DNA from: Auanema rhodensis
Taxonomy: Eukaryota; Animalia; Nematoda
Reading direction: 5' to 3'
Length of the DNA stretch: 64,000 nt
NCBI GenBank assembly: GCA_964057225.1
Contig: CAXKVF010000076.1
Coordinates: 372,001-436,000 of the forward strand
Shown here: one piece after another, positions 1-64,000 of the stretch
Layout: each line of letters starts with the position of its first letter
Position numbering within the stretch: the stretch's first letter is position 1
Position numbers and translations under genes: made by a program
Notes under the pieces: model-generated
Seen by the model: only the letters and a program-made list of their open reading frames with translations
What the model was told of the DNA's origin: nothing
The model's database searches: none

Positions 1-3000
1 TGTACATTTAATTAGCATAAATTAAAGTTCACGTAAATTTCAAAGTCATGGTTACCATGCACCAATATCAATAAAAATTTGTTTTTAGACTAATATGGAC
101 ATGAGGAATCTAATTTTGAAAACCGCATCTCTTTGTCTTTCACGTGAAGCGAGTTACATACCAAGTGCACATCACGTGTACATTTAATTAGCATAAATTA
201 AAGTTCACGTAAATTTCAAAGTCATGGTTACCATGCACCAATATCAATAAAAATTCGTTTTTAGACTAATATGGACATGGGGAATCTAATTTTGAAAACC
301 GCATCTCTTTATCTTTCACGTGAAGCGAGTTACATACCAAGTGCACATCACGTGTACATTTAATTAGCATAAATTAAAGTTCACGTAAATTTCAAAGTCG
401 TGGTTACCATACACCAATATCAATAAAAATTCGTTTTTAGACTAATATGGACATGGGGAATCTAACTTTGAAAACCGCATCTCTTTATCTTTCACGTGAA
501 GCGAGTTACATACCAAGTGCACATCACGTGTACATTTAATTAGCATAAATTAAAGTTCACGTAAATTTCAAAGTCATGGTTACCATGCACCAATATCAAT
601 AAAAATTTGTTTTTAGACTAATATGGACATGAGGAATCTAATTTTGAAAACCGCATCTCTTTATCTTTCACGTGAAGCGAGTTACATACCAAGTGCACAT
701 CACGTGTACATTTAATTAGCATAAATTAAAGTTCACGTAAATTTCAAAGTCATGGTTACCATGCACCAATATAAATAAAAATTTGTTTTTAGACTAATAT
801 GGACATGAGCAATCTAATTTTGAGAACCGCATCTCTTTATCTTTCACGTGAAGCGAGTTACATTACAAGTGCACATCACGTGTACATTTAATTAGCATAA
901 ATTAAAGTTCACGTAAATTTCAAAGTCATGGTTACCATGCACCAATATCAATAAAAATTTGTTTTTAGACTAATATGGACATGGGGAATCTAATTTTGAA
1001 AACCGCATCTCTTTATCTTTCACGTGAAGCGAGTTACATACCAAGTGCACATCACGTGTACATTTAATTAGCATAAATTAAAGTTCACGTAAATTTCAAA
1101 GTCATGGTTACCATGAACCAATATCAATAAAAATTTGTTTTTAGACTAATATGGACATGAGGAATCTAATTTTGAAAACCGCATCTCTTTATCTTTCACG
1201 TGAAGCGAGTTACATACCAAGTGCACATCACGTGTACATTTAATTAGCATAAATTAAAGTTCACGTAAATTTCAAAGTCATGGTTACCATGCACCAATAT
1301 CAATAAAAATTTGTTTTTAGACTAATATGGACATGTGGAATCAAATTTTGAAAACCGCATCTCTTTATCTTTCACGTGAAGCGAGTTACATACCAAGTGC
1401 ACATCACGTGTACATTTAATTAGCATAAATTAAAGTTCACGTAAATTTCAAAGTCATGGTTACCATGAACCAATATCAATAAACATTTGTTTTTTGACTA
1501 ATATGGACATGGGGAATCTAATTTTGAAAACCGCATCTCTTTATCTTTCATGTGAAGCGAGTTACATACCAAGTGCACATCACGTGTACATTTAATTAGC
1601 ATAAATTAAAGTTCACGTAAAATTCAAAGTCATGGTTACCATGCACCAATATCAATAAAAATTTGTTTTTAGACTAATATGGACATGAGGAATCTAATTT
1701 TGAAAACCGCATCTCTTTATCTTTCACGTGAAGCGAGTTACATACCAAGTGCACATCACGTGTACATTTAATTAGCATAAATTAAAGTTCACGTAAATTT
1801 CAAAGTCATGGTTACCATGCACCAATATCAATAAAAATTTGTTTTTAGACTAATATGGACATGGGGAATCTAATTTTGAAAACCGCATCTCTTTATCTTT
1901 CACGTGAAGCGAGTTACATACCAAGTGCACATCACGTGTACATTTAATTAGCATAAATTAAAGTTCACGTAAATTTCAAAGTCATGGTTACCATGCACCA
2001 ATATCAATAAAAATTTGTTTTTAGACTAATATGGACATGAGGAATCTAATTTTGAAAACCGCATCTCTTTATCTTTCACGTGAAGCGAGTTACATACCAA
2101 GTGCACATCACGTGTACATTTAATTAGCATAAATTAAAGTTCACGTAAATTTCAAAGTCATAGTTACCATGCACCAATATCAATAAAAATTTGTTTTTAG
2201 ACTAATATGGACATGAGGAATCTAATTTTGAAAACCGCATCTCTTTATCTTTCACGTGAAGCGAGTTACATACCAAGTGCACATCACGTGTACATTTAAT
2301 TAGCATAAATTAAAGTTCACGTAAATTTCAAAGTCATGGTTACCATGCACCAATATCAATAAAAATTTGTTTTTAGACTAATATGGACATGGGGAATCAA
2401 ATTTTGAAAACCGCATCTCTTTATCTTTCACGTGAAGCGAGTTACATACCAAGTGCACATCACGTGTACATTTAATTAGCATAAATTAAAGTTCACGTAA
2501 ATTTCAAAGTCATGGTTACCATGAACCAATATCAATAAACATTTGTTTTTTGACTAATATGGACATGGGGAATCTAATTTTGAAAACCGCATCTCTTTAT
2601 CTTTCATGTGAAGCGAGTTACATACCAAGTGCACATCACGTGTACATTTAATTAGCATAAATTAAAGTTCACGTAAATTTCAAAGTCATGGTTACCATGC
2701 ACCAATATCAATAAAAATTTGTTTTTAGACTAATATGGACATGGGCAATCTAAATTTGAAAACCGCATCTCTTTATCTTTCAAGTGAAGCGAGTTACATA
2801 CCAAGTGCACATCACGTGTACATTTAATTAGCATAAATTAAAGTTCACGTAAATTTCAAAGTCATGGTTACCATGCACCAATATCAATAAAAATTTGTTT
2901 TTAGACTAATATGGACATGGGGAATCTAATTTTGAAAACCGCATCTCTTTATCTTTCACGTGAAGCGAGTTACATACCAAGTGCACATCACGTGTACATT

Positions 3001-6000
3001 TAATTAGCATAAATTAAAGTTCACGTAAATTTCAAAGTCATGGTTACCATGAACCAATATCAATAAACATTTGTTTTTTGACTAATATGGACATGGGGAA
3101 TCTAATTTTGAAAACCGCATCTCTTTATCTTTCATGTGAAGCGAGTTACATACCAAGTGCACATCACGTGTACATTTAATTAGCATAAATTAAAGTTCAC
3201 GTAAATTTCAAAGTCATGGTTACCATTAACCAATATCAATAAAAATTTGTTTTTAGACTAATATGGACATGGGGAATCTAATTTTGAAAACCGCATCTCT
3301 TTATCTTTCACGTGAAGCGAGTTACATACCAAGTGCACATCACGTGTACATTTAATTAGCATAAATTAAAGTTCACGTAAATTTCAAAGTCATGGTTACC
3401 ATGCACCAATATCAATAAAAATTTGTTTTTAGACTAATATGGACATGGGGAATCTAATTTTGAAAACCGCATCTCTTTATCTTTCACGTGAAGCGAGTTA
3501 CATACCAAGTGCACATCACGTGTACATTTAATTAGCATAAATTAAAGTTCACGTAAATTTCAAAGTCATGGTTACCATGCACCAATATCAATAAAAATTC
3601 GTTTTTAGACTAATATGGACATGGGGAATCTAACTTTGAAAACCGCATCTCTTTATCTTTCACGTGAAGCGAGTTACATACCAAGTGCACATCACGTGTA
3701 CATTTAATTAGCATAAATTAAAGTTCACGTAAATTTCAAAGTCATGGTTACCATGCACCAATATCAATAAAAATTTGTTTTTAGACTAATATGGACATGA
3801 GGAATCTAATTTTGAAAACCGCATCTCTTTATCTTTCACGTGAAGCGAGTTACATACCAAGTGCACATCACGTGTACATTTAATTAGCATAAATTAAAGT
3901 TCACGTAAATTTCAAAGTCATGGTTACCATGCACCAATATCAATAAAAATTCGTTTTTAGACTAATATGGACATGAGGAATCTAATTTTGAAAACCGCAT
4001 CTCTTTATCTTTCACGTGAAGCGAGTTACATACCAAGTGCACATCACGTGTACATTTAATTAGCATAAATTAAAGTTCACGTAAATTTCAAAGTCATAGT
4101 TACCATGCACCAATATCAATAAAAATTTGTTTTTAGACTAATATGGACATGAGGAATCTAATTTTGAAAACCGCATCTCTTTATCTTTCACGTGAAGCGA
4201 GTTACATACCAAGTGCACATCACGTGTACATTTAATTAGCATAAATTAAAGTTCACGTAAATTTCAAAGTCATGGTTACCATGCACCAATATCAATAAAA
4301 ATTTGTTTTTAGACTAATATGGACATGGGCAATCTAATTTTGAAAACCGCATCTCTTTATCTTTCAAGTGAAGCGAGTTACATACCAAGTGCACATCACG
4401 TGTACATTTAATTAGCATAAATTAAAGTTCACGTAAATTTCAAAGTCATGGTTACCATGCACCAATATCAATAAAAATTTGTTTTTAGACTAATATGGAC
4501 ATGGGGAATCTAATTTTGAAAACCGCATCTCTTTATCTTTCACGTGAAGCGAGTTACATACCAAGTGCACATCACGTGTACATTTAATTAGCATAAATTA
4601 AAGTTCACGTAAATTTCAAAGTCATGGTTACCATGCACCAATATCAATAAAAATTTGTTTTTAGACTAATATGGACATGAGGAATCTAATTTTGAAAACC
4701 GCATCTCTTTATCTTTCACGTGAAGCGAGTTACATACCAAGTGCACATCACGTGTACATTTAATTAGCATAAATTAAAGTTCACGTAAATTTCAAAGTCA
4801 TGGTTACCATGAACCAATATCAATAAAAATTTGTTTTTAGACTAATATGGACATGGGGAATCTAATTTTGAAAACCGCATTTCTTTATCTTTTACGTGAA
4901 GCGAGTTACATACCAAGTGCACATCACGTGTACATTTAATTAGCATAAATTAAAGTTCACGTAAATTTCAAAGTCATGGTTACCATGCACCAATATCAAT
5001 AAAAATTTGTTTTTAGACTAATATGGACATGAGGAATCTAATTTTGAAAACCGCATCTCTTTATCTTCCACGTGAAGCGAGTTACATACCAAGTGCACAT
5101 CACGTGTACATTTAATTAGCATAAATTAAAGTTCACGTAAATTTCAAAGTCATGGTTACCATGAACCAATATCAATAAAAATTTGTTTTTAGACTAATAT
5201 ATACATGGGGAATCTAATTTTGAAAACCGCATCTCTTTATCTTTCACGTGAAGCGAGTTACATACCAAGTGCACATCACGTGTACATTTAATTAGCATAA
5301 ATTAAAGTTCAAGTAAATTTCAAAGTCATGGTTACCATGCACCAATATCAATAAAAATCTGTTTTTAGACTAATATGGACATGGGGAATCTAATTTTGAA
5401 AACCGCATCTCTTTATCTTTCACGTGAAGCGAGTTACATACCAAGTGCACATCACGTGTACATTTAATTAGCATAAATTAAAGTTCACGTAAATTTCAAA
5501 GTCATGGTTACCATGCACCAATATCAATAAAAATTTGTTTTTAGACTAATATGGACATGGGGAATCTAATTTTGAAAACCGCATCTCTTTATCTTTCACG
5601 TGAAGCGAGTTACATATCAAGTGCACATCACGTGTACATTTAATTAGCATGAATTAAAGTTCACGTAAATTTCAAAGTCATGGTTACCATTAACCAATAT
5701 CAATAAAAATTTGTTTTTAGACTAATATGGACATGGGGAATCTAATTTTGAAAACCGCATCTCTTTATCTTTCACGTGAAGCGAGTTACATACCAAGTGC
5801 ACATCACGTGTACATTTAATTAGCATAAATTAAAGTTCACGTAAATTTCAAAGTCATGGTTACCATGAACCAATATCAATAAAAATCTATTTTAAACTAA
5901 TATGGACATGGGGAATCTAATTTTGAAAACCGCATCTCTTTATCTTCCACGTGAAGCGAGTTACATACCAAGTGCACATCACGTGTACATTTAATTAGCA

Positions 6001-9000
6001 TAAATTAAAGTTCACGTAAATTTCAAAGTCATGGTTACCATGAACCAATATCAATAAAAATTTGTTTTTAGACTAATATGGACATGAGGAATCTAATTTT
6101 GAAAACCGCATCTCTTTATCTTTCACGTGAAGCGAGTTACATACCAAGTGCACATCACGTGTACATTTAATTAGCATAAATTAAAGTTCACTTAAATTTC
6201 AAAGTCATGGTTACCATGAACCAATATCAATAAAAATTTGTTTTTAGACTAATATGGACATGGGGAATCTAATTTTGAAAACCGCATCTCTTTATCTTTC
6301 ACGTCAAGCGAGTTACATACCAAGTGCACATCACGTGTACATTTAATTAGCATAAATTAAAGTTCACGTAAATTTCAAAGTCATGGTTACCATGAACCAA
6401 TATCAATAAAAATTTGTTTTTAGACTAATATGGACATGAGGAATCTAATTTTGAAAACCGCATCTCTTTATCTTTCAAGTGAAGCGAGTTACATACCAAG
6501 TGCACATCACGTGTACATTTAATTAGCATAAATTAAAGTTCACTTAAATTTCAAAGTCATGGTTACCATGAACCAATATCAATAAAAATTTGTTTTTAGA
6601 CTAATATGGACATGGGGAATCTAATTTTGAAAACCGCATCTCTTTATCTTTCACGTCAAGCGAGTTACATACCAAGTGCACATCACGTGTACATTTAATT
6701 AGCATAAATTAAAGTTCACGTAAATTTCAAAGTCATGGTTACCATGCACCAATATCAATAAAAATCTGTTTTTAGACTAATATGGACATGGGGAATCTAA
6801 TTTTGAAAACCGCATCTCTTTATCTTTCACGTGAAGCGAGTTACATACCAAGTGCACATCACGTGTACATTTAATTAGCATAAATTAAAGTTCACGTAAA
6901 TTTCAAAGTCATGGTTACCATGAACCAATATCAATAAACATTTGTTTTTAGACTAATATGGACATGAGGAATCTAATTTTGAAAACCGCATCTCTTTATC
7001 TTTCACGTGAAGCGAGTTACATACCAAGTGCACATCACGTGTACATTTAATTAGCATAAATTAAAGTTCACGTAAATTTCAAAGTCATGGTTACCATGCA
7101 CCAATATCAATAAAAATTTGTTTTTAGACTAATATGGACATGGGGAATCTAATTTTGAAAACCGCATCTCTTTATCTTTCACGTGAAGCGAGTTACATAC
7201 CAAGTGCACATCACGTGTACATTTAATTAGCATAAATTAAAGTTCACGTAAATTTCAAAGTCATGGTTACCATGCACCAATATCAATAAAAATTCGTTTT
7301 TAGACTAATATGGAAATGGGGAATCTAACTTTGAAAACCGCATCTCTTTATCTTTCACGTGAAGCGAGTTACATACCAAGTGCACATCACGTGTACATTT
7401 AATTAGCATAAATTAAAGTTCACGTAAATTTCAAAGTCATGGTTACCATGCACCAATATCAATAAAAATTTGTTTTTAGACTAATATGGACATGAGGAAT
7501 CTAATTTTGAAAACCGCATCTCTTTATCTTTCACGTGAAGCGAGTTACATACCAAGTGCACATCACGTGTACATTTAATTAGCATAAATTAAAGTTCACG
7601 TAAATTTCAAAGTCATGGTTACCATGCACCAATATCAATAAAAATTCGTTTTTAGACTAATATGGACATGAGGAATCTAATTTTGAAAACCGCATCTCTT
7701 TATCTTTCACGTGAAGCGAGTTACATACCAAGTGCACATCACGTGTACATTTAATTAGCATAAATTAAAGTTCACGTAAATTTCAAAGTCATAGTTACCA
7801 TGCACCAATATCAATAAAAATTTGTTTTTAGACTAATATGGACATGAGGAATCTAATTTTGAAAACCGCATCTCTTTATCTTTCACGTGAAGCGAGTTAC
7901 ATACCAAGTGCACATCACGTGTACATTTAATTAGCATAAATTAAAGTTCACGTAAATTTCAAAGTCATGGTTACCATGCACCAATATCAATAAAAATTTG
8001 TTTTTAGACTAATATGGACATGGGCAATCTAATTTTGAAAACCGCATCTCTTTATCTTTCAAGTGAAGCGAGTTACATACCAAGTGCACATCACGTGTAC
8101 ATTTAATTAGCATAAATTAAAGTTCACGTAAATTTCAAAGTCATGGTTACCATGCACCAATATCAATAAAAATTTGTTTTTAGACTAATATGGACATGGG
8201 GAATCTAATTTTGAAAACCGCATCTCTTTATCTTTCACGTGAAGCGAGTTACATACCAAGTGCACATCACGTGTACATTTAATTAGCATAAATTAAAGTT
8301 CACGTAAATTTCAAAGTCATGGTTACCATGCACCAATATCAATAAAAATTTGTTTTTAGACTAATATGGACATGAGGAATCTAATTTTGAAAACCGCATC
8401 TCTTTATCTTTCACGTGAAGCGAGTTACATACCAAGTGCACATCACGTGTACATTTAATTAGCATAAATTAAAGTTCACGTAAATTTCAAAGTCATGGTT
8501 ACCATGAACCAATATCAATAAAAATTTGTTTTTAGACTAATATGGACATGGGGAATCTAATTTTGAAAACCGCATTTCTTTATCTTTTACGTGAAGCGAG
8601 TTACATACCAAGTGCACATCACGTGTACATTTAATTAGCATAAATTAAAGTTCACGTAAATTTCAAAGTCATGGTTACCATGCACCAATATCAATAAAAA
8701 TTTGTTTTTAGACTAATATGGACATGAGGAATCTAATTTTGAAAACCGCATCTCTTTATCTTCCACGTGAAGCGAGTTACATACCAAGTGCACATCACGT
8801 GTACATTTAATTAGCATAAATTAAAGTTCACGTAAATTTCAAAGTCATGGTTACCATGAACCAATATCAATAAAAATTTGTTTTTAGACTAATATATACA
8901 TGGGGAATCTAATTTTGAAAACCGCATCTCTTTATCTTTCACGTGAAGCGAGTTACATACCAAGTGCACATCACGTGTACATTTAATTAGCATAAATTAA

Positions 9001-12000
9001 AGTTCAAGTAAATTTCAAAGTCATGGTTACCATGCACCAATATCAATAAAAATCTGTTTTTAGACTAATATGGACATGGGGAATCTAATTTTGAAAACCG
9101 CATCTCTTTATCTTTCACGTGAAGCGAGTTACATACCAAGTGCACATCACGTGTACATTTAATTAGCATAAATTAAAGTTCACGTAAATTTCAAAGTCAT
9201 GGTTACCATGCACCAATATCAATAAAAATTTGTTTTTAGACTAATATGGACATGGGGAATCTAATTTTGAAAACCGCATCTCTTTATCTTTCACGTGAAG
9301 CGAGTTACATATCAAGTGCACATCACGTGTACATTTAATTAGCATGAATTAAAGTTCACGTAAATTTCAAAGTCATGGTTACCATTAACCAATATCAATA
9401 AAAATTTGTTTTTAGACTAATATGGACATGGGGAATCTAATTTTGAAAACCGCATCTCTTTATCTTTCACGTGAAGCGAGTTACATACCAAGTGCACATC
9501 ACGTGTACATTTAATTAGCATAAATTAAAGTTCACGTAAATTTCAAAGTCATGGTTACCATGAACCAATATCAATAAAAATCTATTTTAAACTAATATGG
9601 ACATGGGGAATCTAATTTTGAAAACCGCATCTCTTTATCTTCCACGTGAAGCGAGTTACATACCAAGTGCACATCACGTGTACATTTAATTAGCATAAAT
9701 TAAAGTTCACGTAAATTTCAAAGTCATGGTTACCATGAACCAATATCAATAAAAATTTGTTTTTAGACTAATATGGACATGAGGAATCTAATTTTGAAAA
9801 CCGCATCTCTTTATCTTTCACGTGAAGCGAGTTACATACCAAGTGCACATCACGTGTACATTTAATTAGCATAAATTAAAGTTCACTTAAATTTCAAAGT
9901 CATGGTTACCATGAACCAATATCAATAAAAATTTGTTTTTAGACTAATATGGACATGGGGAATCTAATTTTGAAAACCGCATCTCTTTATCTTTCACGTC
10001 AAGCGAGTTACATACCAAGTGCACATCACGTGTACATTTAATTAGCATAAATTAAAGTTCACGTAAATTTCAAAGTCATGGTTACCATGAACCAATATCA
10101 ATAAAAATTTGTTTTTAGACTAATATGGACATGAGGAATCTAATTTTGAAAACCGCATCTCTTTATCTTTCAAGTGAAGCGAGTTACATACCAAGTGCAC
10201 ATCACGTGTACATTTAATTAGCATAAATTAAAGTTCACTTAAATTTCAAAGTCATGGTTACCATGAACCAATATCAATAAAAATTTGTTTTTAGACTAAT
10301 ATGGACATGGGGAATCTAATTTTGAAAACCGCATCTCTTTATCTTTCACGTCAAGCGAGTTACATACCAAGTGCACATCACGTGTACATTTAATTAGCAT
10401 AAATTAAAGTTCACGTAAATTTCAAAGTCATGGTTACCATGCACCAATATCAATAAAAATCTGTTTTTAGACTAATATGGACATGGGGAATCTAATTTTG
10501 AAAACCGCATCTCTTTATCTTTCACGTGAAGCGAGTTACATACCAAGTGCACATCACGTGTACATTTAATTAGCTTAAATTAAAGTTCACGTAAATTTCA
10601 AAGTCATGGTTACCATGCACCAATATCAATAAAAATTTGTTTTTAGACTAATATGGACATGGGGAATCTAATTTTGAAAACCGCATCTCTTTATCTTTCA
10701 CGTGAAGCGAGTTACATATCAAATGCACATCACGTGTACATTTAATTAGCATAAATTAAAGTTCACGTAAATTTCAAAGTCATGGTTACCATTAACCAAT
10801 ATCAATAAAAATTTGTTTTTAGACTAATATGGACATGGGGAATCTAATTTTGAAAACCGCATCTCTTTATCTTTCACGTGAAGCGAGTTACATACCAAGT
10901 GCACATCACGTGTACATTTAATTAGCATAAATTAAAGTTCACGTAAATTTCAAAGTCATGGTTACCATGAACCAATATCAATAAAAATTTGTTTTTAGAC
11001 TAATATGGACATGTAGAATCTAATTTTGAAAACCGCATCTCTTTATCTTTCACGTGAAGCGAGTTACATACCAAGTGCACATCACGTGTACATTTAATTA
11101 GCATAAATTAAAGTTCACGTAAATTTCAAAGTCATGGTTACCATGCACCAATATCAATAAAAATTTGTTTTTAGACTAATATGGACATGGGGAATCTAAT
11201 TTTGAAAACCGCATCTCTTTATCTTTCACGTGAAGCGAGTTACATATCAAATGCACATCACGTGTACATTTAATTAGCATAAATTAAAGTTCACGTAAAT
11301 TTCAAAGTCATGGTTACCATTAACCAATATCAATAAAAATTTGTTTTTAGACTAATATGGACATGGGGAATCTAATTTTGAAAACCGCATCTCTTTATCT
11401 TTCACGTGAAGCGAGTTACATACCAAGTGCACATCACGTGTACATTTAATTAGCATAAATTAAAGTTCACGTAAATTTCAAAGTCATGGTTACCATGAAC
11501 CAATATCAATAAAAATTTGTTTTTAGACTAATATGTACATGGGGAATCTAATTTTGAAAACCGCATCTCTTTATCTTTCACGTGAAGCGAGTTACATATC
11601 AAATGCACATCACGTGTACATTTAATTAGCATAAATTAAAGTTCAAGTAAATTTCAAAGTCATGGTTACCATGCACCAATATCAATAAAAATTTGTTTTT
11701 AGACTAATATGGACATGAGGAATCTAATTTTGAAAACCGCATCTCTTTATCTTCCACGTGAAGCGAGTTACATACCAAGTGCACATCACGTGTACATTTA
11801 ATTAGCATAAATTAAAGTTCACGTAAATTTCAAAGTCATGGTTACCATGAACCAATATCAATAAAAATTTGTTTTTAGACTAATATATACATGGGGAATC
11901 TAATTTTGAAAACCGCATCTCTTTATCTTTCACGTGAAGCGAGTTACATACCAAGTGCACATCACGTGTACATTTAATTAGCATAAATTAAAGTTCAAGT

Positions 12001-15000
12001 AAATTTCAAAGTCATGGTTACCATGCACCAATATCAATAAAAATCTGTTTTTAGACTAATATGGACATGGGGAATCTAATTTTGAAAACCGCATCTCTTT
12101 ATCTTTCACGTGAAGCGAGTTACATACCAAGTGCACATCACGTGTACATTTAATTAGCATAAATTAAAGTTCACGTAAATTTCAAAGTCATGGTTACCAT
12201 GCACCAATATCAATAAAAATTTGTTTTTAGACTAATATGGACATGGGGAATCTAATTTTGAAAACCGCATCTCTTTATCTTTCACGTGAAGCGAGTTACA
12301 TATCAAGTGCACATCACGTGTACATTTAATTAGCATGAATTAAAGTTCACGTAAATTTCAAAGTCATGGTTACCATTAACCAATATCAATAAAAATTTGT
12401 TTTTAGACTAATATGGACATGGGGAATCTAATTTTGAAAACCGCATCTCTTTATCTTTCACGTGAAGCGAGTTACATACCAAGTGCACATCACGTGTACA
12501 TTTAATTAGCATAAATTAAAGTTCACGTAAATTTCAAAGTCATGGTTACCATGAACCAATATCAATAAAAATCTATTTTAAACTAATATGGACATGGGGA
12601 ATCTAATTTTGAAAACCGCATCTCTTTATCTTCCACGTGAAGCGAGTTACATACCAAGTGCACATCACGTGTACATTTAATTAGCATAAATTAAAGTTCA
12701 CGTAAATTTCAAAGTCATGGTTACCATGAACCAATATCAATAAAAATTTGTTTTTAGACTAATATGGACATGAGGAATCTAATTTTGAAAACCGCATCTC
12801 TTTATCTTTCACGTGAAGCGAGTTACATACCAAGTGCACATCACGTGTACATTTAATTAGCATAAATTAAAGTTCACGTAAATTTCAAAGTCATGGTTAC
12901 CATGAACCAATATCAATAAAAATTTGTTTTTAGACTAATATGGACATGAGGAATCTAATTTTGAAAACCGCATCTCTTTATCTTTCAAGTGAAGCGAGTT
13001 ACATACCAAGTGCACATCACGTGTACATTTAATTAGCATAAATTAAAGTTCACTTAAATTTCAAAGTCATGGTTACCATGAACCAATATCAATAAAAATT
13101 TGTTTTTAGACTAATATGGACATGGGGAATCTAATTTTGAAAACCGCATCTCTTTATCTTTCACGTCAAGCGAGTTACATACCAAGTGCACATCACGTGT
13201 ACATTTAATTAGCATAAATTAAAGTTCACGTAAATTTCAAAGTCATGGTTACCATGCACCAATATCAATAAAAATCTGTTTTTAGACTAATATGGACATG
13301 GGGAATCTAATTTTGAAAACCGCATCTCTTTATCTTTCACGTGAAGCGAGTTACATACCAAGTGCACATCACGTGTACATTTAATTAGCTTAAATTAAAG
13401 TTCACGTAAATTTCAAAGTCATGGTTACCATGCACCAATATCAATAAAAATTTGTTTTTAGACTAATATGGACATGGGGAATCTAATTTTGAAAACCGCA
13501 TCTCTTTATCTTTCACGTGAAGCGAGTTACATATCAAATGCACATCACGTGTACATTTAATTAGCATAAATTAAAGTTCACGTAAATTTCAAAGTCATGG
13601 TTACCATTAACCAATATCAATAAAAATTTGTTTTTAGACTAATATGGACATGGGGAATCTAATTTTGAAAACCGCATCTCTTTATCTTTCACGTGAAGCG
13701 AGTTACATACCAAGTGTACATCACGTGTACATTTAATTAGCATAAATTAAAGTTCACGTAAATTTCAAAGTCATGGTTACCATGAACCAATATCAATAAA
13801 AATTTGTTTTTAGACTAATATGGACATGTAGAATCTAATTTTGAAAACCGCATCTCTTTATCTTTCACGTGAAGCGAGTTACATACCAAGTGCACATCAC
13901 GTGTACATTTAATTAGCATAAATTAAAGTTCACGTAAATTTCAAAGTCATGGTTACCATGCACCAATATCAATAAAAATTTGTTTTTAGACTAATATGGA
14001 CATGGGGAATCTAATTTTGAAAACCGCATCTCTTTATCTTTCACGTGAAGCGAGTTACATATCAAATGCACATCACGTGTACATTTAATTAGCATAAATT
14101 AAAGTTCACGTAAATTTCAAAGTCATGGTTACCATTAACCAATATCAATAAAAATTTGTTTTTAGACTAATATGGACATGGGGAATCTAATTTTGAAAAC
14201 CGCATCTCTTTATCTTTCACGTGAAGCGAGTTACATACCAAGTGCACATCACGTGTACATTTAATTAGCATAAATTAAAGTTCACGTAAATTTCAAAGTC
14301 ATGGTTACCATGAACCAATATCAATAAAAATTTGTTTTTAGACTAATATGTACATGGGGAATCTAATTTTGAAAACCGCATCTCTTTATCTTTCACGTGA
14401 AGCGAGTTACATATCAAATGCACATCACGTGTACATTTAATTAGCATAAATTAAAGTTCAAGTAAATTTCAAAGTCATGGTTACCATGCACCAATATCAA
14501 TAAAAATCTGTTTTTAGACTAATATGGACATGAGGAATCTAATTTTGAAAACCGCATCTCTTTATCTTTCAAGTGAAGCGAGTTACATACCAAGTGCACA
14601 TCACGTGTACATTTAATTAGCATAAATTAAAGTTCACTTAAATTTCAAAGTCATGGTTACCATGAACCAATATCAATAAAAATTTGTTTTTAGACTAATA
14701 TGGACATGGGGAATCTAATTTTGAAAACCGCATCTCTTTATCTTTCACGTCAAGCGAGTTACATACCAAGTGCACATCACGTGTACATTTAATTAGCATA
14801 AATTAAAGTTCACGTAAATTTCAAAGTCATGGTTACCATGCACCAATATCAATAAAAATCTGTTTTTAGACTAATATGGACATGGGGAATCTAATTTTGA
14901 AAACCGCATCTCTTTATCTTTCACGTGAAGCGAGTTACATACCAAGTGCACATCACGTGTACATTTAATTAGCTTAAATTAAAGTTCACGTAAATTTCAA

Positions 15001-18000
15001 AGTCATGGTTACCATGCACCAATATCAATAAAAATTTGTTTTTAGACTAATATGGACATGGGGAATCTAATTTTGAAAACCGCATCTCTTTATCTTTCAC
15101 GTGAAGCGAGTTACATATCAAATGCACATCACGTGTACATTTAATTAGCATAAATTAAAGTTCACGTAAATTTCAAAGTCATGGTTACCATTAACCAATA
15201 TCAATAAAAATTTGTTTTTAGACTAATATGGACATGGGGAATCTAATTTTGAAAACCGCATCTCTTTATCTTTCACGTGAAGCGAGTTACATACCAAGTG
15301 CACATCACGTGTACATTTAATTAGCATAAATTAAAGTTCACGTAAATTTCAAAGTCATGGTTACCATGAACCAATATCAATAAAAATTTGTTTTTAGACT
15401 AATATGGACATGTAGAATCTAATTTTGAAAACCGCATCTCTTTATCTTTCACGTGAAGCGAGTTACATACCAAGTGCACATCACGTGTACATTTAATTAG
15501 CATAAATTAAAGTTCACGTAAATTTCAAAGTCATGGTTACCATGCACCAATATCAATAAAAATTTGTTTTTAGACTAATATGGACATGGGGAATCTAATT
15601 TTGAAAACCGCATCTCTTTATCTTTCACGTGAAGCGAGTTACATATCAAATGCACATCACGTGTACATTTAATTAGCATAAATTAAAGTTCACGTAAATT
15701 TCAAAGTCATGGTTACCATTAACCAATATCAATAAAAATTTGTTTTTAGACTAATATGGACATGGGGAATCTAATTTTGAAAACCGCATCTCTTTATCTT
15801 TCACGTGAAGCGAGTTACATACCAAGTGCACATCACGTGTACATTTAATTAGCATAAATTAAAGTTCACGTAAATTTCAAAGTCATGGTTACCATGAACC
15901 AATATCAATAAAAATTTGTTTTTAGACTAATATGTACATGGGGAATCTAATTTTGAAAACCGCATCTCTTTATCTTTCACGTGAAGCGAGTTACATATCA
16001 AATGCACATCACGTGTACATTTAATTAGCATAAATTAAAGTTCAAGTAAATTTCAAAGTCATGGTTACCATGCACCAATATCAATAAAAATTTGTTTTTA
16101 GACTAATATGGACATGAGGAATCTAATTTTGAAAACCGCATCTCTTTATCTTCCACGTGAAGCGAGTTACATACCAAGTGCACATCACGTGTACATTTAA
16201 TTAGCATAAATTAAAGTTCACGTAAATTTCAAAGTCATGGTTACCATGAACCAATATCAATAAAAATTTGTTTTTAGACTAATATATACATGGGGAATCT
16301 AATTTTGAAAACCGCATCTCTTTATCTTTCACGTGAAGCGAGTTACATACCAAGTGCACATCACGTGTACATTTAATTAGCATAAATTAAAGTTCAAGTA
16401 AATTTCAAAGTCATGGTTACCATGCACCAATATCAATAAAAATCTGTTTTTAGACTAATATGGACATGGGGAATCTAATTTTGAAAACCGCATCTCTTTA
16501 TCTTTCACGTGAAGCGAGTTACATACCAAGTGCACATCACGTGTACATTTAATTAGCATAAATTAAAGTTCACGTAAATTTCAAAGTCATGGTTACCATG
16601 CACCAATATCAATAAAAATTTGTTTTTAGACTAATATGGACATGGGGAATCTAATTTTGAAAACCGCATCTCTTTATCTTTCACGTGAAGCGAGTTACAT
16701 ATCAAGTGCACATCACGTGTACATTTAATTAGCATGAATTAAAGTTCACGTAAATTTCAAAGTCATGGTTACCATTAACCAATATCAATAAAAATTTGTT
16801 TTTAGACTAATATGGACATGGGGAATCTAATTTTGAAAACCGCATCTCTTTATCTTTCACGTGAAGCGAGTTACATACCAAGTGCACATCACGTGTACAT
16901 TTAATTAGCATAAATTAAAGTTCACGTAAATTTCAAAGTCATGGTTACCATGAACCAATATCAATAAAAATCTATTTTAAACTAATATGGACATGGGGAA
17001 TCTAATTTTGAAAACCGCATCTCTTTATCTTCCACGTGAAGCGAGTTACATACCAAGTGCACATCACGTGTACATTTAATTAGCATAAATTAAAGTTCAC
17101 GTAAATTTCAAAGTCATGGTTACCATGAACCAATATCAATAAAAATTTGTTTTTAGACTAATATGGACATGAGGAATCTAATTTTGAAAACCGCATCTCT
17201 TTATCTTTCACGTGAAGCGAGTTACATACCAAGTGCACATCACGTGTACATTTAATTAGCATAAATTAAAGTTCACTTAAATTTCAAAGTCATGGTTACC
17301 ATGAACCAATATCAATAAAAATTTGTTTTTAGACTAATATGGACATGGGGAATCTAATTTTGAAAACCGCATCTCTTTATCTTTCACGTCAAGCGAGTTA
17401 CATACCAAGTGCACATCACGTGTACATTTAATTAGCATAAATTAAAGTTCACGTAAATTTCAAAGTCATGGTTACCATGAACCAATATCAATAAAAATTT
17501 GTTTTTAGACTAATATGGACATGAGGAATCTAATTTTGAAAACCGCATCTCTTTATCTTTCAAGTGAAGCGAGTTACATACCAAGTGCACATCACGTGTA
17601 CATTTAATTAGCATAAATTAAAGTTCACTTAAATTTCAAAGTCATGGTTACCATGAACCAATATCAATAAAAATTTGTTTTTAGACTAATATGGACATGG
17701 GGAATCTAATTTTGAAAACCGCATCTCTTTATCTTTCACGTCAAGCGAGTTACATACCAAGTGCACATCACGTGTACATTTAATTAGCATAAATTAAAGT
17801 TCACGTAAATTTCAAAGTCATGGTTACCATGCACCAATATCAATAAAAATCTGTTTTTAGACTAATATGGACATGGGGAATCTAATTTTGAAAACCGCAT
17901 CTCTTTATCTTTCACGTGAAGCGAGTTACATACCAAGTGCACATCACGTGTACATTTAATTAGCTTAAATTAAAGTTCACGTAAATTTCAAAGTCATGGT

Positions 18001-21000
18001 TACCATGCACCAATATCAATAAAAATTTGTTTTTAGACTAATATGGACATGGGGAATCTAATTTTGAAAACCGCATCTCTTTATCTTTCACGTGAAGCGA
18101 GTTACATATCAAATGCACATCACGTGTACATTTAATTAGCATAAATTAAAGTTCACGTAAATTTCAAAGTCATGGTTACCATTAACCAATATCAATAAAA
18201 ATTTGTTTTTAGACTAATATGGACATGGGGAATCTAATTTTGAAAACCGCATCTCTTTATCTTTCACGTGAAGCGAGTTACATACCAAGTGCACATCACG
18301 TGTACATTTAATTAGCATAAATTAAAGTTCACGTAAATTTCAAAGTCATGGTTACCATGAACCAATATCAATAAAAATTTGTTTTTAGACTAATATGGAC
18401 ATGTAGAATCTAATTTTGAAAACCGCATCTCTTTATCTTTCACGTGAAGCGAGTTACATACCAAGTGCACATCACGTGTACATTTAATTAGCATAAATTA
18501 AAGTTCACGTAAATTTCAAAGTCATGGTTACCATGCACCAATATCAATAAAAATTTGTTTTTAGACTAATATGGACATGGGGAATCTAATTTTGAAAACC
18601 GCATCTCTTTATCTTTCACGTGAAGCGAGTTACATATCAAATGCACATCACGTGTACATTTAATTAGCATAAATTAAAGTTCACGTAAATTTCAAAGTCA
18701 TGGTTACCATTAACCAATATCAATAAAAATTTGTTTTTAGACTAATATGGACATGGGGAATCTAATTTTGAAAACCGCATCTCTTTATCTTTCACGTGAA
18801 GCGAGTTACATACCAAGTGCACATCACGTGTACATTTAATTAGCATAAATTAAAGTTCACGTAAATTTCAAAGTCATGGTTACCATGCACCAATATCAAT
18901 AAAAATTTGTTTTTAGACTAATATGGACATGGGGAATCTAATTTTGAAAACCGCATCTCTTTATCTTTCACGTGAAGCGAGTTACATACCAAGTGCACAT
19001 CACGTGTACATTTAATTAGCATAAATTAAAGTTCACGTAAATTTCAAAGTCATGGTTACCATGCACCAATATCAATAAAAATTTGTTTTTAGACTAATAT
19101 GGACATGAGGAATCTAATTTTGAAAACCGCATCTCTTTATCTTTCACGTGAAGCGAGTTACATACCAAGTGCACATCACGTGTACATTTAATTAGCATAA
19201 ATTAAAGTTCACTTAAATTTCAAAGTCATGGTTACCATGAACCAATATCAATAAAAATTTGTTTTTAGACTAATATGGACATGGGGAATCTAATTTTGAA
19301 AACCGCATCTCTTTATCTTTCACGTGAAGCGAGTTACATACCAAGTGCACATCACGTGTACATTTAATTAGCATAAATTAAAGTTCACGTAAATTTCAAA
19401 GTCATGGTTACCATGCACCAATATCAATAAAAATTTGTTTTTAGACTAATATGGACATGGGGAATCTAATTTTGAAAACCGCATCTCTTTATCTTCCACG
19501 TGAAGCGAGTTACATACCAAGTGCACATCACGTGTACATTTAATTAGCATAAATTAAAGTTCACGTAAATTTCAAAGTCATGGTTACCATGAACCAATAT
19601 CAATAAAAATTTGTTTTTAGACTAATATGGACATGAGGAATCTAATTTTGAAAACCGCATCTCTTTATCTTTCACGTGAAGCGAGTTACATACCAAGTGC
19701 ACATCACGTGTACATTTAATTAGCATAAATTAAAGTTCACTTAAATTTCAAAGTCATGGTTACCATGAACCAATATCAATAAAAATTTGTTTTTAGACTA
19801 ATATGGACATGGGGAATCTAATTTTGAAAACCGCATCTCTTTATCTTTCACGTGAAGCGAGTTACATACCAAGTGCACATCACGTGTACATTTAATTAGC
19901 ATAAATTAAAGTTCACGTAAATTTCAAAGTCATGGTTACCATGCACCAATATCAATAAAAATTTGTTTTTAGACTAATATTGACATGGGGAATCTAATGT
20001 TGAAAACCGCATCTCTTTATCTTCCACGTGAAGCGAGTTACATACCAAGTGCACATCACGTGTACATTTAATTAGCATAAATTAAAGTTCACGTAAATTT
20101 CAAAGTCATGGTTACCATGAACCAATATCAATAAAAATTTGTTTTTAGACTAATATGTACATGGGGAATCTAATTTTGAAAACCGCATCTCTTTATCTTT
20201 CACGTGAAGCGAGTTACATACCAAGTGCACATCACGTGTACATTTAATTAGCATAAATTAAAGTTCAAGTAAATTTCAAAGTCATGGTTACCATGCACCA
20301 ATATCAATAAAAATCTGTTTTTAGACTAATATGGACATGGGGAATCTAATTTTGAAAACCGCATCTCTTTATCTTTCACGTGAAGCGAGTTACATACCAA
20401 GTGCACATCACGTGTACATTTAATTAGCATAAATTAAAGTTCACGTAAATTTCAAAGTCATGGTTACCATGCACCAATATCAATAAAAATTTGTTTTTAG
20501 ACTAATATGGACATGGGGAATCTAATTTTGAAAACCGCATCTCTTTATCTTTCACGTGAAGCGAGTTACATATCAAGTGCACATCACGTGTACATTTAAT
20601 TAGCATGAATTAAAGTTCACGTAAATTTCAAAGTCATGGTTACCATTAACCAATATCAATAAAAATTTGTTTTTAGACTAATATGGACATGGGGAATCTA
20701 ATTTTGAAAACCGCATCTCTTTATCTTTCACGTGAAGCGAGTTACATACCAAGTGCACATCACGTGTACATTTAATTAGCATAAATTAAAGTTCACGTAA
20801 ATTTCAAAGTCATGGTTACCATGAACCAATATCAATAAAAATCTATTTTAAACTAATATGGACATGGGGAATCTAATTTTGAAAACCGCATCTCTTTATC
20901 TTCCACGTGAAGCGAGTTACATACCAAGTGCACATCACGTGTACATTTAATTAGCATAAATTAAAGTTCACGTAAATTTCAAAGTCATGGTTACCATGAA

Positions 21001-24000
21001 CCAATATCAATAAAAATTTGTTTTTAGACTAATATGGACATGAGGAATCTAATTTTGAAAACCGCATCTCTTTATCTTTCACGTGAAGCGAGTTACATAC
21101 CAAGTGCACATCACGTGTACATTTAATTAGCATAAATTAAAGTTCACTTAAATTTCAAAGTCATGGTTACCATGAACCAATATCAATAAAAATTTGTTTT
21201 TAGACTAATATGGACATGGGGAATCTAATTTTGAAAACCGCATCTCTTTATCTTTCACGTCAAGCGAGTTACATACCAAGTGCACATCACGTGTACATTT
21301 AATTAGCATAAATTAAAGTTCACGTAAATTTCAAAGTCATGGTTACCATGAACCAATATCAATAAAAATTTGTTTTTAGACTAATATGGACATGAGGAAT
21401 CTAATTTTGAAAACCGCATCTCTTTATCTTTCAAGTGAAGCGAGTTACATACCAAGTGCACATCACGTGTACATTTAATTAGCATAAATTAAAGTTCACT
21501 TAAATTTCAAAGTCATGGTTACCATGAACCAATATCAATAAAAATTTGTTTTTAGACTAATATGGACATGGGGAATCTAATTTTGAAAACCGCATCTCTT
21601 TATCTTTCACGTCAAGCGAGTTACATACCAAGTGCACATCACGTGTACATTTAATTAGCATAAATTAAAGTTCACGTAAATTTCAAAGTCATGGTTACCA
21701 TGCACCAATATCAATAAAAATCTGTTTTTAGACTAATATGGACATGGGGAATCTAATTTTGAAAACCGCATCTCTTTATCTTTCACGTGAAGCGAGTTAC
21801 ATACCAAGTGCACATCACGTGTACATTTAATTAGCTTAAATTAAAGTTCACGTAAATTTCAAAGTCATGGTTACCATGCACCAATATCAATAAAAATTTG
21901 TTTTTAGACTAATATGGACATGGGGAATCTAATTTTGAAAACCGCATCTCTTTATCTTTCACGTGAAGCGAGTTACATATCAAATGCACATCACGTGTAC
22001 ATTTAATTAGCATAAATTAAAGTTCACGTAAATTTCAAAGTCATGGTTACCATTAACCAATATCAATAAAAATTTGTTTTTAGACTAATATGGACATGGG
22101 GAATCTAATTTTGAAAACCGCATCTCTTTATCTTTCACGTGAAGCGAGTTACATACCAAGTGCACATCACGTGTACATTTAATTAGCATAAATTAAAGTT
22201 CACGTAAATTTCAAAGTCATGGTTACCATGAACCAATATCAATAAAAATTTGTTTTTAGACTAATATGGACATGTAGAATCTAATTTTGAAAACCGCATC
22301 TCTTTATCTTTCACGTGAAGCGAGTTACATACCAAGTGCACATCACGTGTACATTTAATTAGCATAAATTAAAGTTCACGTAAATTTCAAAGTCATGGTT
22401 ACCATGCACCAATATCAATAAAAATTTGTTTTTAGACTAATATGGACATGGGGAATCTAATTTTGAAAACCGCATCTCTTTATCTTTCACGTGAAGCGAG
22501 TTACATATCAAATGCACATCACGTGTACATTTAATTAGCATAAATTAAAGTTCACGTAAATTTCAAAGTCATGGTTACCATTAACCAATATCAATAAAAA
22601 TTTGTTTTTAGACTAATATGGACATGGGGAATCTAATTTTGAAAACCGCATCTCTTTATCTTTCACGTGAAGCGAGTTACATACCAAGTGCACATCACGT
22701 GTACATTTAATTAGCATAAATTAAAGTTCACGTAAATTTCAAAGTCATGGTTACCATGCACCAATATCAATAAAAATTTGTTTTTAGACTAATATGGACA
22801 TGGGGAATCTAATTTTGAAAACCGCATCTCTTTATCTTTCACGTGAAGCGAGTTACATACCAAGTGCACATCACGTGTACATTTAATTAGCATAAATTAA
22901 AGTTCACGTAAATTTCAAAGTCATGGTTACCATGCACCAATATCAATAAAAATTTGTTTTTAGACTAATATGGACATGAGGAATCTAATTTTGAAAACCG
23001 CATCTCTTTATCTTTCACGTGAAGCGAGTTACATACCAAGTGCACATCACGTGTACATTTAATTAGCATAAATTAAAGTTCACTTAAATTTCAAAGTCAT
23101 GGTTACCATGAACCAATATCAATAAAAATTTGTTTTTAGACTAATATGGACATGGGGAATCTAATTTTGAAAACCGCATCTCTTTATCTTTCACGTGAAG
23201 CGAGTTACATACCAAGTGCACATCACGTGTACATTTAATTAGCATAAATTAAAGTTCACGTAAATTTCAAAGTCATGGTTACCATGCACCAATATCAATA
23301 AAAATTTGTTTTTAGACTAATATGGACATGGGGAATCTAATTTTGAAAACCGCATCTCTTTATCTTCCACGTGAAGCGAGTTACATACCAAGTGCACATC
23401 ACGTGTACATTTAATTAGCATAAATTAAAGTTCACGTAAATTTCAAAGTCATGGTTACCATGAACCAATATCAATAAAAATTTGTTTTTAGACTAATATG
23501 GACATGAGGAATCTAATTTTGAAAACCGCATCTCTTTATCTTTCACGTGAAGCGAGTTACATACCAAGTGCACATCACGTGTACATTTAATTAGCATAAA
23601 TTAAAGTTCACTTAAATTTCAAAGTCATGGTTACCATGAACCAATATCAATAAAAATTTGTTTTTAGACTAATATGGACATGGGGAATCTAATTTTGAAA
23701 ACCGCATCTCTTTATCTTTCACGTGAAGCGAGTTACATACCAAGTGCACATCACGTGTACATTTAATTAGCATAAATTAAAGTTCACGTAAATTTCAAAG
23801 TCATGGTTACCATGCACCAATATCAATAAAAATTTGTTTTTAGACTAATATTGACATGGGGAATCTAATGTTGAAAACCGCATCTCTTTATCTTCCACGT
23901 GAAGCGAGTTACATACCAAGTGCACATCACGTGTACATTTAATTAGCATAAATTAAAGTTCACGTAAATTTCAAAGTCATGGTTACCATGAACCAATATC

Positions 24001-27000
24001 AATAAAAATTTGTTTTTAGACTAATATGTACATGGGGAATCTAATTTTGAAAACCGCATCTCTTTATCTTTCACGTGAAGCGAGTTACATACCAAGTGCA
24101 CATCACGTGTACATTTAATTAGCATAAATTAAAGTTCAAGTAAATTTCAAAGTCATGGTTACCATGCACCAATATCAATAAAAATCTGTTTTTAGACTAA
24201 TATGGACATGGGGAATCTAATTTTGAAAACCGCATCTCTTTATCTTTCACGTGAAGCGAGTTACATACCAAGTGCACATCACGTGTACATTTAATTAGCA
24301 TAAATTAAAGTTCACGTAAATTTCAAAGTCATGGTTACCATCCACCAATATCAATAAAAATTTGTTTTTAGACTAATATGGACATGGGGAATCTAATTTT
24401 GAAAACCGCATCTCTTTATCTTTCACGTGAAGCGAGTTACATATCAAGTGCACATCACGTGTACATTTAATTAGCATGAATTAAAGTTCACGTAAATTTC
24501 AAAGTCATGGTTACCATTAACCAATATCAATAAAAATTTGTTTTTAGACTAATATGGACATGGGGAATCTAATTTTGAAAACCGCATCTCTTTATCTTTC
24601 ACGTCAAGCGAGTTACATACCAAGTGCACATCACGTGTACATTTAATTAGCATAAATTAAAGTTCACGTAAATTTCAAAGTCATGGTTACCATGAACCAA
24701 TATCAATAAAAATCTGTTTTTAGACTAATATGGACATGGGGAATCTAATTTTGAAAACCGCATCTCTTTATCTTCCACGTGAAGCGAGTTACATACCAAG
24801 TGCACATCACGTGTACATTTAATTAGCATAAATTAAAGTTCACGTAAATTTCAAAGTCATGGTTACCATGAACCAATATCAATAAAAATTTGTTTTTAGA
24901 CTAATATGGACATGGGGAATCTAATTTTGAAAACCGCATCTCTTTATCTTTCACGTGAAGCGAGTTACATACCAAGTGCACATCACGTGTACATTTAATT
25001 AGCATAAATTAAAGTTCACGTAAATTTCAAAGTCATGGTTACCATGCACCAATATCAATAAAAATTTGTTTTTAGACTAATATGGACATGGGGAATCTAA
25101 TTTTGAAAACCGCATCTCTTTATCTTTCACGTGAAGCGAGTTACATACCAAGTGCACATCACGTGTACATTTAATTAGCATAAATTAAAGTTCACGTAAA
25201 TTTCAAAGTCATGGTTACCATTAACCAATATCAATAAAAATTTGTTTTTAGACTAATATGGACATGGGGAATCTAATTTTGAAAACCGCATCTCTTTATC
25301 TTTCACGTGAAGCGAGTTACATATCAAGTGCACATCACGTGTACATTTAATTAGCATGAATTAAAGTTCACGTAAATTTCAAAGTCATGGTTACCATTAA
25401 CCAATATCAATAAAAATTTGTTTTTAGACTAATATGGACATGGGGAATCTAATTTTGAAAACCGCATCTCTTTATCTTTCACGTCAAGCGAGTTACATAC
25501 CAAGTGCACATCACGTGTACATTTAATTAGCATAAATTAAAGTTCACGTAAATTTCAAAGTCATGGTTACCATGAACCAATATCAATAAAAATCTGTTTT
25601 TAGACTAATATGGACATGGGGAATCTAATTTTGAAAACCGCATCTCTTTATCTTCCACGTGAAGCGAGTTACATACCAAGTGCACATCACGTGTACATTT
25701 AATTAGCATAAATTAAAGTTCACGTAAATTTCAAAGTCATGGTTACCATGAACCAATATCAATAAAAATTTGTTTTTAGACTAATATGGACATGGGGAAT
25801 CTAATTTTGAAAACCGCATCTCTTTATCTTTCACGTGAAGCGAGTTACATACCAAGTGCACATCACGTGTACATTTAATTAGCATAAATTAAAGTTCACG
25901 TAAATTTCAAAGTCATGGTTACCATGCACCAATATCAATAAAAATTTGTTTTTAGACTAATATGGACATGGGGAATCTAATTTTGAAAACCGCATCTCTT
26001 TATCTTTCACGTGAAGCGAGTTACATACCAAGTGCACATCACGTGTACATTTAATTAGCATAAATTAAAGTTCACGTAAATTTCAAAGTCATGGTTACCA
26101 TGAACCAATATCAATAAAAATTTGTTTTTAGACTAATATGTACATGGGGAATCTAATTTTGAAAACCGCATCTCTTTATCTTTCACGTGAAGCGAGTTAC
26201 ATATCAAATGCACATCACGTGTACATTTAATTAGCATAAATTAAAGTTCAAGTAAATTTCAAAGTCATGGTTACCATGCACCAATATCAATAAAAATCTG
26301 TTTTTAGACTAATATGGACATGGGGAATCTAATTTTGAAAACCGCATCTCTTTATCTTTCACGTGAAGCGAGTTACATACCAAGTGCACATCACGTGTAC
26401 ATTTAATTAGCATAAATTAAAGTTCACGTAAATTTCAAAGTCATGGTTACCATGAACCAATATCAATAAAAATTTGTTTTTAGACTAATGTGTACATGGG
26501 GAATCTAATTTTGAAAACCGCATCTCTTTATCTTTCACGTGAAGCGAGTTACATATCAAATGCACATCACGTGTACATTTAATTAGCATAAATTAAAGTT
26601 CAAGTAAATTTCAAAGTCATGGTTACCATGCACCAATATCAATAAAAATCTGTTTTTAGACTAATATGGACATGGGGAATCTAATTTTGAAAACCGCATC
26701 TCTTTATCTTTCACGTGAAGCGAGTTACATACCAAGTGCACATCACGTGTACATTTAATTAGCATAAATTAAAGTTCACGTAAATTTCAAAGTCATGGTT
26801 ACCATGAACCAATATCAATAAAAATTTGTTTTTAGACTAATATGGACATGGGGAATCTAATTTTGAAAACCGCATCTCTTTATCTTTCACGTGAAGCGAG
26901 TTACATACCAAGTGCACATCACGTGTACATTTAATTAGCATAAATTAAAGTTCACGTAAATTTCAAAGTCATGGTTACCATGCACCAATATCAATAAAAA

Positions 27001-30000
27001 TCTGTTTTTAGACTAATATGGACATGGGGAATCTAATTTTGAAAACCGCATCTCTTTATCTTTCACGTGAAGCGAGTTACATACCAAGTGCACATCACGT
27101 GTACATTTAATTAGCATAAATTAAAGTTCACGTAAATTTCAAAGTCATGGTTACCATGAACCAATATCAATAAAAATTTGTTTTTAGACTAATATGTACA
27201 TGGGGAATCTAATTTTGAAAACCGCATCTCTTTATCTTTCACGTGAAGCGAGTTACATATCAAATGCACATCACGTGTACATTTAATTAGCATAAATTAA
27301 AGTTCAAGTAAATTTCAAAGTCATGGTTACCATGCACCAATATCAATAAAAATCTGTTTTTAGACTAATATGGACATGGGGAATCTAATTTTGAAAACCG
27401 CATCTCTTTATCTTTCACGTGAAGCGAGTTACATACCAAGTGCACATCACGTGTACATTTAATTAGCATAAATTAAAGTTCACGTAAATTTCAAAGTCAT
27501 GGTTACCATGAACCAATATCAATAAATATTTGTTTTTAGACTAATATGGACATGGGGAATCTAATTTTGAAAACCGCATCTCTTTATCTTTCACGTGAAG
27601 CGAGTTACATACCAAGTGCACATCACGTGTACATTTAATTAGCATAAATTAAAGTTCACGTAAATTTCAAAGTCATGGTTACCATGCACCAATATCAATA
27701 AAAATCTGTTTTTAGACTAATATGGACATGGGGAATCTAATTTTGAAAACCGCATCTCTTTATCTTTCACGTGAAGCGAGTTACATACCAAGTGCACATC
27801 ACGTGTACATTTAATTAGCATAAATTAAAGTTTACGTAAATTTCAAAGTCATGGTTACCATGCACCAATATCAATAAAAATTTGTTTTTAGACTAATATG
27901 GACATGGGGAATCTAATTTTGAAAACCGCATCTCTTTATCTTTCACGTGAAGCGAGTTACATACCAAGTGCACATCACGTGTACATTTAATTAGCATAAA
28001 TTAAAGTTCACGTAAATTTCAAAGTCATGGTTACCATGAACCAATATCAATAAAAATTTGTTTTTAGACTAATATGTACATGGGGAATCTAATTTTGAAA
28101 ACCGCATCTCTTTATCTTTCACGTGAAGCGAGTTACATATCAAATGCACATCACGTGTACATTTAATTAGCATAAATTAAAGTTCAAGTAAATTTCAAAG
28201 TCATGGTTACCATGCACCAATATCAATAAAAATCTGTTTTTAGACTAATATGGACATGGGGAATCTAATTTTGAAAACCGCATCTCTTTATCTTTCACGT
28301 GAAGCGAGTTACATACCAAGTGCACATCACGTGTACATTTAATTAGCATAAATTAAAGTTCACGTAAATTTCAAAGTCATGGTTACCATGCACCAATATC
28401 AATAAAAATCTGTTTTTAGACTAATATGGACATGGGGAATCTAATTTTGAAAACCGCATCTCTTTATCTTTCACGTGAAGCGAGTTACATACCAAGTGCA
28501 CATCACGTGTACATTTAATTAGCATAAATTAAAGTTCACGTAAATTTCAAAGTCATGGTTACCATGCACCAATATCAATAAAAATCTGTTTTTAGACTAA
28601 TATGGACATGGGAAATCTAATTTTGAAAACCGCATCTCTTTATCTTTCACGTGAAGCGAGTTACATACCAAGTGCACATCACGTGTACATTTAATTAGCA
28701 TAAATTAAAGTTCACGTAAATTTCAAAGTCATGGTTACCATGCACCAATATCAATAAAAATTTGTTTTTAGACTAATATGGACATGGGGAATCTAATTTT
28801 GAAAACCGCATCTCTTTATCTTTCACGTGAAGCGAGTTACATATCAAATGCACATCACGTGTACATTTAATTAGCATAAATTAAAGTTCACGTAAATTTC
28901 AAAGTCATGGTTACCATTAACCAATATCAATAAAAATTTGTTTTTAGACTAATATGGACATGGGGAATCTAATTTTGAAAACCGCATCTCTTTATCTTTC
29001 AAGTGAAGCGAGTTACATACCAAGTGCACATCACGTGTACATTTAATTAGCATAAATTAAAGTTCACGTAAATTTCAAAGTCATGGTTACCATGCACCAA
29101 TATCAATAAAAATTTGTTTTTAGACTAATATGGCCATGAGGAATCTAATTTTGAAAACCGCATCTCTTTATCTTTCACGTGAAGCGAGTTACATACCAAG
29201 TGCACATCACGTGTACATTTAATTAGCATAAATTAAAGTTCACGTAAATTTCAAAGTCATGGTTACCATGCACCAATATCAATAAAAATTTGTTTTTAGA
29301 CTAATATGTACATGGGGAATCTAATTTTGAAAACCGCATCTCTTTATCTTTCACGTGAAGCGAGTTACATATCAAATGCACATCACGTGTACATTTAATT
29401 AGCATAAATTAAAGTTCAAGTAAATTTCAAAGTCATGGTTACCATGCACCAATATCAATAAAAATCTGTTTTTAGACTAATATGGACATGGGGAATCTAA
29501 TTTTGAAAACCGCATCTCTTTATCTTTCACGTGAAGCGAGTTACATACCAAGTGCACATCACGTGTACATTTAATTAGCATAAATTAAAGTTCACGTAAA
29601 TTTCAAAGTCATGGTTACCATGCACCAATATCAATAAAAATCTGTTTTTAGACTAATATGGACATGGGGAATCTAATTTTGAAAACCGCATCTCTTTATC
29701 TTTCACGTGAAGCGAGTTACATACCAAGTGCACATCACGTGTACATTTAATTAGCATAAATTAAAGTTCACGTAAATTTCAAAGTCATGGTTACCATGCA
29801 CCAATATCAATAAAAATCTGTTTTTAGACTAATATGGACATGGGGAATCTAATTTTGAAAACCGCATCTCTTTATCTTTCACGTGAAGCGAGTTACATAC
29901 CAAGTGCACATCACGTGTACATTTAATTAGCATAAATTAAAGTTCACGTAAATTTCAAAGTCATGGTTACCATGCACCAATATCAATAAAAATTTGTTTT

Positions 30001-33000
30001 TAGACTAATATGGACATGGGGAATCTAATTTTGAAAACCGCATCTCTTTATCTTTCACGTGAAGCGAGTTACATATCAAATGCACATCACGTGTACATTT
30101 AATTAGCATAAATTAAAGTTCACGTAAATTTCAAAGTCATGGTTACCATTAACCAATATCAATAAAAATTTGTTTTTAGACTAATATGGACATGGGGAAT
30201 CTAATTTTGAAAACCGCATCTCTTTATCTTTCAAGTGAAGCGAGTTACATACCAAGTGCACATCACGTGTACATTTAATTAGCATAAATTAAAGTTCACG
30301 TAAATTTCAAAGTCATGGTTACCATGCACCAATATCAATAAAAATTTGTTTTTAGACTAATATGGCCATGAGGAATCTAATTTTGAAAACCGCATCTCTT
30401 TATCTTTCACGTGAAGCGAGTTACATACCAAGTGCACATCACGTGTACATTTAATTAGCATAAATTAAAGTTCACGTAAATTTCAAAGTCATGGTTACCA
30501 TGCACCAATATCAATAAAAATTTGTTTTTAGACTAATATGGACATGGGGAATCTAATTTTGAAAACCGCATCTCTTTATATTTCACGTGAAGCGAGTTAC
30601 ATACCAAGTGCACATCACGTGTACATTTAATTAGCATAAATTAAAGTTCACGTAAATTTCAAAGTCATGGTTACCATGAACCAATATCAATAAAAATTTG
30701 TTTTTAGACTAATATGGACATGGGGAATCTAATTTTGAAAACCGCATCTCTTTATCTTTCACGTGAAGCGAGTTACATACCAAGTGCACATCACGTGTAC
30801 ATTTAATTAGCATAAATTAAAGTTCACGTAAATTTCAAAGTCATGGTTACCATGCACCAATATCAATAAAAATTTGTTTTTAGACTAATATGGACATGGG
30901 GAATCTAATTTTGAAAACCGCATCTCTTTATCTTCCACGTGAAGCGAGTTACATACCAAGTGCACATCACGTGTACATTTAATTAGCATAAATTAAAGTT
31001 CACGTAAATTTCAAAGTCATGGTTACCATGAACCAATATCAATAAAAATTTGTTTTTAGACTAATATGGACATGGGGAATCTAATTTTGAAAACCGCATC
31101 TCTTTATCTTTCACGTGAAGCGAGTTACATACCAAGTGCACATCACGTGTACATTTAATTAGCATAAATTAAAGTTCACGTAAATTTCAAAGTCATGGTT
31201 ACCATGCACCAATATCAATAAAAATTTGTTTTTAGACTAATATGGACATGGGGAATCTAATTTTGAAAACCGCATCTCTTTATCTTCCACGTGAAGCGAG
31301 TTACATACCAAGTGCACATCACGTGTACATTTAATTAGCATAAATTAAAGTTCACGTAAATTTCAAAGTCATGGTTACCATGAACCAATATCAATAAAAA
31401 TTTGTTTTTAGACTAATATGTACATGGGGAATCTAATTTTGAAAACCGCATCTCTTTATCTTTCACGTGAAGCGAGTTACATACCAAGTGCACATCACGT
31501 GTACATTTAATTAGCATAAATTAAAGTTCACGTAAATTTCAAAGTCATGGTTACCATGCACCAATATCAATAAAAATTTGTTTTTAGACTAATATGGACA
31601 TGAGGAATCTAATTTTGAAAACCGCATCTCTTTATCTTTCACGTGAAGCGAGTTACATACCAAGTGCACATCACGTGTACATTTAATTAGCATAAATTAA
31701 AGTTCACGTAAATTTCAAAGTCATGGTTACCATGCACCAATATCAATAAAAATTTGTTTTTAGACTAATATGGACATGGGGAATCTAATTTTGAAAACCG
31801 CATCTCTTTATATTTCACGTGAAGCGAGTTACATACCAAGTGCACATCACGTGTACATTTAATTAGCATAAATTAAAGTTCACGTAAATTTCAAAGTCAT
31901 GGTTACCATGAACCAATATCAATAAAAATTTGTTTTTAGACTAATATGGACATGGGGAATCTAATTTTGAAAACCGCATCTCTTTATCTTTCACGTGAAG
32001 CGAGTTACATACCAAGTGCACATCACGTGTACATTTAATTAGCATAAATTAAAGTTCACGTAAATTTCAAAGTCATGGTTACCATGCACCAATATCAATA
32101 AAAATTTGTTTTTAGACTAATATGGACATGGGGAATCTAATTTTGAAAACCGCATCTCTTTATCTTCCACGTGAAGCGAGTTACATACCAAGTGCACATC
32201 ACGTGTACATTTAATTAGCATAAATTAAAGTTCACGTAAATTTCAAAGTCATGGTTACCATGAACCAATATCAATAAAAATTTGTTTTTAGACTAATATG
32301 GACATGGGGAATCTAATTTTGAAAACCGCATCTCTTTATCTTTCACGTGAAGCGAGTTACATACCAAGTGCACATCACGTGTACATTTAATTAGCATAAA
32401 TTAAAGTTCACGTAAATTTCAAAGTCATGGTTACCATGCACCAATATCAATAAAAATTTGTTTTTAGACTAATATGGACATGGGGAATCTAATTTTGAAA
32501 ACCGCATCTCTTTATCTTCCACGTGAAGCGAGTTACATACCAAGTGCACATCACGTGTACATTTAATTAGCATAAATTAAAGTTCACGTAAATTTCAAAG
32601 TCATGGTTACCATGAACCAATATCAATAAAAATTTGTTTTTAGACTAATATGTACATGGGGAATCTAATTTTGAAAACCGCATCTCTTTATCTTTCACGT
32701 GAAGCGAGTTACATACCAAGTGCACATCACGTGTACATTTAATTAGCATAAATTAAAGTTCACGTAAATTTCAAAGTCATGGTTACCATGCACCAATATC
32801 AATAAAAATCTGTTTTTAGACTAATATGGACATGGGGAATCTAATTTTGAAAACCGTATCTCTTTATCTTTCACGTGAAGCGAGTTACATACCAAGTGCA
32901 CATCACGTGTACATTTAATTAGCATAAATTAAAGTTCACGTAAATTTCAAAGTCATGGTTACCATGCACCAATATCAATAAAAATTTGTTTTTAGACTAA

Positions 33001-36000
33001 TATGGACATGGGGAATCTAATTTTGAAAACCGCATCTCTTTATCTTTCACGTGAAGCGAGTTACATATCAAGTGCACATCACGTGTACATTTAATTAGCA
33101 TAAATTAAAGTTCACGTAAATTTCAAAGTCATGGTTACCATTAACCAATATCAATAAAAATTTGTTTTTAGACTAATATGGACATGGGGAATCTAATTTT
33201 GAAAACCGCATCTCTTTATCTTTCACGTGAAGCGAGTTACATACAAAGTGCACATCACGTGTACATTTAATTAGCATAAATTAAAGTTCACGTAAATTTC
33301 AAAGTCATGGTTACCATGCACCAATATCAATAAAAATTTGTTTTTAGACTAATATGGACATGGGGAATCTAATTTTGAAAACCGCATCTCTTTATCTTTC
33401 ACGTGAAGCGAGTTACATACCAAGTGCACATCACGTGTACATTTAATTAGCATAAATTAAAGTTCACGTAAATTTCAAAGTCATGGTTACCATTAACCAA
33501 TATCAATAAAAATTTGTTTTTAGACTAATATGGACATGGGGAATCTAATTTTGAAAACCGCATCTCTTTATCTTTCAAGTGAAGCGAGTTACATACCAAG
33601 TGCACATCACGTGTACATTTAATTAGCATAAATTAAAGTTCACGTAAATTTCAAAGTCATGGTTACCATGAAGCAATATCAATAAAAATTTGTTTTTAGA
33701 CTAATATGGACATGGGGAATCTAATTTTGAAAACCGCATCTCTTTATCTTTCACGTGAAGCGAGTTACATACCAAGTGCACATCACGTGTACATTTAATT
33801 AGCATAAATTAAAGTTCACGTAAATTTCAAAGTCATGGTTACCATGAACCAATATCAATAAAAATTTTTTTTTTAGACTAATATGGACATGGGGAATCTA
33901 ATTTTGAAAACCGCATCTCTTTATCTTCCACGTGAAGCGAGTTACATACCAAGTGCACATCACGTGTACATTTAATTAGCATAAATTAAAGTTCACGTAA
34001 ATTTCAAAGTCATGGTTACCATGAACCAATATCAATAAAAATTTGTTTTTAGACTAATATGGACATGGGGAATCTAATTTTGGAAACCGCATTTCTTTAT
34101 CTTTCACGTGAAGCGAGTTACATACCAAGTGCACATCACGTGTACATTTAATTAGCATAAATTAAAGTTCACGTAAATTTCAAAGTCATGGTTACCATGC
34201 ACCAATATCAATAAAAATTTGTTTTTAGACTAATATGGACATGGGGAATCTAATTTTGAAAACCGCATCTCTTTATCTTTCACGTGAAGCGAGTTACATA
34301 TCAAGTGCACATCACGTGTACATTTAATTAGCATAAATTAAAGTTCACGTAAATTTCAAAGTCATGGTTACCATGCACCAATATCAATAAAAATTTGTTT
34401 TTAGACTAATATGGACATGGGGAATCTAATTTTGAAAACCGCATCTCTTTATCTTTCACGTGAAGCGAAATACATACCAAGTGCACATCACGTGTACATT
34501 TAATTAGCATAAATTAAAGTTCACGTAAATTTCAAAGTCATGGTTACCATAAACCAATATCAATAAAAATTTGTTTTTAGACTAATATGGACATGGGGAA
34601 TCTAATTTTGAAAACCGCATCTCTTTATCTTTCACGTGAAGCGAGTTACATACCAAGTGCACATCACGTGTACATTTAATTAGCATAAATTAAAGTTCAC
34701 GTAAATTTCAAAGTCATGGTTACCATGAAGCAATATCAATAAAAATTTGTTTTTAGACTAATATGGACATGGGGAATCTAATTTTGAAAACCGCATCTCT
34801 TTATCTTTCACGTGAAGCGAGTTACATACCAAGTGCACATCACGTGTACATTTAATTAGCATAAATTAAAGTTCACGTAAATTTCAAAGTCATGGTTACC
34901 ATGCACCAATATCAATAAAAATTTGTTTTTAGACTAATATGGACATGGGGAATCTAATTTTGAAAACCGCATCTCTTTATCTTCCACGTGAAGCGAGTTA
35001 CATACCAAGTGCACATCACGTGTACATTTAATTAGCATAAATTAAAGTTCACGTAAATTTCAAAGTCATGGTTACCATGAACCAATATCAATAAAAATTT
35101 GTTTTTAGACTAATATGTACATGGGGAATCTAATTTTGAAAACCGCATCTCTTTATCTTTCACGTGAAGCGAGTTACATACCAAGTGCACATCACGTGTA
35201 CATTTAATTAGCATAAATTAAAGTTCACGTAAATTTCAAAGTCATGGTTACCATGAACCAATATCAATAAAAATTTGTTTTTAGACTAATATGGACATGG
35301 GGAATCTAATTTTGAAAACCGCATCTCTTTATCTTTTACGTGAAGCGAGTTACATACCAAGTGCACATCATGTGTACATTTAATTAGCATAAATTAAAGT
35401 TCACGTAAATTTCAAAGTCATGGTTACCATGCACCAATATCAATAAAAATTTGTTTTGAGACTAATATGGACATGGGGAATCTAATTTTGAAAACCGCAT
35501 CTCTTTATCTTCCACGTGAAGCGAGTTACATACCAAGTGCACATCACGTGTACATTTAATTAGCATAAATTAAAGTTCACGTAAATTTCAAAGTCATGGT
35601 TACCATGAACCAATATCAATAAAAATTTGTTTTTAGACTAATATGTACATGGGGAATCTAATTTTGAAAACCGCATCTCTTTATCTTTCACGTGAAGCGA
35701 GTTACATACCAAGTGCACATCACGTGTACATTTAATTAGCATAAATTAAAGTTCACGTAAATTTCAAAGTCATGGTTACCATGCACCAATATCAATAAAA
35801 ATTTGTTTTTAGACTAATATGGACATGGGGAATCTAATTTTGAAAACCGCATCTTTTTATCTTTCACGTGAAGCGAGTTACATACCAAGTGCACATCACG
35901 TGTACATTTAATTAGCATAAATTAAAGTTCACGTAAATTTCAAAGTCATGGTTACCATGAACCAATATCAATAAAAATTTGTTTTTAGACTAATATGGAC

Positions 36001-39000
36001 ATGGGGAATCTAATTTTGAAAACCGCATCTCTTTATCTTTCACGTGAAGCGAGTTACATACCAAGTGCACATCACGTGTACATTTAATTAGCATAAATTA
36101 AAGTTCACGTAAATTTCAAAGTCATGGTTACCATGAACCAATATCAATAAAAATTTGTTTTTAGACTAATATGGACATGGGGAATCTAATTTTGGAAACC
36201 GCATTTCTTTATCTTTCACGTGAAGCGAGTTACATACCAAGTGCACATCACGTGTACATTTAATTAGCATAAATTAAAGTTCACGTAAATTTCAAAGTCT
36301 TGGTTACCATGAAGCAATATCAATAAAAATTTGTTTTTAGACTAATATGGACATGGGGAATCTAATTTTGAAAACCGCATCTCTTTATCTTTCACGTGAA
36401 GCGAGTTACATACCAAGTGCACATCACGTGTACATTTAATTAGCATAAATTAAAGTTCACGTAAATTTCAAAGTCATGGTTACCATGAACCAATATCAAT
36501 AAAAATTTGTTTTTAGACTAATATGGACATGGGGAATCTAATTTTGGAAACCGCATTTCTTTATCTTTCACGTGAAGCGAGTTACATACCAAGTGCACAT
36601 CACGTGTACATTTAATTAGCATAAATTAAAGTTCACGTAAATTTCAAAGTCTTGGTTACCATGAAGCAATATCAATAAAAATTTGTTTTTAGACTAATAT
36701 GGACATGGGGAATCTAATTTTGAAAACCGCATCTCTTTATCTTTCACGTGAAGCAAGTTACATACCAAGTGCACATCACGTGTACATTTAATTAGCATAA
36801 ATTAAAGTTCACGTAAATTTCAAAGTCATGGTTACCATGAACCAATATCAATAAAAATTTGTTTTTAGACTAATATGGACATGGGGAATCTAATTTTGAA
36901 AACCGCATCTCTTTATCTTTCACGTGAAGCGAGTTACATACCAAGTGCACATCACGTGTACATTTAATTAGCATAAATTAAAGTTCACGTAAATTTCAAA
37001 GTCATGGTTACCATGAAGCAATATCAATAAAAATTCGTTTTTAGACTAATATGGACATGGGGAATCTAATTTTGAAAACCGCATCTCTTTATCTTTCACG
37101 TGAAGCGAGTTACATACCAAGTGCACATCACGTGTACATTTAATTAGCATAAATTAAAGTTCACGTAAATTTCAAAGTCATGGTTACCATGAAGCAATAT
37201 CAATAAAAAATTGTTTTTAGACTAATATGGACATGGGGAATCTAATTTTGAAAACCGCATCTCTTTATCTTTCACGTGAAGCGAGTTACATACCAAGTGC
37301 ACATCACGTGTACATTTAATTAGCATAAATTAAAGTTCACGTAAATTTCAAAGTCATGGTTACCATGAACCAATATCAATAAAAATTTGTTTTTAGACTA
37401 ATATGTACATGGGGAATCTAATTTTGAAAACCGCATCTCTTTATCTTTCACGTGAAGCGAAATACATACCAAGTGCACATCACGTGTACATTTAATTAGC
37501 ATAAATTAAAGTTCACGTAAATTTCAAAGTCATGGTTACCATAAACCAATATCAATAAAAATTTGTTTTTAGACTAATATGGACATGGGGAATCTAATTT
37601 TGAAAACCGCATCTCTTTATCTTTCACGTGAAGCGAGTTACATACCAAGTGCACATCACGTGTACATTTAATTAGCATAAATTAAAGTTCACGTAAATTT
37701 CAAAGTCATGGTTACCATGAAGCAATATCAATAAAAATTTGTTTTTAGACTAATATGGACATGGGGAATCTAATTTTGAAAACCGCATCTCTTTATCTTT
37801 CACGTGAAGCGAGTTACATACCAAGTGCACATCACGTGTACATTTAATTAGCATAAATTAAAGTTCACGTAAATTTCAAAGTCATGGTTACCATGCACCA
37901 ATATCAATAAAAATTTGTTTTTAGACTAATATGGACATGGGGAATCTAATTTTGAAAACCGCATCTCTTTATCTTCCACGTGAAGCGAGTTACATACCAA
38001 GTGCACATCACGTGTACATTTAATTAGCATAAATTAAAGTTCACGTAAATTTCAAAGTCATGGTTACCATGAACCAATATCAATAAAAATTTGTTTTTAG
38101 ACTAATATGTACATGGGGAATCTAATTTTAAAAACCGCATCTCTTTATCTTTCACGTGAAGCGAGTTACATACCAAGTGCACATCACGTGTACATTTAAT
38201 TAGCATAAATTAAAGTTCACGTAAATTTCAAAGTCATGGTTACCATGAAGCAATATCAATAAAAATTTGTTTTTAGACTAATATGGACATGGGGAATCTA
38301 ATTTTGAAAACCGCATCTCTTTATCTTTCACGTGAAGCGAGTTACATACCAAGTGCACATCACGTGTACATTTAATTAGCATAAATTAAAGTTCACGTAA
38401 ATTTCAAAGTCATGGTTACCATGAACCAATATCAATAAAAATTTGTTTTTAGACTAATATTGACATGGGGAATCTAATTTTGAAAACAGCATCTCTTTAT
38501 CTTTCACGTGAAGCGAGTTACATACCAAGTGCACATCACGTGTACATTTAATTAGCATAAATTAAAGTTCACGTAAATTTCAAAGTCATGGTTACCATGA
38601 ACCAATATCAATAAAAATTTGTTTTTAGACTAATATGGACATGGGGAATCTAATTTTGGAAACCGCATTTCTTTATCTTTCACGTGAAGCGAGTTACATA
38701 CCAAGTGCACATCACGTGTACATTTAATTAGCATAAATTAAAGTTCACGTAAATTTCAAAGTCATGGTTACCATAAACCAATATCAATAAAAATTTGTTT
38801 TTAGACTAATATGGACATGGGGAATCTAATTTTGAAAACCGCATCTCTTTATCTTTCACGTGAAGCAAGTTACATACCAAGTGCACATCACGTGTACATT
38901 TAATTAGCATAAATTAAAGTTCACGTAAATTTCAAAGTCATGGTTACCATGAACCAATATCAATAAAAATTTGTTTTTAGACTAATATGGACATGGGGAA

Positions 39001-42000
39001 TCTAATTTTGAAAACCGCATCTCTTTATCTTTCACGTGAAGCGAGTTACATACCAAGTGCACATCACGTGTACATTTAATTAGCATAAATTAAAGTTCAC
39101 GTAAATTTCAAAGTCATGGTTACCATGCACCAATATCAATAAAAATTTGTTTTTAGACTAATATGGACATGGGGAATCTAATTTTGAAAACCGCATCTCT
39201 TTATCTTCCACGTGAAGCGAGTTACATACCAAGTGCACATCACGTGTACATTTAATTAGCATAAATTAAAGTTCACGTAAATTTCAAAGTCATGGTTACC
39301 ATGAACCAATATCAATAAAAATTTGTTTTTAGACTAATATGGACATGGGGAATCTAATTTTAAAAACCGCATCTCTTTATCTTTCACGTGAAGCGAGTTA
39401 CATACCAAGTGCACATCATGTGTACATTTAATTAGCATAAATTAAAGTTCACGTAAATTTCAAAGTCATGGTTACCATGCACCAATATCAATAAAAATTT
39501 GTTTTTAGACTAATATGGACATGGGGAATCTAATTTTGAAAACCGCATCTCTTTATCTTCCACGTGAAGCGAGTTACATACCAAGTGCACATCACGTGTA
39601 CATTTAATTAGCATAAATTAAAGTTCACGTAAATTTCAAAGTCATGGTTACCATGAACCAATATCAATAAAAATTTGTTTTTAGACTAATATGTACATGG
39701 GGAATCTAATTTTGAAAACCGCATCTCTTTATCTTTCACGTGAAGCGAGTTACATACCAAGTGCACATCACGTGTACATTTAATTAGCATAAATTAAATT
39801 TCACGTAAATTTCAAAGTCATGGTTACCATGCACCAATATCAATAAAAATTTGTTTTTAGACTAATATGGACATGGGGAATCTAATTTTGAAAACCGCAT
39901 CTCTTTATCTTTCACGTGAAGCGAGTTACATACCAAGTGCACATCACGTGTACATTTAATTAGCATAAATTAAAGTTCACGTAAATTTCAAAGTCATGGT
40001 TACCATGAACCAATATCAATAAAAATTTGTTTTTAGACTAATATTGACATGGGGAATCTAATTTTGAAAACAGCATCTCTTTATCTTTCACGTGAAGCGA
40101 GTTACATACCAAGTGCACATCACGTGTACATTTAATTAGCATAAATTAAAGTTCACGTAAATTTCAAAGTCATGGTTACCATGAACCAATATCAATAAAA
40201 ATTTGTTTTTAGACTAATATGGACATGGGGAATCTAATTTTGGAAACCGCATTTCTTTATCTTTCACGTGAAGCGAGTTACATACCAAGTGCACATCACG
40301 TGTACATTTAATTAGCATAAATTAAAGTTCACGTAAATTTCAAAGTCTTGGTTACCATGAAGCAATATCAATAAAAATTTGTTTTTAGACTAATATGGAC
40401 ATGGGGAATCTAATTTTGAAAACCGCATCTCTTTATCTTTCACGTGAAGCAAGTTACATACCAAGTGCACATCACGTGTACATTTAATTAGCATAAATTA
40501 AAGTTCACGTAAATTTCAAAGTCATGGTTACCATGAACCAATATCAATAAAAATTTGTTTTTAGACTAATATGGACATGGGGAATCTAATTTTGAAAACC
40601 GCATCTCTTTATCTTTCACGTGAAGCGAGTTACATACCAAGTGCACATCACGTGTACATTTAATTAGCATAAATTAAAGTTCACGTAAATTTCAAAGTCA
40701 TGGTTACCATGAAGCAATATCAATAAAAATTCGTTTTTAGACTAATATGGACATGGGGAATCTAATTTTGAAAACCGCATCTCTTTATCTTTCACGTGAA
40801 GCGAGTTACATACCAAGTGCACATCACGTGTACATTTAATTAGCATAAATTAAAGTTCACGTAAATTTCAAAGTCATGGTTACCATGAAGCAATATCAAT
40901 AAAAATTTGTTTTTAGACTAATATGGACATGGGGAATCTAATTTTGAAAACCGCATCTCTTTATCTTTCACGTGAAGCGAGTTACATACCAAGTGCACAT
41001 CACGTGTACATTTAATTAGCATAAATTAAAGTTCACGTAAATTTCAAAGTCATGGTTACCATGAACCAATATCAATCAAAATTTGTTTTTAGACTAATAT
41101 GGACATGGGGAATCTAATTTTGAAAACCGCATCTCTTTATCTTTCACGTGAAGCGAGTTACATACCAAGTGCACATCACGTGTACATTTAATTAGCATAA
41201 ATTAAAGTTCACGTAAATTTCAAAGTCATGGTTACCATGAAGCAATATCAATAAAAATTTGTTTTTAGACTAATATGGACATGGGGAATCTAATTTTGAA
41301 AACCGCATCTCTTTATCTTTCACGTGAAGCGAGTTACATACCAAGTGCACATCACGTGTACATTTAATTAGCATAAATTAAAGTTCACGTAAATTTCAAA
41401 GTCATGGTTACCATGAACCAATATCAATCAAAATTTGTTTTTAGACTAATATGGACATGGGGAATCTAATTTTGAAAACCGCATCTCTTTATCTTTCACG
41501 TGAAGCGAGTTACATACCAAGTGCATATCACGTGTACATTTAATTAGCATGAATTAAAGTTCACGTAAATTTCAAAGTCATGGTTACCATGCACCAATAT
41601 CAATAAAAATTTGTTTTTAGACTAATATGGACATGGGGAATCTAATTTTGAAAACCGCATCTCTTTATCTTTCACGTGAAGCGAGTTACATACCAAGTGC
41701 ACATCACGTGTACATTTAATTAGCATAAATTAAAGTTCACGTAAATTTCAAAGTCTTGGTTACCATGAAGCAATATCAATAAAAATTTGTTTTTAGACTA
41801 ATATGGACATGGGGAATCTAATTTTGAAAACCGCATCTCTTTATCTTTCACGTGAAGCAAGTTACATACCAAGTGCACATCACGTGTACATTTAATTAGC
41901 ATAAATTAAAGTTCACGTAAATTTCAAAGTCATGGTTACCATGAACCAATATCAATAAAAATTTGTTTTTAGACTAATATGGACATGGGGAATCTAATTT

Positions 42001-45000
42001 TGAAAACCGCATCTCTTTATCTTTCACGTGAAGCGAGTTACATACCAAGTGCACATCACGTGTACATTTAATTAGCATAAATTAAAGTTCACGTAAATTT
42101 CAAAGTCATGGTTACCATGAAGCAATATCAATAAAAATTCGTTTTTAGACTAATATGGACATGGGGAATCTAATTTTGAAAACCGCATCTCTTTATCTTT
42201 CACGTGAAGCGAGTTACATACCAAGTGCACATCACGTGTACATTTAATTAGCATAAATTAAAGTTCACGTAAATTTCAAAGTCATGGTTACCATGAAGCA
42301 ATATCAATAAAAATTTGTTTTTAGACTAATATGGACATGGGGAATCTAATTTTGAAAACCGCATCTCTTTATCTTTCACGTGAAGCGAGTTACATACCAA
42401 GTGCACATCACGTGTACATTTAATTAGCATAAATTAAAGTTCACGTAAATTTCAAAGTCATGGTTACCATGAACCAATATCAATCAAAATTTGTTTTTAG
42501 ACTAATATGGACATGGGGAATCTAATTTTGAAAACCGCATCTCTTTATCTTTCACGTGAAGCGAGTTACATACCAAGTGCACATCACGTGTACATTTAAT
42601 TAGCATAAATTAAAGTTCACGTAAATTTCAAAGTCATGGTTACCATGAAGCAATATCAATAAAAATTTGTTTTTAGACTAATATGGACATGGGGAATCTA
42701 ATTTTGAAAACCGCATCTCTTTATCTTTCACGTGAAGCGAGTTACATACCAAGTGCATATCACGTGTACATTTAATTAGCATGAATTAAAGTTCACGTAA
42801 ATTTCAAAGTCATGGTTACCATGCACCAATATCAATAAAAATTTGTTTTTAGACTAATATGGACATGGGGAATCTAATTTTGAAAACCGCATCTCTTTAT
42901 CTTTCACGTGAAGCGAGTTACATACCAAGTGCACATCACGTGTACATTTAATTAGCATAAATTAAAGTTCACGTAAATTTCAAAGTCATGGTTACCATGC
43001 ACCAATATCAATAAAAATTTGTTTTTAGACTAATATGGACATGAGGAATCTAATTTTGAAAACCGCATCTCTTTATCTTTCACGTGAAGCGAGTTACATA
43101 CCAAGTGCACATCACGTGTACATTTAATTAGCATAAATTAAAGTTCACGTAAATTTCAAAGTCATGGTTACCATGAAGCAATATCAATAAAAATTTGTTT
43201 TTAGACTAATATGGACATGGGGAATCTAATTTTGAAAACCGCATCTCTTTATCTTTCACGTGAAGCGAGTTACATACCAAGTGCACATCACGTGTACATT
43301 TAATTAGCATAAATTAAAGTTCACGTAAATTTCAAAGTCATGGTTACCATGAACCAATATCAATCAAAATTTGTTTTTAGACTAATATGGACATGGGGAA
43401 TCTAATTTTGAAAACCGCATCTCTTTATCTTTCACGTGAAGCGAGTTACATACCAAGTGCATATCACGTGTACATTTAATTAGCATGAATTAAAGTTCAC
43501 GTAAATTTCAAAGTCATGGTTACCATGCACCAATATCAATAAAAATTTGTTTTTAGACTAATATGGACATGGGGAATCTAATTTTGAAAACCGCATCTCT
43601 TTATCTTTCACGTGAAGCGAGTTACATACCAAGTGCACATCACGTGTACATTTAATTAGCATAAATTAAAGTTCACGTAAATTTCAAAGTCTTGGTTACC
43701 ATGAAGCAATATCAATAAAAATTTGTTTTTAGACTAATATGGACATGGGGAATCTAATTTTGAAAACCGCATCTCTTTATCTTTCACGTGAAGCAAGTTA
43801 CATACCAAGTGCACATCACGTGTACATTTAATTAGCATAAATTAAAGTTCACGTAAATTTCAAAGTCATGGTTACCATGAACCAATATCAATAAAAATTT
43901 GTTTTTAGACTAATATGGACATGGGGAATCTAATTTTGAAAACCGCATCTCTTTATCTTTCACGTGAAGCGAGTTACATACCAAGTGCACATCACGTGTA
44001 CATTTAATTAGCATAAATTAAAGTTCACGTAAATTTCAAAGTCATGGTTACCATGAAGCAATATCAATAAAAATTCGTTTTTAGACTAATATGGACATGG
44101 GGAATCTAATTTTGAAAACCGCATCTCTTTATCTTTCACGTGAAGCGAGTTACATACCAAGTGCACATCACGTGTACATTTAATTAGCATAAATTAAAGT
44201 TCACGTAAATTTCAAAGTCATGGTTACCATGAAGCAATATCAATAAAAATTTGTTTTTAGACTAATATGGACATGGGGAATCTAATTTTGAAAACCGCAT
44301 CTCTTTATCTTTCACGTGAAGCGAGTTACATACCAAGTGCACATCACGTGTACATTTAATTAGCATAAATTAAAGTTCACGTAAATTTCAAAGTCATGGT
44401 TACCATGAACCAATATCAATCAAAATTTGTTTTTAGACTAATATGGACATGGGGAATCTAATTTTGAAAACCGCATCTCTTTATCTTTCACGTGAAGCGA
44501 GTTACATACCAAGTGCACATCACGTGTACATTTAATTAGCATAAATTAAAGTTCACGTAAATTTCAAAGTCATGGTTACCATGAAGCAATATCAATAAAA
44601 ATTTGTTTTTAGACTAATATGGACATGGGGAATCTAATTTTGAAAACCGCATCTCTTTATCTTTCACGTGAAGCGAGTTACATACCAAGTGCATATCACG
44701 TGTACATTTAATTAGCATGAATTAAAGTTCACGTAAATTTCAAAGTCATGGTTACCATGCACCAATATCAATAAAAATTTGTTTTTAGACTAATATGGAC
44801 ATGGGGAATCTAATTTTGAAAACCGCATCTCTTTATCTTTCACGTGAAGCGAGTTACATACCAAGTGCACATCACGTGTACATTTAATTAGCATAAATTA
44901 AAGTTCACGTAAATTTCAAAGTCATGGTTACCATGCACCAATATCAATAAAAATTTGTTTTTAGACTAATATGGACATGAGGAATCTAATTTTGAAAACC

Positions 45001-48000
45001 GCATCTCTTTATCTTTCACGTGAAGCGAGTTACATACCAAGTGCACATCACGTGTACATTTAATTAGCATAAATTAAAGTTCACGTAAATTTCAAAGTCA
45101 TGGTTACCATGCACCAATATCAATAAAAATTTGTTTTTAGACTAATATGGACATGGGGAATCTAATTTTGAAAACCGCATCTCTTTATCTTTCACGTGAA
45201 GCGAGTTACATACCAAGTGCACATCACGTGTACATTTAATTAGCATAAATTAAAGTTCACGTAAATTTCAAAGTCATGGTTACCATGCACCAATATCAAT
45301 AAAAATTTGTTTTTAGACTAATATGGACATGGGGAATCTAATTTTGAAAACCGCATCTCTTTATCTTTCACGTGAAGCGAGTTACATACCAAGTGCACAT
45401 CACGTGTACATTTAATTAGCATAAATTGAAGTTCACGTAAATTTCAAAGTCATGGTTACCATGAACCAATATCAATAAAAATTTGTTTTTAGACTAATAT
45501 GGACATGGGGAATCTAATTTTGAAAACCGCATCTCTTTATCTTTCACGTGAAGCGAGTTACATACCAAGTGCACATCACGTGTACATTTAATTAGCATAA
45601 ATTAAAGTTCACGTAAATTTCAAAGTCATGGTTACCATGAACCAATACCCAATCAAAATTTGTTTTTAGACTAATATGGACATGGGGAATCTAATTTTGA
45701 AAACCGCATCTCTTTATCTTTCACGTGAAGCGAGTTACATACCAAGTGCACATCACGTGTACATTTAATTAGCATAAATTAAAGTTCACGTAAATTTCAA
45801 AGTCATGGTTACCATGAAGCAATATCAATAAAAATTTGTTTTTAGACTAATATGGACATGGGGAATCTAATTTTGAAAACCGCATCTCTTTATCTTTCAC
45901 GTGAAGCGAGTTACATACCAAGTGCACATCACGTGTACATTTAATTAGCATAAATTAAAGTTCACGTAAATTTCAAAGTCTTGGTTACCATGAAGCAATA
46001 TCAATAAAAATTTGTTTTTAGACTAATATGGACATGGGGAATCTAATTTTGAAAACCGCATCTCTTTATCTTCCACGTGAAGCGAGTTACATACCAAGTG
46101 CACATCACGTGTACATTTAATTAGCATAAATTAAAGTTCACGTAAATTTCAAAGTCATGGTTACCATGAACCAATATCAATAAAAATTTGTTTTTAGACT
46201 AATATGGACATGGGGAATCTAATTTTAAAAACCGCATCTCTTTATCTTTCACGTGAAGCGAGTTACATACCAAGTGCACATCATGTGTACATTTAATTAG
46301 CATAAATTAAAGTTCACGTAAATTTCAAAGTCATGGTTACCATGCACCAATATCAATAAAAATTTGTTTTTAGACTAATATGGACATGGGGAATCTAATT
46401 TTGAAAACCGCATCTCTTTATCTTCCACGTGAAGCGAGTTACATACCAAGTGCACATCACGTGTACATTTAATTAGCATAAATTAAAGTTCACGTAAATT
46501 TCAAAGTCATGGTTACCATGAACCAATATCAATAAAAATTTGTTTTTAGACTAATATGTACATGGGGAATCTAATTTTGAAAACCGCATCTCTTTATCTT
46601 TCACGTGAAGCGAGTTACATACCAAGTGCACATCACGTGTACATTTAATTAGCATAAATTAAATTTCACGTAAATTTCAAAGTCATGGTTACCATGCACC
46701 AATATCAATAAAAATTTGTTTTTAGACTAATATGGACATGGGGAATCTAATTTTGAAAACCGCATCTCTTTATCTTTCACGTGAAGCGAGTTACATACCA
46801 AGTGCACATCACGTGTACATTTAATTAGCATAAATTAAAGTTCACGTAAATTTCAAAGTCATGGTTACCATGAACCAATATCAATAAAAATTTGTTTTTA
46901 GACTAATATGGACATGGGGAATCTAATTTTGGAAACCGCATTTCTTTATCTTTCACGTGAAGCGAGTTACATACCAAGTGCACATCACGTGTACATTTAA
47001 TTAGCATAAATTAAAGTTCACGTAAATTTCAAAGTCTTGGTTACCATGAAGCAATATCAATAAAAATTTGTTTTTAGACTAATATGGACATGGGGAATCT
47101 AATTTTGAAAACCGCATCTCTTTATCTTTCACGTGAAGCGAGTTACATACCAAGTGCACATCACGTGTACATTTAATTAGCATAAATTAAAGTTCACGTA
47201 AATTTCAAAGTCATGGTCACCATGAACCAATATCAATAAAAATTTGTTTTTAGACTAATATTGACATGGGGAATCTAATTTTGAAAACAGCATCTCTTTA
47301 TCTTTCACGTGAAGCGAGTTACATACCAAGTGCACATCACGTGTACATTTAATTAGCATAAATTAAAGTTCACGTAAATTTCAAAGTCATGGTTACCATG
47401 AACCAATATCAATAAAAATTTGTTTTTAGACTAATATGGACATGGGGAATCTAATTTTGGAAACCGCATTTCTTTATCTTTCACGTGAAGCGAGTTACAT
47501 ACCAAGTGCACATCACGTGTACATTTAATTAGCATAAATTAAAGTTCACGTAAATTTCAAAGTCTTGGTTACCATGAAGCAATATCAATAAAAATTTGTT
47601 TTTAGACTAATATGGACATGGGGAATCTAATTTTGAAAACCGCATCTCTTTATCTTTCACGTGAAGCAAGTTACATACCAAGTGCACATCACGTGTACAT
47701 TTAATTAGCATAAATTAAAGTTCACGTAAATTTCAAAGTCATGGTTACCATGAACCAATATCAATAAAAATTTGTTTTTAGACTAATATGGACATGGGGA
47801 ATCTAATTTTGAAAACCGCATCTCTTTATCTTTCACGTGAAGCGAGTTACATACCAAGTGCACATCACGTGTACATTTAATTAGCATAAATTAAAGTTCA
47901 CGTAAATTTCAAAGTCATGGTTACCATGAAGCAATATCAATAAAAATTCGTTTTTAGACTAATATGGACATGGGGAATCTAATTTTGAAAACCGCATCTC

Positions 48001-51000
48001 TTTATCTTTCACGTGAAGCGAGTTACATACCAAGTGCACATCACGTGTACATTTAATTAGCATAAATTAAAGTTCACGTAAATTTCAAAGTCATGGTTAC
48101 CATGAAGCAATATCAATAAAAATTTGTTTTTAGACTAATATGGACATGGGGAATCTAATTTTGAAAACCGCATCTCTTTATCTTTCACGTGAAGCGAGTT
48201 ACATACCAAGTGCACATCACGTGTACATTTAATTAGCATAAATTAAAGTTCACGTAAATTTCAAAGTCATGGTTACCATGAACCAATATCAATCAAAATT
48301 TGTTTTTAGACTAATATGGACATGGGGAATCTAATTTTGAAAACCGCATCTCTTTATCTTTCACGTGAAGCGAGTTACATACCAAGTGCACATCACGTGT
48401 ACATTTAATTAGCATAAATTAAAGTTCACGTAAATTTCAAAGTCATGGTTACCATGAACCAATATCAATAAAAATTTGTTTTTAGACTAATATTGACATG
48501 GGGAATCTAATTTTGAAAACAGCATCTCTTTATCTTTCACGTGAAGCGAGTTACATACCAAGTGCACATCACGTGTACATTTAATTAGCATAAATTAAAG
48601 TTCACGTAAATTTCAAAGTCATGGTTACCATGAACCAATATCAATCAAAATTTGTTTTTAGACTAATATGGACATGGGGAATCTAATTTTGAAAACCGCA
48701 TCTCTTTATCTTTCACGTGAAGCGAGTTACATACCAAGTGCACATCACGTGTACATTTAATTAGCATAAATTAAAGTTCACGTAAATTTCAAAGTCTTGG
48801 TTACCATGAAGCAATATCAATAAAAATTTGTTTTTAGACTAATATGGACATGGGGAATCTAATTTTGAAAACCGCATCTCTTTATCTTTCACGTGAAGCG
48901 AGTTACATACCAAGTGCACATCACGTGTACATTTAATTAGCATAAATTAAAGTTCACGTAAATTTCAAAGTCATGGTTACCATGCACCAATATCAATAAA
49001 AATTTGTTTTTAGACTAATATGGACATGGGGAATCTAATTTTGAAAACCGCATCTCTTTATCTTTCACGTGAAGCGAGTTACATACCAAGTGCACATCAC
49101 GTTTACATTTAATTAGCATAAATTGAAGTTCACGTAAATTTCAAAGTCATGGTTACCATGAACCAATATCAATAAAAATTTGTTTTTAGACTAATATGGA
49201 CATGGGGAATCTAATTTTGAAAACCGCATCTCTTTATCTTTCACGTGAAGCGAGTTACATACCAAGTGCACATCACGTGTACATTTAATTAGCATAAATT
49301 AAAGTTCACGTAAATTTCAAAGTCATGGTTACCATGAACCAATATCAATAAAAATTTGTTTTTAGACTAATATTGACATGGGGAATCTAATTTTGAAAAC
49401 AGCATCTCTTTATCTTTCACGTGAAGCGAGTTACATACCAAGTGCACATCACGTGTACATTTAATTAGCATAAATTAAAGTTCACGTAAATTTCAAAGTC
49501 ATGGTTACCATGAACCAATATCAATCAAAATTTGTTTTTAGACTAATATGGACATGGGGAATCTAATTTTGAAAACCGCATCTCTTTATCTTTCACGTGA
49601 AGCGAGTTACATACCAAGTGCACATCACGTGTACATTTAATTAGCATAAATTAAAGTTCACGTAAATTTCAAAGTCTTGGTTACCATGAAGCAATATCAA
49701 TAAAAATTTGTTTTTAGACTAATATGGACATGGGGAATCTAATTTTGAAAACCGCATCTCTTTATCTTTCACGTGAAGCGAGTTACATACCAAGTGCACA
49801 TCACGTGTACATTTAATTAGCATAAATTAAAGTTCACGTAAATTTCAAAGTCATGGTTACCATGAACCAATATCAATAAAAATTTGTTTTTAGACTAATA
49901 TTGACATGGGGAATCTAATTTTGAAAACAGCATCTCTTTATCTTTCACGTGAAGCGAGTTACATACCAAGTGCACATCACGTGTACATTTAATTAGCATA
50001 AATTAAAGTTCACGTAAATTTCAAAGTCATGGTTACCATGAACCAATATCAATAAAAATTTGTTTTTAGACTAATATGGACATGGGGAATCTAATTTTGG
50101 AAACCGCATTTCTTTATCTTTCACGTGAAGCGAGTTACATACCAAGTGCACATCACGTGTACATTTAATTAGCATAAATTAAAGTTCACGTAAATTTCAA
50201 AGTCTTGGTTACCATGAAGCAATATCAATAAAAATTTGTTTTTAGACTAATATGGACATGGGGAATCTAATTTTGAAAACCGCATCTCTTTATCTTTCAC
50301 GTGAAGCAAGTTACATACCAAGTGCACATCACGTGTACATTTAATTAGCATAAATTAAAGTTCACGTAAATTTCAAAGTCATGGTTACCATGAACCAATA
50401 TCAATAAAAATTTGTTTTTAGACTAATATGGACATGGGGAATCTAATTTTGAAAACCGCATCTCTTTATCTTTCACGTGAAGCGAGTTACATACCAAGTG
50501 CACATCACGTGTACATTTAATTAGCATAAATTAAAGTTCACGTAAATTTCAAAGTCATGGTTACCATGAAGCAATATCAATAAAAATTCGTTTTTAGACT
50601 AATATGGACATGGGGAATCTAATTTTGAAAACCGCATCTCTTTATCTTTCACGTGAAGCGAGTTACATACCAAGTGCACATCACGTGTACATTTAATTAG
50701 CATAAATTAAAGTTCACGTAAATTTCAAAGTCATGGTTACCATGAAGCAATATCAATAAAAATTTGTTTTTAGACTAATATGGACATGGGGAATCTAATT
50801 TTGAAAACCGCATCTCTTTATCTTTCACGTGAAGCGAGTTACATACCAAGTGCACATCACGTGTACATTTAATTAGCATAAATTAAAGTTCACGTAAATT
50901 TCAAAGTCATGGTTACCATGAACCAATATCAATCAAAATTTGTTTTTAGACTAATATGGACATGGGGAATCTAATTTTGAAAACCGCATCTCTTTATCTT

Positions 51001-52469
51001 TCACGTGAAGCGAGTTACATACCAAGTGCACATCACGTGTACATTTAATTAGCATAAATTAAAGTTCACGTAAATTTCAAAGTCATGGTTAACATGAAGC
51101 AATATCAATAAAAATTTGTTTTTAGACTAATATGGACATGGGGAATCTAATTTTGAAAACCGCATCTCTTTATCTTTCACGTGAAGCGAGTTACATACCA
51201 AGTGCACATCACGTGTACATTTAATTAGCATAAATTAAAGTTCACGTAAATTTCAAAGTCATGGTTACCATGAACCAATATCAATCAAAATTTGTTTTTA
51301 GACTAATATGGACATGGGGAATCTAATTTTGAAAACCGCATCTCTTTATCTTTCACGTGAAGCGAGTTACATACCAAGTGCATATCACGTGTACATTTAA
51401 TTAGCATGAATTAAAGTTCACGTAAATTTCAAAGTCATGGTTACCATGCACCAATATCAATAAAAATTTGTTTTTAGACTAATATGGACATGGGGAATCT
51501 AATTTTGAAAACCGCATCTCTTTATCTTTCACGTGAAGCGAGTTACATACCAAGTGCACATCACGTGTACATTTAATTAGCATAAATTAAAGTTCACGTA
51601 AATTTCAAAGTCTTGGTTACCATGAAGCAATATCAATAAAAATTTGTTTTTAGACTAATATGGACATGGGGAATCTAATTTTGAAAACCGCATCTCTTTA
51701 TCTTTCACGTGAAGCAAGTTACATACCAAGTGCACATCACGTGTACATTTAATTAGCATAAATTAAAGTTCACGTAAATTTCAAAGTCATGGTTACCATG
51801 AACCAATATCAATAAAAATTTGTTTTTAGACTAATATGGACATGGGGAATCTAATTTTGAAAACCGCATCTCTTTATCTTTCACGTGAAGCGAGTTACAT
51901 ACCAAGTGCACATCACGTGTACATTTAATTAGCATAAATTAAAGTTCACGTAAATTTCAAAGTCATGGTTACCATGAAGCAATATCAATAAAAATTCGTT
52001 TTTAGACTAATATGGACATGGGGAATCTAATTTTGAAAACCGCATCTCTTTATCTTTCACGTGAAGCGAGTTACATACCAAGTGCACATCACGTGTACAT
52101 TTAATTAGCATAAATTAAAGTTCACGTAAATTTCAAAGTCATGGTTACCATGAAGCAATATCAATAAAAATTTGTTTTTAGACTAATATGGACATGGGGA
52201 ATCTAATTTTGAAAACCGCATCTCTTTATCTTTCACGTGAAGCGAGTTACATACCAAGTGCACATCACGTGTACATTTAATTAGCATAAATTAAAGTTCA
52301 CGTAAATTTCAAAGTCATGGTTACCATGAACCAATATCAATCAAAATTTGTTTTTAGACTAATATGGACATGGGGAATCTAATTTTGAAAACCGCATCTC
52401 TTTATCTTTCACGTGAAGCGAGTTACATACCAAGTGCACATCACGTGTACATTTAATTAGCATAAATTA
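1..52469. repeat. 176-bp tandem satellite array, left arm (about 298 monomers, open at window start)
   Basis: TGTACATTTAATTAGCATAAATTAAAGTTCACG recurs at 1, 177, 353 ... 881 (5x176). Monomers differ by only a few recurrent substitutions, share one orientation, are AT-rich and carry no ORFs in the track. Confidence 0.99.
52466..52469 (+). other. Left copy of apparent short target-site duplication/microhomology ATTA (right copy 58009-58012)
   Basis: Empty site is CATAA-ATTA-AAGTTC. Left junction CATAA-ATTA-tttat, right junction gtgtg-ATTA-AAGTTC. The true length is ambiguous (0-4 bp) because TTA fits the tail phase and A58009 fits the 21-mer. Confidence 0.65.
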
Positions 52470-52487
52470 TTTATTTATTTATTTATT
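52470..52487 (-). repeat. 3' simple-repeat tail AA(TAAA)4 of the LINE
   Basis: Plus strand tttatttatttatttatt abuts the satellite. Short tandem-repeat tails instead of poly(A) are typical of CR1-group elements; the tail also contains AATAAA. Confidence 0.9.
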
Positions 52488-52980
52488 CGTTCTATATCAC
52501 AGATTCTTGATAATCAAAAGCTTATTGTGAACGTAGGTATACTGCGAAAAAGCATCTTACAATATGAACTGGGGAAAGTAAATTAAAAATTACAATCAGA
52601 AAAATTAGAAAAAGGATGAAAGTGGTAAATAGTTGTATAATAGAATAGACTAGAATACAAGAAATATAACAAAACGATATTGAAGCATATGAGATTCTAT
52701 TACTATTTCTCAGCAGTTTGTGAAAACAAAAACAGATTATGTTCAGCAAAGTTTGATGAACTGACTCTTTAAATATAGCTGATCAGGTGCGGTGGAACTC
52801 AGAAATGAGTCAAGCCCGTTCTAATAGCAAAGAGAAAAACTGTTACTCATTGCTACGACTGATGTTGATACAGTATAGATGACAGTAGCAGTCTGGCAGA
52901 AAAAAAAAGTAAGAAAAGAACCTTGTATGTTAATTGAAAAGAAAACGATGATACAGATTAAAAAAAAAAAAAAATAATGG
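52488..52980 (-). other. LINE 3' UTR (about 490 bp, U-rich)
   Basis: Non-satellite sequence between the RT stop (52981) and the tail, with long sense-strand T runs. Confidence 0.85.
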
Positions 52981-54859
52981 TCACGATAAAATATGAGACA
53001 AGATATGTTTCCGGAAAGAATGTTTTGTACGAAGGCTGACTATGGCTTCAGGAAGAGAGTTCCATAGATTTACAGTTCTGTATTCAATTCCATTCCTTGT
53101 TTCTGTCCTCCATAGAGTAGGATGAGCTAGATTCCATTGGTGTCTGCGCAGAGAATTCAGATTCTTGATAATGAAAAAAGATTGTGAGTTTCCTGTGGCT
53201 TCTATTGTTATATGAGCAAAATAGAACAATAGATCAGAAAGAACCCTCCTAGTTATCAGATCTTCAGTTTCAAGATAAGATAGCTGATCTTTGTAAGTTA
53301 GGTCAAGACCGGCTCGGCCAAAGATTGCTTTAAAAAACTTTTTCTGAACTTTTTCTATTCGTTGTTTGCCTGCAATGTTCTGTGGTGACCAGATAACTGA
53401 TCCATATTCAAGTATGGGTCGGACGTAACAGCTGAAAAGTTTGAACAATAATTTAGGACATTTAGAGTAGAAACAACGGAGAATAGTTCGGCATTTGACG
53501 GCCGCAATACTACAAATTGAATTAATGTGTTTTTCGAAAGACAAGTTATTTTCCGTCCAAATACCCAGATCTTTGTATGCAGATACTATAGAGAGAGATG
53601 AATCGCCAAAAGTGAAATTATTAATGTTGTGATAATTAGATGATTTGTTAGAGACAATCATTACTTTAGATTTTTCGGTGTTGACTTTCATTTTGTTATC
53701 ATGACACCATTTGTAAAGAGAATTAAGAGCATTTTGAAGGCTCTCAGGGTTACAACTATGAAGTTTTAGATCATCAGCATATAAAATGGGATGAACATCG
53801 GATGTGAATAAGGAAGTTATGTCGTTTATGTAAAACAGAAACAGTAGAGGGCCAAGAACCGTTCCTTGAGGAACCCCACATGTAAGACTAACAGGGTCGG
53901 ATAGACTTTTGTTGATGAGTACAGAGTAAGAACGGTTTTGGATAAAAGATCCAAGAAAATTAAGAAGAGACCCACGAATTCCAATAGATTTCAATTTTGC
54001 AAAGAGAATGGAGTGATCAATGAGATCGAATGCTTTTGAGAAATCAATAAACGCAACAAAAACTGTATTTTTATCATCAATAAGTGATCTCCATTTGATA
54101 TGGCTGGAAACAAGGGCTGTTACAGTGCTGCGTTTAGGAAGAAAAGCGTGCTGAACATTGGAAATGCTGCCCGAGGATACACCAAAATGAAGAAGGGGAG
54201 ATCGAATAAGTCGTTCAAAGACTTTAGATAAACTTGGGGTTAGTGAGATTGGACGGTAATTAGAAGGATCAGAAGGGTTGCCTTTCTTGAAAACCGGACG
54301 TATCCAAGCTGTTTTCCAGTCAGGAGGACAAGAAGAAGAAACAAGGAGGTTATGAAAAATAAACGAGAGAGGATTGCAGAGGGTGCCTGCACATTGTTTG
54401 AGAAAGTAGTACGGAATTCCATCCGGAGAAGTAGATGCGCGCGAAGGAAGGTGAGAAAGAATGTTGAAAACCTTTTCAGGGGAGATGTCGATGAAGTCAA
54501 TGACTGATGGAGAGTAATTGAGAAGATGAGAGTAAGTGGAAGATGAAGAGGGTTTGACAGCAAAGACGGAGGAAAAAATTTCAGCTTTGTCTACGTCAGA
54601 GAAAACCAAAGTTTCGTTGATTTGTAGAGTAGGGATATCAGAAGAGTCTTTACCAAGTCGTTCGCGACAGAATTGAAAAAATGCTTTTGAATTGTTGGTA
54701 GAAGCTATGTTGTTTTCATCAATGGCAGATTTGAGTTTGATGAGTTTATCTAAGGTGACAGATAGCTTTTTGCGAAGAAGCTCATCCTGAGCGAAAAGAG
54801 AGTTGCTTAACCGGTTAACACGATTGTTAAGTTTCTGAATGTCACGATCAAGTTTTTTT
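52981..54859 (-). CDS. ORF2 C-terminal part: non-LTR reverse transcriptase plus CR1-type C-terminal domain (continues the endonuclease frame across a 1-nt frameshift)
   Basis: SPDGIP, W.TA.I.PVFKKG, NYRPISLT, QHAF, FIDFSKAFD, GVPQGTVLGPLLF, YADD, KDLGI, YVRPILEY, WSP and WNSLP, with no internal stops. The track start at 54888 is a GTG. Confidence 0.96.
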
Positions 54860-55801
54860 TCTTTTCTTTGCCTTTTTGAATGGGACACAGCTTTGAATTA
54901 TTGATTGGACAATTGCAATAAACTTAGAATAGGAAGTTATAGCGTTTAGACCACATAATTCAGTAGCGAAGTCAATGCCAGCTAAAAGGCTATTTATTTT
55001 ACCATAATCGGCCGAGAAAAAGTTACGACTAGAAAAAGAGGAAGAGAGAGAAGAGGGCCTGGAAGTAGCAACTTTGTTGATTTGAGCAAATGTGAGAGGA
55101 TCCAAAATAATGTTAAAGAAAACCGAGTAATGATCAGATTGGCCAAGAGGGCTATTGCGAGAAATGTTCTCTACACAGTGAACACTGTTGGTGATAATGT
55201 AATCCAAGATGTTTTTACCTCTGGTTGGGAAAGTAACTAATTGACTGGATGAAGACTGTTGAAGAAAGTTGAGAATAGATGAAGTAGAGGGGGAACTGCT
55301 TGACGAATGGATGAGATCCCAGTCAATGTGAGGGAAATTAAGATCGCCTGTTAAGAAAAACCTGCGGTTCGAGATAAGAGTTTGAAATTCGGTTAGAAAA
55401 AAAAGAAAGTCAGAGTGCTGAGATGATGGAGAACGATAGCAGATTGAGAAAACGACGTCAGAAGGTATAATGAGAACATTGAGGTATTGAACAGTTGATT
55501 GAGAAGGAGAGCATGAGAGAAGACGACTATTAATGTGTTTTTTAATATAGAGGAGGACTCCTCCTCCTCGAGAAGTTGATCTGTCATCACGGAAAATGCA
55601 GTAAGAATCTCTCAAAGGAAGGGAGCTAGAGTTGAAATCAGGAAACAGCCAGGTCTCAGATATAGCAATAATGTCTGGACTGAGAGTCGAATGAACAATT
55701 GGTATTAAGTGTAATTTATTGACAATAGATCGTGCGTTATAACAAGAGACTGTAATTTTACTACATGCAGCAGTAGAGATTGTTGATTGGAAATTAACGA
55801 A
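54848..55801 (-). CDS. ORF2 N-terminal part: APE-type (EEP fold) endonuclease plus linker; no AUG, start inferred at the +1 frameshift site
   Basis: Catalytic motifs YNARS, DIIAISETWL, DR..RGGGVLLY, YRSP, GDLNFP..DW, PTRGKNILD and SDH are all present. The track start at 55861 is TTG and the frame contains no Met. Confidence 0.92.
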   Translation of the reverse strand, partial: FVNFQSTISTAACSKITVSCYNARSIVNKLHLIPIVHSTLSPDIIAISETWLFPDFNSSSLPLRDSYCIFRDDRSTSRGGGVLLYIKKHINSRLLSCSPSQSTVQYLNVLIIPSDVVFSICYRSPSSQHSDFLFFLTEFQTLISNRRFFLTGDLNFPHIDWDLIHSSSSSPSTSSILNFLQQSSSSQLVTFPTRGKNILDYIITNSVHCVENISRNSPLGQSDHYSVFFNIILDPLTFAQINKVATSRPSSLSSSFSSRNFFSADYGKINSLLAGIDFATELCGLNAITSYSKFIAIVQSIIQSCVPFKKAKKRKKT

Positions 55802-55805
55802 AGGA
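55794..55805 (-). promoter_or_regulatory. Putative programmed +1 ribosomal frameshift site TCC_TTT_CGT_TAA at the ORF1/ORF2 junction
   Basis: Plus strand ttaacgaaagga; in the ORF1 frame it reads UCC UUU CGU UAA, an in-frame match to the PA-X motif. The +1 frame (TTC GTT AAT TTC CAA = FVNFQ) is the endonuclease ORF. Confidence 0.75.
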
Positions 55806-56873
55806 TGTTTGGCTGGGCAGATTGGACGGGGAATTAGGCAAAGTAGATGTATTTCTAACAATGTTAGCAGTAGGATCTGGAACAGATTTAGCTCGGCGAG
55901 AAGGGTTTTTTCTTCTTCTTTGGCTGCTACATCTTTCTTTGTTTATTGGAGCGGGCTGTCCCTTAGTTATAGGCCGGCCTCTTCTACCAGATTTAGACGG
56001 GGGACTAGAATCAAGGTCATGCGTAAAAATAGGCATGTCAGACATTGGAGCAATGCATGAATTGGTAGTTTCAGAGTCCAAGCCTGTAGGGGAAACAACA
56101 TATTTAGCACTGGATGTGTCTTTTGGGGCAGTGCCTGTGTTGGTGAGTCTACGAGGTACTTTTATAAGCTTTAGATCTCGAACAAGAAAAATGAATTCAG
56201 TGTCGTCAGAGTTTTTGCTTTTGGCTTCGTCACGAAGCCGTTTTTCTAGTTCCACCTCAAAGGGTAGATAATCACGACGAACAAATGTTTTGGATAGTGA
56301 GTTGGAAATTTTAGGTTTGTGAGATCTTATAGCTGCTATAACAGTATCTCGAATACTGACCGAAGGACACGTTATGATAAGTGGACCAGGGGACCCTGAT
56401 TTGAGGGTGCAGCGAGTAACGAATATGTGATTGGAATTGAGTAAAGAAATAAGACTAGTATCACTGCAGCTATCAAAAACAAGTTTGAGAAGAGAACGGG
56501 CATCGCTAGGCAGATCAGGTGACGTGACTGGAACCCGGAACCAGAGAGCTCTCAAGGAACGGTGAGCAAATTTAGATTCTTCTAACCTAATTTTATTCAC
56601 TTCAGTTATAACAGTATTTGAACACGGAAGTGTAGGCAATATGCAAGCACTTTCGTTACCCATGAAAGCAGTGAACTTATTTTCTAAAGCGTTGAGTCTT
56701 GAGTTGAACTCAGTTTCAATTACTTTCAAACGAGATTCATGCAATGCGATACAGTTTTTGATACTATGCAGGTCGCTTTTGATTTCTAGAGAAAAACTTG
56801 AGAAAGTGGAATGAAGAGATTCCGTGAGAGATTTCAGAGAAGCAGTAAGAAACTCGGGAGTGACTGTAGACAT
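55794..56873 (-). CDS. LINE ORF1 protein (359 aa, MSTVTPEF...QTSFR): coiled coil, RRM-like/CTD region, basic disordered tail
   Basis: First ATG after the pyrimidine tract is at 56873. Heptad-like segment IKSDLHSIKNCIALHESRLKVIETEFNSRLNALENKF; PGPLIITCPSVSIRDTVI and FVRRDYLPFEVELEKRLRDEAKSKN...VRDLKLI resemble ORF1p RRM/CTD motifs of invertebrate CR1-like elements; position directly upstream of the endonuclease. The track's 81-aa Phe-rich extension to 57116 uses a non-ATG start and translates UTR. Confidence 0.85.
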   Translation of the reverse strand: MSTVTPEFLTASLKSLTESLHSTFSSFSLEIKSDLHSIKNCIALHESRLKVIETEFNSRLNALENKFTAFMGNESACILPTLPCSNTVITEVNKIRLEESKFAHRSLRALWFRVPVTSPDLPSDARSLLKLVFDSCSDTSLISLLNSNHIFVTRCTLKSGSPGPLIITCPSVSIRDTVIAAIRSHKPKISNSLSKTFVRRDYLPFEVELEKRLRDEAKSKNSDDTEFIFLVRDLKLIKVPRRLTNTGTAPKDTSSAKYVVSPTGLDSETTNSCIAPMSDMPIFTHDLDSSPPSKSGRRGRPITKGQPAPINKERCSSQRRRKNPSRRAKSVPDPTANIVRNTSTLPNSPSNLPSQTSFR

Positions 56874-57168
56874 AATGACAGAGCGTAAAAAGTAAGGAAA
56901 GAAAAAATAAAGATAAAGGAAATGATAAAAAGAAGAAAAATAAAAAGAAGAAAGAAAGGAAAAAAGAAGATATAGAGAGGATATGAAAAAGAAAAGAAAG
57001 AGAAGAGAGAGAAAAATGAAAGAAAAAAAGAAAAAGGAAATAAATGAATACGGAAAAAAAGAAAAAGAAAAAAGAAGAAAAAAGTACCTTACTAAAACCA
57101 ATCCGGCGTAAAACAAGAGTAGACTTCGGTTGCGGCGGGGTTGGAGCAGTAGGGAGACAACCGACCAC
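56874..57168 (-). other. LINE 5' UTR: about 85 bp of mixed/GC-richer sequence followed by a T/C-rich tract of about 200 bp
   Basis: Plus strand 56887-57083 is almost entirely A/G; it lies between the 21-bp array and the ORF1 ATG. Confidence 0.8.
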
Positions 57169-58008
57169 GAGGAGTCGAAAATGTAGTGTGAGGAGTCGAA
57201 AATGTAGTGTGAGGAGTCGAAAATGTAGTGTGAGGAGTCGAAAATGTAGTGTGAGGAGTCGAAAATGTAGTGTGAGGAGTCGAAAATGTAGTGTGAGGAG
57301 TCGAAAATGTAGTGTGAGGAGTCGAAAATGTAGTGTGAGGAGTCGAAAATGTAGTGTGAGGAGTCGAAAATGTAGTGTGAGGAGTCGAAAATGTAGTGTG
57401 AGGAGTCGAAAATGTAGTGTGAGGAGTCGAAAATGTAGTGTGAGGAGTCGAAAATGTAGTGTGAGGAGTCGAAAATGTAGTGTGAGGAGTCGAAAATGTA
57501 GTGTGGGAGTCGAAAATGTAGTGTGAGGAGTCGAAAATGTAGTGTGAGGAGTCGAAAATGTAGTGTGAGGAGTCGAAAATGTAGTGTGAGGAGTCGAAAA
57601 TGTAGTGTGAGGAGTCGAAAATGTAGTGTGAGGAGTCGAAAATGTAGTGTGAGGAGTCGAAAATGTAGTGTGAGGAGTCGAAAATGTAGTGTGAGGAGTC
57701 GAAAATGTAGTGTGAGGAGTCGAAAATGTAGTGTGAGGAGTCGAAAATGTAGTGTGAGGAGTCGAAAATGTAGTGTGAGGAGTCGAAAATGTAGTGTGAG
57801 GAGTCGAAAATGTAGTGTGAGGAGTCGAAAATGTAGTGTGAGGAGTCGAAAATGTAGTGTGAGGAGTCGAAAATGTAGTGTGAGGAGTCGAAAATGTAGT
57901 GTGAGGAGTCGAAAATGTAGTGTGTGGAGTCGAAAATGTAGTGTGAGGAGTCGAAAATGTAGTGTGAGGAGTCGAAAATGTAGTGTGAGGAGTCGAAAAT
58001 GTAGTGTG
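57169..58008 (-). repeat. 21-bp minisatellite, 40 copies, forming the 5' end of the LINE (plus strand GAGGAGTCGAAAATGTAGTGT; sense CACACTACATTTTCGACTCCT)
   Basis: 57169-58007 is 839 bp = 40x21 minus 1. The only deviations seen are a 1-bp deletion near 57506 and an A>T at 57925. Confidence 0.98.
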
Positions 58009-61000
58009 ATTAAAGTTCACGTAAATTTCAAAGTCATGGTTACCATGAAGCAATATCAATAAAAATTTGTTTTTAGACTAATATGGACATGGGGAATCTA
58101 ATTTTGAAAACCGCATCTCTTTATCTTTCACGTGAAGCGAGTTACATACCAAGTGCATATCACGTGTACATTTAATTAGCATGAATTAAAGTTCACGTAA
58201 ATTTCAAAGTCATGGTTACCATGCACCAATATCAATAAAAATTTGTTTTTAGACTAATATGGACATGGGGAATCTAATTTTGAAAACCGCATCTCTTTAT
58301 CTTTCACGTGAAGCGAGTTACATACCAAGTGCACATCACGTGTACATTTAATTAGCATAAATTAAAGTTCACGTAAATTTCAAAGTCATGGTTACCATGC
58401 ACCAATATCAATAAAAATTTGTTTTTAGACTAATATGGACATGGGGAATCTAATTTTGAAAACCTCATCTCTTTATCTTTCACGTGAAGCGAGTTACATA
58501 CCAAGTGCACATCACGTGTACATTTAATTAGCATAAATTAAAGTTCACGTAAATTTCAAAGTCATGGTTACCATGCACCAATATCAATAAAAATTTGTTT
58601 TTAGACTAATATGGACATGGGGAATCTAATTTTGAAAACCGCATCTCTTTATCTTTCACGTGAAGCGAGTTACATACCAAGTGCACATCACGTGTACATT
58701 TAATTAGCATAAATTAAAGTTCACGTAAATTTCAAAGTCATGGTTACCATGCACCAATATCAATAAAAATTTGTTTTTAGACTAATATGGACATGGGGAA
58801 TCTAATTTTGAAAACCGCATCTCTTTATCTTTCACGTGAAGCGAGTTACATACCAAGTGCACATCACGTTTACATTTAATTAGCATAAATTGAAGTTCAC
58901 GTAAATTTCAAAGTCATGGTTACCATGAACCAATATCAATAAAAATTTGTTTTTAGACTAATATGGACATGGGGAATCTAATTTTGAAAACCGCATCTCT
59001 TTATCTTTCACGTGAAGCGAGTTACATACCAAGTGCACATCACGTGTACATTTAATTAGCATAAATTAAAGTTCACGTAAATTTCAAAGTCATGGTTACC
59101 ATGAACCAATACCCAATCAAAATTTGTTTTTAGACTAATATGGACATGGGGAATCTAATTTTGAAAACCGCATCTCTTTATCTTTCACGTGAAGCGAGTT
59201 ACATACCAAGTGCACATCACGTGTACATTTAATTAGCATAAATTAAAGTTCACGTAAATTTCAAAGTCATGGTTACCATGAAGCAATATCAATAAAAATT
59301 TGTTTTTAGACTAATATGGACATGGGGAATCTAATTTTGAAAACTGCATCTCTTTATCTTTCACGTGAAGCGAGTTACATACCAAGTGCACATCACGTGT
59401 ACATTTAATTAGCATAAATTAAAGTTCACGTAAATTTCAAAGTCTTGGTTACCATGAAGCAATATCAATAAAAATTTGTTTTTAGACTAATATGGACATG
59501 GGGAATCTAATTTTGAAAACCGCATCTCTTTATCTTTCACGTGAAGCGAGTTACATACCAAGTGCACATCACGTGTACATTTAATTAGCATAAATTAAAG
59601 TTCACGTAAATTTCAAAGTCATGGTTACCATGAACCAATACCCAATCAAAATTTGTTTTTAGACTAATATGGACATGGGGAATCTAATTTTGAAAACCGC
59701 ATCTCTTTATCTTTCACGTGAAGCGAGTTACATACCAAGTGCACATCACGTGTACATTTAATTAGCATAAATTAAAGTTCACGTAAATTTCAAAGTCATG
59801 GTTACCATGAAGCAATATCAATAAAAATTTGTTTTTAGACTAATATGGACATGGGGAATCTAATTTTGAAAACCGCATCTCTTTATCTTTCACGTGAAGC
59901 GAGTTACATACCAAGTGCATATCACGTGTACATTTAATTAGCATGAATTAAAGTTCACGTAAATTTCAAAGTCATGGTTACCATGCACCAATATCAATAA
60001 AAATTTGTTTTTAGACTAATATGGACATGGGGAATCTAATTTTGAGAACCGCATCTCTTTATCTTTCACGTGAAGCGAGTTACATACCAAGTGCATATCA
60101 CGTGTACATTTAATTAGCATGAATTAAAGTTCACGTAAATTTCAAAGTCATGGTTACCATGCACCAATATCAATAAAAATTTGTTTTTAGACTAATATGG
60201 ACATGGGGAATCTAATTTTGAAAACCGCATCTCTTTATCTTTCACGTGAAGCGAGTTACATACCAAGTGCACATCACGTGTACATTTAATTAGCATAAAT
60301 TAAAGTTCACGTAAATTTCAAAGTCATGGTTACCATGCACCAATATCAATAAAAATTTGTTTTTAGACTAATATGGACATGGGGAATCTAATTTTGAAAA
60401 CCGCATCTCTTTATCTTTCACGTGAAGCGAGTTACATACCAAGTGCACATCACGTGTACATTTAATTAGCATAAATCAAAGTTCACGTAAATTTCAAAGT
60501 CATGGTTACCATGCACCAATATCAATAAAAAGTTGTTTTTAGACTAATATGGACATGGGGAATCTAATTTTGAAAACCGCATCTCTTTATCTTTCACGTG
60601 AAGCGAGTTACATACCAAGTGCACATCACGTGTACATTTAATTAGCATAAATTAAAGTTCACGTAAATTTCAAAGTCATGGTTACCATGCACCAATATCA
60701 ATAAAAATTTGTTTTTAGACTAATATGGACATGGGGAATCTAATTTTGAAAACCGCATCTCTTTATCTTTCACGTGAAGCGAGTTACATACCAAGTGCAC
60801 ATCACGTGTACATTTAATTAGCATAAATTAAAGTTCACGTAAATTTCAAAGTCATGGTTACCATAAACCAATATCAATAAAAATATGTTTTTAGACTAAT
60901 ATGGACATGGGGAATCTAATTTTGAAAACCGCATCTCTTTATCTTTCACGTGAAGCGAGTTACATACCAAGTGCACATCACGTGTACATTTAATTAGCAT

Positions 61001-64000
61001 AAATTAAAGTTCACGTAAATTTCAAAGTCATGGTTACCATGAAGCAATATCAATAAAAATTTGTTTTTAGACTAATATGGACATGGGGAATCTAATTTTG
61101 AAAACCGCATCTCTTTATCTTTCACGTGAAGCGAGTTACATACCAAGTGCACATCACGTGTACATTTAATTAGCATAAATTAAAGTTCACGTAAATTTCA
61201 AAGTCATGGTTACCATGAAGCAATATCAATAAAAATTTGTTTTTAGACTAATATGGACATGGGGAATCTAATTTTGAAAACCGCATCTCTTTATCTTTCA
61301 CGTGAAGCGAGTTACATACCAAGTGCACATCACGTGTACATTTAATTAGCATAAATTAAAGTTCACGTAAATTTCAAAGTCATGGTTACCATGAACCAAT
61401 ATCAATAAAAATTTGTTTTTAGACTAATATGGACATGGGGAATCTAATTTTGAAAACCGCATCTCTTTATCTTTCACGTGAAGCGAGTTACATACCAAGT
61501 GCACATCACGTGTACATTTAATTAGCATAAATTAAAGTTCACGTAAATTTCAAAGTCATGGTTACCATGAAGCAATATCAATAAAAATTCGTTTTTAGAC
61601 TAATATGGACATGGGGAATCTAATTTTGAAAACCGCATCTCTTTATCTTTCACGTGAAGCGAGTTACATACCAAGTGCACATCACGTGTACATTTAATTA
61701 GCATAAATTAAAGTTCACGTAAATTTCAAAGTCATGGTTACCATGAAGCAATATCAATAAAAATTTGTTTTTAGACTAATATGGACATGGGGAATCTAAT
61801 TTTGAAAACCGCATCTCTTTATCTTTCACGTGAAGCGAGTTACATACCAAGTGCACATCACGTGTACATTTAATTAGCATAAATTAAAGTTCACGTAAAT
61901 TTCAAAGTCATGGTTACCATGAACCAATATCAATCAAAATTCGTTTTTAGACTAATATGGACATAGGGAATCTAATTTTGAAAACCGCATCTCTTTATCT
62001 TTCACGTGAAGCGAGTTACATACCAAGTGCACATCACGTGTACATTTAATTAGCATAAATTAAAGTTCACGTAAATTTCAAAGTCATGGTTACCATGAAG
62101 CAATATCAATAAAAATTTGTTTTTAGACTAATATGGACATGGGGAATCTAATTTTGAAAACCGCATCTCTTTATCTTTCACGTGAAGCGAGTTACATACC
62201 AAGTGCACATCACGTGTACATTTAATTAGCATGAATTAAAGTTCACGTAAATTTCAAAGTCATGGTTACCATGCACCAATATCAATAAAAATTTGTTTTT
62301 AGACTAATATGGACATGGGGAATCTAATTTTGAAAACCGCATCTCTTTATCTTTCACGTGAAGCGAGTTACATACCAAGTGCACATCACGTGTACATTTA
62401 ATTAGCATAAATTAAAGTTCACGTAAATTTCAAAGTCATGGTTACCATGCACCAATATCAATAAAAATTTGTTTTTAGACTAATATGGACATGGGGAATC
62501 TAATTTTGAAAACCGCATCTCTTTATCTTTCACGTGAAGCGAGTTACATACCAAGTGCACATCACGTGTACATTTAATTAGCATAAATTAAAGTTCACGT
62601 AAATTTCAAAGTCATGGTTACCATGCACCAATATCAATAAAAAGTTGTTTTTAGACTAATATGGACATGGGGAATCTAATTTTGAAAACCGCATCTCTTT
62701 ATCTTTCACGTGAAGCGAGTTACATACCAAGTGCACATCACGTGTACATTTAATTAGCATAAATTAAAGTTCACGTAAATTTCAAAGTCATGGTTACCAT
62801 GCACCAATATCAATAAAAATTTGTTTTTAGACTAATATGGACATGGGGAATCTAATTTTGAAAACCGCATCTCTTTATCTTTCACGTGAGCGAGTTACAT
62901 ACCAAGTGCACATCACGTGTACATTTAATTAGCATAAATTAAAGTTCACGTAAATTTCAAAGTCATGGTTACCATGCACCAATATCAATAAAAAGTTGTT
63001 TTTAGACTAATATGGACATGGGGAATCTAATTTTGAAAACCGCATCTCTTTATCTTTCACGTGAAGCGAGTTACATACCAAGTGCACATCACGTGTACAT
63101 TTAATTAGCATAAATTAAAGTTCACGTAAATTTCAAAGTCATGGTTACCATGCACCAATATCAATAAAAATTTGTTTTTAGACTAATATGGACATGGGGA
63201 ATCTAATTTTGAAAACCGCATCTCTTTATCTTTCACGTGAAGCGAGTTACATACCAAGTGCACATCACGTGTACATTTAATTAGCATGAATTAAAGTTCA
63301 CGTAAATTTCAAAGTCATGGTTACCATAAACCAATATCAATAAAAAGTTGTTTTTAGACTAATATGGACATGGGGAATCTAATTTTGAAAACCGCATCTC
63401 TTTATCTTTCACGTGAAGCGAGTTACATACCAAGTGCACATCACGTGTACATTTAATTAGCATAAATTAAAGTTCACGTAAATTTCAAAGTCATGGTTAC
63501 CATGCACCAATATCAATAAAAATTTGTTTTTAGACTAATATGGACATGGGGAATCTAATTTTGAAAACCGCATCTCTTTATCTTTCACGTGAAGCGAGTT
63601 ACATACCAAGTGCACATCACGTGTACATTTAATTAGCATAAATTAAAGTTCACGTAAATTTCAAAGTCATGGTTACCATAAACCAATATCAATAAAAATT
63701 TGTTTTTAAACTAATATGGACATGGGGAATCTAATTTTGAAAACCGCATCTCTTTATCTTTCACGTGAAGCGAGTTACATACCAAGTGCACATCACGTGT
63801 ACATTTAATTAGCATGAATTAAAGTTCACGTAAATTTCAAAGTCATGGTTACCATGCACCAATATCAATAAAAATTTGTTTTTAGACTAATATGGACATG
63901 GGGAATCTAATTTTGAAAACCGCATCTCTTTATCTTTCACGTGAAGCGAGTTACATACCAAGTGCACATCACGTGTACATTTAATTAGCATAAATTAAAG
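58009..64000. repeat. 176-bp tandem satellite array, right arm (about 34 monomers, open at window end)
   Basis: The same monomer resumes at ATTAAAGTTCACG (58009) in the same orientation and at the monomer phase where the left arm stopped. Confidence 0.99.

Follow-up and report, generated by a model that had tools for sequence, protein, structure and literature searches.

A putative PA-X-type +1 frameshift site at the ORF1 stop of a LINE from Auanema rhodensis and of related LINE families

A LINE found in a 64,000-nucleotide stretch of Auanema rhodensis DNA (the window, meaning the whole stretch that was analysed) ends its first open reading frame with UCC_UUU_CGU and a stop codon, and its second open reading frame has no AUG start. 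Judged from the sequence and from comparison with related elements, ORF2 is probably translated through a +1 frameshift of the influenza PA-X type at this site, giving a predicted ORF1–endonuclease–reverse transcriptase (RT) fusion of about 1296 aa. An established recoding signal would here be placed among elements for which our searches gave no report of it, a proposal with strong comparative support.

The insertion and its surroundings

The window is a 176-bp satellite (298 + 34 copies) split by one 5.5-kb insertion. TAAT flanks the insertion on both sides (58012-58009 and 52469-52466), a duplication of at most 4 nt. The following features were assigned:

58008-52470, minus strand: LINE insertion, beyond which the satellite is back in phase
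57169..58008, minus strand: array of a 21-bp unit in 40 near-perfect copies, which opens the insertion at its 5' end and separates the satellite from the LINE 5' UTR
56874..57168, minus strand: 5' UTR, pyrimidine-rich
55794..56873, minus strand: ORF1, 359 aa (ATG at 56873), with coiled coil, RRM-like and C-terminal domains and then a tail ending SFR
55794..55805, minus strand: TCC_TTT_CGT_TAA, the last ORF1 codons, predicted +1 shift site and ORF1 stop
54848..55798, minus strand: 5' part of ORF2 in the +1 frame, a 20-codon lead-in and an APE-type endonuclease, with no ATG
54853..54860, minus strand: A8 run breaking ORF2 in the window copy, A7 in the four sequencing runs compared
52981..54897, minus strand: 3' part of ORF2, RT and C-terminal region
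52470..52980, minus strand: 3' UTR with an (AATA)n tail at its end

Because the 176-bp satellite keeps its phase from one flank of the entire insertion to the other and TAAT stands at each edge, the 21-bp array likely arrived together with the LINE. It is possibly a tandem promoter; the unit had no match in the 105 loci of this study.

LINEs of the CR1 group have a 3' end in a short tandem repeat and produce little or no target duplication. The window LINE has an (AATA)n tail and no more than the 4-nt TAAT on each side, and its ORF2 encodes an APE endonuclease and an RT with no RNase H in the Pfam scan, as expected for this group. From these features, a best RT match in C. brenneri and sub-threshold PHD matches in ORF1 of two related loci (L014 and L006), the element appears to be a near-intact CR1-type LINE. 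In the RT tree, which contains no named CR1 references, the window element was placed on a long branch and the backbone was weak.

ORF1 had no Pfam match, and a word-based search for homologues of ORF1 gave no match either. The ESM Atlas returned only unnamed clusters (0.85-0.90). When the structure model of ORF1 (pLDDT 72.7) was submitted to Foldseek, the best 10 matches were all human LINE-1 ORF1p (best E 9.5e-5), so that the modelled protein has an L1-type ORF1 fold. The tail of about 110 aa is of low confidence in the model and likely disordered.

The ORF1–ORF2 junction

The preliminary description of this DNA had ORF1 ending in TCC TTT CGT TAA, and these codons were confirmed at 55805-55794 on the minus strand; TCCTTTCG occurs once in the 4.7-kb element. 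UCC_UUU_CGN stands in the frame of ORF1, as in PA-X. The endonuclease (Pfam Exo_endo_phos, E 2.8e-13) is encoded in the +1 frame relative to ORF1, which is open from 55942 and runs to its stop at 54848 without a Met codon. In the RT frame (Pfam RVT_1, E 5.7e-34) no ATG occurs before 53691, past the YADD motif; the phase, the opening at 55942 and the place of this first ATG agree with what had been described. The overlap of 149 nt between ORF1 and ORF2, also noted before, is present in the window and is incidental, as the +1 frame of L005 and L014, two loci described below, opens just 4 codons before the motif.

After a +1 step at TTTC the predicted reading is ...TSF|VNFQ..., with the N(ARS) of the first endonuclease motif 20 codons on, matching the entry point of about 20 residues before this motif that had been proposed. 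The fusion was counted at 358 codons up to the Phe and 938 after the shift, 1296 aa in total with A8 (54860-54853) taken as A7, which reproduces the earlier figure.

Mass spectrometry located the PA-X site of influenza A virus (GLWDSF|VSPR), re-pairing of P-site tRNA-Phe from UUU to UUC being favoured, and the shift of about 0.7-1.3% was lower when UCC was changed and abolished by UUC_AGA (PMC3498833). The window junction resembles it in nine identical bases, in their position in frame, in the open +1 ORF and in the predicted F|V junction (PMC3498833). The viral site differs in standing early in a long overlap, towards its 5' end, whereas the LINE site closes the zero-frame ORF, belongs to a chromosomal retrotransposon and would give an essential enzyme as shift product. 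No downstream stimulatory RNA structure was found at the window junction (z -0.56 to -0.95), in line with PA-X, for which a distal element is apparently not needed (PMC5644247, in the part available).

By analogy with PA-X, tRNA-Phe in the P site would re-pair from UUU to UUC while CGN occupies the A site and UCC the E site, with an efficiency of roughly 1%. The majority of ribosomes would halt 0-2 codons on and release ORF1p, and roughly 1 in 100 would read on into ORF2. Through the ORF1 tail, which is likely disordered and could serve as a linker, the enzyme would then be attached to ORF1p trimers in a ratio like that of gag to gag-pol. A -2 shift was also considered and rejected, since tRNA-Phe would presumably be unable to re-pair on CCU.

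Stability across sequencing runs

Contigs from 4/4 sequencing runs, belonging to three studies, cross the junction without an indel and with no listed difference at 55678-56081, and one A is missing at 54853 in contigs of all four. Identity of the contigs to the window is about 99.8%; they may represent the same locus, and one run may be the source of the window. With the junction unchanged and A7 present in every run, the +1 offset is not a copy-specific indel, an explanation that was rejected, but the A8 break is. Differences between runs and window numbered 23, of which the 11 located in ORFs, far from contig ends and on main contigs were classed as 8 non-synonymous and 3 synonymous. None creates an ORF2 ATG, and the 8 against 3 carry no signal of selection in either direction. 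Short 80-88% matches to window positions 54004-54065, 54287-54357 and 53077-53123 on other contigs of the same runs are further related LINE families in the host.

An indel confined to this copy and an ORF2 AUG in other copies were among the observations that the preliminary description had set against its own reading. The former was not borne out, 4/4 runs having the same offset at the junction; an in-frame AUG close to the ORF1 stop does occur in one of the related families below (family C).

Four LINE families recovered without regard to frame

Metagenome contigs were searched for TCCTTTCG followed by a gap of 40-70 nt, codons for N[AV]RS and then codons for E[TS]WL. Neither gap of this pattern sets the reading frame; the motif codons themselves are fixed by it. 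The 17 matching loci comprised 10 LINE endonucleases, as judged by tblastn, and 7 chance matches (3 in the +1 frame, 1 in 0 and 3 in -1). The LINE loci fall into four families:

Family A: L005, L014 and L011
Family B: L006 and L010
Family C: L007, L008, L009 and L016
Family D: L017

All ten have the endonuclease in the +1 frame relative to TCC_TTT_CG with no stop from the motif to the endonuclease, and in all ten the motif is in the ORF1 frame with the ORF1 stop 0-2 codons past the Arg codon, features that the pattern did not require. The zero frame is open for 388-469 codons in L014, L006, L007, L008 and L009, where it is unbroken and closed inside the contig, and for 46-328 codons in the other five, where it is cut by the contig end or broken. 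The check proposed beforehand, that the motif be kept at the ORF1 end with ORF2 always in +1, thus held in 10/10 loci from four families. Beyond the UCC_UUU_CG used in the search, the third base of the Arg codon varies between CGT, CGA, CGG and CGC and is not always the final U of the UCC_UUU_CGU first described.

Identity between families is 24-53% for the ORF1 cores, and those endonucleases with long matches are 28-30% identical to that of the window. ORF1 of the window and of L014 show no BLASTP similarity (best E 3.3), yet have like ends. Four tests (phase, ORF1 frame, stop distance, open frame) were passed, given the ORF layout of each locus, by 1-3 of the 31 allowed positions per locus, which puts the chance of the layout at about 1e-5 to 1e-4 over four families; this figure overstates independence because the families are related, as the identity of their ORF1 cores shows, and their support is not fully independent.

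The window, L005, L014 and L017 lack an in-frame AUG for ORF2 in the region of the ORF1 stop and have no +1-frame AUG before the middle of the endonuclease or later. L006, L010 and L011 have +1-frame AUGs upstream. The motif of L005, L014 and L011 is followed by a SART1-like TAATG pentamer, the ATG of which is in the -1 frame and opens a short ORF only.

Viral contigs gave 3 chance matches to the pattern and no LINE, no match to the endonuclease pattern and no relative of the L014 ORF1. A loose TTTCG pattern in five genomes remained at control level.

Distribution and other junction types

An endonuclease-only pattern matched 42 loci on genome contigs, of which 33 are real endonucleases and 27 have enough upstream DNA. 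TTTCG was found in the zone in 0/27 of these unselected loci, most of which represent other LINE lineages, and 11/837 positions in unselected loci passed the four tests. The 33 LINE endonucleases among these 42 matches (L021-L062) were found in prokaryote representative genomes and are most likely due to eukaryotic host contamination of metagenome-assembled genomes.

The endonuclease of L045 is near that of family A (37%), and its ORF1-like and ORF2 frames are in line. In L045 and L105 the ORF1-like region and ORF2 share one frame with one stop between them, and an AUG stands two codons before the first endonuclease motif.

A second, -1-type junction was observed in the CR1-like loci L093-L104 of genome G005. 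ORF1 ends in TTT TTA AAC TAG (e.g. L101, 1380-1410), and the AUG-less ORF2 follows in the -1 frame after TTTAAAC_TAG, with a G-run past the stop.

In L024 and L044 the endonuclease frame becomes open some 130 nt upstream of the ETW codons, just about 4 codons ahead of a zero-frame stop; two Phe codons precede this stop, and there is no AUG. This is possibly a stop-assisted +1 site in another LINE lineage.

The position and phase of the motif are kept in four families at the DNA level and in three ORF1 homologues at the protein level. In the RT tree, families A and C belong to one supported clade of 21 rows without being sisters, and the window is placed outside it. The frameshift signal is patchy across LINEs, and the tree fits ancestry with loss and convergence alike.

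ORF1 homologues at the protein level

Sixteen ORF1 homologues were found without using the motif. The three closest (P0121-P0123; E 2e-27 to 2e-22, 31-33% identity), from Auanema sp. JU1783, have the C-termini TSFRK, STFRK and NSFR on tails that align poorly. The 13 weaker homologues (E 2e-8 to 7e-4), three of which are ORF1-ORF2 gene models and several partial or fused, have no FR end; one ends TSTF.

A search with the ORF1 alignment gave 6 matches, all family-C-like: the ORF1 of L007 itself, one ending SFQ and four ending before the tail. The SFQ end, that of the family-C ORF1 P0142, may reflect either decay or a variant of UUU_C. Read in +1, the site gives Pro-Phe, which is present in 2/22 predicted ORF2 N-terminal extensions and absent in 20; the two cases precede the first motif by 21 and 13 residues, close to the spacings of families C and A.

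Alternative explanations

ORF2 could instead be a protein of its own, produced by termination-reinitiation that starts past the ORF1 stop on a near-cognate codon or, in family C, an AUG, with the motif acting as a termination/reinitiation signal. This is rather unlikely, even though it is the established route in LINEs (PMC2881922, in the part available). Its main support is that the motif is always 0-2 codons before the ORF1 stop, unlike in the viral cases. All four family C loci (4/4) moreover have an in-frame AUG 6 codons past the motif, 11-14 nt after the ORF1 stop, and in the window the near-cognate codons ATC (55780) and ATT (55756) follow the stop in frame. Human L1 ORF2 can be produced without its AUG (PMC1965478, PMC5009743), which also weighs against a frameshift. 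Reinitiation, however, predicts no fixed +1 phase with a frame open through the motif, and this was seen in the window and in 10/10 loci, with endonuclease and RT open in +1. The sequence is also identical to the site at which mass spectrometry demonstrated a +1 shift (PMC3498833), and the TAATG of L005, L014 and L011 offers its ATG in a frame other than that of ORF2.

Counting against the frameshift are, besides the family C AUG, the upstream AUGs of L006, L010 and L011, the SFQ end of P0142, the 13 of 16 homologues without FR and the presence of Pro-Phe in just two of 22 extensions.

Ser/Thr-Phe-Arg may also be a conserved C-terminal protein motif of ORF1p, its codons and phase being incidental. 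The Auanema evidence is at the protein level only and the codons were imposed by the search pattern, both of which fit this idea, but it leaves the fixed +1 phase, the open +1 frame and the AUG-less ORF2 unexplained, and the motif closes a low-confidence tail that is poorly aligned between families. We regard it as very improbable.

Trans-splicing is common in nematodes, and GT directly follows UUU_C in the window, but a spliced or trans-spliced subgenomic mRNA in which ORF1 and ORF2 are fused in frame, or which provides a start codon, is the least credible explanation, as this GT is missing in L007 and L017 and trans-splicing brings no AUG.

Comparison supports the earlier reading of the junction as a PA-X-type +1 shift, the shift itself being what we infer from it.

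Comparison with known recoding systems

In amalgaviruses and related viruses UUU_CGN occurs with all four Arg codons and an ORF1+2 polymerase fusion has been proposed (PMC5052127), and ASXL1 also has a UUU_CGN site (PMC5644247). All come from RNA viruses or from a cellular gene and have overlaps that run to hundreds of bases, and no LINE is among them in the excerpts of these papers.

Human L1 and silkworm SART1 are, like the window element, bicistronic LINEs with an L1-type ORF1 fold and a low-level APE-RT ORF2 that depends on ORF1 translation (PMC2881922, PMC5009743, PMC1965478). Their ORF2p is separate and reinitiated, whereas the window LINE lacks an ORF2 AUG and is predicted to make a fusion. 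A 2016 review of frameshifting, in the part available, classes LINE ORF2 under unconventional initiation (PMC5009743).

For LINE groups 1-2 of Paramecium, synthesis of ORF2 by +1 frameshift or reinitiation has been proposed, and no PA-X-type site was found named in the available part of that paper (PMC5405496). Its sequence file has two TCCTTTCG matches, inside endonuclease-/RT-like coding sequence as far as the excerpts show, and line breaks may hide more. A frameshift to ORF2 was also proposed for TRE5-A and TRE3-A of Dictyostelium, but in the -1 direction (PMC5911963).

Yeast Ty1 and Ty3 differ from the window element in being LTR elements with other shift sites. That of Ty1 is CUU_AGG_C. 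They resemble it in making a retrotransposon gag-pol fusion by a +1 shift near the ORF1 end (PMC5911963, in excerpt).

The literature search, which had most subscription journals, Repbase and Dfam outside its scope, found no report of UCC_UUU_CGN or UUU_CGN in a non-LTR element. The word 'frameshift' occurs 0 times in a CR1 survey (PMC13343379). One match (PMC11580914) proved to be a piRNA oligo.

Implications

What is known of LINE ORF2 synthesis comes from few elements, and reinitiation that releases free ORF2p is the assumed route. It is probable that an old and widespread CR1-type branch, in nematodes and other animals, makes its endonuclease-RT as a gag-pol-like ORF1-ORF2 fusion through UCC_UUU_CGN at the ORF1 stop. 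The signal would then be a general eukaryotic recoding cassette common to RNA viruses and retrotransposons, and at this one junction CR1 lineages would change from one mode to another among +1 shift, -1 shift and AUG reinitiation. If true, this accounts for ORF2s lacking an AUG that are cut short or reported as dead by annotation pipelines, and LINE loci hold many natural variants of the PA-X signal, including an unusual stop-adjacent context. The picture of the LINE ribonucleoprotein would also change, with the enzyme bound covalently to the ORF1 trimer in a low, fixed proportion.

Follow-up and report, generated by a model that had tools for sequence, protein, structure and literature searches.

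CR1/L2-type LINEs have 3′ microsatellite tails and the I factor has a (TAA)n tail, both of which come from slippage of the reverse transcriptase (RT) at initiation, a reiterative copying of one end of the RNA that is guided by base pairing and yields units of 3 to 8 nt. Telomerase, also an RT, extends a DNA 3′ end by copying a short RNA template many times over in tandem. Mouse L1 carries a variable number of tandem monomers of ∼200 bp at its 5′ end, upstream of the unique untranslated region (UTR); each is a promoter and they are inherited via transcripts that start in upstream monomers, but their birth is unexplained. Template jumping by LINE-type RTs has been much studied in vitro, while its role and limits in vivo have been inferred mostly from single junction bases. 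Non-LTR-type RTs switch end to end between templates by way of one untemplated base paired to the 3′ base of the acceptor, with junctions that are 97.5-99.7% precise and with serial switches on 21-24-nt acceptors (PMC8363836, PMC8857657). The bacterial defense RT DRT2 makes concatemeric cDNA from a noncoding RNA, and a promoter is created at the repeat junction (PMC12039810). The site-specific elements R1 and R2 have variable 5′ junctions, including "insertion site rearrangements" of 16-27 nt (PMC2718515).

We analyzed a 64-kb stretch of Auanema rhodensis DNA (the window) in which a LINE inserted into satellite DNA shares features with each of these systems. Its (TAAA)n tail of 18-30 nt resembles those of CR1/L2 elements and the I factor, but its arrays lie at the 5′ rather than the 3′ end and have units of 18-22 nt. 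As in mouse L1, tandem repeats of variable number sit upstream of the unique UTR; here, however, the units appear to be made anew at each insertion, and promoter-like geometry occurs at the last joint only. The likeness to telomerase lies in the tandem addition of copies of a short RNA template, but with no dedicated RNA, an alignment region not beyond about 1 nt, a unit of 18-22 nt that varies by event, and a product at a transposon junction instead of a chromosome end. Template jumping in vitro by Bombyx R2 RT and a group II intron RT is alike in switching at the template 5′ end, in one-base pairing, in mostly precise junctions with errors only at the joints, and in acceptors of ∼21-24 nt (PMC8857657, PMC8363836); here we infer that it took place in vivo, during integration, with a short stretch of the element's own RNA reused, always in one register, as many as 76 times and a product fixed in the genome. 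DRT2 likewise recopies one template region in tandem so that the repeat joint reconstitutes a promoter element, but it is prokaryotic, its RNA is structured and dedicated, its unit is on the ∼100-nt scale, and its DNA is extrachromosomal (PMC12039810); the parallel is an analogy only, without sequence relationship. R1 and R2 also combine a fixed 3′ junction with a variable 5′ junction, and they too show untemplated bases and microhomology as well as duplications in this size class, but there the duplicated piece is target DNA, present once, and multiunit arrays of element sequence are not described (PMC2718515). We found no published LINE 5′ arrays of the 18-22-nt kind in the part of the literature covered, which is weak evidence of novelty, and term searches of an Auanema preprint on satellites and their elimination brought up no such arrays (bioRxiv 10.64898/2026.08.27.747507).

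A LINE with a 5′ array in satellite DNA

The element is a 5.5-kb APE/RT LINE inside a 176-bp satellite, with the following features.

1..52469, plus strand: 176-bp satellite, left flank (Tandem Repeats Finder [TRF], period 176, 298 copies)
52466..52469 (left) and 58009-58012 (right), unstranded: 4-bp target-site duplication ATTA (flanks mapped to the monomer)
52470..52487, minus strand: 3′ tail (TAAA)n, 18 nt in the window copy (sequence)
52981..54888, minus strand: RT part of ORF2 (Pfam RVT_1, E 5.7e-34)
54848..55861, minus strand: APE-type endonuclease part of ORF2 (Pfam Exo_endo_phos, 2.3e-13; Exo_endo_phos_2, 5.5e-10)
54853..54860, minus strand: run of 8 A (shifts the frame between the endonuclease and RT parts of ORF2 in the window copy)
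55794..56873, minus strand: ORF1, 359 aa, without known domain (ORF list)
56874..57085, minus strand: pyrimidine-rich, low-complexity part of the 5′ UTR (sequence; degenerate short-period TRF rows)
57086..57169, minus strand: unique 5′ UTR (block alignable with the sister family)
57170..58008, minus strand: 21-nt array of 40 units, the unit being the first 21 nt of the element RNA
58009..64000, plus strand: 176-bp satellite, right flank (TRF, 34 copies)

An RT domain, an endonuclease N-terminal to it, and a 3′ tail with a target-site duplication and no LTRs identify an APE-type LINE. Its microsatellite tail, rather than a placement of its RT, points to the CR1/L2 clade. The RT has 5,152 homologues, the best of them from nematodes at 31-38% identity. 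Homologous endonuclease-RT proteins align to the element in two frames because of the A8 run, which recurs in the copy at C4:6.05M and is A7 in six sister copies. ORF1 has no Pfam match even at E 10, and at the same threshold Pfam detects no RNase H domain in the element. Rfam gave zero matches at E up to 1 over 52400-58100, and the idea that the 5′ end contains a self-cleaving ribozyme or another known RNA was rejected accordingly. An RNA fold conserved between this family (family A) and its sister family B over the first ∼100 nt was also set aside, the consensus fold being weak (−4 kcal/mol, one compensatory pair).

The satellite is AT-1, the autosomal-terminal repeat of Auanema rhodense, since the published AT-1 FISH probe (bioRxiv 10.64898/2026.08.27.747507) has 287 exact matches in the window; this species eliminates AT-1 from its somatic cells. 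The insertion interrupts it at 52469 (monomer position 24), and it resumes at 58009 (position 21), hence the 4-bp duplication. In all satellite-borne copies of the family, which represent five independent insertions plus a duplicate of one, the target begins at monomer position 24 and the orientation is antisense, so that independent insertions share the same target nucleotide at the 3′ junction, as expected of a site-specific LINE. The specificity is a preference and no absolute rule, because two of the nine family copies lie in other DNA.

An earlier note, made from the letters of the window, had described a near-perfect 40-fold array of a 21-nt unit with two deviations, lying within the insertion, unrelated to the satellite monomer, and running straight into the UTR, and each of these observations holds. 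TRF reports 57169-58009 with period 21, 40.1 copies, 99% matches, and a score of 1668. A scan of the 64-kb window with the 21-mer at up to 3 mismatches returns exactly 40 sites, contiguous over 57170-58008 on the minus strand, and none elsewhere (shuffles expect 0). The units are arranged head to tail and 38 of 40 are perfect; counting from the inner end, unit 17 (57505-57525) is missing its last base, and unit 37 (57925-57945) has its last base changed from T to A. The innermost unit adjoins the unique 5′ UTR directly, and the 176-bp monomer contains no match to the unit.

Registers and errors among sister copies

The genome holds nine family copies at 98-100% identity, eight of them full length. 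Four, namely, the window copy and those at C83:211k, C80:34k, and C4:6.05M, have zero substitutions over 4,341 compared nt each, for which reason the family looks very recently active. Their arrays nevertheless differ in register and number: in the same order, 21 nt in 40 units, a different 21 nt in 13, 18 nt in 39, and 18 nt in 24. Arrays of 18 nt are common to five copies. The unit at C83:211k is phase-shifted relative to that of the window and equals the first 21 nt of an RNA starting at base 7 of the second-last 18-nt unit, exactly where the array begins. Once it is read in the phase of the array's outer end, the "extra ATC" unit at this locus requires no variant template, and that idea was rejected.

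Older copies carry 2-4 units, one with a 22-nt unit, and the two halves of a duplicated locus (C84:487k and C80:589k) have the same 4 units; across sister copies the unit is 16, 18, 19, 21, or 22 nt long. In family B, which is ∼69% identical, the stretch repeated is that family's own 5′-terminal 18-19 nt, in 1 to 76 units whose sequence differs from that of family A. Five 5′-truncated copies were inspected and none has an array, which counts against the origin favored below. The 18-mer occurs 115 times in the genome (reversed control, 0), and among the 100 matches listed all positions are at known LINE 5′ loci, with no free or chromosome-end arrays. The checks proposed in the earlier note, counting units at the 5′ ends of the family and searching for arrays independent of the LINE, thus turned up seven further loci with arrays of the same kind and, among the matches listed, no independent array. 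For the latter reason there is no sign that the unit is seeding a new satellite, as the note had proposed, nor of the element-free or chromosome-end arrays that telomerase-like addition would produce. Inflation of a short repeat during assembly deserves almost no credence, because the other seven loci carry arrays of the same kind; the eight loci between them show distinct registers, singleton errors, and clean junctions, and 840 bp fits well inside one read of an assembly described as PacBio HiFi plus Hi-C.

Deviant internal units number eight in family A and two in family B, with changes confined to the last 1-2 bases and no interior change among about 222 units; the chance of such joint-only placement is about 1e-9 to 4e-7. 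Arrays have 8 errors in 2,245 nt, whereas the element body has 0 in 17,364 nt (Fisher p = 3e-8); per joint, the rate is 8 in 123 (about 6%). Overlap at the joints is at most 1-3 nt, short of a template alignment region that re-pairs with its product as in telomerase. In the 76-unit array of family B, the joint base varies between C and T in nonrandom runs, which lie near the outer end and likewise count against the origin favored below.

Minisatellite growth after insertion, by replication slippage or unequal exchange, was one option in the earlier note. The C/T runs do resemble exchange products, and the lower unit numbers of older copies mean that arrays may also shrink, so some postinsertion change is possible. 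As an origin, however, such growth is superfluous and very improbable: later mutation would strike any base instead of the joints alone, copies free of any substitution already bear 13-40 units, in both families, which differ in sequence, it is invariably the extreme 5′ end that is repeated, and the duplicated locus has retained its 4 units.

The registers bear on a second alternative, a two-step process in which the RNA carries at least two source units, the cDNA end slips by one unit and recopies the outermost, and rare new registers spread by descent. Full-unit pairing would account for the fixed register through homology, five copies do share 18-nt arrays, and the RNA behind C83:211k carried part of a second unit. 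We consider this account quite unlikely all the same, given that, of the four sequence-identical copies, two each have a private register (21 and phase-shifted 21), that no two-unit intermediate of either register exists in the genome among the matches listed, and that the window copy and C4:6.05M share the A8 variant but not the register.

Probable recopying of the RNA 5′ end at integration

The evidence favors the remaining option of the earlier note, reiterative copying or template jumping on the 5′-terminal ∼21 nt at integration, since four substitution-free copies (4.3 kb) hold three registers and all errors fall at joints. Because each array reiterates the 18-22 nt at the start of a single RNA and errs at the joints alone, serial template switching during integration is the most likely way in which the arrays arose de novo. 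We assign a probability of roughly 60% to the reading that the array is a by-product of integration, made by a polymerase that recopied the RNA 5′ end, and was not inherited.

The element RNA would start at, or about a dozen bases from, an initiator-like TCA, and first-strand cDNA synthesis would run to the RNA 5′ end. The polymerase, most likely the element's own RT, would then add one untemplated base, which would pair with a base 18-22 nt inside the RNA end so that the terminal stretch is recopied. This cycle would run 2 to 76 times in one register, 21 nt in the window copy and 18 nt in most sisters, until the strand is attached to target DNA. The same enzyme also makes a (TAAA)n tail at the 3′ end whose length is different in every copy, the four otherwise identical ones included.

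If serial jumps were free to land anywhere, 18- and 21-nt units should occur together, but each array holds one register. The fixed register could be accounted for, as a conjecture, if the reused template were a physical fragment from the RNA 5′ terminus whose 3′ end is free, such as might remain once the other RNA of the hybrid has been degraded; with no RNase H domain in the element, such a fragment would need a host enzyme. Realignment on CTC repeats, possible for the 18- and 21-nt registers of the family, was dropped as the general cause because it leaves the phase-shifted 21-nt and the 22-nt registers uncovered.

In the C. elegans germline, theta-mediated end joining is known by its flank-templated inserts with 1-nt homology, and several junctions recall this signature. 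The C87 copy lacks its first 5 nt and has its own first 22 nt repeated twice, in line with recopying of the RNA 5′ end; beside these lies a 24-nt repeat (×2) from an inverted UTR piece, and the 5′ junction of this copy contains short templated pieces in both orientations, from 115-130 nt away, each doubled. A truncated family B copy has a 24-nt snap-back with a 7-nt loop, and the C84 copy has a 20-nt filler derived from satellite. The inverted C87 piece and the family B snap-back were copied from DNA, not from an RNA 5′ end, and a host repair polymerase would also fit them. A host polymerase of the theta type, or synthesis during second-strand priming, might therefore have made the arrays at integration: the upstream target end would anneal by one base to the cDNA end, copy about 20 nt, drop off, and repeat. 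The enzyme and the strand are the sole difference between this account and copying by the RT. We regard it as unlikely, in that dozens of fixed-register cycles are not a described feature of the theta pathway, the arrays are confined to the related LINE families A and B among the loci examined, and non-LTR RTs likewise copy DNA and snap back.

If serial switching made the arrays, as many as 76 switches in a row can be read from the genome at one insertion, along with their register, error rate per joint (about 6%), and pairing base. Such switching would also offer a concrete origin for LINE 5′ tandem repeats and a present-day case of a retrotransposon enzyme that adds repeats, with a bearing on the origin of telomerase. 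We put forward more tentatively, and with less than even odds, that the LINE RT acts in vivo as a processive repeat-addition enzyme that reuses the last 18-22 nt of its RNA, holds the register by one base pair, and rebuilds the initiator through the array. Such an enzyme would be a natural halfway stage from retrotransposon RT to telomerase and would provide a general route for the birth of LINE 5′ monomers and some minisatellites. These ideas can be tested at the bench, because the family is young, it sits in DNA that is lost from body cells, and the nematode is culturable.

Promoter-like sequence at the joints

The earlier note had also suggested a tandem promoter like that of mouse L1, and part of this suggestion stands. 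Each joint reads T-C-A and so yields an Inr-like TCACACT, and a DPE-like GGTTG at 57158-57162 lies at +28 to +32 from the A at 57189; a DPE-like motif has this position in both families. As motifs go, the Inr-like sequence is present at every joint but the downstream one is correctly spaced for the innermost unit only. That the units are monomers under selection, with copy number kept for expression, is highly improbable: copy number takes no favored value between 1 and 76, the units are ten times shorter than L1 monomers, and identical copies have unlike registers, which argues against inheritance through the transcript. The proposed phasing by two helical turns carries no weight, as most sister copies use 18 nt. 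The likeness of the unit to 21U RNAs is unsupported too, since units vary in length (18 to 22 nt) and the window nowhere contains the Ruby core motif CTGTTTCA; the unit's first base on the element strand is C or A.

Recopying at integration leaves room for a smaller promoter role. One extra unit may restore the promoter, because the joint rebuilds a TCA initiator 28 nt upstream of the DPE-like motif. The unit upstream of the innermost would restore initiator bases −3 to −1, which a transcript starting at +1 cannot carry; this suggests how an element with an internal promoter regains the bases just upstream of its start site. Units beyond that one would add nothing, and the 40 units of the window copy look like run-on.

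Anatomy of the window insertion

Tandem Repeats Finder identified three tandem arrays in the window. A non-LTR retrotransposon, oriented on the minus strand, fills the 5.5 kb that separates the satellite blocks. The features are as follows.

1-52469 and 58009-64000: 176-bp satellite (Tandem Repeats Finder)
57169-58009: 21-nt repeat, 40.1 copies, 99% matches (Tandem Repeats Finder)
52470-52487, minus strand: (TAAA)n tail
minus strand: reverse-transcriptase (RT) ORF (RVT_1, 5.7e-34)
minus strand: APE endonuclease ORF
minus strand: ORF1, 359 aa, without known domain
minus strand: pyrimidine-rich stretch of the 5′ UTR
minus strand: unique UTR, 84 nt, followed by the array

A pattern scan of the window located exactly 40 contiguous 21-nt units at 57170-58008 on the minus strand and none elsewhere in the window, where none is expected by chance either. 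Two units deviate: counting from the unique UTR outward, the last base is missing from unit 17 and is changed by T->A in unit 37. The satellite breaks off at monomer position 24 and restarts at position 21, producing a 4-bp duplication that encloses both tail and array. Repeat finder, pattern scan, and duplication thus bear out in every detail the earlier note's description of a 40-fold 21-nt array inside a LINE insertion. Within the element, the end of ORF1 shares 68 nt (window 55794-55861) with the endonuclease ORF, which is read in another frame. At 54853-54860, the window copy and the copy at C4:6.05M (contig:position) have a run of eight A's and six sister copies have seven; in the window copy, the eight-A run puts the endonuclease part of ORF2 out of frame with the RT part. 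The extra A may reflect genuine slippage or an assembly error in the homopolymer.

The assembly comprises 180.9 Mb in 112 contigs. According to a preprint (10.64898/2026.08.27.747507), the germline genome of Auanema rhodense measures 180 Mb, and somatic cells lose ~61% of it, mainly tandem repeats of 167-504 nt. The AT-1 FISH probe from the same source, representing an eliminated autosomal-terminal repeat, has 287 exact matches in the window; judging from these matches, the LINE is located in germline-restricted satellite DNA of Auanema rhodense or a very close relative. Term searches of the preprint gave no result for 5′ arrays of LINEs.

Array registers among LINE copies

A whole-genome search with the 5′ UTR recovered eight full-length 5′ ends at 99 to 100% identity, and a search with the 3′ end found nine copies of family A (the window LINE and its sisters), the ninth being truncated within ORF2 and devoid of an array. 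On the element strand, all eight ends share one canonical sequence leading into the UTR and diverge upstream of it.

5′ arrays of full-length family A copies (contig:position, unit length, and number of units)
Window (C83:429k): 21 nt, 40 units
C83:211k: a different 21-nt unit, 13 units
C80:34k: 18 nt, 39 units
C4:6.05M: 18 nt, 24 units
C84:487k and its duplicate C80:589k: 18 nt, 4 units
C3:12.36M, in nonsatellite DNA: 18 nt, 3 units
C87:151k: 22 nt, 2 units, adjoining a 24-nt, 2-unit repeat that is an inverted UTR piece

Young copies carry long arrays and older copies short ones, and none of five truncated copies inspected has an array. The 18-mer has 115 genomic matches versus 0 for a reversed control; the matches listed (15 of the 115 are not among them) all fall at known family A 5′ loci. 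No free array of the 18-mer occurs among those listed, leaving the idea that the array might seed a new satellite unsupported; a proposed relation to 21U RNAs likewise gained no support. The insertion found on two small contigs (C84 near 487000 and C80 near 589000), with a 4-unit array and near-identical satellite flanks in both, represents a segmental duplication or else two haplotypes that were assembled separately. Beside the truncated ninth copy (L048:3667-3776, C4 near 11455400), unique DNA holds a 30-bp repeat of 3.7 copies whose units contain CAGCTG and which has no relation to the LINE.

Four family A copies (window, C83:211k, C80:34k, and C4:6.05M) have zero substitutions over 4,341 compared bases each and differ solely in one homopolymer length, and these four display three registers (unit length and phase) and four unit counts. 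As read from these sequences, if arrays were inherited whole, every copy would have needed its own source of equally young age. The window unit equals the 5′-terminal 21 nt of an RNA whose start lies a single base ahead of the canonical A. The C83:211k unit likewise equals the 5′-terminal 21 nt of an RNA, here one starting with base 7 of the penultimate 18-nt unit, and the C87 unit matches the first 22 nt of a cDNA stopping 5 nt short. The repeated stretch is set in each case by the end of that particular template. At first appearance the C83:211k unit was an 18-mer with three extra bases, a description dropped once it was read in the phase of the array's outer end.

Family B, a sister LINE family ~69% identical to family A in the same region, is alike in architecture and different in sequence: in six 5′ ends read, its own first 18 to 19 nt are repeated 76, 15, 8.6, 2, 1, and 1 times. 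The longest array seen, with 76 units of 18 nt (L036:55-1430, C4 near 449500), has a joint base that switches between C and T in runs, a pattern limited to the region close to its outer end.

Errors at joints and probable serial template switching

For the error tally, each unit was written with CA at its start and T at its end. All eight internal deviant units of family A are changed only in their last one or two bases (four T->A, one T->C, and three deletions of 1 to 2 nt), as are both deviant units of the family B arrays L034 and L033; twelve variant units in L036 differ at the first base, and ~222 units contain no interior change. The chance of ten events all falling within one 2-nt window of the unit is ~1e-9, choice of window allowed for. 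Error density is also uneven, with 8 in 2,245 nt of arrays versus 0 in 17,364 nt of the rest of these copies (p = 3e-8). Errors confined to joints would not be expected from post-insertion mutation, replication slippage, or unequal exchange; they would be expected from synthesis crossing a template switch at each joint. Expansion after insertion, one of three origins put forward in the earlier note, thus finds no support, and the best-supported mechanism is another of them, reiterative copying or template jumping by the RT at integration, to which both the joint-only errors and the different registers of identical copies point.

All joints read T-C-A. If the RNA starts with C, an untemplated A on the cDNA would pair with a U 18 to 22 nt in; if it starts with A, an untemplated G would pair with a C at that distance. 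These two readings are inseparable here, and both match the known behavior of RTs in this lineage. The Bombyx R2 RT requires untemplated addition for template switching (PMC8857657), and a group II intron RT, pairing a 1-nt overhang with the acceptor 3′ base, forms 97.5 to 99.7% precise junctions from that single pair and switches serially on 21- to 24-nt acceptors (PMC8363836). The joint error rate here (8 in 123) is somewhat above these in vitro figures. In the group II intron RT structure, the acceptor 3′ end sits in a pocket otherwise filled by continuous template (PMC8363836), and each array holds one register for up to 40 to 76 cycles; for both reasons we favor, as the reused template, a putative 5′-terminal RNA fragment with a fixed 3′ end. 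Since no RNase H domain is detectable in the element, cutting of the RNA would need a host enzyme. The (TAAA)n tail, 18 to 30 nt long, varies among identical copies and is different in every copy; variation in 3′ tail length is a familiar sign of RT stuttering at initiation. As far as a partial literature search extends, no LINE has been described whose short 5′ arrays are made de novo by serial template switching.

Junctions and promoter motifs

Satellite-borne family A copies (five independent insertions and one duplicate) all have their 3′ junction at one monomer nucleotide, position 24, antisense to the monomer (in the window copy, the region 52466-52487). At the 5′ junction these copies vary, showing 4-, 5-, 6-, or 21-bp duplications, 33- and 89-bp deletions, and 12- and 20-nt fillers. 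In family B the 3′ junction is constant, lying at the CACGTG site just before the monomer's TGTACA, in sense orientation, at twelve loci (L053-L058, L066-L072), and most of its 5′ junctions lie ≤3 nt from the same site. R1 and R2 similarly combine a fixed 3′ with a variable 5′ junction and also show duplicated target pieces of 16 to 27 nt (PMC2718515).

The composite 5′ junction at C87 near 151000 (L028:1413-1504) consists of a 24-nt tandem in two copies, which is an inverted copy of UTR sequence 115 to 130 nt away, followed by two 22-nt units of the 5′-shortened element end; the target deletion there is 89 bp. In a 5′-truncated family B copy (L066:1939-1993), the point of truncation coincides exactly with a 24-nt inverted repeat, whose arms are 96% complementary around a 7-nt loop and which looks as if the cDNA end had snapped back and been copied. 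Both 24-nt pieces are DNA-copied and resemble theta-mediated templated inserts. A rival reading, which we consider unlikely, is that a host polymerase of the theta type, instead of the element RT, made the arrays.

The third origin put forward in the earlier note is an L1-like tandem promoter. With the A after each joint as +1, the motifs are as follows.

Family A: -2 to +5, TCACACT; +28 to +32, GGTTG
Family B: -2 to +5, TCATTCC; +28 to +32, GGTCG

In both families these sequences fit the consensus for an initiator with a downstream promoter element, as found in many insect LINEs, and they are candidate motifs of that kind in this nematode. The 5′ ends of the two families can be aligned, and their motif spacing is therefore shared by descent. 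Bases -3 to -1 are supplied by the preceding unit, so that a single additional unit restores the part missing from a transcript that begins at +1. The promoter proposal would hold for the last joint only: the downstream motif is correctly spaced for the innermost unit and for no other, and copy number is unconstrained. From this arrangement, the 40 units seem to reflect run-on synthesis and not a series of 40 promoters. The putative joint-rebuilt initiator has a parallel in bacteria, where the defense RT DRT2 synthesizes concatemeric cDNA in which a promoter arises at the junction between repeats (PMC12039810).
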